The notes below the pieces were generated by a model, which was given only the letters and a program-made list of their open reading frames with translations, made no database searches and was not told the DNA's origin. A stretch of DNA of 64,000 bases, taken from Saccostrea cucullata. Taxonomy: Eukaryota. Of the stretch, positions 1-64,000 are shown one piece after another (positions within the stretch are counted from its first letter, which is position 1; every line of letters begins with the position of its first letter). A program made the translations under genes and the position numbers. The stretch spans positions 124,001 through 188,000 of the forward strand of contig NW_026930969.1 in NCBI RefSeq assembly GCF_032062105.1, given 5' to 3'.

Positions 1-210
1 GCCATTGACTGAATATGATGTCACAATAGAGAGGCGTAAATATTCAAGATAACGACACTTTTTGTGATCATGCAGCCACGGGTAGGAGAGAGCTATATAT
101 GCGGACTCCGGACCGTGGCTTGAGACGATGAAGGTAATATAAACAACAATAAACTAGTCCATGTAGTCTGAGATAATTCCCACTCCAATATTTTATCTAA
201 TGATACCAAC

Positions 211-256
211 CTGCTGATTGGTTATATGAAGGAGGAGGTGCTGATGGTGTTGACAT
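211..256 (-). CDS. Putative first coding exon (MSTPSAPPPSYNQSA) of a gene running off the left edge; PSAP+PPxY motifs, LITAF/CDIP1-like guess
   Basis: Minus strand: acceptor TTTCAG before 269, ATG at 256, donor CAG|GTTGGT after 211. 15 codons contain overlapping PSAP and PPSY motifs. The rest of the gene is outside the window. Confidence 0.45.
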
Positions 257-1684
257 TTTCCTAAAATGTCTGAAATAAATAAAAACTTGGGTTTAACTTT
301 AATTGAGTATTTTGATGACTCTTGAAATTTTACAATAAATTAGCAGCAATTGCAATTCTTTAATTGCATACATTTCAACAATGTCTAAAATAATTAATCA
401 CTGTCATGAATAATTGGTGATTTCAATCTTAATTTATTGACTTTGAAAAGAGTAATATTCAGTAATATTCAGCTGATACAGATAGATCAGTCATATGATT
501 AAGCATGCATTGCGCAATGTACATGTATCTATACATGAATTTCTACTTTGATAAGCTATTTCAAAAGAAACGAAGGAAACTTCTTTTTTAAAAAAATTAT
601 ACATAAAAGCTTCACTTTACATGTATGAGATAATGATGTGTGGTTGATCCTTATGACTCTGTCATCCCAGACCCCAACCCATCCCTTCTACCTCCCTAGT
701 AATCAATAACATCCTAAAAATTCCAAAGAGACTAGCAAAAAAGGCATGTACAATCTTTTTCCGGGTTTTACACATTTCATTGTTTTAATCAAAACTATTT
801 GCTCATATCTTTGTGAGAGAAGCTTCCCTTATCTGAATGCAGATCAAATGTTATACAATATAAAATATATAACCTGTCACCAAGAATTAAGAAGTGTAGT
901 TGTGAACGTGTTGACGCCTGTCACCCACTTCCATCAATAAAGTAATTTTACAGAGCATTTTATTTTCTATTGAAATATCGATCATTAGTATTTCGGTGAG
1001 TATACTGTAGGCTAGACGATTAGCTAATACCTGTTACTTTTCAGTGCAGTGTTTTCGTCGTTGATGTGTAAAATAATATTTACATTAGGATACCCAAATG
1101 AAAGTAATTGTGATTAAGAAAGTGAAAAATTACCTTTCGTTCTAGAAATCTGAAGAGTATTGATTAATATTTCCAAACGAGGAAGATAAATTCAGGAAAA
1201 CAATTTATTCTAGACTATCTGTGATTACCAAAATAATGACGTCACGAATTAACCGGACCTCGATCCCGATGAAATTTTGATTACTAACACGTCGGTAACG
1301 AGTAGTAACAAATTGAAAAAGAATCTTAAGATTTAGTGTTAGCATCGTTAACTTACTATAAAAAAAAGACAGAAGTATTTCAAATATATTTTCAAATACA
1401 ACTTTTTTTTCTCATGCATAAGTATTAACTGAAGATTAATGATTGTAATAAAATTTAATATGACTGACAGAATGGAATCTCAAACTCTTATTTAATATAA
1501 GAATTTCAAATGACAATTGATGAAGAAAAGAATATAAGCTCATATATATATGAATAATATTTATTAATCGAGCATCCAAAGATCCCTATTCCTTTTTGTC
1601 ACCCTTATCAAGTTAATAAGTACTGAAATACTCGATACATTGGAAACGACATATCTCCGATGTTGATGAAAGCACCACAGATGC

Positions 1685-1773
1685 CATCGTCGCAAACCAC
1701 GGCCAAAATGCACGATCCTCTCCCATTCTGGAGAGAGCTTTATGCGGACTCCGGACTGTGGCTTGAGACGATG
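1685..1773. mobile_element. 89-bp MITE with 18-bp imperfect TIRs and 9-bp TSD
   Basis: CATCGTCGCAAACCACGG ... CTGTGGCTTGAGACGATG flanked by CACAGATGC at 1676-1684 and 1774-1782. The right end of a related copy lies at ~86-130. Confidence 0.75.
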
Positions 1774-1782
1774 CACAGATGC

Positions 1783-2901
1783 ACCTTGGTATAATGACTG
1801 GATAACTAACTTCCTAACAAAAAGGACAATGAGAGTCCAGTTAGATGGGGAATACTCAGACGACACCAGCGTGGAATCCGGGGTACCGCAGGGAACAGTA
1901 CTTGGACCCATACTTTTTCTCTGCCATATAAATGATCTCCCTGATGCAGTAAAATCTTCAGTTAGGCTCTTTGCCGGATTGCCTTTTGTACAGGGAAATT
2001 AAATCGTCCAAAGATCAAAACCTACTACAAAAGGAACTCGAAAAACTGGAACAGTGGGCATCTGACTGGGGTATGAGATTTAACGCAAAGAAATGCTATA
2101 TACTAAGCATACGTAGAAAAATTAACAGCCAATACACCCTTGAGAACCACACCCTAGAACAAGTGGCATCAAATCCCTACTTAGGACTCCAAATACAAGA
2201 AGACCTGAAATGGAAAGAACATATAAACAACATCTCAAATAAAGCCAACTCCACCCTAGGCTTCCTAAGAAGGAACTTACAACACTGTCCAAGGGAATGT
2301 AGAAAGATTGCATATATATCACTAGTAAGATCTATAATGGAGTATGGAGCTGTCATCTGGGATCCATACACCAAACAAGAATCAACAAAATTAGAATCCA
2401 TCCAAAGAAGAGGTGCGAGATTCATAACAAAAGATTATAAATCAAGGGAAGAGGGCACAATGACAAAGATGCTCAAAGATTTTGACCTTCCCTTACTACA
2501 AACCAGACACCAACAACAACGTCTAATCTTTTTTTACAAAGTGGTTGAGGGGCAGATACCAGCTATTAAATCAGACCAATATATTACATTCCAAAAACCG
2601 AAAAGAAACATCAGACCGAAAGTGTACGAGGACTATCAAGCGACAAATATTATATGTAATAGGATCAGGAATAACAGCCGTGCAGTTGAGATACTTGATA
2701 CAAAGACAGACCAACTGAAGAACTCATTCTTTTACGAACAGCTATAGATTGGAACCATCTAGATAGAAAAAGTTCCGCGCCCCCAAGCTAGAAAGCTTTA
2801 AGTCAGCGCTGGAACATCTTCGCGACTAATGCGCTCTCTACCCGTCACGTCAAAGCCCAATGAGTCACTGTGACGTAACAATACAGATACAGATACAGAT
2901 A
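1783..2901 (+). mobile_element. 5'-truncated, frameshifted CR1-group LINE (RT C-terminal part plus microsatellite tail)
   Basis: ORFs 1742-2002 and 1971-2747 give GVPQGTVLGPILF, a broken FADD motif (frameshift ~1972-1980), WGMRFNAKKC, YLGLQI, YISLVRSIMEY and LESIQRRGARF. Ends in (ATACAG)n at 2881-2901. Confidence 0.9.
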
Positions 2902-3321
2902 ATACCAGCAAATATGGTGTTAGAAGTTTCACACATGCACCCGATTGCCGTAGAGACGGATCCATTGAATTTGGCCCTTTTTGATCAACAAAAACAGGAA
3001 ATGAGGAAATGTAAATACATTTTTTTGTCTCTATGTAGGTAAACTCAAATATAAATCACTGTATCATTAGACGTTGCAACATTTATTATTTCTTTTTCAA
3101 AAAGAATAATCACTATACGTGTATCTCGTTTATAACACAAATTAATACTACTTCCAAAAGACGGTGAAATAATTCCTTTTCCGAATAAAATTATGTGTGG
3201 TATCCACTTTTGTAATTTTTTAAGTATAGGAACCATATGACAAGAGTCTCAACTGCATTTCTAAATATAGACAAATGTACTAGTATTTTTGTATACGATA
3301 AAAGGTTACTGAACAGGAATC

Positions 3322-6300
3322 ATGGCGGCTTCATCTACATTACATAAACTTCCTCTTCATTTAGCCGCAGAGAAAAATGACATTGAGAAGCTCGAGCAGA
3401 TTTTACTCGATGGAGATTTTAATACAGTTAATCTCCAAGACCAGACGGGTAGGACAGCGCTTCACTGTCTTTTGGATTCTCCTGGCTTTACTGATTTGGA
3501 CGAAGTAAAGAGAGGAATTCAGATCCTGTTAGACAACGGAGCGAAACAAACATGGAGAGACGCCCCTTCATACAGTGGTTCAGAACTACTTGGAATTTAT
3601 TCCAGAAATTATTCGGTTTGTATTGACTCACGGCCAAAACTACTTGATGGGCACGCAGGATGAGAACGGATATTCAGTATTTCATTTGTTCATGTCAGAA
3701 TTCAGTGACCTTGTTGTAAAAAGCAAAGGGTATATGGAACTTCTGCAAGAAAAGAATGAATTCCTTCAAAGTTTACTCCAAGGTGAAATTGCAAATTATA
3801 ATTTTTCTGCACTTCTTGATCAAAAAGAGCGCAATGGATATTCTGCATTTCATACGTACATCGGAAATTCCGACTGCTCCCCAGAGTTAGTACAAATAAT
3901 GATCAGTTGTGGAGCTGATGTAAACACATCTTCTAATTTAGGAATCACTCCCCTTATGGGGTCTGTGTTCAGACGGCGGAGGGATGTTGTAGAAATGCTG
4001 TTGAAGGCAGGTGCAAACCCGAATCAAACAGATATATTTGGTCAAAGTTGTACCTTTCGTGTTTTTACAAACGATTGTTTTGAATTGCTGAACCAGTTTG
4101 ACGCCGATTTTCGCATTAAGGATAAGTTTGGAAGGACCCCGATCACAAATTGTGCACTCTACACGCCGGAAGATCTCCCCAACACAGGCATCGTCATCTC
4201 CAACGAGTTCTCTCATTATCCACCTTTATTTGAAAAGATTTTAGAAGCCGGGGTTAATATTAATGAGTTAGACAGACATGGTTCCTCTGCACTTCACTAT
4301 GGTGCATGGTATGGAGATCCTACAATGGTTGGATCACTTTTGCAACATGGAGCAGATTTAAATATTCTAAACCACCATGACAACTCACCTTTGGATTTAG
4401 CAATGCACGTTGGAAATGATAACCTTTACAAATTTTTTGGTAAAACAGATAATGGGGAAATTCGACCCGAGTGTGAAACAAGATATTGCCGACTTATTAT
4501 TAATGAAGCAGAAACAGATCATATGAAGACTGTGCTGGAGGATTATTTAGGAATTAAAGATGACCCAGTTTATCTTTTGACGTCACTTGTGAAATCTCCA
4601 AGGGTAGGGATGACGGAAAAAAGACCCGAATCAAGGCTTATCAAGTCGGAGGTAACAAACCTAATGCAAAGGATAGCGGATGTTGTTGGAAAATTGAATC
4701 CGCTTTTTTCTTGTAAAATTTATCCAACAGGCAGTTCGTCTGAAGGTACGAAAGTAGCAGATCCAGACGAATTTGATTTTGTGTTCTGCTTGGAAAACTT
4801 CTCAAAAAACTGTGTACCACATCAGGATGATGTTATTTTGAACAGTGGTTTTGCAAGTTTAAAGATAGATTCTAGTGAAAGCCTGGGGAAATTTGATTTA
4901 TTTCTTGATGGAAAGATCCTTTCAGCAGAACGTGTTCGGAGTACTTTTCAAGATTTGGTTACTTCTGCCCTAAATACCGCGGGCACATGGACCTCCGAAT
5001 TTTTATATTTCGACGGTCTCCTTGGGTTTCCCATGGATAAACCTGTGATCAAGCTGGAAATCCATTGGTTTGGCCCCTTAATAAAGCATATGATAATCAG
5101 TGTAGATATTGTTCCAGCATTTTTGCCAAAGAATTGGCGACCCGTGGAATTAAGCGAAAAACAACCCTTATTTTCTGTTGACGAACAGTATTTGCTTATT
5201 CTACATTCACCAGAAGGCTGTCAATGGGGCGATGAAGATGATGAACAATTAGTGAGAATTTCTAGCTGTCTGATGGATAAACATTATCTAAAAAGTCTTC
5301 CTCAAATCTGTACCGAAAGTTACGCGGCAGCCAAGATTCTGAAGAGCTCCAATTTTCCTCCTAGTGTTCAGTTTGACGACGACTCATCAGCGGAAGACTC
5401 CTCATCATTTGTCGATTCGGAAGAGTCCTCTCAGAAATCGGACGAAGAACAAAAAAACAGCCGAAAGAACAGAACTGGAAGAAGTAACAATTACAAAAGG
5501 GAATACAGTGGATACAACTTTCAAAATGTACAAGCATCAGTTGAATCACCACCTTTCGAAGATCCAGTAGAGGTATCAACATCCAGTGGACTATCCGACG
5601 ATATCATTGAAAGATATGAAACACAGAGATCAAAAAGGAATCTAACTATGAATTGGCTCATGGAAATTGATGATACGTGCAAAGTTAGGAAGATATTTAC
5701 CCCCAAAGACAAAAACTTGACACCGATTAACGGGGCTTCCTGCAAAACTTTACCGTCTGAAGTGAATACAGACAAATCTATTAATTGTAATTATCAGGGA
5801 TTAGCGGAGAGTGCAGATTCTGAGGATAATGGTAGGGTGTTAGAGTCAATAAAGAAAAATACAGAAGAAGAACCAACAAACTCTTACAACGCAGTATCCA
5901 CTCTAAGCTTAGATGATGGGAATGAAGCCAAACACGTTCCAAATAGTGAGGTAAATTCTGATGAAATGGAATCTATGTCATCTGACAATGTTGAATTGGA
6001 GGGTGGCGACATCGTTTCTGCATCTGATGAAATATCGAGCTACATGTTAAAAATGTGTTTATTCCATGTTTTACAAGAAGAGAAGAATAGAGATTGTGAG
6101 ATTCCTCTGTACACTCTTCTGGAACTGACCATTAAAATTTACGAAAAGCTGTTAGCGTTTGCTGTAGAAGGTCGTCTACCTTCTTATTTTCTTCCTTTTA
6201 TAGACGTGTTTACATACACCAATACACACATTAGAATAATTCCAGAGGAGGAATTAGACCTGGAGAGAAAACAACAGTGTAAACGGATTCAAACCTTTTG

Positions 6301-6346
6301 TAAAGTTATTTTGGGTATCTTAAAGCAAAATCCTAATGGCTATTAA
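3322..6346 (+). CDS. Ankyrin-repeat cGAS/Mab-21-like nucleotidyltransferase (cGLR), copy 1; frameshift at ~3544
   Basis: ORFs 3322-3663 and 3575-6346. Ankyrin motifs (LPLHLAA, GRTALH, GITPLM, GSSALHYGA, SPLDLA) precede PTGSSSEGTKVADPDEFDF, SVDIVPA, RISSCLMDK, SSYMLKMCLFHV and LPSYFLP. 14-nt deletion relative to copy 2 after GACAACGGAGCG. Confidence 0.9.
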
Positions 6347-7739
6347 GCTTAGTGAACGTTAACCCCATAAAAGATATTAATATTTATGGTTATTGATATT
6401 TACTGCCATAAAAGTAACCTATATCAATTATATACAGTACAACAAAAAAAAATATAGTTATTGATATATCGGTGTCTCTGTTGTTAAATAGGTGATTGTT
6501 CCTTGCAAAAATAACTAATGTTTTGATTGTAACTTTGCTGATAAAAAAAAACGAAATTTATAGAGGTAAACCATTGCATGAATGACTGTCTAAATTGTAA
6601 AGTTCAACTGCGTTCAGCGATTTTGTTTTGTAATAACTAATAAATGATTTATGTTATGTCCATTTTCTTATTTTTATGGTTTTGGTAACATTTTTGGGCG
6701 GTTTTTGGTGTAGGTTTCATTTGTAACTATAATGTTGTTGACCAAAATAGATGATTGTATCTTGTTCATGAAAACGATCAAAGAAAGATGCTACTGTTTA
6801 TGAATTTGCCCTGGGGATTGCTCTGTCTTGGGTTATGAACAAAAAGGTGCAGGTTTCATTTGTTAAGGTGACCAAACTTGCATGGATGATACATCTAGGA
6901 TAAACAGACTCCAAATAACAAAGAGGTATAAAGATGGAACACGTTGAAAGATAGAATTATAATATCAAATAAAAACTGCATTTATATTTTCTTCTTTTTT
7001 TATGACATTTTTCTATTACTTACTGCAAGGACCACAATCTTTTATATCTGACCTTCATTTTCAGCTAGTTTTTGGCAGGCAGTGTACCAAACTTAGTTCT
7101 GATGATATGAAATACAAATTATTTTCTAACATTTAGCACAAGAGATGCAAATCTGCTTCAGATGCTGGATTTTGATTACATTTTCATGAAGAAGAACTAG
7201 TTTAAATTTTTTAAGGTCTATTTCAAAGTATTTAAATGCTTAAATATTTTCATTTTTGGAAGTTTCACTTTTGGTTGGTTAATTGTGTGACTTTGCCTTA
7301 CTAAAGACAACATTTTGAGGTTTGTCTTTAATGAATTTAAAACATCATTTCATATGATCATGGTCATGAAATTTAAAACACACTTATAAATGCAGCAAAT
7401 CCACGTGCTAGGCCACACTTCTTGATTCGTCCCCCCTGCTGCTGGATTTTTTTTAAAATGATAAGTGGTACATCGACTATTTGTAATTTTATCTCGAAAA
7501 AGACATTGGAACTGTAAATATTACTTACTGAAGGAACGCAATGTGTTATAGAACTCAGATACGTTTCTAGCTATGGCGGACAGTGCACGAAGTTCTTTTG
7601 AAATGCAATTTATTTTCTAAAATTTACTAATCAAGCACCCACAAGATTAACATATATTTCAATATATCAATTGCTGATAAAACAGTCAACAGTACCAGGC
7701 TGATTTTGAGTTCCTTTTAATGACACAAAACTTGTTACG

Positions 7740-8110
7740 AAAATATAAAAAGATTTCAATGCTATCAACTTCACTCAATAAAAATATAACGACAGAAAAT
7801 TCACTGGCTTCAATAAAAATATAACGACAGATTTCAATGCTATCAACTTCACCGGCTTAAAACACGTCCAATAAAAATATAACGACAGATTTCAATGCTA
7901 TCAACTTCAATGGCTTAAAATACGTCCAATAAAAATATAACGACAGATTTCAATGCTATCAACTTCACGTCCAATAAAAATATAACGACAGATTTCAATG
8001 CTATCAACTTCACTGGCTTAAAACACGTCCAATAAAAATATAACGACAGATTTCAATGCTATCAACTTCACTGGCTTAAAACACGTCCAATAAAAATATA
8101 ACGACAGATT
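7740..8110. repeat. Minisatellite, 58-bp unit, ~6-7 full or partial copies
   Basis: Unit AATAAAAATATAACGACAGATTTCAATGCTATCAACTTCACTGGCTTAAAACACGTCC, repeated head-to-tail with internally deleted variants. Confidence 0.95.
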
Positions 8111-8681
8111 TTTTAACATTTTTTCATGAATAATACATCATGAATCGACGTCAAATTAATTATATTTGATATTTCAATAAAACTTTTCCTGAAAAAAAAT
8201 CATATTTGTTTTTTTCCTTGTGTAGAAGTATTTTATCCTGCATTTACTTTTTCCTGCCGAAAAAAAAACATGTTAGGTTTAAAATTTTCTAAGTTAAAAA
8301 TATTACGCTTTAATTTTGATTAACTATATTAAAGTGTGATGCATATTATAATGGAATAAATGTACAACCATTTAAATCATAGTGTGTTTATTATGTTTTC
8401 ATTTACATTGTTAATACTTACAATTTATTATTAGCTCTCGTGATATTTCATGATTACATCATAATTAATTATACATGTATATTGAAAGACGCATTGGCTA
8501 TATATGGTTTAAAAAAAAATTTCATACTTTTAGCTTCTATGCACCTTTTTCCTTTATGAAATAAAATAACTCCCAATCGTGTTATCTTCCTTATAAAACT
8601 TTAATTATAACCCTCTGACGACAACCTTTAAAAGGAATCAATACACTAAATCTAAAAATAGATTAAAAGAATAAAGGAATA

Positions 8682-11600
8682 ATGGCGACTTCGTCCGTAA
8701 CCGAAAAACTTCCTCTTCATTCTGCCGCCAAAGAAAATGATCTCGTTAAACTCGAACAGCTTTTACTTGATGGGGATTCACATACAATTAATCTTCGGGA
8801 TCAACACGGAAGAACATCTCTTCACTGTCTTTTGGATTCTCCTGCCTTTACTGATTTGGACGAAGTAAAGAGAGGAATTCAGATCCTTTTAGACAACGGA
8901 GCGGACATCAACATACAAAACAAACATGGAGAGACGCCCCTTCATACAGTGGTTCAGAACTATTTGAAATTTATTCCAGAAATCATTCGGTACGTATTGA
9001 CTCACAGCCAAAGTTATGAAATGGAGGCACAGGATGAGGACGGATACTCGCTTTTTCATTTGTTCATGTCTGATTTCAATGACCATGCCAAAGAAAAGGA
9101 AAGATTCCATCAAATATTGAAAGAGAAAGAAGAATTTATTCAAGCCTTGCTTCGGGGAGAAATATTGAAATTTAATTCTTCTGCGCTTTTAAATCAAAAA
9201 GAACGCAATGGATATTCTGCATTTTACACATATATTGGAAATTCTACCTGTGCCACGGATACGGTACAATTAATGATTGATTGTGGTGCTGACGTAAACA
9301 CTTCCTCTGAAATAGGAACCACGCCCCTTATGGAGTCAGTGCTGAGACGACGGACAGATGTTGTAGAAATTCTTCTGAAGGCAGGAGCAAACCCAAACCA
9401 AACAGATATATTCGGTCAAAGTTGTATTTTTCGTGTCTATACTAATGATTGTTTTGAATTGTTGAATCAATATGGCACCAATTTCAAAATAAAAGATAAA
9501 TTTGGACGGAGCCCAATTACAAATGTCGAACTTTACATTTCAGAGGATCTACCTCATTCAAACATTGTCTTCTCCCAAAACTTTTCTAAATATCCTCCTT
9601 TATTTGAGAGGTTTCTTGAAGTTGGACTTAGTTCTAACGAAGTTGACAAGCATGGTTCCTCTCTTCTTCACTATGCTGCATGGCATAGAGATTCAAGAAT
9701 GATCCAAGCTTTGATAGAGCATGGTGCGGATTTGAATATTTTGGATAATGATGGCAACAAACCTTTGGATTTAGCAAAACATGTGGGAAATGATAATGTT
9801 TATAACATACTTGGTGAAACAAATGAGGGGGGAGATCAAAAAAGCAATGAAGCAAAATATTGTAGATATATCATTAATGAAACTGAAACAAACAATATGA
9901 AGACTGTGCTAAATGAGTATTTAGGAATCAAGGATGATCCTGAATACTTAGTGACTTCACTTGTGAAATCTCCGAGATTAGGAATGACGGAAATAAGACC
10001 AGAAGTAAGACAAATTAAAGCAGAAGTAACATGCCTAATGCAAAAAATAGCGAGTGTTGTTGGAAGATTGAATTCACTTTTTTCCTGTAAAGTTTTACCA
10101 ACAGGAAGTTCGTCTGAGGGTACAAAAGTAGCAGATCCAGACGAATTTGATTTTCTGTTCTGCTTGGAAGAATTTTCGAAACATTGCATTCCACATCAAG
10201 ATGATGATATTTTGAATAGTGGGTTTGTAAGTTTAAAGATTCAGCAAGGAGAAGGCACGGAAAAATTTGAAACATTTCTTGATGAATCAACTCTTTCAGC
10301 AGAACTTGTTCGTGGAACCTTCCAAGATTTGGTTACTTCTGCTCTTAACACCCCAGAAATATGGAAATCCGAACACTTGTATTTCGATGGTCTTCTTGGG
10401 TATCCGATGGATAAACCAGTATTAAAGTTAGAACTCCATTGGTTTGGTCCCATTATGAAGCATGAAGCAGTCAACGTAGATATTGTCCCTGCTGTTCAGA
10501 TAAAACATTGGAAGCCAATTGAATTAACTGACAAAAATGTTGTGTGTTCTGTTGAAGAACAGTATTTATTATTGTTCCATTCACCAGAACGTTGCCAATG
10601 GGGCGATAAAGACGATGAACAATTAGTGAGAATTTCTAGCTCTCTGATGGAAAAATGCTATCTAAAAAGTCTTCCCCAGATCTGTACTGAAAGTTATGCG
10701 ACAGCTAAAATTTTAAAAAGCATTAATTTTTCACCCCAGGTTCAATTCAATGAGGAGATAAATATGGAACATATAGCAACACGGGAAATGAGATTGTTGC
10801 AACAGACACATTCAACTTCGGCAAGTGAATGTGTCCATAGAAAAGAGAAGAAAAATAATGAAGTTCCGACAAGTCACGTTGTACAGGACATTTCGAATTC
10901 TGAAGAGCAATCGGCGGGAATTGTTAATAAAACACAACCTTTTAAAAGTAACCCTATCATACCATGGATGATGGATATCGATGAAACTTATAAAGTACGA
11001 AAGTTATTTACTCCAAAGGAAAACGGTAAACCTAGGAACAAAGTATATTTGGATAAACAAATGGGCATGACATGTACAACGTCAGTTTTTGAAAATGACA
11101 AGCATAAATTAATTTATTTCAAACCCATTGAATGTGAGCATGATTTAAATAATCCAAATAATAGTTTTATGGAATCAGAATTGGGTGGACAGTCAACGTG
11201 CGGTCTCAACTCAGAACAAGACCGTGATTTAAAACCCGATTCAGATTTGCCTGATAAGAACTTTGACGAAAATGATGATAGCAATGGCAGCACTGAAGGC
11301 AAATCAAATGTTAGCATCAAAAGTACAAATGCAAAAACTGACAAAGATAGAAAGCGAAAGTTCTGAGGAGATGGAAGATGATTCTTCAGATGATACTGAG
11401 TTGGAAGGCGGTGATGTCGTATATGCGTCAGATGAAATTTCCAGCTACATGTTGAAAATGTGTTTATTTCATGTTGTACATGAAGAGAAAAACAAAAACG
11501 GTGATGTTCCGCCTTTTACTCTTTTGGAACTGACCATAAAGATTTACGAAAAGTTGCTGGCATTCGCTAAGGAGGGTCGTTTACCTTCCTATTTTCTTCC

Positions 11601-11757
11601 TTTTCTGGACGTTTTTACATACGTTAACACTCATATAAAAGTTCTACCAGACGAGGATTTAGAATCTCTAACCAAGCAACAGTGTTTACGAATCCAAGCC
11701 TTTTGCAGGGTTATTCTGGGAATACTGAAGCAAAATCTAAAAAGCGAAGTTTCATAA
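8682..11757 (+). CDS. Ankyrin-repeat cGLR, copy 2; frameshift at ~11348
   Basis: ORF 8682-11366 (ankyrins, PTGSSSEGTKVADPDEFDF, NVDIVPA) continues in another frame as ORF 11263-11757 (EGGDVVYASDEISSYMLKMCLFHV...LPSYFLP). Collinear with copies 1 and 3. Confidence 0.9.
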
Positions 11758-12361
11758 AGATAAAGATGCTGTGCAATTCTTTTTAAACAGACCATGATTT
11801 CCAGCTATAAATAATTATACATGTACATGTATTTTCTGTTGGGTACACAACCCTTTATGTGTGGATTATTTTTTCCAATGAGTTTTGAGAATTTTCATTT
11901 AATTTATTACATTATGCAAATGAAAATTATTAAAATTCCCTTTGTAGTGTACATTGTGTCAGGTCATAATGGTTCATTAACACTACCATATTGAAAACAG
12001 TCTTATGTTGTGTATCTGATTTTAATATTACAGTTTTGCATTCTATAAACTAAAATGGTGGTATTTTATTTCATCATAGTGTAAGATTTTATTTTTAGCC
12101 AGTATCTTAATATGCTTGCATGTTTAATGTGATATTATTTTTGATTAAATAACGTTTTTATAGAAAAAACATTCATTTATATTTTTCATCAAATGCCCTA
12201 GTCAAATAATTGACTTAATCTCATCCTTTCCATCTGCGTGCAGAACTGAAGTCAAGTGGTGAACAGAACATATTTTTTTAAAAAAGAATTTTTAATAATG
12301 CATTGCATTTTCCCATTCAATATTTTAATAAAAGATTATTTTATTAAAATATAGATAAATA

Positions 12362-12428
12362 TAAAAATCCACATGTTGATCAATGGGAACAAGAAGGACA
12401 GTTTCTTGTCAAGAAAGTCTTTAAAAAT
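12362..12428 (+). pseudogene. Orphan, degenerate copy of part of acyl-CoA dehydrogenase exon 2
   Basis: AAATCCACATGTTGATCAATGGGAACAAGAAGGACAGTTTCTTGTCAAGAAAGTCTTTAAAA closely matches 20845-20907 (NPHVDQWEQEGQF..KKVFK). Confidence 0.85.
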
Positions 12429-13357
12429 TTGCATCATTAAAAATTCTTCAAATGAAAAAAGTAGAATAATTTTTGAAAAAAGACAGAGAAGGGGGTTAGC
12501 AAACAAACATATAACCCAAGGACACGATGATTTACAATTGTTTATAATTAATTCCAAAATTTCGTAAAACGTATTGCATATAGAAACACGGAATGGGGCT
12601 GATAACATAAATTTCACCTCGCAAGATGATGTCTGACTTAAGTGACCATGAAACAAAATATTAACATCAAAACTTTAAGGTAGGTATCACCAAGCAATTA
12701 GACTTTGAAATTCTTTTCAGACGCTTTTGATATCTTCTGTGTTGTTGAGAATACTTGAAACGTATGATCCAAACATGATTACCACATGCTAAGCTCAAAA
12801 AAGCTTCATGGCGTCAAGGGTCTTTCTTCTGGTTTAAAATATCGAAGAGCAACACCCCTCTTGATCAGTTGCCATATTGACTGCTTTCAATGTTTTTTTT
12901 ATTTATACTTACAATACTTCTTCGGTTTTTGTAATTTGAGGTTAGCCCACTGGTTGGACGCTTCCGCGTCGTATTCGATCTAATTCAATCTAATTCCCAT
13001 GTTGAAACGAGTACTCTTCATCATAAATATTCATAAATGAAGTATTATATAACCTTTAATATGAATATATCTCATTTTTTTTTTATAAATATCCTATATG
13101 ATATATGAATATATCTTATTCTTTGTACAGCTAATCAAGATAATTGTTTTATTATTAACAAATATCTTCTATGGCAATTCAAAGCTTATTAAATCAGAAT
13201 TATAACTGAAAGACCTCACTGCATTTCCATACGCGTCAAGTACTTTGATAACCCATGTGCATGATAAAGGTAAAGTGCACTTCAGCTGTTTATAGTCGAA
13301 GTTATCATCAAAGACTGTTTCACTGTATGCCATTTTCAGTTCACAGCTTGGGAAACC

Positions 13358-16300
13358 ATGTCCGCTTTGTCTACCGTACATGAACTTCCTCTTCACTCCG
13401 CTGCAGAAGAAAATGACCTTGTTAAGCTCGAGCATCTCTTAATTAATGGAAATTCCTATGCGGTTAATCTCCGGGACAAACATATGGCAGGACGCCTCTC
13501 CACTGTCTTTTGAATGCCAACACCTTTTCTGATTTGGACGAAGCAAAGAGAGGAATTCAAATTCTTTTGGATGGCGGAGCGGATGTTAACATACAGAACA
13601 AACATGAAGAGACACCGCTTCATACAGTGGTTCAGAATTACTTGGAATTTATTCCGGAAATCATTCGATACTTATTAACTCACAGCAAAACTTACGTGAT
13701 GGAAACACAGGATGAAGAAGGATTCTCATTATTTCACCTGTTCATGTCTGATTTCAATGACCATGTCAAAGAAAGCAAGGAATATCAAAAGCTTTTTCAG
13801 GAAAAGAATGATTTCATTAAAAGTTTGCTTCGTGGAAAAATTGTGAAATGTAACTTTTCTGCACTATTGAATCAAAAAGAACGCAAAGGATTATCAGCAT
13901 TCCTTACATTTCTGGCGAATTCTGAATGCCCCACCGACACGGTACAATTAATGATCGACTGTGGAGCTGACGTAAACACTTCTACTGAAATAGGAACCAC
14001 TCCCCTTATGGAGTCGGTTTTCAGACGGCGGAGGGATATCGTGGAAATTTTGTTGAAAGCAGGAGCAAACCCAAACCAAACAGATATATTCGGCCAAAGT
14101 TGTATTTTCCGTGTCTATACCAACGATTGTTTTGAATTGCTGAATCAATATGGTACAAATTTCTACATCAAAGATAAATTCGGAAGGTCCCCAATAACAA
14201 ATGTTGCACTTTACACGCCGGAAGATTTACCTCAGTCAAACATTGTCCTTTCACAGAACTTTTCGAAATATTCACCATTGTTTGAAAAGTTTCTAGAAGT
14301 TGGAGTAAGTTGCAATGAAGTTGATAAGCATGGTTCATCCCTTCTTCATTATGGGGCATGGTATGGGGATTCCACAATGATCAAAACGCTAATACAACAT
14401 GGTGCAGATTTAAATATGTTTGATTTTAATGGCTACTCGCCTTTGGATTTAGCAAAGTATGTTGGAAATGATACCATTTACAGTTTACTTGGTGGACTAG
14501 ACGATGGAACTGACAATGAAACTAAGTATTGTAAATTCCTCATTAATGCAACTGAAAAAGATAATATGAAGACTGTGTTGAATGAATATTTAGGAATTAA
14601 GGATGATCCTGCTTATCTTTTGATGTCACTTGTGAAATCACCAAGATTGGGAATGACTGAAATAAGACCAGAACCAAGACATATCAAGTCAGAAGTCACA
14701 GGACTGATGCACAGGATAGCAGATGTCGTCGGAAGATTGGATCCGCTTTTTGTCTGTACAGTCTATCCAACAGGTAGTTCGTCTGAGGGTACAAAGGTTG
14801 CAGACCCAGACGAATTTGATTTTGTGTTTTATTTGAATATCTTTTCAAACCATTGTATACCGATTCAGGATGTTAACTGTGTGAACAGCGGATTTGCTAG
14901 TTTGAAAATTAAGTCAAATGAAGTTAAAGGGAAGTTCGAATCCTTTCTTGATGATACGACTTTCTCGGCAGATCTTATTAGGGGTACCTTTCAAGAACTA
15001 GTCACCTGTGCTCTTAACAACCCAGACATATGGACCTCTGATTATTTATGCTTTGAAGGTCTAGTTGACTATCCTTCGGATAAGCCAATTCTGAAGTTAG
15101 ATATCGATTGGTACGGTCCCGTTATGAAACATATAATAGTCAGTGTTGATATTGTTCCTGCTGTTCAGATAAAGGATTGGAAGCCCGTGGAAATAAGTGA
15201 TGATCAGCCAATGTGTTCTGTTGACGAAGAATATTTGCTTATCCTTCACTCACCAGAACGCTGCCCTTGGAGCAGTAAAAAAAGTGACCAGCTAGTAAGG
15301 ATTTCAAGCTCTCTTATGGAGAAACAGCTTCTAAGGAACCTTCCTTATATTTGCACCGAAAGTTATGCAGCAGCCAAAATTTTAAAAAGTTTCAATTTTT
15401 GTCCAAAAATTCAGTTTAATGAGGAAATTATCATTGGATCGGATGGTTCCGTCGAAGTTGTGTTTGAGGAGTCACGATCAAGTGAGAAGTTAGAAAATGA
15501 GCAGTGGGATAAAGAGGAAGACAACGTGACAGAACGAAAAGAAGGCAATGAAGATATGAGATGCAATCAGACAACCAGTCAGTTTTTGCCCTCTCGAGAC
15601 TCCGAGGGCAATTCAAAATCTGAAGATGTCACGAATAAAGCACAATCTTCTCAACACAGACCTGTTTTGCCCTGGGTGATGGATATTGATGATACTTATA
15701 ACGTTAGAAAAATATTTACGCCAAAAGAGAGCGAGAAAATGAAGAACAAGACATATACAGATGAAAAAATGGGGATGACATATACAACATCAATTTGTGA
15801 TAAAGACGGACACAAATTAATCTATTTTGAGCCCCTTCCATGTGAAGAGAATCCCAATGATTTGGGTGAAGGTAGTTCAAAATTGGATTGCAAAGAGGTG
15901 AATAGACAGCGAAAGGACAGTCCAAATTCAGAAATAGACTCTGAACAGAGATCTGAATCAGATTGTGCTGATGGGAACAACAGAGCTGAGTTCATCCACA
16001 GAAATGATAACGCTGAAGGCAATACAAAAGATAGCAAGAAAAGTAAAAATCACAATACCGAAGAGGACGTAGGTGGTGTGGAAGGTTCTGATGACTCGGA
16101 AGATGATTCTTCGGTTGATACTGAGTGGGAAGGTGGTGACGTCGTTTCTGCTTTCGATGAAATTTCCAGCTACATGTTGAAAATGTGTCTATTTCATGTT
16201 GTACATCAAGAGAAAAACAAAAATGGCGATGTTCCCCCTTTCACTCTTTTGGAACTGACCATAAAGATTTACGAGAAGTTACTGACGTTCGCCAAGGAGG

Positions 16301-16497
16301 GTCGTTTACCTTCTTATTTTCTTCCTTTCTTGGATGTTTTCACGTATGTTGATACTCATATAAAAGTTATTCCAGAAAAAGATTTAGAATCTGTGTCAAA
16401 GCAGAAATGTGAACGAATTCAAGCTTTCTGTAAGGTTATTTTGGGAATTTTGAAGCAAAATCAGTCAGGCGATGTTACCTCATCTGAGAAATTATAA
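13358..16497 (+). CDS. Ankyrin-repeat cGLR, copy 3; 2-nt insertion frameshift at ~13484
   Basis: True start is ATG 13358 (MSALSTVHELPLHSAAEENDLVKLE, homologous to the starts of copies 1 and 2). An extra AT in AAACATATGGCAGG shifts the frame. ORF 13510-16497 carries the remaining ankyrins and an intact NTase/Mab-21 fold. Confidence 0.9.
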
Positions 16498-18009
16498 TAG
16501 AACTAGACAGTTGTGCGAAGAAAATGATATACATGTATACTAAAATGTTGATCGATACTTGATTTAAAATTTAAATAAACATGGTCAGTTTGTAGTCTTA
16601 GAATTCATATGAGAATGTTTCTTAATCAAATGTTAATTTGAAATGACTGTATGTGATGTACTGATATTATGCATATTTATTGTACATAAAATAGATGAAA
16701 CACATTGTACTTTGTTGCATTTTCGAAGTTCAAGAACAAAAATACTTCTTATCACTTGAGACTTTTCAAGTTCTCTAATACAGTTTCATACTTGAATGGG
16801 GTCATTTACTTTATTTTTACTTTATCTGATTTCCGCTAAATACTATTGATTCTTGTGTAATTTGGGTCTTTACTTCGGTATGTTATGTTTTACTGTAATT
16901 TACACACCTCCTCTTTGGCTACGTATGTTTTGACAACAATAAAAAAACCAATTTGATTTTAAATATGAGTTGCATGTACTCCTCATTCTTAAATTGATAC
17001 AAGTTACTAGTATTTGCTTACACTGCAAGGACATTTATTGTGCAATAGAAAGGGAGAGAATACTAGAGATCAAACTGGCATATCTAGATCTCACACTGAA
17101 GATATTAATCTAGGTTATACCAAGACAGGTCATTCAACCTCCCAAATCCTGGTCACGGCACCAAATGTTTCAGGAAGGAAAAAATACTATGGACCAGTCC
17201 AAGTTTGACCTGTCTCCCCATTGAATTCTTAACAGATGCGACACCAAATAAACTTCCTAATATACATATTGAAAGGCTGATTACATCAGGGCTTGAAAAT
17301 AAAAGTCATACTGAGTTTGGGGGATCTTGGATGGTGTCTTTGCAACAAAGACATTTTATAAATGGAGAAATGTGGCGATCGACAGCCAAATGCGTCAATC
17401 TTGACACGTGTAGAATACAGTAAGTAAGGAATTTGGTGATTAGAAGGGTTTGATCTTTGGTGGCCAAGTAGTTCAAATCAACTTCCTCACTGGTAAATTA
17501 CATGCATAAAAAAGTAAATTACAGAATGTGCTCCTGGAAGAATAGATTTTCGACCAATTGACAAAAAATCAACATTAAAATAATGGAACCATGGATTTAT
17601 TGTTTGTTTGGTTTTTGTTTTTGTTTTTTTAATAATCAAATTTCTGCAATTTTTAACAAACAATGTATTTTCTCTAGAATGTCTGATGGAAACAAAACAC
17701 TGTGCATTTTCTCACGTGAAAAGGGAATTATGTAGTTGAAAAATGTCTTCAATGCCAAGAATGAGTGCTTGCAATCTGTAAAATGTTATCGTTCTTACAA
17801 GAACTGAGTTTAGTTAACTCTATTACGTCTCTGGTTAAAGCGTATAAATACCGAGTATGTGTTAAGTCATCTAAAATTGTGATATCTTAGATATCTTTCT
17901 CCTGAAAAGGAGTTGATATCCCCTTTTAAAAATTGGAATATTGATTAATTTTAAATACCGTTAAATTTTGTTAAATGTGTCAATCTATATCATGAGTAAT
18001 ATAAATTAA

Positions 18010-18806
18010 GGGAACATACTAAAGACCTGATATTTTGACCTGATGAAAAAAAATCATATAAAATTATCAATTTAAAGATTATATTTCAAATATAAGTTTG
18101 AAAATTATTGATGAAAATATACTAAATTACACTTTTTCGGGAATAACACTGGCTTTTTAACAAGGAGTACTTACAACAGGTTGATGACCTGATATTATTG
18201 AATGACCTGATATTTTTAGCGAAGATCTGATATTTTTATAAATGACTTGTAAGGGATGGTTTTAAATGACCTGATTAATTAAATAATTCTTTTAGAAAAA
18301 TTAAACATTTTAGAATTTTTTTTAGAACAAAATGTTTGCAGCAATTTATGAAAAAAAAAGGATTTTTGTAAAGACCTGATACATGTATTTTTTAATGACC
18401 TGATATTTTTGAATGACTTGACGGGTTTAAATGACCTGATTTATTATTATTACATATTTTCAAGAAATTTGAGGAAAATATAACAGATTTCAATGTTAAA
18501 CTTTATAAAATTTGAAAATTTGCAGTAATTCCATTTCATTTAAGAATATCAAGTCTTTTAAAGTAAAAAGTATCAGGTCATTAAAAATTATCAGGTCATC
18601 AAGTTTTGTGAATATACCTTGATATATAGCAAAATAATCTACATATTATCAACTGAAAATGCTTTTAATATAGTTTCAGTTATTATCATCAATAATTTTC
18701 CCTAAAAAATATGAAATAGAAAGTTTAAATTGATAATTTAATATGATATTTTTTCATCAGGTCAAAATATCAGGTCTTTAGTATATCAGGTCTTTAGTAT
18801 ATTCCT
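18010..18806. mobile_element. Foldback-like non-autonomous DNA element with long imperfect TIRs and GACCTGATA sub-repeats
   Basis: GGAACATACTAAAGACCTGATATTTTGACCTGATGAAAAAA at the left is mirrored by TTTTTTCATCAGGTCAAAATATCAGGTCTTTAGTAT at the right. Ends ~210 bp upstream of the ACAD ATG. Confidence 0.7.
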
Positions 18807-19015
18807 AAATTTAAGATACATTGCGATTTGTCCTACATGCACTTTATACGTTAAAGTATGATTAGGTTGTTGAGTATTTTATTGGTAAAAGGAATATTTT
18901 GATAAAATAATTTTGAACTGGATAAGGCGAGCGTTGTTGACATAGGCATTTTGTTTTCGTATCGGGTTTGTTGTTTCTTTACATTAGTTGAATCGCGATC
19001 CCGACATTACATAAA

Positions 19016-19528
19016 ATGTCAACAAAAAGTTTATCCAAGTTACTTAGGAGGAATTTTGCGGCAATAAGTCGTCATGGAATACGCTTGAGTTCAACTCAAG
19101 CTCAAAAAAAGAATAAAAATGAATGCTCAGGCGGCATATTCTCAGAGGAACATCAACAGCTGCGGGACTCGTTGAGAAAAGTAAGACCTAGTTCCTGAAC
19201 GTTGCTCATGAACTTTGATCTGTATCATCGGATCCAGGAAAATCCCTATATTTAGCTATATATAGCTTAATTTACATGTATAGCTTTATTTACCTATATA
19301 ATATAGCTTTATTTAGCTATTTTAGAATAAGTTTCTGTTTTATGAAAAGCAGACAAGGTAAGAAAAATAGGTAGATTTAGCTAAATAGCTAAATATAGTG
19401 ATTTTCCCAGACCTGATCATTGTACCTTTTCTGTAAACGACAGGTGGTACTTAGATACATGTGTTTAAACTAATCAGGTGATGACTGTTTTGTGATATTT
19501 CATTTTTAGCTCACCTGAGCCAATTGCA

Positions 19529-19560
<32 letters not shown>

Positions 19561-19577
19561 GTCCGTTGTCTGTCGTC

Positions 19578-19608
<31 letters not shown>

Positions 19609-19611
19609 ATC

Positions 19612-19646
<35 letters not shown>

Positions 19647-22600
19647 TACAAAGTATCCTTTGGTAAAGGGTATTCAAGTTTGTTCAAATGAAGGGCCACA
19701 CCCTTTTCCAAGGGGAGATAATTATGAATTAGAGAAAAATGAATGGCATTTTTAAAAAATCTTCTTCTCAAGAACCACTGGGCCAGGAAAGATGAAACTC
19801 TTGTGGAATCATCCTCAGATAGTGTATATTCCAGTTTGTTCAAATCATGACCCCCGGGGGTAGGGAGGGGCAAAAATGGCCGATCATAGTTTTACATAGG
19901 TATATATAGGAAAAATCTTTAAAAATCTTCTTCTCAAGAACCACTGGGCCAGGAAAGATGAAACTCATGTGGAATCATCCTCAAATAGTGTAAATTCAAA
20001 TTTGTTCAAATCATGACCCCGGGGGTAGGGATTAGCCAATATGGCCGATCAAAGTTTTATATAGGAATATATCTTTAAAAATCATCTTCTCAAGAACCAT
20101 TGAGACAGGGAAGATGACACTTATGTGAAATTATTCTCAGGTAGTGTAGATTCAAGTCTGTACAAATCATGACCCCCGGGGCTAGGGTGGGGCCAAAATA
20201 GCCGACCAAAGTTTTACATTGGAATATATAGTAAAATCTTTTTAAATCTTCTTTTCAAGTACTTCAAAGCCATGATTAGTAATATTTATATGGAATCATC
20301 CTCAGGTAGTGTAGATTCTAGTTCGTTCAAATCATGATCCCCTGGGGAGTTAAAATTCAAGCCACCCCCTAACCTCAGTAAATTTCAGTTCTGATCTGAT
20401 ACGTGCTTTTTCCTAGCCGATGTGCTCAGGTGAGCGCTGTGGCCCATGGGCCTCTTGTGCTTATATTTATCTTAATTAATCTACCAATACCATGTGTTTA
20501 AAGCAAGACAAGCAAAGAGACAAAATCCTGACGATCATTAGAAGTGACATTTTTATTACTTGTCATTTGAGGACTTTCCCAATTCACATATAACAAGTTA
20601 ATAAGGAAAAAACCGATAGTTTAAATAGTTTAAGTTTTTTGTTCAGATTTTAATTGATAATTAAAAGTTTGAAGTCAAATTTATTTGTCATTCAGTCAAG
20701 CTGGCTCATTCATCTGTAGTACTGCTTTCAGATTCATATAGATGGCATCGTGCATATATATATAGTCTTTCTCTGATCCTTGATGTTTACTGCACATTTT
20801 ATATATATTGTTGATAAAAATTTGCAGATCATTGACAAAGAGATAAATCCACATGTTGATCAGTGGGAACAAGAAGGACAGTTTCCTGCTAAGAAAGTAT
20901 TCAAAACTCTGGGAAATGCAGGTCTTCTTGGAGTTACAAAACCCACAGGTATGAAGTCCCTAAAAAAAAGGTATGACTTTTCAGGAAAGGATGTTTTTGT
21001 AACGTCAAGGTATAAACTGTAATGGTACTGACTAGAATACCCATAGCTGGGGCAACTTAACAGGTGCTATACTGTTGAGCTTGAGGTATGATCTTGTCCA
21101 TGTCATCATCTTCCTCTAACATTTGGTGCATACTTGGATAAGACAGGAGAACCTTCCAGATATTAGACTGAAATATTGTTCAAAGGGTTAAGTACAATAA
21201 ATGACGGAATAATCTAGTGGTCAGGTTGGCTTATTTGCTGGTAGCCAGATGTTGAGAATTGAGAAACTGGTAGCCTAGTACTAGGGCATTATCAGAAGAT
21301 CATGGGTTTCATTCTTGTTCTTGGCATGATAAAAATAAAAGATCCCACACTGCTATGACTGTAAATGACTTGCATATAGGTCAAAATTTGTAGCACTGCA
21401 CCTATAGCAGGTGCCGTCTTTTATCAGCTGATGAATTACATGTTTTAGTAAAGGTACAGTCTGGTCTGTTCAAACTACATTTCTGTGTCACTTGCAGAGC
21501 AGACAACATTTGATGATTTGGTCATTGTCTTGCTTGCCAGTTTGCACTATGGCTTTTGTAAAATACCACAATTACCAACCTGGTGACCTTTGAATTTTAC
21601 CATTTACTACATTTTAAAATAGCATATTTTGGATGCTTAATAAGTAACCATAAGCCTAATAATGCTCTTGCTATGATGTTAAGGCACATCTTTCATCATT
21701 ACAGAATATGGTGGCTTGGGACTGGATTACACCTACAGTATTGCTTTAGCAGAAGAGCTGGGTAATATTAACTGTGGAGGCGTTCCCATGGCAATAGGAG
21801 TTCAAACAGACATGTCAACACCTGCACTGGCAAAGTAATTCATGAAAATGTTTTAGAATTCTTTCTTGTTCTGCGAAACTGATTTTAAAAATATGATTAA
21901 ATGGACTTGTATACATGTACCTACACACATTTATACATGTACAATAAAACTTGTTTACTCTTGTCACCACTGATTTAAAAGAAATCATTCAGATTAGACA
22001 AGATCCTGGATTAGACAACATTTTAAACAATTGAATCTACTAAAAGGAATTTGAAAGTTTAAAAGATTGTAATAGGCAGGATTTCAGAATACACAAATCT
22101 GGATTAGTCAGGTTTCACTGTACCTTTTTATGCCAGCCTATACATTCCTGCTTTACTTTCTTTTTTTTGCCAGGTTTGGCAGTGATAAGATGAAGAGAGA
22201 GTTCCTGGCTCCTTCCATAGCTGGTGATGTTGTGTCCTGTATTGGGGTCAGTGAGGTCGGGGGAGGATCTGATGTTGCCAGTAGGTGTTATTGAGCTGTA
22301 TTTGATCAAGTGTCAGAAATATAATATATCCATGTAACATTTGTCAAGAAATGGGGGAGAGATATACAGTTATTTTTGGGGAGGGGGGTAAAGAATGAGG
22401 CTCTCATTCATTGATAGTTTGTTGTAACACTACCAGACTGAGTATTAACTTCAGCAGGGTGGCTCATAACTCATAACCATAGAAAGCCATAAATTTTAAA
22501 TATAATACAATTCTAAAAATGACTGTTGTCTCTTGCTTTAGGTGTAAAAACCACAGCAGTGAAGAGTGGTGGAGATTACATCATCAATGGTGGGAAGATG

Positions 22601-25600
22601 TGGATAACCAATGGAGCCCAGGCGGATTGGATGTGTCTCCTTGCCAACACCAGTGAGGGGCCGGCACACAGGAATAAATCGCTCATCTGTCTTCCCATGA
22701 ACTTACCAGGTATATACACATGTTGAAAACATTTTTAGTGAGAAATTTAAATGAACAAAGGGGTTAAGTTGTAAAATTGATCTTATCATAAGTTTTTTTT
22801 TATTTGTAATAGCTTCTTTGAGTTTTTTATGAAAATTCATCAAATTTTCATTAAATTTTCCAATTTTAAAAAATGTTTTCTTTTTTCCCAATTGCATAAA
22901 AATTCTTTCATTAATAGTTCCCATTTTTAAAAATGACTTTTCTTCAAATGTCTGTCAAATTTAAATGAACAAAGGGGTTAATTTGTAAACTCTAGATCTT
23001 ATTTAATAAAGTTTTTTTGATTTTCAAAAACTCTTTGAATTTTATTTCCAAATTCATCAAATTTTCATTAAACAATTTTTCAAAATGCTTTTTTCCAATT
23101 GCCTAAAGTTTTTTCTAAATTTCAATATAAAATGGCACACAAAATGACTACACTAAGATACATAACTCTGGTTATTTGGTTTTTGATTTTTACATTTATG
23201 GTGTTGCCGTGGTTACTAAAAATAGAAATTTCTGTAAAATTCTTTGAAAATGCTACTCCTCCTACAGTTTTGGTCTGATTTCAAAATAACTTGGCACACA
23301 AGTAGACTACACTAAGACACATAATTCTGTGTATCTGTTTTTGATTTCGATAAAACGGTGTTGCCGTGGTTACTAAAAATAAAAATTTCTGTAAAATTCT
23401 TTGAAAATTCTACTCCTCCTACAGTTTTGGTCTGATTTCAAAATAACTTGGCACACAGGTAGACTACACTAAGACACATAAATCTGTGTATCGGTTTTTG
23501 ATTTCATTGAACGGTGTTGCCGTGGTTACTAAAAATAGAAATCTCTGTGAATTTTTTTGAAAAGCTATGTGTTCCTACAGTTTGGGACTTCTGATTTCAA
23601 TATTACTGGCACACAATATTTCTTAACTGAAGAGGTTCAATTTTATTCTATATATTGTATTGCAATTTATTTTTGATTTCAATTTTTTTATTCTATAGCT
23701 GTGCAACCCCTTGAGAATTTAATAAAAATCCACAAATCTCAGACAGAGGAAGGCTTTTGAAATTTCTTCAAAACAACTCCTCCTACATTTTGGCTGATTT
23801 CAAAATAACTTGGCACACAAGTGGAGAGCCTCAGGTCATAAGATACATAATTCTGGTATCTGTTTTTGTTCCAGTAAATGTGTTGCAGTTTACTAAAAAT
23901 AGAAATTTCTGTAAAATTGTTTTCAATGAAAGACTGTTATACAGTATATTTGTGATTTCAATATAACTTGGCACATGGACACTAACTAACATAATTCTGT
24001 GTAACTGTTTTTGAGGTCGATGGAAAGTGTTGCAGTGGTTACTAAAAATAGAAATTTCTGTAAAATTCTTCAAAATGAGGTCCTTATACAGTTTTGGTGA
24101 GAGAATTTCAATATAATTTGCACACAATACACTAAGAAACATAATGTCTGTAATCTTTGGTACATATATATTTATTGTTCATGGATGTTAAAAATAAAAA
24201 TGTGGTAAAATTTGAAAATTCTAGTCCTCCTACAGTTTTGTCTGATTTCAAAATAACTTGGCACACAGGTAGACTACACTAAGACACATAAATCTGTCTA
24301 TCCGTTTTGATTTCTGAGACGAGTTTTGCCGTGGATCATTACTCAGAAACTATTGGAAGGATTTGTCTGAAAATTTGTACACATATTATTCACCATATGA
24401 AGTTGTGCACCTGATATTTTCATATAACTTGGCACATTATTATTTTGAATTTTACAGGTGTTTTTTCATTTTTATTTTGTGGTTTTGTCCGTGACCGTTT
24501 CTCAGAAACTATTGCAAGGATTAATCTGAAAATTTGTACACTTTTATTCACCATATGAAGGTGTGCACCTGGAATTTTCAACTCTTTTTGTTAATTTTTT
24601 TGCATTTTACAGGTTTTATTTTTTATTTTAATTGACTTGTTCATTTTGGGCTCATGTATAAGGTTTGAGATATAGAATCTAGAATATCTGTTCAAAAATA
24701 CTACAGCTTAAAACTACTCATAAAAACTTACAAAAAAAAGAAACATCATCAAGTGTTAAAAACAGTTTTTACATTGCACAGAAAGATAATGTAATTTCAT
24801 TTTTTTAGGAATAAACTGGACATGCATCCAGTTAAAGATAAATTAATGGGCATTTGGTGTTGGAAGTTGTTAAGGCATATCTCTTATCAAGCGTGTGTGT
24901 GTTATCTAATCTCCAGGGAATAAGGCACAAGAATTAAAGATCTCTCTTCTCTTATTCTCTTAATTGTAATTTATTGTCTGTCAAAGCACTTCATTACTGG
25001 ATGACCAGCTCTTTATTTTCAAAATGCATTTCAAATTGATATATCAAGATTAATTTGATTTTGTATAATGGTTTTTTTTTTAACAATCAGTTTGCAGAGT
25101 GACATAACACATAATTGCAATTTATTTTTTTAATGCAGAAATAAAAAAAAATAAAATGAAAAAATAAAAAAAATTGTTACAATGGAATTACAATATATAT
25201 GATGTTTCATTTGGTTGCACCTTTGTTTCATTCATTAAGAAACATGATGAGCAATTATATTTCACTGCAAATTTTTGTAAGTAAATTGTGAACAAGATCC
25301 ATAAAGTATTTTTGAATTGGCACCTTCTCTGAAAAACCCAGCGGGGGGTATTTGTCCCTATTGGACAGTTCTAGTTTTGCAATATTTCATACTTTCAGAT
25401 ATCTGATTCTCAAATATTTTTCTTGCTCCTGTTGAGTTTAAGATAATGAGGTTTGACGGTATTCTCTGAAGTCAATGAAAGTAAAGAGTTCTCTTGTCCT
25501 TTATAAAATAAATATTTTAATTGAACTTAATTTACATGTACAGGACAATATGTTTGCTTTTTTGTAAATCTTTAATAAAATTAACCTCTATTAGTAAAAT

Positions 25601-25773
25601 TATTCCACAAAACATGCTTTACTTTCACTTCTGTGATAAATTCTTAATCCTGTCATTTGTCTTGTAGAGATTTCCGGCTGTTGTCCATTGGAGGGGGAGC
25701 TGATGAGGTCATGCTGTCAATCATATGTAAATACATGAACACCCTGCCACTACCACCAAGCAAACAGAAGTGA
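19016..25773 (+). CDS. Acyl-CoA dehydrogenase (acdh-6/AtuD-like subfamily), multi-exon; middle exons not found
   Basis: GT-AG exons 19016-19180, 20828-20948, 21705-21834, 22174-22280, 22542-22709, 25668-25773. They encode an Arg/Ser/Leu-rich presequence, EYGGLG, IGVSEVGGGSDVA, YIINGGKMWITNG and DFRLLSIGGGADEVM. Confidence 0.9.
19227..19417. mobile_element. Small palindromic MITE in ACAD intron 1
   Basis: GGAAAATCCCTATATTTAGCTA ... TAGCTAAATATAGTGATTTTCC inverted repeats. Confidence 0.55.
19503..20458 (+). mobile_element. Helentron/HINE-like non-autonomous element with ~166-bp internal satellite repeats
   Basis: 5' TTTTAGCTCACCTGAGC with short IR, GTC/GTCT microsatellite, tandem units (TTCTCAAGAACCACTGGGCC...CATGACCCCCGGGG), 3' CTCAGGTGAGC and palindrome GGCCCATGGGCC-TCTTGT. 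Same family as 33651-34106 and 62376-63598. Confidence 0.85.
21268..21432 (+). mobile_element. Degenerate SINE remnant in ACAD intron 2
   Basis: TAAAAGATCCCACACTGCT...GCATATAGGTCAAAATTTGTAGC resembles the body of the SINE at 54216-54485. Preceded by a decayed tRNA-like head. Confidence 0.5.
23130..25376 (+). mobile_element. 5'-truncated Helitron/Helentron-like element carrying ~157-bp tandem repeats
   Basis: GACTACACTAAGA recurs at 23146, 23305 and 23462, with further degenerate units to ~24330. The 3' end GCGGGGGGTATT-TGTCC CTATT GGACA-GTTCTAG-TT has a hairpin plus CTAG. No 5' terminus found. Confidence 0.7.
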
Positions 25774-27646
25774 AAATGGCTGATGAAGTCCAATATCGAA
25801 AATTTAACGTTAAAAAAAATATAGCCATATTTGCTAAAAAAAATCATGTGGCTTGTACTCAGATAACTTTCTACTATTAACACTATTCTGTCTAATGTGG
25901 ATTTTTTTTATGAAAAGATATGTTTCTTAATACAGAGGTATTTCTTTAAACAGAGGTGTTTCAATTGCAATTTATAAAATTACATTTTCAATTTGTATTA
26001 ATTGGTCAGAATTTCAATCTGTAAACAAACTTGATTTTGTTGCTTTAATTTATATATTTTTGTAATCGGTTTATTTTTGATTTAATGTTATTTTTTTATC
26101 ATACCCTTTTTGATAGGAAGGGGGGGGGGGGTCTATAGTGATGACAATACTTGGGGGATCCTATCAGTTTTCTGCATCTCTTCCTGCCTTTGTGCTCTTA
26201 TTTTCCATTTCAATTAATTGGACAGATTTTTAGGGTTTTCCATAGAAAATGAAATTAAATTTTTGCTATTAAACTGCAATGGGAGAATATGTTTGCCTTT
26301 TTTGTGATCTTTAATAAAATTACCTCTATCCAAATGTTCTAGTTCTTTCCAGAAACAGTTTCACATGTGATCACATATATACATACTATTCCAGATTATA
26401 ACCCAGTGATTATTTTTCATTAGCAAGTGAAATTATTTTTAGTGTAATAAAATCATAACTTATTTATGTACATATAATTATCTTGTTAATATATTGCATT
26501 TATAGTAGGGAAAACGAATATTGATGAACTCGACTATCGAAAATTTAACGACCAAAAAAAAATTTCTTTATCGGTTAAAAAAATGTGTTTCATCAAAGTA
26601 ATATTGAATTCAAGGCAATAAACTTATATTTGCCCACTTTTTATTTACAGAAAATATTTTCATATGTGAAAATTACAGGGAGGTATTTCTTTAAAGGAAA
26701 TTTTCAAATCGATAATTTATAAAATACATTTTCAAAATACATGTAAATTGGGGTCAGTTTGAGAGTAATTAAACCGTGTTTTCTTTAATTTAGATTTATT
26801 TCATGCAATCATTGATCGTTTACACAAAATCTCATAATTAAAATTTATCCCAAGCTATCTATCTCTTTGTTTTTATAAGAGACACACTTTAATTGTTTAC
26901 CTGTCAAAGGTCATTGACGGACACGTAGAAAATGGCTTCAATTATGGGGTACATGTACTACCGTTATGTAAAGAGAGGACAAATCAAGCTTTTGATATCC
27001 TGCATTTAGATAAAATGTGCAGCTAATATATCAATTTTGAAATTAGATACATTGGATACATGTTGATGTACATTTTTTATTGTACTACGTACTCCGTACG
27101 TGTTTACAATTCAGGAATTCGTTGTATAATGGTGATAGCGTAGGTTAAATATTGTAAACTAGTCTGTAAAAGACAAACAGTGAAGATGATATGAAAAAAT
27201 AATTAAAATTAAACGAATATTCGACTATCGTTCGAATAAAGCATCCGACTATTCGACTAAGCTGCCCGAGTAAAATTGACATCCCTAATTTTAGACCTTA
27301 ATTCTTATAAACAAACATAAAATGTGAATGTAAATAAATAAAAAGAAGAATTAGAACTACACTGATTCTGTATTGCTCATATAGATCTATAACTTGATAT
27401 TTCACTCAATATATTGCTCATTGTTGGTGTTAATTTTTATATTTTTGTTATTGTATTTTTTTTTCATTGAATGAATATAAAATTAATACCAATTTATTTC
27501 AAGGACTTTAAATTAATCTTAATTCTAATTTTTAAGTTTTCTTTCTTGTGTAGTATGTCAATTATTTCATTAATGAAAGTTAAATCCAGTATAATTTCTA
27601 GACTGATCCAGTCCCATATATACATCAAAGGCATGGAAATATTTTT

Positions 27647-28357
27647 AAACAAGATGTGTTTGTGAAACACTATGCGCCCGGCGACAACATAGTTCAAAAA
27701 AACTATTTTTAGTAGATTTGTCACAGTCAAGGTCACAAGGTCGTTGACCTGGGTGTCATTTGAAAAAAAAACCTTATTAGTAGAGTATGCATACCATATA
27801 TGAAGTCTCTATCTCTCATGGTTCAAAAGTTATGGCAAAAGTTCTAAGAAGCTATTTTTAGCATATAGGTCACAGTCAAGGTCACATGGTCATGACCTTG
27901 TTGTCATTATACCCCCTGCTTGAAAAGTGGGAGGGTATATAGTAATCGGTATTTCCGTCCGTCTGTCTGTTTTGAAAGAGCTTCATTTGTGGAGTACGCA
28001 TACCAAATATGAAGTCTATCTTTCTTGGTTCAATAGTTATGGGGAAAGTTCTAAAAATCTATTTTTAGCATACATGTCACAGTCAAAGTCACAAGGTCAT
28101 TGACCTTGGTGTCATTTGATTGATTAATGTTTTACGCCAAATCAGCAATATTTCAGCCATATATTGTGTCATTTGAAAGAGCTTCATTGGTGGAGTATGC
28201 ATACCAAATATGAAGTATATCTTTCATGATTCAAAAGTTATGGCGAAGGTTAACGTGACAACAGACAAACATATAAATAGACAAACAGTGAAGCAGACAA
28301 ACAAATGGGACAAAAACAATGTACGCCTCAGATTTATCGACCTGGGCGCATAAAAAA
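27647..28357 (-). mobile_element. HINE-like element (second family) with internal tandem units and a nested fragment of another HINE
   Basis: Begins AAACAAGATGTGTTTGTGAAACAC, has repeated GTCACAGTCAAGGTCACAAGGTC units and a CAGA/CAAA microsatellite, and ends GGGCGCATAAAAA. The same terminus occurs at 47953 and (inverted) 53124. Confidence 0.7.
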
Positions 28358-28433
28358 GAATCCTGAGTATGTTAATTCGTAACTCATACATTTTTCTCCA
28401 GTAAGAGTTACCTCCCACATACAAATTTTATTT

Positions 28434-28723
28434 GAAACTAGAGGTACTGTGAGCGATGAGCTCACTAAATGATACCCCCCGCCTCCCATATGGTTATAAC
28501 TGGTGAAAAAGTCCATGTTTTCCTGTGGCCGGGAAACCCAAAATATGTGTCGGATCAAAAAGTAAAATAGGAGGTGCACAATGGCAATATGTAATAAAGA
28601 TTCTGTGAAAGTTGCATCAAATTTCATTCAGTGGTATGAGAGGAGTTGCGGATAAGAGATGGCTACCCCAAAGGAATTAACGATTACTATATACCCTCCC
28701 GCTTTTCAAGCGGGGGGAATAAT
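28434..28723 (-). mobile_element. Short HINE-like element (third family)
   Basis: AAACTAG...GTGAGC GATGA GCTCAC hairpin and GATACCCCCCGC at the left; CCCTCCCGCTTTTCAAGCGGGGGGAATAA IR at the right. A matching end is nested at ~27907-27970. Confidence 0.6.
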
Positions 28724-29070
28724 AATTTGGTATCATATACACTGTAATAACATTTCATTTTTCAATAAAAGTTACAGGAAGTTTAGTTGCACATAAAACC
28801 ACTAGAGTTTATAAATTTTTCTAGAATTTATCTGTCCTAACTTCTACTTGCATGTGGGGCCAATACAGGAGATGCAAAAACACGCACCCTCCCCCCAAAC
28901 ACATTTGCACGCCTCTTTTATGAAATAATGAAGCCCCCTAACCACCAAAAAAAAAAGGAAAAAGGAAAAAACATAACACAGCTACATTCTTGTCTCTACG
29001 TTTGTAATGTTCCTTTTAATTGGTAAATAAACCACACTTCCCATATTCTGCATTTACAACTGAATTTATT

Positions 29071-30206
29071 TTACACATTTGATTCACATCTTTCTCGAGC
29101 CGTTTCATGCATGGCTTCGTATGAAGTTTCACGCACTTCTGCACAAGGTTCGTGTGACGTGTCATGAACACCAGCATTGTGTTCTGGCGGTTCATGAACT
29201 CCCACGCACGGTTCCTGTGACAAAAGTGTACTTCTCGTGTGTCTAGAACTGATTTCCGCCGTTTTGTATCTGTAACATTTAAAACAGTTTACAAACAAGA
29301 GTACTCGTCGACAATTTGGAGTAAATATAAAGTAAATAAAAGGATTGATAGTAAAATTCAGATGAAGTAGGATAAACGCTATTCGATATATCACGATATA
29401 TGGTATCGATATTTCGATTTCCCGGGCTAATTTGATCGTATCGTGTATATTTATCGGTAACGTTGTCACGAGATACGACAAGACCACGGTTGAAACGATT
29501 TTGGACATTTTCTTGCGTGTAGCTTCTCTGTCATTTGTAATGGATTCCTTAAGAGCTCGCAGCTTTAGGAAATGGCAAACTAAAATGATGATAATCGGCA
29601 CAAAGGTCACGATTATCGTGATAACAAAATTCACCATTTTTCCCAGCGATGGATTTTTGCTTAATTTAACAGAATAGATGTAGAAGGACGCAGGAATGGT
29701 ACATAAAATCCATATGGAAAGAGATACACGAAAAACTGTTCTGTTTGTTTGTCTTGCCAAACTTGACAGAGGGTGGGCAATCATGAAGTACTGCTGTATG
29801 GACAGGAATGTCACGTGGGATGCTGACGAAAGAGCACTCGTTATGACCAAAATACTTAGTATAATAGCAACTACGTCACTTTCAGTTCCAGAAGGAATGA
29901 AAAACCAAGATGCACTAGAAATGTATTGAAAACCAAGTACAGCAAATCGGCCAATGCCAAAGCCGCAAATCCGAAGAAAATCGGTCTGTGGAGACGTCTG
30001 ATGCGGAAAATAATTCCGAGCACTCCAGAATTGGCCAGTATTCCAACTAAGGACACACAAGTAGCAATAACTATAATGGGGGAACAAAAAAGAGCTTTGG
30101 AGCATACATTTTCTTCCTCCTTGTAAACTGAGGAATTATTTGACATGGTTAGGGTTTCTTGTATTCTACTGAAATAATTCATCCTATTATCTGTTAATGT
30201 TGTCAT
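29071..30206 (-). CDS. Intronless class A (rhodopsin-like) orphan GPCR; 1-nt frameshift at ~29930
   Basis: ORF 29871-30239 gives TM1-2 (GILANSGVL, LALADLLYL). ORF 29071-30105 gives TM3-7 (LSIQQYFMIAHPL, SIWIL, TTLP, NFTINPFIY). One extra T in the T4 run at 29929-29932 would join them. Start could be ATG 30206, 30182 or 30146. Confidence 0.85.
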
Positions 30207-31052
30207 CAACTGATTAATTTTTGGAAACAGGTTGTCCACTTTTGCCGGAGGATATAATGGGATTGATAGTACACGTCATATTTCATTTGTCTCACCTGCT
30301 CGCTAATGTTACAGATTGAATCAATGATGAAATAAACGATATTAATTTGCCTAAGCGGTAAATGTTGAAGCTAGAACAATCATTTATTTGTTTTGTTTTC
30401 TGGATGCCCCACTGTTGGTAAACCCCTGGTTATCATCTCAATTAGAGAAGTCTGTACTGTAATGAATAAAAATCCCGTGAGTTGATGATGATGATGATAA
30501 AACAGTCAGAAATCCAGGGGGAAATCACCAAAAGAATATCAGTGCATGTTTTTTGGAAGGAGTGATGACTATATTGTTTTGTCATGCTTATTTTTTTTCT
30601 TTAGCTATATAGCTTATCTGTATTTATACAATTTTCATTTATTTTTTTTTTGCATACATTTCAAACTACTAGTACTTGACAATTAATCATGCATGCATCC
30701 AGAGAGGGGTCGAGGGGGTGGGTGGGTCCGGACCACCCTGGAATATGCAGAATTATTCAATTAAAACAACTAAAAGTGACCGTTGAAACCAGCACCAGTC
30801 CGCCCCCAAAGAAGACATGTACCCATTGATAAAATGGTATATGAAAAATCGTACGAAATTATGCTCAAGAAGTGAGCATCCCCCTTTTCTCACAAATTAG
30901 GTTTTTCAGAAGGATTTTTGTTGCTTGTCACGAAATTTGAAGTTGGATTTTATTAAACTAGGGTGGACCAGTTTGGTCACTTTTTTAATAATGTATTTTT
31001 AACAAATATTTTGGGAATGCAAAAATGGAAATACACACTGATGCAATAAAAG

Positions 31053-31053
31053 C

Positions 31054-31085
<32 letters not shown>

Positions 31086-31101
31086 GGAGAGGAGAGAGAG
31101 A
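31053..31101. repeat. (GA)n microsatellite
   Basis: Direct reading. Confidence 0.9.
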
Positions 31102-31131
31102 TAAAACAGAGAAGTCAATTGTTTATTGATA

Positions 31132-31506
31132 CAGGCACGTAGCAACAAGGGGGGGGGGGCTGCCCCCCCCCAACTTTTTTTTCCCAACATTACCATTATT
31201 GAAAATGTCCATTGGAAGGTTGGTTGCCCCCCCCCCCCACTTCATACCACAGTACAGTGATATCAAGAAAATGTAGTAATATATGCTCAAAAAATTGGAT
31301 GTGAAAGGAAGTTGGCCTTGAAAAAAGTTGGCCACTACACCCCCCCCCCCCCCCCACACACACACACACACAATAGATTTTCGAGTTTGGGCAGTTACCT
31401 TTTTCTTTTTTTCTTTTTTTTAGCTTGTTAGCTTTTACAGGTAAGTAAAAAAAAATTTCTCTGGTTGCCCCCCCCCCCAACTTTCAAAAACGATGTTACG
31501 TGCCTG
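31132..31506. mobile_element. G/C-run-rich MITE with 13-bp TIRs
   Basis: CAGGCACGTAGCA ... TGTTACGTGCCTG, flanked by TGATA on both sides. Confidence 0.7.
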
Positions 31507-31815
31507 TGATAACTTTGTATCTACAAAACAAATCGGTCAAAACAAATTTATCGGAGTCTGTTTTAATATTAGAAACAAATTAAGATTGCTAAAGTTTAAT
31601 ATTTTGTATTAACAACACATGTCTGTATAATATGTGTTTTAGTACCAATTGAAATTGAAATGAATTGATAACCTTGTTCACAAAGAAAGAACAAAGTATT
31701 TCCCTAAAGGACAGGAGGTCTACACAAACTTATTTAAACTTCTTGACTGTCCGTACCCAAATAAAACTATTTAATGGGAGGGAATTTACACTATCTGATC
31801 TTTTTGTAGCGTGAA

Positions 31816-31861
31816 GCGGTCACCCATTCAAGGGTTAAACAGGCTCGCCGTTGCTTAACTT
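31816..31861 (-). pseudogene. 5S rRNA-derived fragment (internal control region); SINE3-like or 5S pseudogene
   Basis: Minus strand AAGTTAAGCAACGGCGAGCCTGTTTAACCCTTGAATGGGTGACCGC resembles the animal 5S box A-box C segment as recalled (AAGTTAAGCAACGTCGAGCCCGGTTAGTACTTGGATGGGTGACCGC). Flanks are not 5S-like. Confidence 0.7.
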
Positions 31862-32264
31862 GTCTGAAATAGAGGGAGAATCTACCGCATCACTAGAAAG
31901 GCTAGCTCACTAGCGAGGCAGTATAAGTTCCCTATATACTGTCTAGTCCATTTTGGACAATTTGTTCCCCATATAAATTAGCTACTACTATTATTCTTCC
32001 TCCCGGAGGGGGTGGGGTTAAATTAATTTTTAAAGTAATTTTTAACATATAAATTCAATAAAAGTAAAAAAACAAACTTTGGAAAGTATGCATGTGATTG
32101 TGCGTAATATATGTACATGCATTTTAATACCTCACCTTTGTATGAAATTAAGAATAACCAGGCAAGCTAAAAATTCATGATATGATCGGGCTCGAGAATC
32201 AGGAAATCTATTTAACCTTTGACCTTAGTGGCGTTATCGTTGATAACCAACCAACGTGCCAAAG

Positions 32265-39912
<7,648 letters not shown>

Positions 39913-41328
39913 AACGTTGGAAAATGTCAAATGTTTTTCAAATACATGTAAGGTTGATTATACTTTTATTGAAAAAAGTGAGATAAAAGATTCCAACACT
40001 CTTGAATTATTGTTTTATCATTTGGGTAAAAAATTGCAATTATTATGGTATTTTAATTTATCATTGAATGTAAGATGAATAAAATGTTTCATGTGACAAA
40101 GCAATACTGGTTAGAGGAATGAGTTCATAGCAAGATCTTTTGTGAATAAACTCTTTCTGGCTAGTGCAGTATGTGATGATTCGTATACATGCACTCTAAA
40201 ATCTGTCATGCAAGGTTATGTTAAAATTCGTTTGAAATTACTGGTTCTCTGAACAAGATCATACAATTTTTTTTTTAAATAATTTAATTGACATTAAACT
40301 TCTGCTAATGTTTGAATACACAGATTTTTCATGTGATTTCATATTTTCATGAGTTCCAAGAATTTGTTATATATTGCTCTACTTTTGTCTTTCTTTTTAC
40401 AGTATATTGCTCTCACTTTATCTTTTCTTTTTTATGGTATATAAATTCTGCCATCTCTTAATTATTCTAAGTTGGCAGATTTCTTGCTTATTAGGTATTT
40501 ACTTTTCATGTTTACTTTTATAACTTATTTTATTAATTATCTATATAATATTGAACCTAATTAGTTTTTTATATCATCCTCCATACTCTGCTTTGAATAT
40601 GTTTCTTTGTGCATGATTCTTGTTATTTTGTTTTTTAACAAATGAACAAATATTGAAAGAAGTTAAGTTTGTATATTTCAATCCACAGGGTACGGCTTTT
40701 GTTCGACTCCATTAGAATTCATAATAATCAATTTCACCAAACAATTGATTTCAGTTCAATCTCGGTGTCAATGAACAGATTTGAATAACAACTCTTGTTT
40801 TTTCTGTGCTATGTTTGTTAGAAAGTTGTATGAATGATTTCTTTCTGTCCAATTTTATTTTATAAAATGTCAGTGGTTATGCATGATGTTGAGGAGCTGT
40901 TTGTTTGTGTACATCAGTCAATCATGTTCAATTTAAGCATTATTTATTTGTTGATTTCTTTTTATGACATTTGATCATTATGTTATAATAAATGTAAGTC
41001 AGAGATTCCAAGAAACCAAATATAGTATAGTAAAGTTTACAACAAATAAACAGAATGTTTATTCAAGCTATAGTTTTTTATTCAAGCTAAAACAATGTTC
41101 TTTAATTGTGACTTTAGAGAAGGTTTTTTAATCAAAAGTCAAATTTATTGTTTGACTGTCATTCTCACAATTCCCCTTACATTGCATAAAAAACTGACAT
41201 ATTTAATTTACAAATGGAAGGAGGAAGAAGAAACATTTATTTTATTAATTTTTTTGTTGTTATTTTTTTGATGCATGGCCTTTGGGGGAAATATTTTTTA
41301 AAAAAAGAAAAGGAAAAGGTTTGGTAAT

Positions 41329-42070
41329 TATGGAATGCCATATACGACAGCCAACTTTTAGCCAACTATATTTTACACACAATATCAAAAAATTTTATAT
41401 TTATATTGATATTTATATTGTTTTCAAAAAAAAAAAATATGATTCACATCATACAGGGAAGCATTTTTTTACAAGAGGATGTAAAACAATGTAAAACATT
41501 ATGTTTTAATTTATGTAATATTCAATATAAATTTCTTTCAAACTGTGTTTATTTTTATTTTCTTAAAACTTTGCATATAGCATAAAAAAAAGATGTACAT
41601 GTTTGTGATAAAGATGTTTTGAAAATAATCCGTCATATTTTCCATTTTTGATGAAAATTGAAACAAAAAAGAGAATCTCTGTGTCAAAAATTGACAAATT
41701 TTGTAAATTAAATGTGACCTCTGTATATCATAAAATGAAAAGGGTTAAGAAGATAAGTAACAGTGATCAATCTCAGAAAATCCATAAACAATATAAATAG
41801 GGCATAAAGACAAACCTTAGATATTCCAAAGGTGGGATCAGATGTCTAGGAGGTGTAAGCATCCCCAAATTTAATCAAATATGGTGGCAGTTAGCAGTGA
41901 GCCCTAACCTTATGCAGTTGGCTCAAGTATATGGCAACATTCTTCTTTTTGAAAATTCATATAAATATCAATATAAAAAAAATTTACAAATATATGGCCT
42001 AAAAATGACAGTTGTAAAACAAGTCAGCAGTTGGCAGTAAGCAGTTGGCTGTCGTATATGGCATTCCATA
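41329..42070. mobile_element. TIR element (TATGG...CCATA) with perfect 6-bp TSD GGTAAT; IS3EU-like
   Basis: TATGGAATGCCATATACGACAGCCAACT ... AGTTGGCTGTCGTATATGGCATTCCATA (28-bp perfect TIR). GGTAAT at 41323-41328 and 42071-42076. Confidence 0.85.
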
Positions 42071-43290
42071 GGTAATGTGCTAACTTTTAGCTCTATGTGT
42101 TACACAAATATCAAAAACATTTAGGATTGGGACAGCTTGCAAACTTTTTTTGTGAATACATATATGTATTATACAGGGAAGCTATAAGCGGTGACAATTA
42201 TTATAAAATTTTTTTGATGAAATTCAAATATGATTCTTTTTTTATGTAAAATCACATAAGCAGAATATGTACATGTATGTGATATTGGTGCATGAAAATA
42301 ATCCGTCAACCCAATTTTGATGAAAATTGAAACAAAAATAAGAAAAATCAAAAATTGACAAATTTTGTAAATTAAATTATTTGTCATAAAATCAAAATAA
42401 GAAGATAAGTAACAGTTATTCAGAAAATCCATAAACAATATAATTTACATGCTCTTGATTCCGCAAATTCACGTGCTACAACCCCCGCTACTGTCTCTGT
42501 CCCGCCAAGCACGTGATTTTTTTAACCATGCCTATCGATGAGCCAATGCATTTGTGTCAAAATAACGTATTTTAACTATTTGTAATTTTATCTCGGACAA
42601 AGAAATTGGAAATGTAAATATAAGAGGTTGTAGAAATCCATAACTTCAACTTATCTGTCAGTAGCCTGCATGGAAAAGGTCCCTTGTAATCAACCATTGC
42701 GCCGTTTTAAGAAACATCACAAACCCGTCATAAAAGGGGGTTTGGTCCTTTGTTAGTTACACAGAAAATATTACCTTCACGGAGATCTTAAAGTTCTCAT
42801 CACATAGGGAGTACCTTCTATTAGGTACAAAGCGGCATTTCTTTACATTTTCATTGGTAATTTTTCTATAGAACACGTGTAAATGGTTTGTATTTTGTTC
42901 ATTAATATCTCTGCAACACTAACAAAAGAAAGTTATATATGTAAAAGTTTAGTGAAATTGTACACGACATTAGCTTAATTGTAACTTACAACAAATGATA
43001 AAAAAAAAATTAGAGAACCTTTGATATGCCTTCATCTTCGATCCCAACCTATACTCATACGTATACACCGAGTAACTGTCCACATATATTTTGGAAAGAT
43101 TAAATTTTAAATTTATAGTCTGTAAAAGCTCCTGCATACATTTGGCTACATCACGATGATTAGATTACTAGTATTTAAATCTGAAAATTAAGTAGTAACT
43201 TGGAAAACGGATAAACAATCATACCACATTTATTCAAATTAAAATAATTAAGTACATAAACATTTCATTGTCAGTGAGAGGAATACTGTT

Positions 43291-46200
43291 TTAATTTTTG
43301 GCACTTTTAGAGCGGTCTATAATATACTCCACTTTATTTTTTTCCTCCTGTGTGAGGTCCTCTTCATATTTTGGAATCGAGAGTTCATAGCAGCATCTCT
43401 TACAACGATCATGAACTATAGCAATCCGTTGTTCCTTATTCGCACGTCTTTGCTTGGTGAGGGAGGCGCTCTTATGACTTCGGCCTGCAAGGGACATATC
43501 AATTTTAGGGAAAGATGTTTTAGCTCGCTTCACATGCTTTTTCTTTTTCTTCTTCACTCTTGGTTCGTCAAATGACACTAGAGGTCGCTGATACAGCGCA
43601 GACGTCGCATTTTCAGACGAGTATGTTTTTGCCGAAGCTTGAGTCATGTGGGTTTTCCGGGAAACTCCGTCAGTTTGCGCTTCTCTATCCGTGTCAGTTT
43701 CTTCGTTGTCGGAAAGTCCCGCTCCTTCCCCCGGATCGTCGATGATCTCTTCCTCGCTGCTGGCATCTGCCTCGTTGTCAGCCATTGCCCCCTCATCTAC
43801 CTGTCCATTTTCCTCATCTTCTTTTAAAATCTCGTCAATTGTATCCTTTAGGTTTTCATTTTCCTTATCTCGACTTTCATCATTGTCCTTTTCGTTTTCT
43901 TTCCCCGTCTTTTCCTGTTCAGGAGGTGATTCTGATGAAATATCTCCTTCTTCATCAAACGTAATATCCGCTGGTTTATTGGCGTTTTCGACCATTTTGA
44001 GAGACGTGTCTATGTATATAGATGACATTTTGCTTTGATTGTCCATTGTTCTGTTTATTTCCTCTATAAGTTTGTCCATGGTATCATCTTCCTCGCACTG
44101 TGATATACTCCTCAGTTCTTTATCACCTTTGGAACTTTGCATACTTTCAGACTGTCTTCCATTATCGACATGTGAAATCTTATTAGACACCTTCTTCTTT
44201 TTCTTCTCAACTTCAACCCCCTTTGGAGAGATCATCTTTGAGAATCGATGTTTCCGTATTTTCGGTAATCCTTGTAATGCACTGGCTTTTAATATCAATT
44301 CTTCTTTATGTGTCATTCTCCTTGGACTGGGCTTTTTGATCGGCTCCAACATATTCTGAAGACAACGACTTCGAAGGTGATGAAATGACAGGTCTTCTGC
44401 ACTTTCAACGTATTTCACGACTTTTGGATAGTCTTCCGTTTTCAGATCTTCAACAAACTTTGTTATAGTGTGTTCAAATGGACATCTTTTGCAATTAACT
44501 CTTAAAATTGCAATCCTGTGGTTTCTCTGTGCCATTCTCATTTCATGAGCGGACTGTCGAAGCTTTTCATCATCACGTGTGCTTTTAGCGGGCTTGGGTT
44601 TTTGCACCCTGTCCGTAAACACGACTGGGTAATCATTGAACGACACCCCAGTTTTGACAGGTGGCGGTATGCTTTCTGTGTCCTCATCCTCCTTCTCCAC
44701 GACATCTCCAGTCACGTCTGCTGGAATCTGGGAAATCTCTTCTAAATGCTCTGTTTCAATGGTTTCCTCAATATGTTTCGTATCGTCTGCTTCTTCCTTT
44801 TTGAAAGAACTCCCGCCGTCTGTTGTTGTTTCCGTCTGTTTACTTTCATCATCCATCAATTCATCCAGCATTTCATTGAAATAATCGAAATTCGGCGGTG
44901 GTTTCTTGTGGGATTTTTTACTTTGTCTTGTTGTCGGCCGGAGGTATTCTTCATATTTATCCTCGCTAATATGAACAAGGTCTTTCATATGCGTGCCAAC
45001 TGGTGGTTTGACACTGAAATCGAACATATGTTGACGAATATCAAAGCCACTGCCAAGATGTTTTCTTTTCTTGCTCGTGCGAACGAGAACTGCGTTAAAA
45101 CAATTAAGGAGGCTGCCCATGATGACTGGAATTATACTTATGATCGCCATGTAAAATCCATATTCAAGAGAAATCTGTTTTCCGCTGTTATTGTAGGCGA
45201 ATGAGTATGCTGCGATGATGATTAGAAGACCTGTGTAAAATATATATTAAAAAAAAAAATCCATAATCGGAGTAAAATCTACACTATGTATGTGCCATAT
45301 AAATAATGTCAAACAAATAGTACTTTGTATAATACTGTTTGTGTAAAACTGATCAGATGATTTCTTGCTTTTATAGCCAAACAGGGCATATTATTATGAA
45401 CGAGACAAATGTACAGTATGAGAACATACACGAAATAAACTCTTCTTTGTATTAAAAAAGAAAAAATAAACACACCAGAATCACATTTCAAAATATTATT
45501 CATATCGGGGCCAAATTTGACTCATATCAGATAAAGTCCTTTAAAATTGAACTCACCTGCGACAATACCAGTCCCTGCGGAGCCGTAGAGTAGTCTTCTC
45601 TTGGTTCTGTACTCCCAGTAAAATTGTAGAAACCCTGTCCCCGTGGATACAAAGTAAAAGAAGAGTCCCAGACTGGCCATAGCCTGGACAAAATCCTTCC
45701 AAGATCCTACAATACAAAAAATATTTGGAATGGTGCATTTAACATAAACCTGTATACATATACATGTATCGCCGTTTTAAAAATGTAAAATCACTTATCC
45801 TCACGGGTTGGGAGGGGGTATCTGTTGATTGGTATTTTATTTCGTAGATGAAGAACTGTTAAGTTGTTGTTATGTACATTTTACATTTCGTGAAAGACTA
45901 ATTGTTGGGCCTCTTTATACCCCGAAAGCAATGAAAATGAAACTCTTGCAAAATAAGTTATTTCATAGAGCCTTGTTTTACTTATATTTATGTCTATAAT
46001 ACAAGGTCATTTACATTTTGTGTTTCAAAAGTTAAACTACTGAATATACGGATAGATACAGCAGTCAGTCAAGACAATAGCAGTTAAATGACTTTGTGAT
46101 TGCCAATAAAAATGGAGCAAGGCTAAGGCCAAATTATTCTATAAACAAATTAAGAATATTTTTGCCTTACCCCCTCCCCTTCATTTTTTTAAAGTTATAT

Positions 46201-46926
46201 TTGTAAGAGAACCATTATATACTTTCAAGAATATTTTAGAATAAAAAAGACAAGAGATATATCCAGACATCAGAAAAAATGCTGATGTTTTGATAACTAA
46301 CATTTTAGTTTTATCGTCACCTTCTAGTTCCTGTTTTATAAGTAATATCATCACAAGACAGAGTGAAAAAATTGGAAATAAAAAAGAAAAGAAAATAGTG
46401 TTATTTATACTGGGGCTTATTAAGGTAAATGATAATTTCAATGGTTAATATGTTCCTGACTAAGGGTTGAACATCCTTTAATCCAGAATTTACCGGTATG
46501 TCTAAAATATTACTTGGGATGTTATACCGAAATAACTGTATTTTCTTACTTGGGATGTTATACCGAAATAACTGTATTTTCTATACGAACGCCCAGTATC
46601 TTCCCTTTTCACTAGTAAAAGTTCCAATAAATCAAAAAATAATTTTTTTCAGCGGTAAAAACGTACATGCATAACACACTGCATTTACCATGCTGTTAAA
46701 TATAGAACTTACCATCCACATTAGAAAGATGGAAAGAGTCGCACTCAGATTTAAGAAAGTCCTCGATACAAGTCATAAAGAGTCCATATCGGTGGATTTG
46801 TGTGGCGTCCGTCGACGTGTATTTAGCCCAGTGTGGTAGTCCATACGCAACCACATAGTCTATAAATCCCAGGAGGATGAAAAGAAAAGTGATTTTGCGC
46901 AAAAGCGCTCGCGCCTTTTGGTTCAT
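43291..46926 (-). CDS. Claudin/PMP22/EMP-like four-TM protein A with ~600-aa acidic C-terminal tail
   Basis: Exons 46926-46713, 45706-45557 and 45230-43291 (GT-AG, phase 1). TM1 then PHW...YGLFMTC...C (variant of W-GLW-C-C), TM2-3 QAMASLGLFFYF...LLYGSAGTGIVAGLLIII, TM4 YGFYMAIISII. Confidence 0.85.
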
Positions 46927-47952
46927 GGTTTCATATTTCCGATATTTTGTCCTTTTTTCTATAGGGTTACATATTTGTTAACTGCTTAAAAATCCGTATC
47001 TAACATGGCCTGCGATTCCTCTAAGTCTTCTTTGTTAAGCATATCAGGGATTTGGATCTTTTTATCTTTGAATCAAAATTTATTCAGTATAAGACATTGA
47101 ATTGTACTACCATAGCCGAGTGCCTTAAAAGAATGGACCGAATGGTTATAACGAAGACTTTGTATCTTAACATTGACGGGTTAAAATGTCGTAACCAAGA
47201 CCTATAATAACTCGATAACTCCCCCCTCCCCATTAATAATATTGTTTATGAAGCACCTCATTTTAAAAAGATAAATAATCACACAATATTTTAGGGGGTA
47301 TCAATTGAAAGTGCAGTATGGGATACGTTTCTTCGGTGTACTTTAAACTTGTTGGTTGATTCAAGGATTTTCATGCACCAAATATCATCAAATGAACACA
47401 AAATAATAAAAACCTGAATAATAATAATTGCACCTACTGGTAATTTTTAAAGCGATAATTTTTAAAAATGACGAAAAGTTAATGTTCCGAATGATTTAAC
47501 TTTGATGGGGGAGTGTTTCATCCGAGTTACCAACGGCACAGTAAAGAACGTTATACCTTTTATCAACTCATTTTTTTAAACAACTACATGTATTTGATCT
47601 ACATTAAAATGAACCCAAATTCTAGTAGAAAATCTTGAGAAGTAAGTGCAGGGTTAGAATGCGTGGTTCAAGGAGGTGTAAAATTGTTCATTCAAAAGAA
47701 TTGCCTCAGTACTACAAAATGTACAATCTTTTCTCTTATTTAAAATTTAAGGTATACCTTTTTAAGCACTTTCTGTTATTACACACTTTTCATTCAAATC
47801 GATGAGTGGCAAAGAATTTAAGTTGTCAAAACCCTGAAAATTCAAATATACAGGGTGACGTTGTTCGTTCTCTTATCGATGCATAAGGAGGCAATAAACT
47901 GTTTTTACCTGTAGAGTAGCTTGTGCACTTTGAACTCTTTTTTTTTTTAATT

Positions 47953-48349
47953 AAACAAGATGTGTTTGTGAAACACTGATGCACCGTATGGCAGCTAATG
48001 GCGAGGGCAGAACTTTAAAGTCCAAGGCCAAAGTCAAAATTGTTGGTATCCAAAGGCAGGTCTTGTCATAAGAATTAAACATTTGAAATATGAAAGCCCT
48101 AAATCTAACTGTTCAAAAATTATAACGAAGGTTAAAATTTTAAATGTGGGCCAAACTCCAAGGTCAAGCTCAAAAAGTGAAAAATTTAAATCTATTGAAA
48201 GGTCTTGTCACAATTGATACACATTTGAAGAATGAAAGACCTATAGCACCGACTGTTCAAAAGTTATAGCCAAACTCCAAGTAGTCAAGGTCAAGAGGTC
48301 AAATTTAGTGGTACCCAAATAGTCCCGATCTTCGATTCCGCGGGCATAA
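47953..48349 (-). mobile_element. HINE-like element, degenerate
   Basis: AAACAAGATGTGTTTGTGAAACAC terminus, AAGGTCAA-containing units, CCCGATCTTCGATTCCGCGGGCATAA end. Confidence 0.6.
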
Positions 48350-49566
48350 CATAATATATGCTTTGATTGTAGAGTTGTTTTGTTTTATTTATACGTGCAA
48401 TATTTATTCATTTATTTATTTTTAGTGGGGGTTGTGGGTAGGGGACTACAGATACTAGTATGTTGAACATTTTACAGCCACCAGGATATTCGGGCTGTAA
48501 ATATTTTGCGTTGTTAGGTACTAGTATGTGCAAGGTGTTAAAGATACGCTTTAGTAGCAATAAATTGAAAGTAAACTTATGTTGATAGGTCTCGTTAATT
48601 TCGTTGTTTAAACGCTTTCCCACTAGAAATCATTGACATTGTCCATTAACTTTTATATGAAATCTTTTATCGCTAATAAAAATGAATGTTTTGTCCAAAA
48701 TCAGTAAAGAGGTCCATTAAGCCCTTGTACTTCGGTTTAAAGGATTAAGTTAATAAATGTTTTGATTAACAAATCTGGAAAAATATTTGAACTGGAGAGT
48801 CTGAATTTTGTTTATCTAAGAAGGATCGATATATTGCTATTTCGGTTTTCTTTATAAACTTACTCAAGACTTTTTAGTTTTCTTGGCAAGCTCACAAGTA
48901 CACTGTTGTGTTCATTAACCACGAATTCTTGTTAAATTTTACATGAATATGATCTCGACGACATTCATACAGAATAAAATTATGTTTATTTTTTAAATCT
49001 CAAAGAAGAGAATTTCGTCAACAATGTATGCCTTTCTTTGTGCTACTTTCAAATGTACATGTACTCGTATGTATTTTCGATACGTTTTCTATTTTACTGT
49101 TTCAAAGCAAAGAAAAAAGACTGTTCATCGATAAATTAAAGTATGAATTTTATTTTAAGCAAACAATTAATGTTTCACATTCCTTAAATCAGCACTATGC
49201 CCAATGCCAAGATACAATTAACAAGGTAGATACTAAATAAATGTAAAATAATCAATTAGGAAATGATGAAGCAAAACTAGATTACATATTACGATGACCA
49301 TACACAACAATTGCACATGAGAAGTATGAAAGCCCTATAGTGCCAACCTTTACAAAGCATAGCCAAGGTTGGAGTTCTGACGAACAGAAAGATGATCATA
49401 TATCTTTGATATCTAGGAGATAAGAAAGGTGAATCCAAAAATCTTTAATAATACTCAGTAATTAATTGCTCGATCTCTTCCTTCATGTCATTTCGAAGTG
49501 AGAGGGGTAAATAGGTCTAAATCAATTGCTGTTAAATGAAAAACTTTATATTTACAGAATTAACAA

Positions 49567-51537
49567 TCACTTTTCAACTTCTGGTAAGTCTTCGAACTTA
49601 TGCGAGAGCATACTATGTCCATGAACATCGACTTTATGTGGTTCGTGTTCATCGAAGCTGAATGCGGAATTGGATCGACCTTTCTTGATTTTCTTAGTGG
49701 ATGCTCTCTTGGATTTCCTATAAGCCCGAGTCTTCTTCAAAAGATCCGAAATTTTGATAGGATCGAAGACATGTACCTTTTTCAAACCTTTGCCCTTCGC
49801 CTTGGGATTTGCAGCTTGTTCTACGCAAAAGGGCACTGAAATGATATCGTCATTCACGTCTGACGGCGTATATGGTCGCGGAGTTTCGGCCGATTCCGAC
49901 ATGTTGGTACTCGGATCATGAATATTATGGTTGCTTAATGCAGCCTCTCTTTCGTCCAAGTTTGGATTGACGTCATACTGTTCCTGACTAATAGACAGTT
50001 CCGCAACTTCTCGATCTTGCGACTTCGTTTCATACTTATCATACGCTTCTTTCTTAACAGTCAACTGCTTGAAAAAGAAAGGATCTTCGTCTGGCGACCT
50101 GTCGAAGTCGTCGTTAGTAACAACTATGCCTGGGGCAGGTTTTTGTTTGAAGTCATCGAACATGGTTCCACTGGGTGGAAACATAAAGGCAGGTCGTTCT
50201 ATTTTTCGTTTTCTTTTCATTTTTTGTCGTCTTTCTTGGTGCATTTTCTCCATATCCTCTTTCTCGTCTATGAATACCATAGTTCGAGCAACTAAAATCC
50301 CCATCGCTGCAGCATAAAACAGAGGCGCGATGCTGATGGCTGCTAGATAGAATGCAATGTCGTCACTTCCGGCTGAATACGATGGTTGGGATTTATAAAT
50401 GGCCACAACAAGAATGATGAAGATTCCTAGATTAAAATTAAAAAAATATTAAATGAAACAAAAATTCAATATAAATGAAGTAAAATAACCGTATTTTGTT
50501 GAGAAGTGTAAATAGCTTAATGTATACGTTTAAAAAATGAATTTGTCGCACTAAGCCACTTTTCTGTTAAAGCCAAATTAACATCAGAAATGACTTTAGA
50601 CATAACAATTTTTTAAGTTTTTAACCTTCAGGGTATTGACATGATGAACATTAAAAGAGAGCAAAATTTCAATCTTTCATTTATTTTTCGTGTGATTTAA
50701 TACACCTTTGAATATCAGTCAACTGTTAACCATTGAATCATAGCAATTTATATTAATCGTGCTACACTCGTTTCTCTGTAACCTTGTCAAGCAATCGTGT
50801 TCAAATGTTTAAAAAATATGTATTTCAAAAAAGGAAACTAATACTTTTAATTATTCTCACCTGCCGCTAATGAAGTTCCCACTGAAGCATAGAACAGCCT
50901 CTGTCTCTTCTCGTTGATCCAGCAGAGCGCCAGGAATCCGGTGGCCATAGCGGCCGTGTAGAAAACCAGTCCAAGACTGGCTAGCGCCTTCAATGGTATT
51001 ATGATGCCCCCTGCAAGACCGCAATATAATTTTTCTATCATACCATCAGTATAGCCACTAGCCAATAAAAGGAGGGGGCGTTCGCAATACGATTACATTT
51101 ATCCTTCTTTTTACAAATTAATATTTCAAAATAACCATTGTTTTCGAAAAAGTCTTGATAGAAAATATGTAAACAGTCATTTTCCTTCTCATTTTGGAAA
51201 CAACAAGTAAGAAATAGAGCTAATGTTTGTACAGGCTTTTAAGGTAAAAAGTAATTAAAATACATGTATATATGTTTGAAATTCTATTTAGTTCAAATCT
51301 AAGTTACCGATTTAACCTACCTTCAACATTATCGAAATGCGTGTATTGACAACGACTTCCTCCATCGCTGTCAATAATGCAGGCCATAAAAATTCCATAA
51401 TTGTAATGTTGGCCAGTCTCCCGTTTTGTAAATTTATACCATCTTGGAATAAAGAACGAAACGACGAACAAAACATACCCCACAAATAGAGCGAAAAACA
51501 CCGTTTTCTGTAGAAATAAATTCGCTCCTTTCTTCAT
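49567..51537 (-). CDS. Claudin/PMP22/EMP-like four-TM protein B (tandem paralog) with ~240-aa tail
   Basis: Exons 51537-51321, 51010-50861 and 50426-49567. PRW...YGIFMAC...C, KALASLGLVFY...TGFL...RLFYAS, FYLAAISI. Exon 2 is 150 nt in both paralogs. Confidence 0.85.
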
Positions 51538-52560
51538 CTTTTTGAGCTAACCTTGGCCAAATTTCGGCAATGATAAAATATGATTTAGAATACGAACATT
51601 TCACTCATTCTTCCCTCCTGCTGCACTTGATAACAATTGAACAGAATAACACCTATATGTACAATGGTTGTTGATCTACGGGGAATTTAAACCAATTAAC
51701 CATTCAAATTCGTTCTGGCAAAAGCATCCTGACACCCAATCATCCATGACCTAGTCTTGTGGAACGAAGAAAGAGTTAAATGCCAATGACTGTTAGTTCA
51801 TGATCTATGCCCTAACTTGTTGTTTAAAGTGAAAGTTATAATTTACCTCGCAAGAATGACATTTTCTTACGACATTTTAATTTATTGATTTGAAATTTTC
51901 AACTTCAATTTCAAATTTCAATGTCAAGAGTCCAACTGATTGTATTCTTTTCTAATGCATTATTTACCAACATTGTCATTTTTGTTTATTAAACATTACA
52001 AAATTTATTCCTTGTCTAGGAAAACAATGCCGGAAGTAACTTACCGTATTCTCAGTAAATCAACCAAACGATATTAAAATGATCTCGTACAACGGTATAT
52101 TGAAGGCTTTGAATCTGGCCCTAGAGAGAACTTCCCATCCATGCATCCATCCTAAGAACTTGCTCTAGACCCCCACTCCCGGAAAGCATGCCATTTTCAC
52201 CGAGAAAAATAGACTATAATTCTACATCACATTCAATATTCTTATGGGGGATCCTTCTTTGTGCGATGGTTTTAGAGTGCGTTTTCCTCCTAATTGTCCT
52301 ACTGAAATGAAAAGAAAAACGGATGAGAGACATTAAAACAAACATGTGCCCCTTCTGTAATTTTCCAACAGGTGCTCTGACTTTAAAAATTTTTAATTAA
52401 ACTTCACAAAAATTTAAATTCGCAATGTGCAATTAACATTTTTTTTTTCAAAATGGAAACCAGAAACATTGTAACATTTACAAGATTTTATTATTATTTT
52501 CATGTGGTCTGTCCAACATTTTGAAGGAAAATAGTGGTACAATGTAATTATGTAGACAAT

Positions 52561-53124
52561 TTTTATGCTCCCGTAATCGAAAATTCGGGTTATATAGTTT
52601 TTGTTCTGTTCGTCCATCTGCCTCTTTGTCTGTTAACATGTATGTCAGTCAAAAAATTAACCTTGCTCTTAATTTTGACTAGATGGGGCTGTGGATTCAT
52701 ATTTCAAAGATATATTCCTTGTGACAAGACCCCCTTTTTAGGGTACCACCAAATGTGACCTTTGAGTTTGAACCACTTTTACCAATTTTTTCCAACTTTA
52801 ACATTGATCATAACTTTAGAACAATTCGTGTTACATTTATGGTTTTCATACTTCACATGAGTACTATTATTCATCGTTATAAGACATTTGAAAGGATTTA
52901 AATTTTTTTTTAACCTTTTGACCTTGAACTTAGAGTTTGATCCATTTTAAAGAAAACTTTAACCTTGGTTATAACTTTTGAATAAGTGGAAATAGGGCTT
53001 TCATATTTCACAGATATATTCCTTTCGATAAGGCCTTCCTTTGCATACCAACAATGTTTACTTTTTGGACTAAACCTTAAGCTGCCAGATGGGGCCGCAT
53101 CGGTGTTTCACAAACGCATCTTGT
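52561..53124 (+). mobile_element. HINE-like element
   Basis: TTTTTATGCTCCCG...CGGG IR, GTCT/GTCC microsatellite remnant, GACCTT-containing units, end GTGTTTCACAAACGCATCTTGT. Confidence 0.65.
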
Positions 53125-53251
53125 CTCTCATCTAATGGATTTTCCTCCAATGATAATACAAAATACATATATCCTTGCCACTGCGCTAAGAGGGTGTTGA
53201 AACATCTTACAATTTTTGAGTGACTTATTGTTTTGTCCTCAAGAAAATCTA

Positions 53252-53410
53252 NNNNNNNNNNNNNNNNNNNNNNNNNNNNNNNNNNNNNNNNNNNNNNNNN
53301 NNNNNNNNNNNNNNNNNNNNNNNNNNNNNNNNNNNNNNNNNNNNNNNNNNNNNNNNNNNNNNNNNNNNNNNNNNNNNNNNNNNNNNNNNNNNNNNNNNNN
53401 NNNNNNNNNN
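53252..53410. other. Assembly gap (159 N)
   Basis: Run of N. Confidence 1.
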
Positions 53411-53559
53411 ATTAGTATGATATATTTTGCAAAGTAGATTTCACATACAAAATATACATTTTTTTTTTGTTGTAAATTTTGAGAGATTTTCAAAATATAG
53501 TTTTAGAGGGGGGGGGGTTAAACGTTAATATCGTCATTGGTCATTTGCAAAATGATTTT

Positions 53560-54780
53560 TTTATAACACATTCTAACAGCACACGCAAGTACTCTAAAGT
53601 TGACATCAAAAGATGCTTGGGTTTCTGATTGACAATATTTATGTGGTTTTTGGAAACCAGGTCTTCCAGCAATCTATTAGAATCCCCATGGGTACCAATT
53701 GCGCTCCGTTTTTAGCAGACCTATTCATATGAAGCAGAATTTCTGCAGAATCTTATTCGTGAAGAGGAGAAAACACTTGCTGTGACTTCAACTTGACATT
53801 TAGATATATCGACGACGTACAATGGTAATTAACAATGGTAATTTCCATTCCTATGTCGATACGATATATCCTGGGAGCTTGAGGTAAAAGATACCACAGA
53901 GTCTGACAAATCTGTTTCATACTTGGATACTTACTTCCAAAAGACATTATTGGTAATCTAACAACCAAGCTCTATGATGAACGTGATAACTTTTCTATCG
54001 TCAACTTCCCTTACTTATGCAGCAATATACTAATACCTTCATCACCTGCATACGGAGTTAATATATCTCAGTTGATTCGATACGCAAGAGCATGCTCTAC
54101 GTATGAACAATTTCTAAAACGAGGTAAATTTTTGACAAACAAGTTGATGAAACAAGAATATCAGCAGTATCGTTTAAAGTCATCATTTCGTAAGTCATCA
54201 TTTCGTAAGTTCTATCCCCGTGGGGATCCGGGTTAGAATAGGTCCTCAGTACCCCCTTGCTTGTCGTAAAAGGCGACTAAATGGGGCGGTCCTTCGGATG
54301 AGACCGTATAAACCGAGGCCCCGTGTCACAGCAGGTGTGGCACGATAAAGATCCCTCCCTGCTCAAAGGCCGTAAGTGCCGAGCATAGGCCTAAATTTGC
54401 AGCCCTTCACCGGCAAAGGTGACGTCTCCATATCAGTGAAATATTCTGGAGCGGGACGTTAAACAGTATACAATCAATCAATCAATCGTAAGTTCTATGG
54501 TCGATACAATGACCTTGTCAGCAAATACAAATTATCATTGAGTCAAAAGCTGACTGGCGATTTTCAATTGTTAGTCCATTATTTATACACTGAATTGACG
54601 ACGGATTTTTCAGTTATTTCATGACAAGGAGCACACGGCGGGTGTGACCGGTCGGCAGGGGGTGCTCACTCCTCCATGGCACCCGATCCCACCTCTGATG
54701 TTTTGGAGGTCTGCATGTGTTTGTTCTGCTCCTGTTTTGTGTTGTTTTATGGAGTTTCGATCTGTTCGTTATCTCCATAT
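53560..54780 (+). mobile_element. Degenerate Penelope-like retroelement (RT fragment plus terminal region)
   Basis: Translates piecewise to MLGFLIDNIYVVFGNQVFQQSIRIPMGTNCAPFLADLF, FRYIDDV, SYLD and SQLIRYARACS, with frameshifts. The terminal motif GGGTGCTCACTCCTCC...GATCCCACCT is also seen inverted at ~41830-41866. Confidence 0.8.
54216..54485 (+). mobile_element. Young SINE-like element with (CAAT)n tail and 13-bp TSD, nested in the Penelope-like fragment
   Basis: TSD TCGTAAGTTCTAT at 54203-54215 and 54486-54498; GC-rich body; tail CAATCAATCAATCAA. Confidence 0.9.
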
Positions 54781-55867
54781 GTTTCATCCTACTCTGAGAA
54801 TGAAATAGGGAAAATCTGGCTGTAGCGTGAGATTTCTCCTAAAAGATTTTTTAATGCTTATAAACCATTATAAATTGTAATAAAAGTATAGAAATACAAG
54901 GCGCTGTTCTACTTTGGTTCCAAACTCACCAACAGCATCGTAATGACGTCACGGTTATGCCCACCTTGTGAAAAGGATGAGGGTGGGGGTTACAGAAGAG
55001 CATATTACTGAGGAAAAGTATCACATGAGTCATTTAAATAAAATATGAAAACGGAAAACTACGAATACGTGGATTAATTTGATCTAAACTTTCAGAAAAT
55101 ATATTTTAATACAAAGTTTTAACAAGTCTGTTTAAAACGCATTATTTAACTCTTTATAATACTAACGATGTTAATTTTGACTAACAGAAAATAAATATCA
55201 AAGAAAAATACACAGAAAAATAGAATTTTAAATCAAGATTTAAAGTTTTAAAGTGAGAGAAAATCAAGACAGAAGAAAAAATGGCTAAATTAAGCATGCA
55301 AGTCAAAAGAAATTAAAGATAAAAACAAGATACGCGGATCAGGGAAGAAAAAAAAAACAGAATTCGTCCAAGGAATCTTAAAATCTATATATGTATACAG
55401 TGTTTATAGATGGCAGGAGGATAACAAAAGGGAAAACTAAAAAATCTAAATTTAAAAAAAATCCTTGAAAGTGGTATAAAATTTCAAATTTCATGCAGGG
55501 TGGTGAAATCCTATGTACGATGTGAGGTGATATACTACTGTACCGTACATGAAAATGTCTGGAAATTTTTTACCATTCATAATACATTCTACTGGTATTT
55601 CTAAAGCAATCACAGTTTAAAATTCTGCTAGATTTTTCCCCTTTATGCTGTCTTTTTAGGGGGTCTCTAGTCCTCGCCTGACGTTTTAAATTTTAGACAG
55701 GCACAGGTATCTACTTGTATTTTCCTATTATAAAAAAAAGTCTTAGATTTTTCATGAATCAGGATTTGGGATTGCATCACAGGCCTTTGAAATGAAACTC
55801 AAGTCGATGTCATCTGCACCAACACGCACAAATTCATGATGCATGGCTAGATCTAAAACATTGAAAA

Positions 55868-56036
55868 TACCGTATATACTCGCCTATAAGTCGGTTGTAT
55901 AAAATAAGCTTGCATATCAGATGGACTAACCTCATATAAAACCATACTTTGAATAGCTCGCCTATAAGTCGGACAAAGAGTTTTAGACCAGAGATTAACT
56001 CCCCAAAAACCGACTTTTAGGCGAGTATATACGGTA
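55868..56036. mobile_element. Tc1/mariner-type MITE
   Basis: TA-CCGTATATACTCGCCTATAAGTCGGT ... ACCGACTTTTAGGCGAGTATATACGG-TA. Confidence 0.85.
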
Positions 56037-56172
56037 ATTGAAAGTTCTTGTTCACTATTTTATTCAAATAAATGAATGGAATTGGATATCAGGTACAGTT
56101 AATTTTAGCCCTCTTCCTGTGTAATGAAAAAAAAAAAGAAATATATAGATAACAACCAATTTGGTCATGCAA

Positions 56173-56336
56173 TTGTCATGTTGTAAATTTTGAATTTACC
56201 GGGTGGCAGTAAATACAAAATTTACAATATGACAAGTTGACAACTAATACAAAATTTACAACAATGACAACTAGTTGTCATGTTGTAAATTTTGTATTTA
56301 CTGCCACCCGTTAAATTCAAAATTTACAACATGACA
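56173..56336. repeat. Near-perfect palindrome (~60-bp arms), foldback remnant
   Basis: TGTCATGTTGTAAATTTTGAATTTACCGGGTGGCAGTAAATACAAAATTTACAA is mirrored at 56284-56336. Confidence 0.85.
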
Positions 56337-58699
56337 CAATGACTAAATCCTAAAAAGATTCCGTTTTTCGATACAAGAAGTTCAAATTTTATGTACAGTG
56401 TATTAAAAAATGTCATTCGAGGAGGGGAACTTTCAATTATTTTGCTCAACATTGTCATCTGTATACAAAGCATTTTGTCTTCCCATCTCTTCTTTTATCA
56501 TTTTTGTTCTAAATCGTTCTTTTTTTTTTTACATTGATCAGTTAAAAATTAACTATCATATTTTTTTTTAAGCCGGATGTTCAATTTTATTCTCTTTTTA
56601 GAGTTTTTCAAAACGATTAGTTAGTGATTTAGTACACTTATCCATATATAGGATACAGGATGTAAAAAGAATAAGCATTTTCCCGATTTTTCGTTATCCT
56701 TAGTATAATCAACGTACAGGACGAAATCTCATTAACAAATCGGTACTAATTGCGAACAAAACATGCCATAATATTATATAATAAAACATTTTTTTCTGTT
56801 TTTTTTTTAAATCGAAAATAAATTTGTTCAACCTAAATTCAAATAGGAGTTGGGGAAAACCTTTAATGTCCTTGTCTCTTTTATGTGATGTAAATATTTT
56901 GTTTAGATGTTGCTTGAATCACTCAGAAACCACTCTTTCCATTAATTATATCAACCTCGTAATATTGTCTAACAAAGAAAAGGAAAAACGTTCCAATTCA
57001 CATAACATGAATAAAGGTAACACCCACATTCTGTGACGTACATAGGGAAATTAAAATATCAATTAAAAGGTTTAATTCAGGTGACCATGCAAGAAGCAAG
57101 TCGCACCTAGGCTCTAGAGTTTTGAATTGTTTCACAACAAATAAATCTGTAAAGTAAAAAAATTGGGGCATAATTAAATCGAATGTAGTTCACTAGAACT
57201 AAATGTATATAAAAACCTTTTTTACTATTAAGGGGAAGTTTTTCCCCCTCAGAGAATAATTTTGCAACAATACAATGCAGAAAATTTTCCTGTTATCTAT
57301 TTTTTTTTTGTATTATTTGGCACAAACATTAAGTCGCTTTTCAACTTTTGCACATCGCCTTGCAAAGACCTTAATTTAGTCTGTCTGCATATGTAAATAT
57401 TATAAACGGTAGAAATACACAAGTCGGTACTTCGTTTTATAGTTTATTAACGGTCCAAACTTGGCGTTTTCTACTCATCTGTATGTCGGCGTGGACAATG
57501 CAAAGTCCAGATTCCAACTGAAGATCATGTATTAAACAACCAATTTATAACAAGTACACAATTACAATGAAGAGTTACTCTAAGCAGAAGGTCATAATTG
57601 ATATAATTAAATTAATTGAATATTAATTAACATGTTCACTCAGGCACAGGTGGCATCAATTGCCTTGCGGTCAAGGTCTGATTATGTTAAGTTAAGCACT
57701 ATCAAAAGGAAATTATTGCTACTCAATTAGATATGTTCATTTTACACGGTCACAATATGTGTATTCACCAACCAAAGGTCCTTGGATGGGGGGTTTACGG
57801 TTCTAGAAGTACGACCAAACTTTGGTAGGTAGTACATACAATATAATAATATAAAATATGAATTAATATGTGTACATGTGAGAGGTGTTATTTTAAACTA
57901 TGCATTTCATTCTCTTAAATTAGCCAAAATTAGTTTTAAAAAAAAATGGGCCTGCAAATATGTACTTTATGTACTGTTGAAAATCGCATATTAAATCTAT
58001 CACATTGTCAAAACATTTTCCAATGCACTTGACCTGGACATTTTTGTTGAAAAAATATACATTCAACTGCGATATAGGTTTGTTCCCACCTACTTAGAGG
58101 AACACAGTGGCAATTACTCACAAAAATCTAAACGGAGCGTGAATCATTCGCGGCCCATCACAACACACTGTGATCTACAAAGGGACGCCAGGAGTTAATG
58201 AGCGGCGTGGCTGTTCTATTAGTCCGAGGACATTTAGTATACCTGACCAAAACAATGGCGTCCATTTTGCTGGACATTTATGACGGTGCATTGTTCTAGT
58301 TACTGATTATTTTTTTTTTAATGTATCACAAACTTGGGATTCCCATGGATGTCTTATTCGTGGAGGAAGCGATATTTTGAGATACTTTTAAGGACTATTA
58401 ATACTTTTTCATTTTTTAATTTGGGAAGAAAAACCAAGTGACATTATTTTCAACAATATAGTCAACAGTAGGATTTTCCACCATTTCAGTGATCATTTAT
58501 ACTAAACTATGGATTATAATAACTCACACTAATTGGAGAATTTTATACGGCTGTTAAAACGAAAACTCATGGATGTTGTGTAACAGCAGAATAACAATAT
58601 CAAAGTGGGAGGTAAAAAAAATTGTACAAAAGATTGAGGGTCACCCAGAGGAAGTTCATTGCATAAGAAGAGGAAATACTTGTGCGACTGTCTGTCAAT

Positions 58700-60100
58700 A
58701 TGAATTTTACCACTTTCCCCTCTAATATAAGCGTGAGCGAGACAATGTCTACGACAGCAGCAATATTTACCACTGGGCAACCATCGCTCAGTAGTGGGCA
58801 ACCATGGCCCAGCACTGGGCAACCATTGCCCAGTGAGGAATCTCTTGCCGCAGTCATACTAGCCCACATGAACGAGGAGGAAAAATTTCGCCAGATTCCC
58901 CTGACGTTATTTCTAGTTATTCTTTCGGTAACCGGATTGTTCGGAAATGTCTTAGTTTGTTTCATATACGGGAGAGTGTATAAAATTTCCAACTCCCGAA
59001 CGTTCATTATGAGTCTTGCGGTGGTGGACTTATTCACATGTGCCATAGGAATTCCAATGGAAATAGCGACTTCATTGGATCAGTATCAGTTTCATTCGCC
59101 GTGGGTCTGTAAAATTTCTCGGTTTATGAATATTTTCACAACCATAACGGCTGCCGTCGTGCTTGTACTTATTGCAATGGATCGTTATCGGAAAATCTGT
59201 CGGTCTTTGGAATGGCAGATCACAAATAGATATTCCAAGATACTTTGTGTCTGCTCTGTGATCGCAGGACTTATATTATCTTGGCCAGCATTTCCCTTAT
59301 ATGGAATAAAGTCTACTGACCTCGTTTTAACTCCGGATGTGAATGGAACATCTACCGAGTGTTCGATTGACGATTCGTCCAAAAACACCCGAATTCCGCT
59401 AATATACGAAGCACTGCATACCATGGTGTTTCTGGTCGGCGTCGTTTCCCTTGTGATATTGTACATATTGATAGGAAGACGTGTTCGATTTTTCGCGCAA
59501 AAGCACGAGGCTCGGAGAGGTAGCTCCTCTAATAGTCTGGACACCGTAGAACAGCGAAATGAGAGACGACAAACAAGACGGGATAAACTAAGACAGTTAC
59601 AGAGCGAGGGTTCTTCATCTGACGGTGATTCCAATGTTTCCACTGAGACAAAGTCGTCTGTGGTGAGAAACGGTAAACATAAAATAAGCTTTACTCTGTC
59701 CTCTGGTGTGGGGCAAAATACTGTGGACATGAAGCCTGGTGCTTCAGTTCTGAAAAGAAATAACTCGAGCTGTCTGAACGCACCTATTATGGCCAAACAG
59801 GCCAAATGTAGGAAGACGCTAGCTCGGAACACGACTTACCTTATGTTTTTAATAACTATTGTGTTTATTTTGAGTTTTGTGCCAGTACTCACTTTAGTGT
59901 TAATACGAGAAGTTAAGAAGGATTTCGTGGATAATTTGTCAGACTCGGGGAGAACTGCCTATAGGTTCTTTTTAAGGTCGTATTATATAAACGCCGCCAT
60001 GAATCCCGTCATTTACTCCATCTTTGACAGACGATTCAGAAAAGCGGTGAAAAGTACAACGAGAGAAATGATTAATAAGTTTCCGTTTTGTAAATCTTAA
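58700..60100 (+). CDS. Intronless class A GPCR, peptide-receptor-like (CCK/gastrin/orexin-like group)
   Basis: GLFGNVLV, LAVVDL, TM3 Cys, IAMDRY, LSWPA, ECL2 Cys, long Ser/Arg-rich ICL3, LSFVP, NAAMNPVIY, FRKA. First ATG at 58700 (the ORF track starts at a GTG). Confidence 0.95.
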   Translation: MNFTTFPSNISVSETMSTTAAIFTTGQPSLSSGQPWPSTGQPLPSEESLAAVILAHMNEEEKFRQIPLTLFLVILSVTGLFGNVLVCFIYGRVYKISNSRTFIMSLAVVDLFTCAIGIPMEIATSLDQYQFHSPWVCKISRFMNIFTTITAAVVLVLIAMDRYRKICRSLEWQITNRYSKILCVCSVIAGLILSWPAFPLYGIKSTDLVLTPDVNGTSTECSIDDSSKNTRIPLIYEALHTMVFLVGVVSLVILYILIGRRVRFFAQKHEARRGSSSNSLDTVEQRNERRQTRRDKLRQLQSEGSSSDGDSNVSTETKSSVVRNGKHKISFTLSSGVGQNTVDMKPGASVLKRNNSSCLNAPIMAKQAKCRKTLARNTTYLMFLITIVFILSFVPVLTLVLIREVKKDFVDNLSDSGRTAYRFFLRSYYINAAMNPVIYSIFDRRFRKAVKSTTREMINKFPFCKS

Positions 60101-60950
60101 TATATGCATTTTATTTTTTTCCTTTTGTATTGAATTATTTCAACCAAATCCCACAAATTAAACAAAAGTTTCCCTCAATATTTGACTTGCTTTTCTCGAT
60201 TTCAATTGATTCAAAACCATGTTAATTTTATACACAAGGGTTAGCAATGTTGTTTGCCGATTATTTCATTTTTGCGAAATCATGTTTGGTTATATGTGTA
60301 TGTATAATTAGATTTCCTTAACTTAACAATATGCATATGGCTAGGGTGTTTCTATCTACTATTTAAGTATTTGTAAATCACTGTCGCCAAATGTACTCAG
60401 GTGCCTAATACGGAGTGCGTTCTCTTCTTGATTTCTATATCCAACGCTTTTTAATTTTTTAGGCGACATTCCTGATTTGTATTCTTCGCACTGCTCAGAT
60501 AATACTTCAATAATAATAGGGTAATACCATCAATATAAACAAATTTCCAAAATATTGTTAAAATCAATGAAATGTCAGGGTTTTGTGGTTGTAGGAACCA
60601 TTTTGCAAATGTGACTCTTCAACACTATACATTTATTGACATGGTTTGAGGACAAAATGCGTTTTGTTGGACCCAAGAACCAAACTGTTTGCCCGAGGCC
60701 GTTAAGGCCATTATACTTTATTTTTGCGGGGACCGAAGCATAAAGTAGCTATTGTTTCAATAATGTACTACGTATCTAGACTTATGTTTACATGCAAAGT
60801 CCACTCCTAATTGGAATTTTGCATTTTGTCCCAATAGGTAATGACAATTATTAGCTTTATTTTGAAGCTACAGTTCACTCTTGAAAGCAACAACATTGTA
60901 AGCCCTGTTACAGTCTGTATAGCATTTGATAAAAAAAAAAACATAACAGG

Positions 60951-61694
60951 TATGGCACGCCAAATTCACAAAAATGAGCTAAACATAGTTTCACAGTTGA
61001 TAAACTAGGTTTATCGACTGTAAACTATAGTTTGCAAACCGTAAACTATAGTTAACAATTCGTTAACTATAGTTTTCATCTGTAAAACTATATTTAACGG
61101 TTGTTAACTATAGTTTACGAATGCATATCTAAGTTTATCTGTCTGTAATAAAGCGTTAACAATAGATTTTGTTGATAAACATAGATTCACGTTTGTAAAC
61201 TATAATTTACAATCGTAAACTATAGTTAAGAGTTGTTAATCATAGTTTCACAAATCGAAACTATATTTATCAGTTAACAGTTAACTATAGTTAAGAGTTG
61301 TTAATCATAGTTTCACAAATTTGAAACTATAAGTTAACAGTTAACTATAGTTAAGAGTTGTTCATCATAGTTTCACAAATCGAAACTATATTTATCAGTT
61401 AACAGTTAAATATAGTAAAGAGTTGTAAACTATAGTTTACAAATCGTGAAACTGTATTTATCAGAACATTTATGTTTTGCAATCGCAAATGATTGTTTTC
61501 GGTATTAAGTATAGTTTACGGTTGTGAAACATAGATTATCGCGTTAACTATAGTTTTACTTTACAGATGTAAAATATAGATTAACTTTGTTAACTATAGT
61601 TTACAGTCCGTAAACTATAGTTTACAACCGATAAACCTAGTTTATCGATTGTGAAACTATGATTAGCTCATTTTTGTGAATTTGGCGTGTCATA
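60951..61694. mobile_element. Second copy (opposite orientation) of the IS3EU-like MITE; TSD AACAGG
   Basis: Same TIRs as 32470-33081. AACAGG at 60945-60950 and 61695-61700. Internal segment tandemly expanded at ~61215-61430. Confidence 0.9.
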
Positions 61695-62375
61695 AACAGG
61701 TATAAGTTTCTATATAAAAAGCATATAAACCGATAGGACATGCAATGCTGCACAACTTGCATGCATGTAGAGCTAACAAAATTTGGCTCAATCAAAAACT
61801 GATGCATGACACACGAGTAAAAACAATTTTACGCTACTCTCTCTCTCTCTCTCTCTCTCGAGTTTCTTCTAATTTTCGGAATGATCAGAATATTTAGGTT
61901 ACACAGTTCTGTATAGGCCGTAATATAAAATAATTCTAATGTATCATAAGGGGGACGTACATTGCCTACGTGCATGCTACTGATATACACGTTATCACAA
62001 ATACAACTGTTTTTGTTTATGTTTCTGTTAACTTGCAGTCCTGCATTTATCATCATGCATTTGTGATCATCGAACGTTGTTAGAACCTTCCGATTTACGC
62101 CGCCGCTTTTTGTCGCTCGGAATGCAAAATAAAACATTCCAATGCCACATTTGGCTGTTTGGAAGGTAAATATCGCAACAAAATAAAAAAATGAAAAAAA
62201 AATATTTTAAATTTATAAGAATACCTTGCCTTTGGCTGACAAATGCTTATGATATTGCATGAAGTAATACCCGAAATAAGCGACAAAAAGCGGCTACATA
62301 AATCGAAGGATTTTACAATGCTCGGATCTGTATCTCTCTGGGGCCGTTTTACAAAAGAACTTACAACTAAGATAA

Positions 62376-63394
62376 ACAAGAGGCCCATGGGCCACAACGC
62401 TCACCTGACCACTGTGGCTAGAAAAAAAGTAGAAATTGGTTTTATAATTGAAAAGTTTAAATCCAAAAGTAAATCTTTGACCAGTTATGGTTTTGCTTTT
62501 CTTGAGAAGATGATTTTTAAAGAATTTTCCTATATCTTTCTATTTAAAACTTTGGTCGGCCATTGTGGCCCCGCCCTACCCCCAGGGGTCATGAAAACAG
62601 ATTAGAATCTACACTCTCTGAGGATGCTTCCATATAAATATGATCAATTATGGCTTTGTTATTCTTGAAAAGAAGATTTTTAAAGAATTTTCCTATATAT
62701 TTCTATGTAAAACTTTGGTCGGCCATTCTGGCCCCGCCCTACCCCCGGGGGTCATGATTTGAACAAACTTGAATCTACACTACCTGAGGATGCTTCCATA
62801 TAAATATGACCAATCACGGCTTTGTTATTCTTGAGAAGAAGATTTTTAAAGAATTTTCCTATATATTTCTATGTAAAACTTTGGTCGGCCATTTGGCCCC
62901 GCCCTACCCCCGGGGGTCATGATTTGAACAAACTTGAATCTACACTACCTGAGGATGCTTCCATATAAATATGACCAATCATGGCTTTGTTATTCTTGAG
63001 AAGAAGATTTTTAAAGAATTTTCCTATATATTTCTATGTAAAACTTTGGTCGGCCATTCTGGCCCCGCCCTACCCCCGGGGGTCATGATTTGAACAAACT
63101 TGAATCTACACTACCTGAGGATGCTTCCATATAAATATGACTAATCATGGCTTTGTTATTCTTGAGAAGAAGATATTTAAAGAATTTTCCTATATATTTC
63201 TATGTAAAACTTTGGTCAGCCATTGTGACCCCGCCCTACCCCCAGGGGTCATGATTTGAACAAACTTGAATCTACACTTCCTGAGGATGTTTCCCCATAA
63301 GTTTCATTTTTCCTGACACAGTGGTTCTTGAGAAGAAGATTTTTAAAACATACAACCAAATTTTCATTAATTCCCAATTATCTCCCCTTAAATG

Positions 63395-63452
<58 letters not shown>

Positions 63453-63552
63453 GCAAATTTGGTTGAAATTGGCCCAGCGGTTCTTGGGAAGAAGTCGAAA
63501 ATGTGAAAAGTTTACGGACAGACAGACAGACAGACGGACGCCGGACAAAATG

Positions 63553-63598
<46 letters not shown>
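62376..63598 (-). mobile_element. Full-length HINE-like element with five ~166-bp satellite units
   Basis: GAATTTTCC recurs at 62522, 62685, 62851, 63016 and 63182; (CAGA)n; ends GAGCCTTCGGCTCAGGTGAGCTAAAAA and ACAAGAGGCCCATGGGCC. Confidence 0.9.
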
Positions 63599-64000
63599 CT
63601 TAACGTAGATTTACACATTTTACAAAATAATATTTCTGTGTAAAATGCTACCGTAAAAATAACGGGCATTTTTCTAAATTCATTTTAAAAAGTGATTTAA
63701 AAAACCTTTTAAGTTAATTTTAAGATCTTTCTAAGTAGCGTTAAATTTTGATAATATCGTAAGTTTTTTTGTGAAAAACTTGCACAAATTGCTCCTTTGT
63801 GAAATGGGCCTCTGGTTTGTCTGTTCGAATCTTCTTAAATCAGAGGCCCCAGTTCTACAAGTAATAAATGCCATAAGATGGCGATGGCACTGTATTTTTT
63901 TCCTCTGCCATCCAGCAAACACCGTCACCCAAGACGTGTGTCTTTAAAAAAATATACAGAAGTCAGTATTTCATAATTTATTAATAAACTAAACAAAAAT

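Follow-up and report, generated by a model that had tools for sequence, protein, structure and literature searches.

As set out by Li et al. (10.1101/2023.02.22.529553), cGAS-like receptors (cGLRs) carry an h[QT]GS loop followed after 8–20 residues by a [DE]h[DE]h motif, and 50–90 residues separate the second acidic position from the third. The same source reports that oyster cGLRs are activated by dsDNA, that nucleic-acid-sensing cGLRs have a pI above 8.5, and that fusions of ankyrin repeats to the cGLR domain constitute a minor architecture, exemplified by Acropora XP_029202789; acidic cGLRs are suggested there to sense non-nucleic-acid ligands. In human cGAS, residues K427–H429 make up the KKH loop of DNA site C (described in PMC8365253).

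We analyzed a 64-kb stretch of the Saccostrea cucullata genome (hereafter the window), which contains three tandem, intronless genes on the plus strand, each encoding ankyrin repeats, a Mab-21 nucleotidyltransferase (NTase) domain, and a Mab-21 C-lobe (Table 1). Pfam matches to Ank_2 and Mab-21 fall within one open reading frame in each copy, with the N-terminal ankyrins in frame with the NTase domain, and the closest relatives of the encoded proteins are Saccostrea oyster proteins. The acidic catalytic triad (E449, D451, and D561) is invariant across 28 of 28 aligned proteins, and all three copies bear TGSS followed after 11 residues by EFDF, which fits the activation-loop definition above. 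Searches with a structural model (VIA, over residues ~379–1000) identified as the best match Cv-cGLR1 from Crassostrea virginica (PDB 8GJW; Z 28.4, rmsd 3.2, 331 residues), along with Tc-cGLR (Z 26.8) and mouse cGAS (Z 25.5). The second and third acidic positions are 107 residues apart here; since Cv-cGLR1 itself has a spacing of ~97, counted from the alignment, we do not regard the stated 50–90 range as strict. By structure comparison and the triad, the core, with both of its lobes, is a predicted cGAS-like receptor. Among the aligned proteins, three from Mytilus (P0010, P0011, and P0013) have Q for the conserved K of the G-T-K motif and EMDF at the following motif, with the acidic triad kept.

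Table 1. Window coordinates of the three ankyrin-cGLR genes and of the elements within their inserts
Feature	Position	Strand	Remarks
Copy 1 ankyrin + cGLR (Mab-21) gene	3322..6346	+	intronless; frame shift in ankyrin region
Copy 1 catalytic elements	GSSSEGTK 4730–4753; DEFDF 4766–4780; VDIVP 5102–5116	+	sequence
Copy 1 insert	5345..6025	+	227 aa, net charge −22
Copy 1 outgoing stem strand F-P-P-S-V-Q-F	5345..5374	+	P invariant
Copy 1 acidic linker 1	5375..5653	+	predicted disordered, near-neutral sequence
Copy 1 island WLMEIDDTCKVRKIFTPK	5654..5710 (W..FTPK 5654–5707)	+	predicted beta-hairpin
Copy 1 acidic linker 2	5711..5992	+	takes in eroded second hairpin
Copy 1 returning stem strand ELEGGDIVSAS	5993..6025	+	alignment
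Copy 1 C-lobe, DEISSYMLK helix onward, Mab-21_C	6026..6346	+	Pfam, profile alignment
Copy 2 ankyrin-cGLR gene	8682..11757	+	frameshift ~11342–11347, within linker 2
Copy 2 island WMMDIDETYKVRKLFTPK	10965..11018	+	motif search
Copy 2 second hairpin MGMT...KLIYFKP	11061..11126	+	motif search, alignment
Copy 3 ankyrin-cGLR gene	13358..16497	+	2-nt insertion at 13484–13485
Copy 3 insert	15388..16155	+	256 aa, net charge −29
Copy 3 island WVMDIDDTYNVRKIFTPK	15673..15726	+	predicted strands 736–740, 746–752; pLDDT ~61
Copy 3 second hairpin	15769..15834	+	predicted strands 772–779, 782–789; pLDDT 59–65

Each window copy contains exactly one frameshift in the contig sequence, a feature overlooked in the initial annotation of this DNA. 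Two lie in the ankyrin region, as a 14-nt deletion at 3543/3544 in copy 1 and the 2-nt insertion in copy 3; that of copy 2 lies inside the insert, and the insert length that we give for this copy (238 aa) is a read-through length. In contigs of a related organism (two sequencing runs), 5 extra bases at 11342–11347 yield an open frame in copy 2. The S. echinata orthologs P0002 and P0007 end early. The frameshifts are either assembly errors or the mark of a cluster in birth-and-death turnover, and with all three copies shifted and P0002 and P0007 ending early, the cluster may be decaying. Copies 1 and 2 are near-identical at synonymous sites around the copy 1 deletion (window ~3490–3600 and ~8850–8975), where 20 of 21 and 19 of 22 same-residue codons are identical, versus ~65% elsewhere; this is probably a short gene-conversion tract within the region coding for ankyrins.

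The remainder of the window holds a retroelement reverse-transcriptase fragment just upstream of copy 1 (1953–2747, a weak RVT_1 match), intergenic fragments of high-copy repeats recognized by their very high read depth (~6700–7550 and ~12350–12430), short tandem repeats (~7740–8000), and two intronless genes for rhodopsin-family GPCRs (29071–30135, minus strand; 58667–60100, plus strand). Two long acidic low-complexity open reading frames on the minus strand (43291–45246 and 49567–50448) follow a transmembrane-like segment and match no Pfam family; we guess that they are probably last exons of claudin-like membrane proteins.

The C-lobe of each window protein is interrupted, between AKILK and DEISSY, by an insert of 227, 238, and 256 aa in copies 1, 2, and 3, with a net charge of −22, −20, and −29, respectively. 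D, E, S, and N account for 0.39–0.46 of insert residues versus 0.26–0.27 in the remainder of each protein. The initial annotation had described acidic insertions of ~230–260 residues that barely align, and this description holds: identity between copies is 18–35% in the linkers and 65–80% in a short island, which lies where it had been placed in every copy. Alignments reveal a fixed order of elements, beginning with a stem strand (F-x-P-x-h-x-F) that is also found in most short-loop ankyrin-cGLRs, and continuing through acidic linker 1 to the island. After the island comes a second hairpin ending in W/L-I-x-F-x-P, which corresponds to the MGMT...KLIYF.P segment noticed earlier in copies 2 and 3 and is indeed confined to these two among the window copies, then a helix in some members, acidic linker 2, and a return strand (W-E-G-G-x-h-h). 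The closing E(L/W)EGGD(I/V)V.A.DEI motif ends the insert in all three copies, as had been observed, and the GG return stem occurs in 16 of the 16 insert-bearing rows listed and in 0 of 10 short-loop rows. A fuller subclade, comprising an intact 1056-aa paralog from the same genome (L004; G000:C12533:281709–285551), proteins from C. gigas and Pinctada, and those of the P0008 type, has an additional G-x-I-L-x-x-N-G strand before the island. Some members have less: copy 1 retains only the island hairpin and has no second hairpin, the S. echinata model P0002 is without the second half of the island, and in Mytilus P0013 the match to the island profile reaches only 11 bits. The window copies are likely reduced, eroded forms of a fuller domain of ~120 residues.

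An insert of this kind could in principle be an intron or an assembly artefact. We ruled this out, as copies 1 and 3 are open in frame through the insert; in these two copies, moreover, no consensus donor lies close to where the insert starts, and many full-length homologs carry the insert, as do transcripts. For the latter, we used four sequencing runs (three recorded as RNA, one presumed RNA) from a related organism, mostly 90–99% alike. One contig from the presumed-RNA run spans 5240–6346, the entire copy 1 insert, and contigs from a recorded RNA run cover 5537–6021, 10936–11536, and 15564–15900. Oligo-dT reads fall at low depth inside the copy 1 and 2 inserts, with essentially none in copy 3, and two intergenic bins have zero depth in all four runs. 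Among the joints listed for these four runs, none removes an insert. In linker 2 of copy 2, a single contig joint leaves out 127 nt (11228–11356), with the intervening letters not known; the joints within the copy 2 linkers resemble differences in length between alleles. The insert is coding and is transcribed colinearly in the relative, so the splicing that might have explained it away does not occur in this RNA.

We modeled the insert in two proteins with AlphaFold, in each case from a shallow alignment. For copy 3 (19 rows; mean pLDDT 71, pTM 0.71), the stem strands at residues 647–651 and 887–893 are predicted at pLDDT ~88, the island forms a beta-hairpin (pLDDT ~61) followed by the second hairpin (59–65), and the linkers are below 50. 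The L004 insert modeled alone (30 rows; pTM 0.49) contains a contiguous beta-rich domain at residues ~92–211 (~120 residues), of which the island is the best-predicted core (pLDDT 80–82), with the second hairpin at 79–83 and the linkers below 50. By rough arithmetic, a pTM of 0.49 needs ~133–139 well-placed residues of 165 ordered ones, which exceeds the ~120-residue domain alone and suggests that the model places stem and domain together. Against this, mean pLDDT across the five L004 models is 54.8, 45.0, 43.5, 39.7, and 38.9, meaning that one model carries the result. On these predictions, the island is probably the core hairpin of a small beta-sheet domain and not a stand-alone motif.

Searches for a known counterpart of the inserted module returned little. 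Pfam gave no family in the three window inserts and three weak single-member matches for the module; PDB sequences gave one match (E 0.95); Foldseek against PDB and viral structures gave none at E ≤ 0.001, and a wide fold search (VIA) reached a best Z of 2.7, both with a query model of moderate confidence. The ESM Atlas yielded top scores of 0.81 and 0.85 in Mab-21 clusters, which serve as leads only, and among the Foldseek matches listed for the full-length model there are only ankyrin proteins. Searching the oyster's own genome with the L004 module recovered L004 alone as significant, and the sensitivity of this search is low because it missed the window copies. As for a possible likeness between the strand pattern of the module and the small domains of amidohydrolases, the fold searches lend it no support. 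Judging from the models and these searches, the module may be an undescribed small fold.

The insert extends well beyond this genome. Of 19 matches to the C-terminal part of copy 3, 15 bear the insert (two of them window-encoded) and four are without it; carriers include Saccostrea, Magallana/Crassostrea, Pinctada, three Mytilus species, and the crinoid (feather star) Anneissia japonica, so that the conservation in orthologs on which the initial annotation had staked its motif extends across oysters, pearl oyster, mussels, and a crinoid. Loop lengths, measured in 30 of 36 rows, are bimodal, at 213–308 in 20 rows and 10–45 in 10. A tree built from the insert-free core (30 rows, with P0017 excluded) unites the 20 insert-bearing rows in a single clade, apart from the 10 short-loop rows, with support of 100/99, and it places the crinoid outside the groups of bivalves. 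From these sequences, the insertion likely arose once, in an ancestor of a clade whose present members come from bivalves and a crinoid; for the single crinoid sequence, vertical descent, transfer, and contamination all fit. A profile of the island region (82 positions) matched seven proteins among 1.84 billion representatives, five of them clade members and two fragments of such proteins, and 15 proteins in a 5.8-billion set (7,993 candidates scored), all 15 with Mab-21 domains; none of 11 short-loop proteins rose above 0.1 bits. By profile matches, then, the island appears confined to one ankyrin-cGLR clade.

The same genome encodes further ankyrin-cGLRs. The L004 sequence is identical to a Saccostrea protein and represents the fullest form of the inserted beta-domain. 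Seven other loci (L005–L011) have short loops of 10–45 aa where measured; two of them lie close together on C19070, and L008 and L009 are broken in their C-terminal part. An unrelated, ankyrin-less Mab-21 protein (L012:1084–2994) has an apparent long acidic stretch between LKVLK and TYYFK, which suggests that the loop at the insertion site is a recurrent insertion point.

To what extent is the island conserved beyond chance? When inserts are compared in pairs, the island emerges as the best ungapped 20-mer in six of eight pairs, and its score is reached by 0 of 100 shuffles in five of these pairs and by 1 of 100 in the other. The two pairs that include P0012, which has one residue fewer in the island turn, instead give an acidic stretch as their best ungapped window, and 26 and 44 of 100 shuffles do as well. 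Across the island alignment, six positions are hydrophobic in 28–30 of 30 rows, and the D/E of the turn and a P are present in 30 of 30, a pattern suggestive of a buried core. Among the window paralogs, island pN is 0.08–0.18 at a pS of 0.74–0.95, comparable to a pN of 0.15–0.18 for the catalytic core; linker pN is 0.38–0.62 at a pS of 0.45–0.80, with many gaps. Gene conversion as the source of this conservation is ruled out by synonymous sites that are near saturation in the island. Likewise, linker acidity is no by-product of base composition, given that 0 of 2000 shuffles were as acidic in five of six segments and 29 of 2000 in the remaining one. These rates indicate that the island is under purifying selection and constrained like the catalytic core. 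With island pN low, linker pN high, and acidity kept, it appears to be the sequence that is constrained in the hairpin, and in the linkers only the character. Variation among close relatives follows the same division: across 10 cluster mates of P0004, variable sites number 0 of 55 in the island and second hairpin and 7 of 133 in linker 2, and across eight of P0005 the corresponding counts are 4 of 55 and 22 of 123.

We propose that the insert is a beta-sheet domain carried in a surface loop of an ankyrin-cGLR, where it would most likely act as an accessory module that binds a partner or ligand beside the active-site helix. The hairpin models, buried-core pattern, co-occurrence with the GG stem, and purifying selection all favor this explanation, as do the single clade, the clade-confined profile matches, the colinear RNA, and the acidic core; the moderate confidence of the models, erosion of the module, and three frameshifted window copies count against it. 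Taken whole, we lean toward this proposal by a narrow measure. That the insert is a folded domain is, from the models, likely; an accessory binding or regulatory role has somewhat less than an even chance, its regulatory step being suggested by position and charge. Such a partner-docking or regulatory role is possible for a folded module rather than for a linear motif.

Sequence and alignment trace the chain from the C-lobe helix along the conserved stem strand and acidic linker 1 to the predicted island hairpin, which is joined by the second hairpin in most members and by further strands and a helix in the fuller subclade (~120 residues); acidic linker 2 and then the WEGG return strand lead back to the SSYMLK helix. 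In the proposed arrangement, the island hairpin may pack on the two stem strands. The module would sit at the position of the KKH/DNA site C loop, whose residues K427–H429 we place in the insertion-site linker, and would adjoin the counterpart of the nucleotide-binding helix of cGAS. As the least certain step, the module and ankyrins might together bind a protein or other non-nucleic-acid (cationic) ligand and thereby switch the acidic enzyme on.

The main rival to a folded domain with a function is that the insert is a structural relic, an old inserted domain with no signaling role, whose hairpin caps or stabilizes the stem while the linkers drift. The stepwise erosion seen in copy 1, P0013, and P0002, linkers that evolve near-neutrally, the 10 short-loop ankyrin-cGLRs that manage without an insert, and the frameshifts in all three window copies are what such a relic would produce. 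However, by the pN values above, constraint on the island equals that on the catalytic core, and it includes the probably exposed K/R and the P-K end; moreover, linker acidity is kept beyond what the shuffles allow, and the module has been retained from bivalves to a crinoid. We judge a relic unlikely, if a serious contender.

Less probable still is that the island is a linear docking or autoinhibitory motif, disordered until it folds on a partner, the ankyrins, or the NTase lobe. The initial annotation had portrayed a lone 20-residue motif in a disordered stretch, and copy 1, with its island alone between disordered linkers, and copy 3, with an island pLDDT of only ~61, accord with that picture. 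It fares poorly elsewhere: the island is predicted as a beta-hairpin embedded, in the fuller subclade, in a ~120-residue beta-domain of which it forms the core, hydrophobic positions lie on both faces of its first strand, and profile searches found the island in no unrelated protein.

A protease bait, in which pathogen proteases or caspases would cut exposed hypervariable linkers, free the module, and activate the enzyme, had also been suggested. Long, variable, predicted disordered linkers that differ in length among alleles and are where the tandem paralogs diverge most would suit this role, and the bait region of alpha-2-macroglobulin, like acidic autoinhibitory loops, is a variable disordered stretch in a folded immune protein. 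The insert nonetheless has no homology to either and bears no sign of cleavage or of a basic target surface. Alignments display no conserved cleavage motif, linker pN is below pS in six of six comparisons (from poor alignments) with no sign of positive selection, and even once cut, the enzyme would be kept in one piece by its paired stems. With no positive evidence in its favor, we consider a bait very improbable.

Charge bears on the final alternative. Whole-protein pI is 4.8–5.0 for the window copies and 5.2–5.4 for their cores without the insert; in 12 of 12 carriers of the insert, the insert-free core has a pI of 4.8–6.1 and a net charge of −6 to −25, the insert a net charge of −22 to −59, and the ankyrin regions are acidic too. 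The window proteins thus fall outside the pI range above 8.5 given for nucleic-acid sensors. An acidic nucleic-acid mimic, in which the linkers fill a basic DNA/RNA groove and keep the enzyme off until nucleic acid displaces them, would explain an insert charge maintained against base composition in every protein, at a loop that we presume to be equivalent to the one in human cGAS that contacts DNA (PMC8365253), but the acidic core and ankyrin regions probably offer no basic groove, leaving this proposal of the initial annotation the most improbable of all. Because core pI is 4.8–6.1 versus above 8.5 in the sensors, a protein or other cationic ligand is a better guess than DNA mimicry.

Returning to the inserted beta-domain as an accessory module, we tentatively extend it to a broader reading that is itself rather doubtful: an uncatalogued, ancient cGLR clade in which the DNA-binding site-C loop has been replaced by a beta-domain of new fold, held on acidic tethers and forming a built-in sensor of some ligand other than nucleic acid, such as a protein, that gates second-messenger synthesis. 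For most animal cGLRs no ligand is known, and acidic ones have been suggested to respond to something besides nucleic acid; if true, this reading would give a tangible way into the question of what the acidic receptors detect. Ankyrin-cGLR paralogs that are closely related but differ in whether they have the module, at a defined site beside the active-site helix, amount to a natural experiment, and the module itself forms a graded series from the full ~120-residue domain of the L004 type to the single hairpin of copy 1. The ligand question is open to direct experiment, and this in farmed bivalves, about whose sensing of viruses little is understood; L004 is the best candidate for structure and biochemistry.

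The protein family and its fusion to ankyrins are already known, and the insert and its clade are apparently undescribed: the literature that we searched yielded no description of either, and the word "insertion" does not occur in the main text of Li et al. (10.1101/2023.02.22.529553). Table S1 of that paper returned no clade member for three insert-bearing accessions and 11 motif strings, the one WEGGE match being unrelated; this absence is weak in that its cells were covered to 400 characters and a control string beyond that point was missed. The described ankyrin-cGLR fusions share the architecture of the window proteins, and most share a short C-P-x-h-x-F strand after the helix; the short-loop members, in contrast, have only 10–45 residues there, with neither the island nor the WEGG stem. 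Cv-cGLR1 is alike in profile (E 6e-20), in its GS loop, and in the E-h-D...D triad, but has a 17-residue linker at the insertion site, whereas window-type proteins have a 230–300-residue insert, ankyrins, and an acidic core. In mouse cGAS, the site corresponds to the linker between the LMK and SYH helices, which spans 16 residues as counted from the profile alignment; the short cGAS linker against which the insert had originally been set is thus borne out in both proteins. On our reading of the sequences, AAKIL is probably equivalent to LMK, and the profile alignment sets the helix before it in the wrong place owing to the zinc thumb of cGAS, a Cys/His insert of mouse cGAS without a counterpart in that alignment. 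The loop of cGAS at this site is short and basic; the window-type proteins carry an acidic, domain-bearing insert in its place.

What the first reader, a model, noticed from the sequence alone, without database searches (positions are those of the whole stretch)
3322..16497. Tandem array of three ankyrin-fused cGAS-like receptors: candidate innate-immune sensor/second-messenger locus
Seen: three intronless ~1000-codon paralogs, each with multiple N-terminal ankyrin repeats followed by an invariant PTGSSSEGTKVADPDEFDF, then VDIVPA, RISS..M(E/D)K, AKILK, SSYMLKMCLFHV and LPSYFLP. Known: these match the cGAS/Mab-21 GS activation loop, E-x-D...D metal triad and C-lobe motifs. The vertebrate HCC-C zinc thumb is absent. 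Animal cGLRs make cyclic dinucleotides for STING and are expanded in bivalves. Inference: ankyrins are protein-binding modules, so these may be sensors gated by protein rather than nucleic acid, diversifying by tandem duplication. Ankyrin-cGLR fusions may already be catalogued, but I know of no characterised ligand or product for this architecture.
Basis: partly seen in the sequence, partly recalled or inferred. Interest (0 to 1): 0.85.

Follow-up and report, generated by a model that had tools for sequence, protein, structure and literature searches.

The report
Oyster ankyrin-cGAS-like receptor triplet, frameshifted
Three side-by-side oyster genes encode ankyrin-repeat proteins fused to a cGAS-like immune enzyme; that fusion type is already catalogued but apparently untested, this subfamily adds a long acidic insert I found described in no paper, and all three copies are frameshifted in this assembly.

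Summary
In detail: three tandem, intronless ankyrin + Mab-21/cGLR genes (3322-6346, 8682-11757, 13358-16497) with GS loop, E-x-D...D triad, cGAS fold (Z 30.4) and no zinc thumb. Each copy carries one frameshift (-14, -5, +2 nt). Gene 2 is in frame, with low RNA coverage, in runs of a close relative, and dN/dS near 0.24 shows the breaks are recent. The triplet is syntenic in Saccostrea echinata and single-copy in Magallana angulata. Ankyrin-cGLR fusions are already catalogued (Li et al. 2023) and form a large acidic clade; the scan noted another in this genome (s1-710911). No member was seen in that paper's biochemical screen. The distinctive feature is a 190-290 aa acidic insert with a small folded beta core in the C-lobe loop, marking a monophyletic subfamily (oysters, mussels, pearl oyster, a crinoid). 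Best reading: a dinucleotide synthase not gated by nucleic acid, probably protein-gated, signalling to STING; activity, ligand and product are untested. Diversifying ankyrins are not supported (dN/dS 0.13-0.22). Verdict: new variant of a known kind; interest 0.42.

The parts
3322..6346 (+). Gene 1: ankyrin-cGLR, about 1010 codons, frameshifted by a 14-nt deletion at 3543/3544
   Evidence: orthologue P0007 in S. echinata, 85.5% DNA identity
4730..5107 (+). Gene 1 active site: GS loop 4730-4735, E-x-D 4769-4777, third Asp 5105-5107
5375..5998 (+). Gene 1 acidic insert; keeps only the first conserved hairpin (5654-5707)
8682..11757 (+). Gene 2: ankyrin-cGLR, about 1020 codons; 5-nt deletion at 11347/11348 cuts off the C-terminal helices. 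In frame, with low RNA coverage, in a close relative
   Evidence: intact orthologue P0003, 88% DNA identity
8682..9857 (+). Gene 2 ankyrin region, about 10 repeats
   Evidence: helix pairs in the model of orthologue P0003
10104..10481 (+). Gene 2 active site: GS loop 10104-10109, E-x-D 10143-10151, third Asp 10479-10481
10749..11403 (+). Gene 2 acidic insert with beta core at 10965-11126
12342..12431 (+). Duplicated remnant of an exon of the downstream acyl-CoA dehydrogenase gene, read as the scar of a DNA-level tandem duplication
13358..16497 (+). Gene 3: ankyrin-cGLR, about 1045 codons; 2-nt insertion at 13482 ends the 5' frame after 51 codons; in-frame Met at 13699
   Evidence: orthologue P0002, 86% DNA identity
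14527..15417 (+). Gene 3 NTase lobe and first C-lobe helices: GS 14773-14778, E-x-D 14812-14820, third Asp 15148-15150, RISS 15298, AKILK 15373
15418..16128 (+). Gene 3 acidic insert (236 aa, net charge -28): two disordered linkers around a four-strand core at 15673-15834
16129..16497 (+). Gene 3 C-terminal helical bundle (SSYMLK 16165, LPSYFLP 16306)

Best explanation
The genes are Saccostrea-lineage tandem copies of a conserved ankyrin-cGLR. The intact protein is most likely a normally silent cGAS-type nucleotidyltransferase that makes a cyclic dinucleotide for STING. It is probably switched on not by double-stranded nucleic acid but by a protein or other basic ligand engaging the ankyrin solenoid, with the acidic insert as a regulatory element. 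Shown: fold, catalytic residues, purifying selection, acidity, STING domains in the genome, low RNA coverage of gene 2 in a relative. Inferred: catalysis, product, ligand class, role of the insert. The copies in this assembly are recent nulls or partial nulls in a birth-and-death family; assembly error is not excluded.
For: Fold: mouse cGAS Z 30.4, rmsd 2.9 A over 331 residues; Cv-cGLR1 Z 29.0. G, S, both Asp and two phosphate-binding Lys equivalents are invariant in 80 homologues, Glu 98%. All 129 near relatives with room for an N-terminal domain carry ankyrins. Full-length model pTM 0.81 suggests a defined ankyrin-enzyme arrangement. Clade pI median 5.1, none above 8, while nucleic-acid-sensing cGLRs have pI above 8.5 and acidic ones are proposed to sense non-nucleic-acid ligands (10.1101/2023.02.22.529553). 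dN/dS about 0.24. STING ligand-binding-domain exons on several contigs. Gene 2 covered in three RNA or probable-RNA runs.
Against: No activity, ligand, product or induction data. Whole-protein pI is a crude proxy and I could not inspect the model's surface. Shrimp Mab21 proteins act through IKK-epsilon with no detectable cGAMP (PMC12928593). All three copies are broken here, and two of three in S. echinata. Gene 3's 5' part had almost no RNA coverage.
Confidence: 0.5

Rival explanations
1. Tripwire variant: the disordered acidic insert holds the enzyme off, and cleavage by a pathogen protease, or displacement by a basic pathogen protein, activates it.
For: The insert is kept across bivalves and a crinoid with a folded core; its linkers evolve fastest (dN/dS 0.49-0.62); long inserts recur at this loop in other branches. 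Bacterial CD-NTases are activated by cleavage of a disordered loop (10.64898/2026.03.04.709575).
Against: Most of the clade has only 4-40 residues here. Raised dN/dS fits relaxed constraint on disordered sequence. The bacterial loop was not shown to lie at the same position. No conserved cleavage motif seen.
Confidence: 0.12
2. Scaffold role: the protein promotes TBK1/IKK-epsilon signalling by binding partners, and nucleotide synthesis is not its main output.
For: Three shrimp Mab21 proteins did this without detectable cGAMP synthesis (PMC12928593); ankyrins bind proteins.
Against: The catalytic triad and phosphate-binding residues are invariant across a very divergent clade, which a pure scaffold would not need.
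Confidence: 0.12
3. Conventional nucleic-acid-sensing cGLR in which ankyrins and insert only localise or tune the enzyme.
For: All cGLRs with known ligands sense dsDNA or dsRNA; oyster cGAS-STING responds to poly(I:C) (PMC8218723).
Against: Core pI about 5 with net charge -10 to -16 even without the insert; neutral spine helix; no zinc thumb; DNA-contact Lys positions replaced.
Confidence: 0.12
4. Substrate-directed nucleotidyltransferase: the ankyrins recruit a protein or RNA that is nucleotidylated, and no diffusible messenger is made.
For: Ankyrin fusions to other NTase families exist (ankyrin + MTPAP-like clusters); predicted defined ankyrin-enzyme packing.
Against: The fold is the caged cGAS architecture with its acceptor-pocket Arg/Ser/Tyr kept; I know of no cGLR that does this.
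Confidence: 0.08
5. The array is a decaying pseudogene cluster with no present function in this species.
For: Three of three copies broken; about 7 of 12 ankyrin-cGLR loci in this genome broken against about 18 of 20 intact protocadherin-sized exons.
Against: dN/dS 0.24 in every copy, one lesion per gene, and gene 2 in frame in three other samples.
Confidence: 0.06

Closest known systems
ANK-cGLR architecture of Li et al. 2023 (10.1101/2023.02.22.529553, Fig 1C, Table S2)
   Same: N-terminal ankyrins fused to a cGLR with a complete active site. CAC5359674.1 of their Table S2 is my P0206 and falls in the same broad clade. Bivalve expansion.
   Different: Catalogued only: none of eleven ankyrin accessions or six clade motifs I searched occurs in the visible screen table (the stored sequences are truncated). 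The C-lobe insert is not mentioned in the passages read.
Cv-cGLR1 of Crassostrea virginica (PDB 8gjw)
   Same: Best sequence-profile hit among solved structures (E 2.5e-29); Z 29.0; no zinc thumb; similarly long spacing between the second and third acidic residue (100 against 110).
   Different: Tested with dsDNA/dsRNA ligand panels in Li et al.; its solved chain has no ankyrins and no insert.
Vertebrate cGAS
   Same: Fold (Z 30.4), GS loop, E-x-D...D triad, conserved C-lobe Arg, Lys, Tyr and Lys positions.
   Different: No zinc thumb, acidic surface, ankyrins. The insert replaces the short loop after the post-thumb helix, which in human cGAS is the lysine-rich DNA site C loop (from memory; my paper search for it found nothing).
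Acidic auto-active cGLRs such as Pd-cGLR
   Same: pI about 5; proposed to sense a positively charged ligand that is not nucleic acid.
   Different: Single-domain enzymes without ankyrins or insert.
Protease-activated bacterial CD-NTases (EcCdnG)
   Same: cGAS-family enzyme with a disordered surface loop.
   Different: Bacterial, loop of about 30 aa; positional equivalence not tested; an analogy only.

Membership tests
cGLR (Li et al. 2023 criteria) | GS activation loop followed 8-20 residues later by [DE]h[DE]h | tested here: met
   TGS, 11 residues, EFDF in all three genes
cGLR (Li et al. 2023 criteria) | Third acidic residue 50-90 residues further on | tested here: met
   Asp invariant and aligned to the cGAS third Asp. 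Spacing is 110, above the literal window, but active Cv-cGLR1 has 100 (counted)
cGLR (Li et al. 2023 criteria) | Homology over both the NTase core and the C-terminal helix bundle | tested here: met
   PF03281 and PF20266 hits; profile alignment to cGAS spans both lobes. In gene 2 the bundle is out of frame in this assembly
cGLR (Li et al. 2023 criteria) | Predicted structural homology to cGAS/cGLR | tested here: met
   Foldseek E 6.6e-11; VIA-align Z 30.4, rmsd 2.9 A, 331 aligned
cGLR (functional) | Ligand-dependent synthesis of a cyclic dinucleotide | not testable with these tools
   needs an enzyme assay
Nucleic-acid-sensing cGLR / cGAS | Basic ligand-binding surface (pI above 8.5, basic spine helix) | tested here: not met
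   pI 4.8-5.2, core pI 5.1-5.3, spine net charge about -1; sequence proxy only, surface not computed
Vertebrate cGAS | Zinc thumb | tested here: not met
   Fixed 20-residue span without the thumb in 78 of 80 homologues
ANK-cGLR architecture | N-terminal ankyrin repeats in the same chain as the cGLR domain | tested here: met
   continuous in intact orthologues P0003, P0004, P0135
Protease-activated CD-NTase | Activation by cleavage of a surface loop | not testable with these tools
   only a disordered insert is shown
Intact protein-coding gene in this assembly | Uninterrupted reading frame | tested here: not met
   one frameshift per copy

The most novel reading that the evidence does not exclude
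An animal cGLR subfamily, shared by bivalves and a crinoid, in which a long acidic insert with a small folded core acts as a built-in autoinhibitor or bait: a pathogen protease or basic protein, captured with the help of the ankyrins, removes it and triggers dinucleotide synthesis. It would be an animal counterpart of protease-sensing bacterial CD-NTases.
Probability: 0.12. Interest if true: 0.85.

Novelty: new variant of a known kind. Interest (0 to 1): 0.42.

Why it matters
Every animal cGLR with a known ligand senses double-stranded nucleic acid, and what activates the acidic ones is open. This clade is large, uniformly ankyrin-fused, acidic and catalytically intact, so it is a good place to look for a protein-gated cGLR. 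The insert gives a simple deletion experiment, and intact single-exon orthologues exist in farmed oysters. The locus itself adds little: tandem, partly broken cGLR arrays are common in bivalves, and these three copies are not the ones to assay.

Tried and rejected
Ankyrin diversification: rejected at domain level. Gene conversion among copies: no clear tract. Intron explanation for the breaks or the insert: rejected, since orthologues are single exons that contain the insert. A nonsense codon in paralogue L004 suggested: rejected, it is the natural stop. General assembly error as the sole cause: disfavoured but not excluded. Interferon-response-like elements: no cluster at the three starts. 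Atlas search with the insert core: no hit; Atlas structure search of the full model gave only ankyrin matches. Paper searches for a characterised ankyrin-cGLR found only Li et al.; subscription papers are not covered. One read-laying run covered gene 2 and the start of gene 3 only: gene 1's break was not checked and gene 3's was inconclusive because rows were hidden.

Full report
Observation. The window holds three co-oriented paralogues at 3322-6346, 8682-11757 and 13358-16497, spaced 5360 and 4676 nt apart and 74-77% identical in DNA. The nearest relatives are from Saccostrea echinata, so the source is very probably a Saccostrea oyster; this is inferred from similarity.

Breaks. None of the three is an open frame. 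Against the S. echinata orthologues, gene 1 lacks 14 nt at 3543/3544, gene 2 has a frame-shifting loss at 11347/11348, and gene 3 has 2 extra nt at 13482. Three runs from a close relative (reads mostly 90-99% alike) carry 5 more nt at the gene 2 break, which puts it in frame. A poly(A) RNA run and two other runs cover gene 2 at low depth but give almost nothing over the first 1.1 kb of gene 3. dN/dS against the orthologues is 0.27, 0.24 and 0.24, so the genes were under purifying selection until recently. S. echinata has independent lesions: a stop at codon 823 in copy 1 and two 1-nt shifts in copy 3, with copy 2 intact.

Error or null allele. Of the ankyrin-cGLR loci in this genome, five are intact and six or seven broken. 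About 18 of 20 protocadherin-type frames of similar length are intact (a rough count by eye, Fisher p 0.012 for 5:6 against 18:2). The three lesions are not homopolymer slips. However, the neighbouring GPCR has lost 1 nt in a T run relative to M. angulata, so local assembly error is not excluded. I favour real null alleles in a birth-and-death family. The Met at 13699 follows a 51-codon 5' frame and could yield a 932-aa protein lacking about three repeats; in gene 1 the matching Met at 3647 is overlapped by the 5' frame. Its use is untested; the lead came from note s1-703932.

History. The triplet is syntenic in S. echinata. M. angulata has one intact gene at the same place, upstream of an acyl-CoA dehydrogenase and a GPCR, both also present in the window. 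A remnant of a dehydrogenase exon at 12342-12431 points to DNA-level tandem duplication. dS is 0.33-0.38 between orthologues, 0.63-0.96 between paralogues and saturated to M. angulata, so the triplication falls after the split from Magallana and before the two Saccostrea species parted. Ankyrin dN/dS is 0.13-0.22 and ankyrin dN matches that of the enzyme core.

Anatomy. The model of gene 3's C-terminal 657 residues (pTM 0.78) matches cGAS and Cv-cGLR1 (Z 30.4, rmsd 2.9 A, 331 residues). In 80 homologues the GS pair, both catalytic Asp and two C-lobe Lys are invariant and the catalytic Glu is 98% conserved. The zinc thumb is absent. The full-length model of intact P0003 shows about ten ankyrin repeats with pTM 0.81, which suggests a defined ankyrin-enzyme arrangement; I could not view the coordinates. 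The proteins are acidic: pI 4.8-5.2, core without insert 5.1-5.3, spine helix near neutral, clade median 5.1 with none above 8. Two positions that are DNA-contact lysines in cGAS (numbering from memory, aligned through) are Thr and Ala here.

The insert. Between the AKILK helix and SSYMLK lies a 190-290 residue acidic insert. It is predicted as two disordered linkers around a four-strand core (block pLDDT 84-91). The first hairpin is conserved in all subfamily members; gene 1 has lost the second. A tree of the core enzyme with the insert removed puts all 23 rows bearing this core in one branch (SH-aLRT 100, quick search). It includes Saccostrea, Magallana, Mytilus, Pinctada and the crinoid Anneissia. 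Most other relatives have 4-40 residues at this loop, but unrelated long inserts arose there in several other branches. The insert evolves fastest (dN/dS 0.49-0.62) and has no Atlas hit. I found it independently; the scan's note s1-703815 agrees but is not independent evidence.

What is known. A profile search found 456 clusters at E 1e-10 or better; among the best hits, all 129 with room for an N-terminal domain carry ankyrins. Li et al. 2023 list ankyrin-cGLR as a recognised architecture with many bivalve, crustacean and coral entries, including CAC5359674.1, which is P0206 in my tree. None of the ankyrin accessions or clade motifs I searched appears in their screen table, while a control motif did; that table is truncated, so 'untested' is likely rather than proven. 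The same paper reports that nucleic-acid sensors have pI above 8.5 and proposes non-nucleic-acid ligands for acidic cGLRs. The genes meet the sequence and structure criteria for cGLRs but fail the features of nucleic-acid-sensing ones.

Mechanism. Most likely (0.5), the intact protein is a silent dinucleotide synthase activated by a protein or other basic ligand through the ankyrins, with the insert as a regulator, and signals to STING, whose ligand-binding domain is encoded on several contigs. Rivals: tripwire insert (0.12; precedent in bacteria), kinase scaffold as in shrimp (0.12), ordinary nucleic-acid sensor (0.12), substrate-directed transferase (0.08), dead array (0.06). Catalysis, product, ligand and immune role are all inferred.

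Verdict. The feature is real and correctly identified. The architecture and tandem, partly broken cGLR arrays are known in bivalves; the insert-bearing subfamily appears undescribed in the papers I could search. New variant of a known kind, interest 0.42 rather than 0.85. Broken frames were handled in pieces or with X at the break.

Noticed in passing
window 19049-25764 (+): Exons of an acyl-CoA dehydrogenase, 89-98% identical in protein over most exons to the M. angulata gene; syntenic anchor.
   Followed up: partly
window 29191-30150 (-): Intronless rhodopsin-type GPCR with a net 1-nt loss in a T run near 29905 relative to M. angulata; looks like a homopolymer assembly error.
   Followed up: partly
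window 1742-2747 (+) and 43291-45150 (-): LINE-like reverse transcriptase fragment upstream of gene 1 (weak RVT_1 hit); a 619-aa ORF with no Pfam hit further on.
   Followed up: no
window 58682-60100 (+): 472-aa rhodopsin-type GPCR in one open frame.
   Followed up: no
window 19755-20347 and 62478-63294: Tandem arrays with a 166-bp unit, resembling the known oyster satellite (from memory).
   Followed up: no
L007 and L008 (contigs C10220, C18470): Two ankyrin-cGLR copies 92.8% identical; one intact, the other with a 5-nt deletion in a short direct repeat. Possibly alleles or recent duplicates.
   Followed up: partly
L004 (contig C12533): Intact second paralogue of the insert-bearing subfamily (1056 aa) in the same genome, orthologous to S. 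echinata LOC133181155.
   Followed up: yes
P0198, P0212: Proteins of about 2250 aa; P0198 (Ruditapes) shows two ankyrin-cGLR units in tandem.
   Followed up: no
Atlas clusters: Ankyrin repeats fused to poly(A)-polymerase-like (MTPAP) nucleotidyltransferases form separate clusters, a parallel ankyrin-NTase pairing.
   Followed up: no
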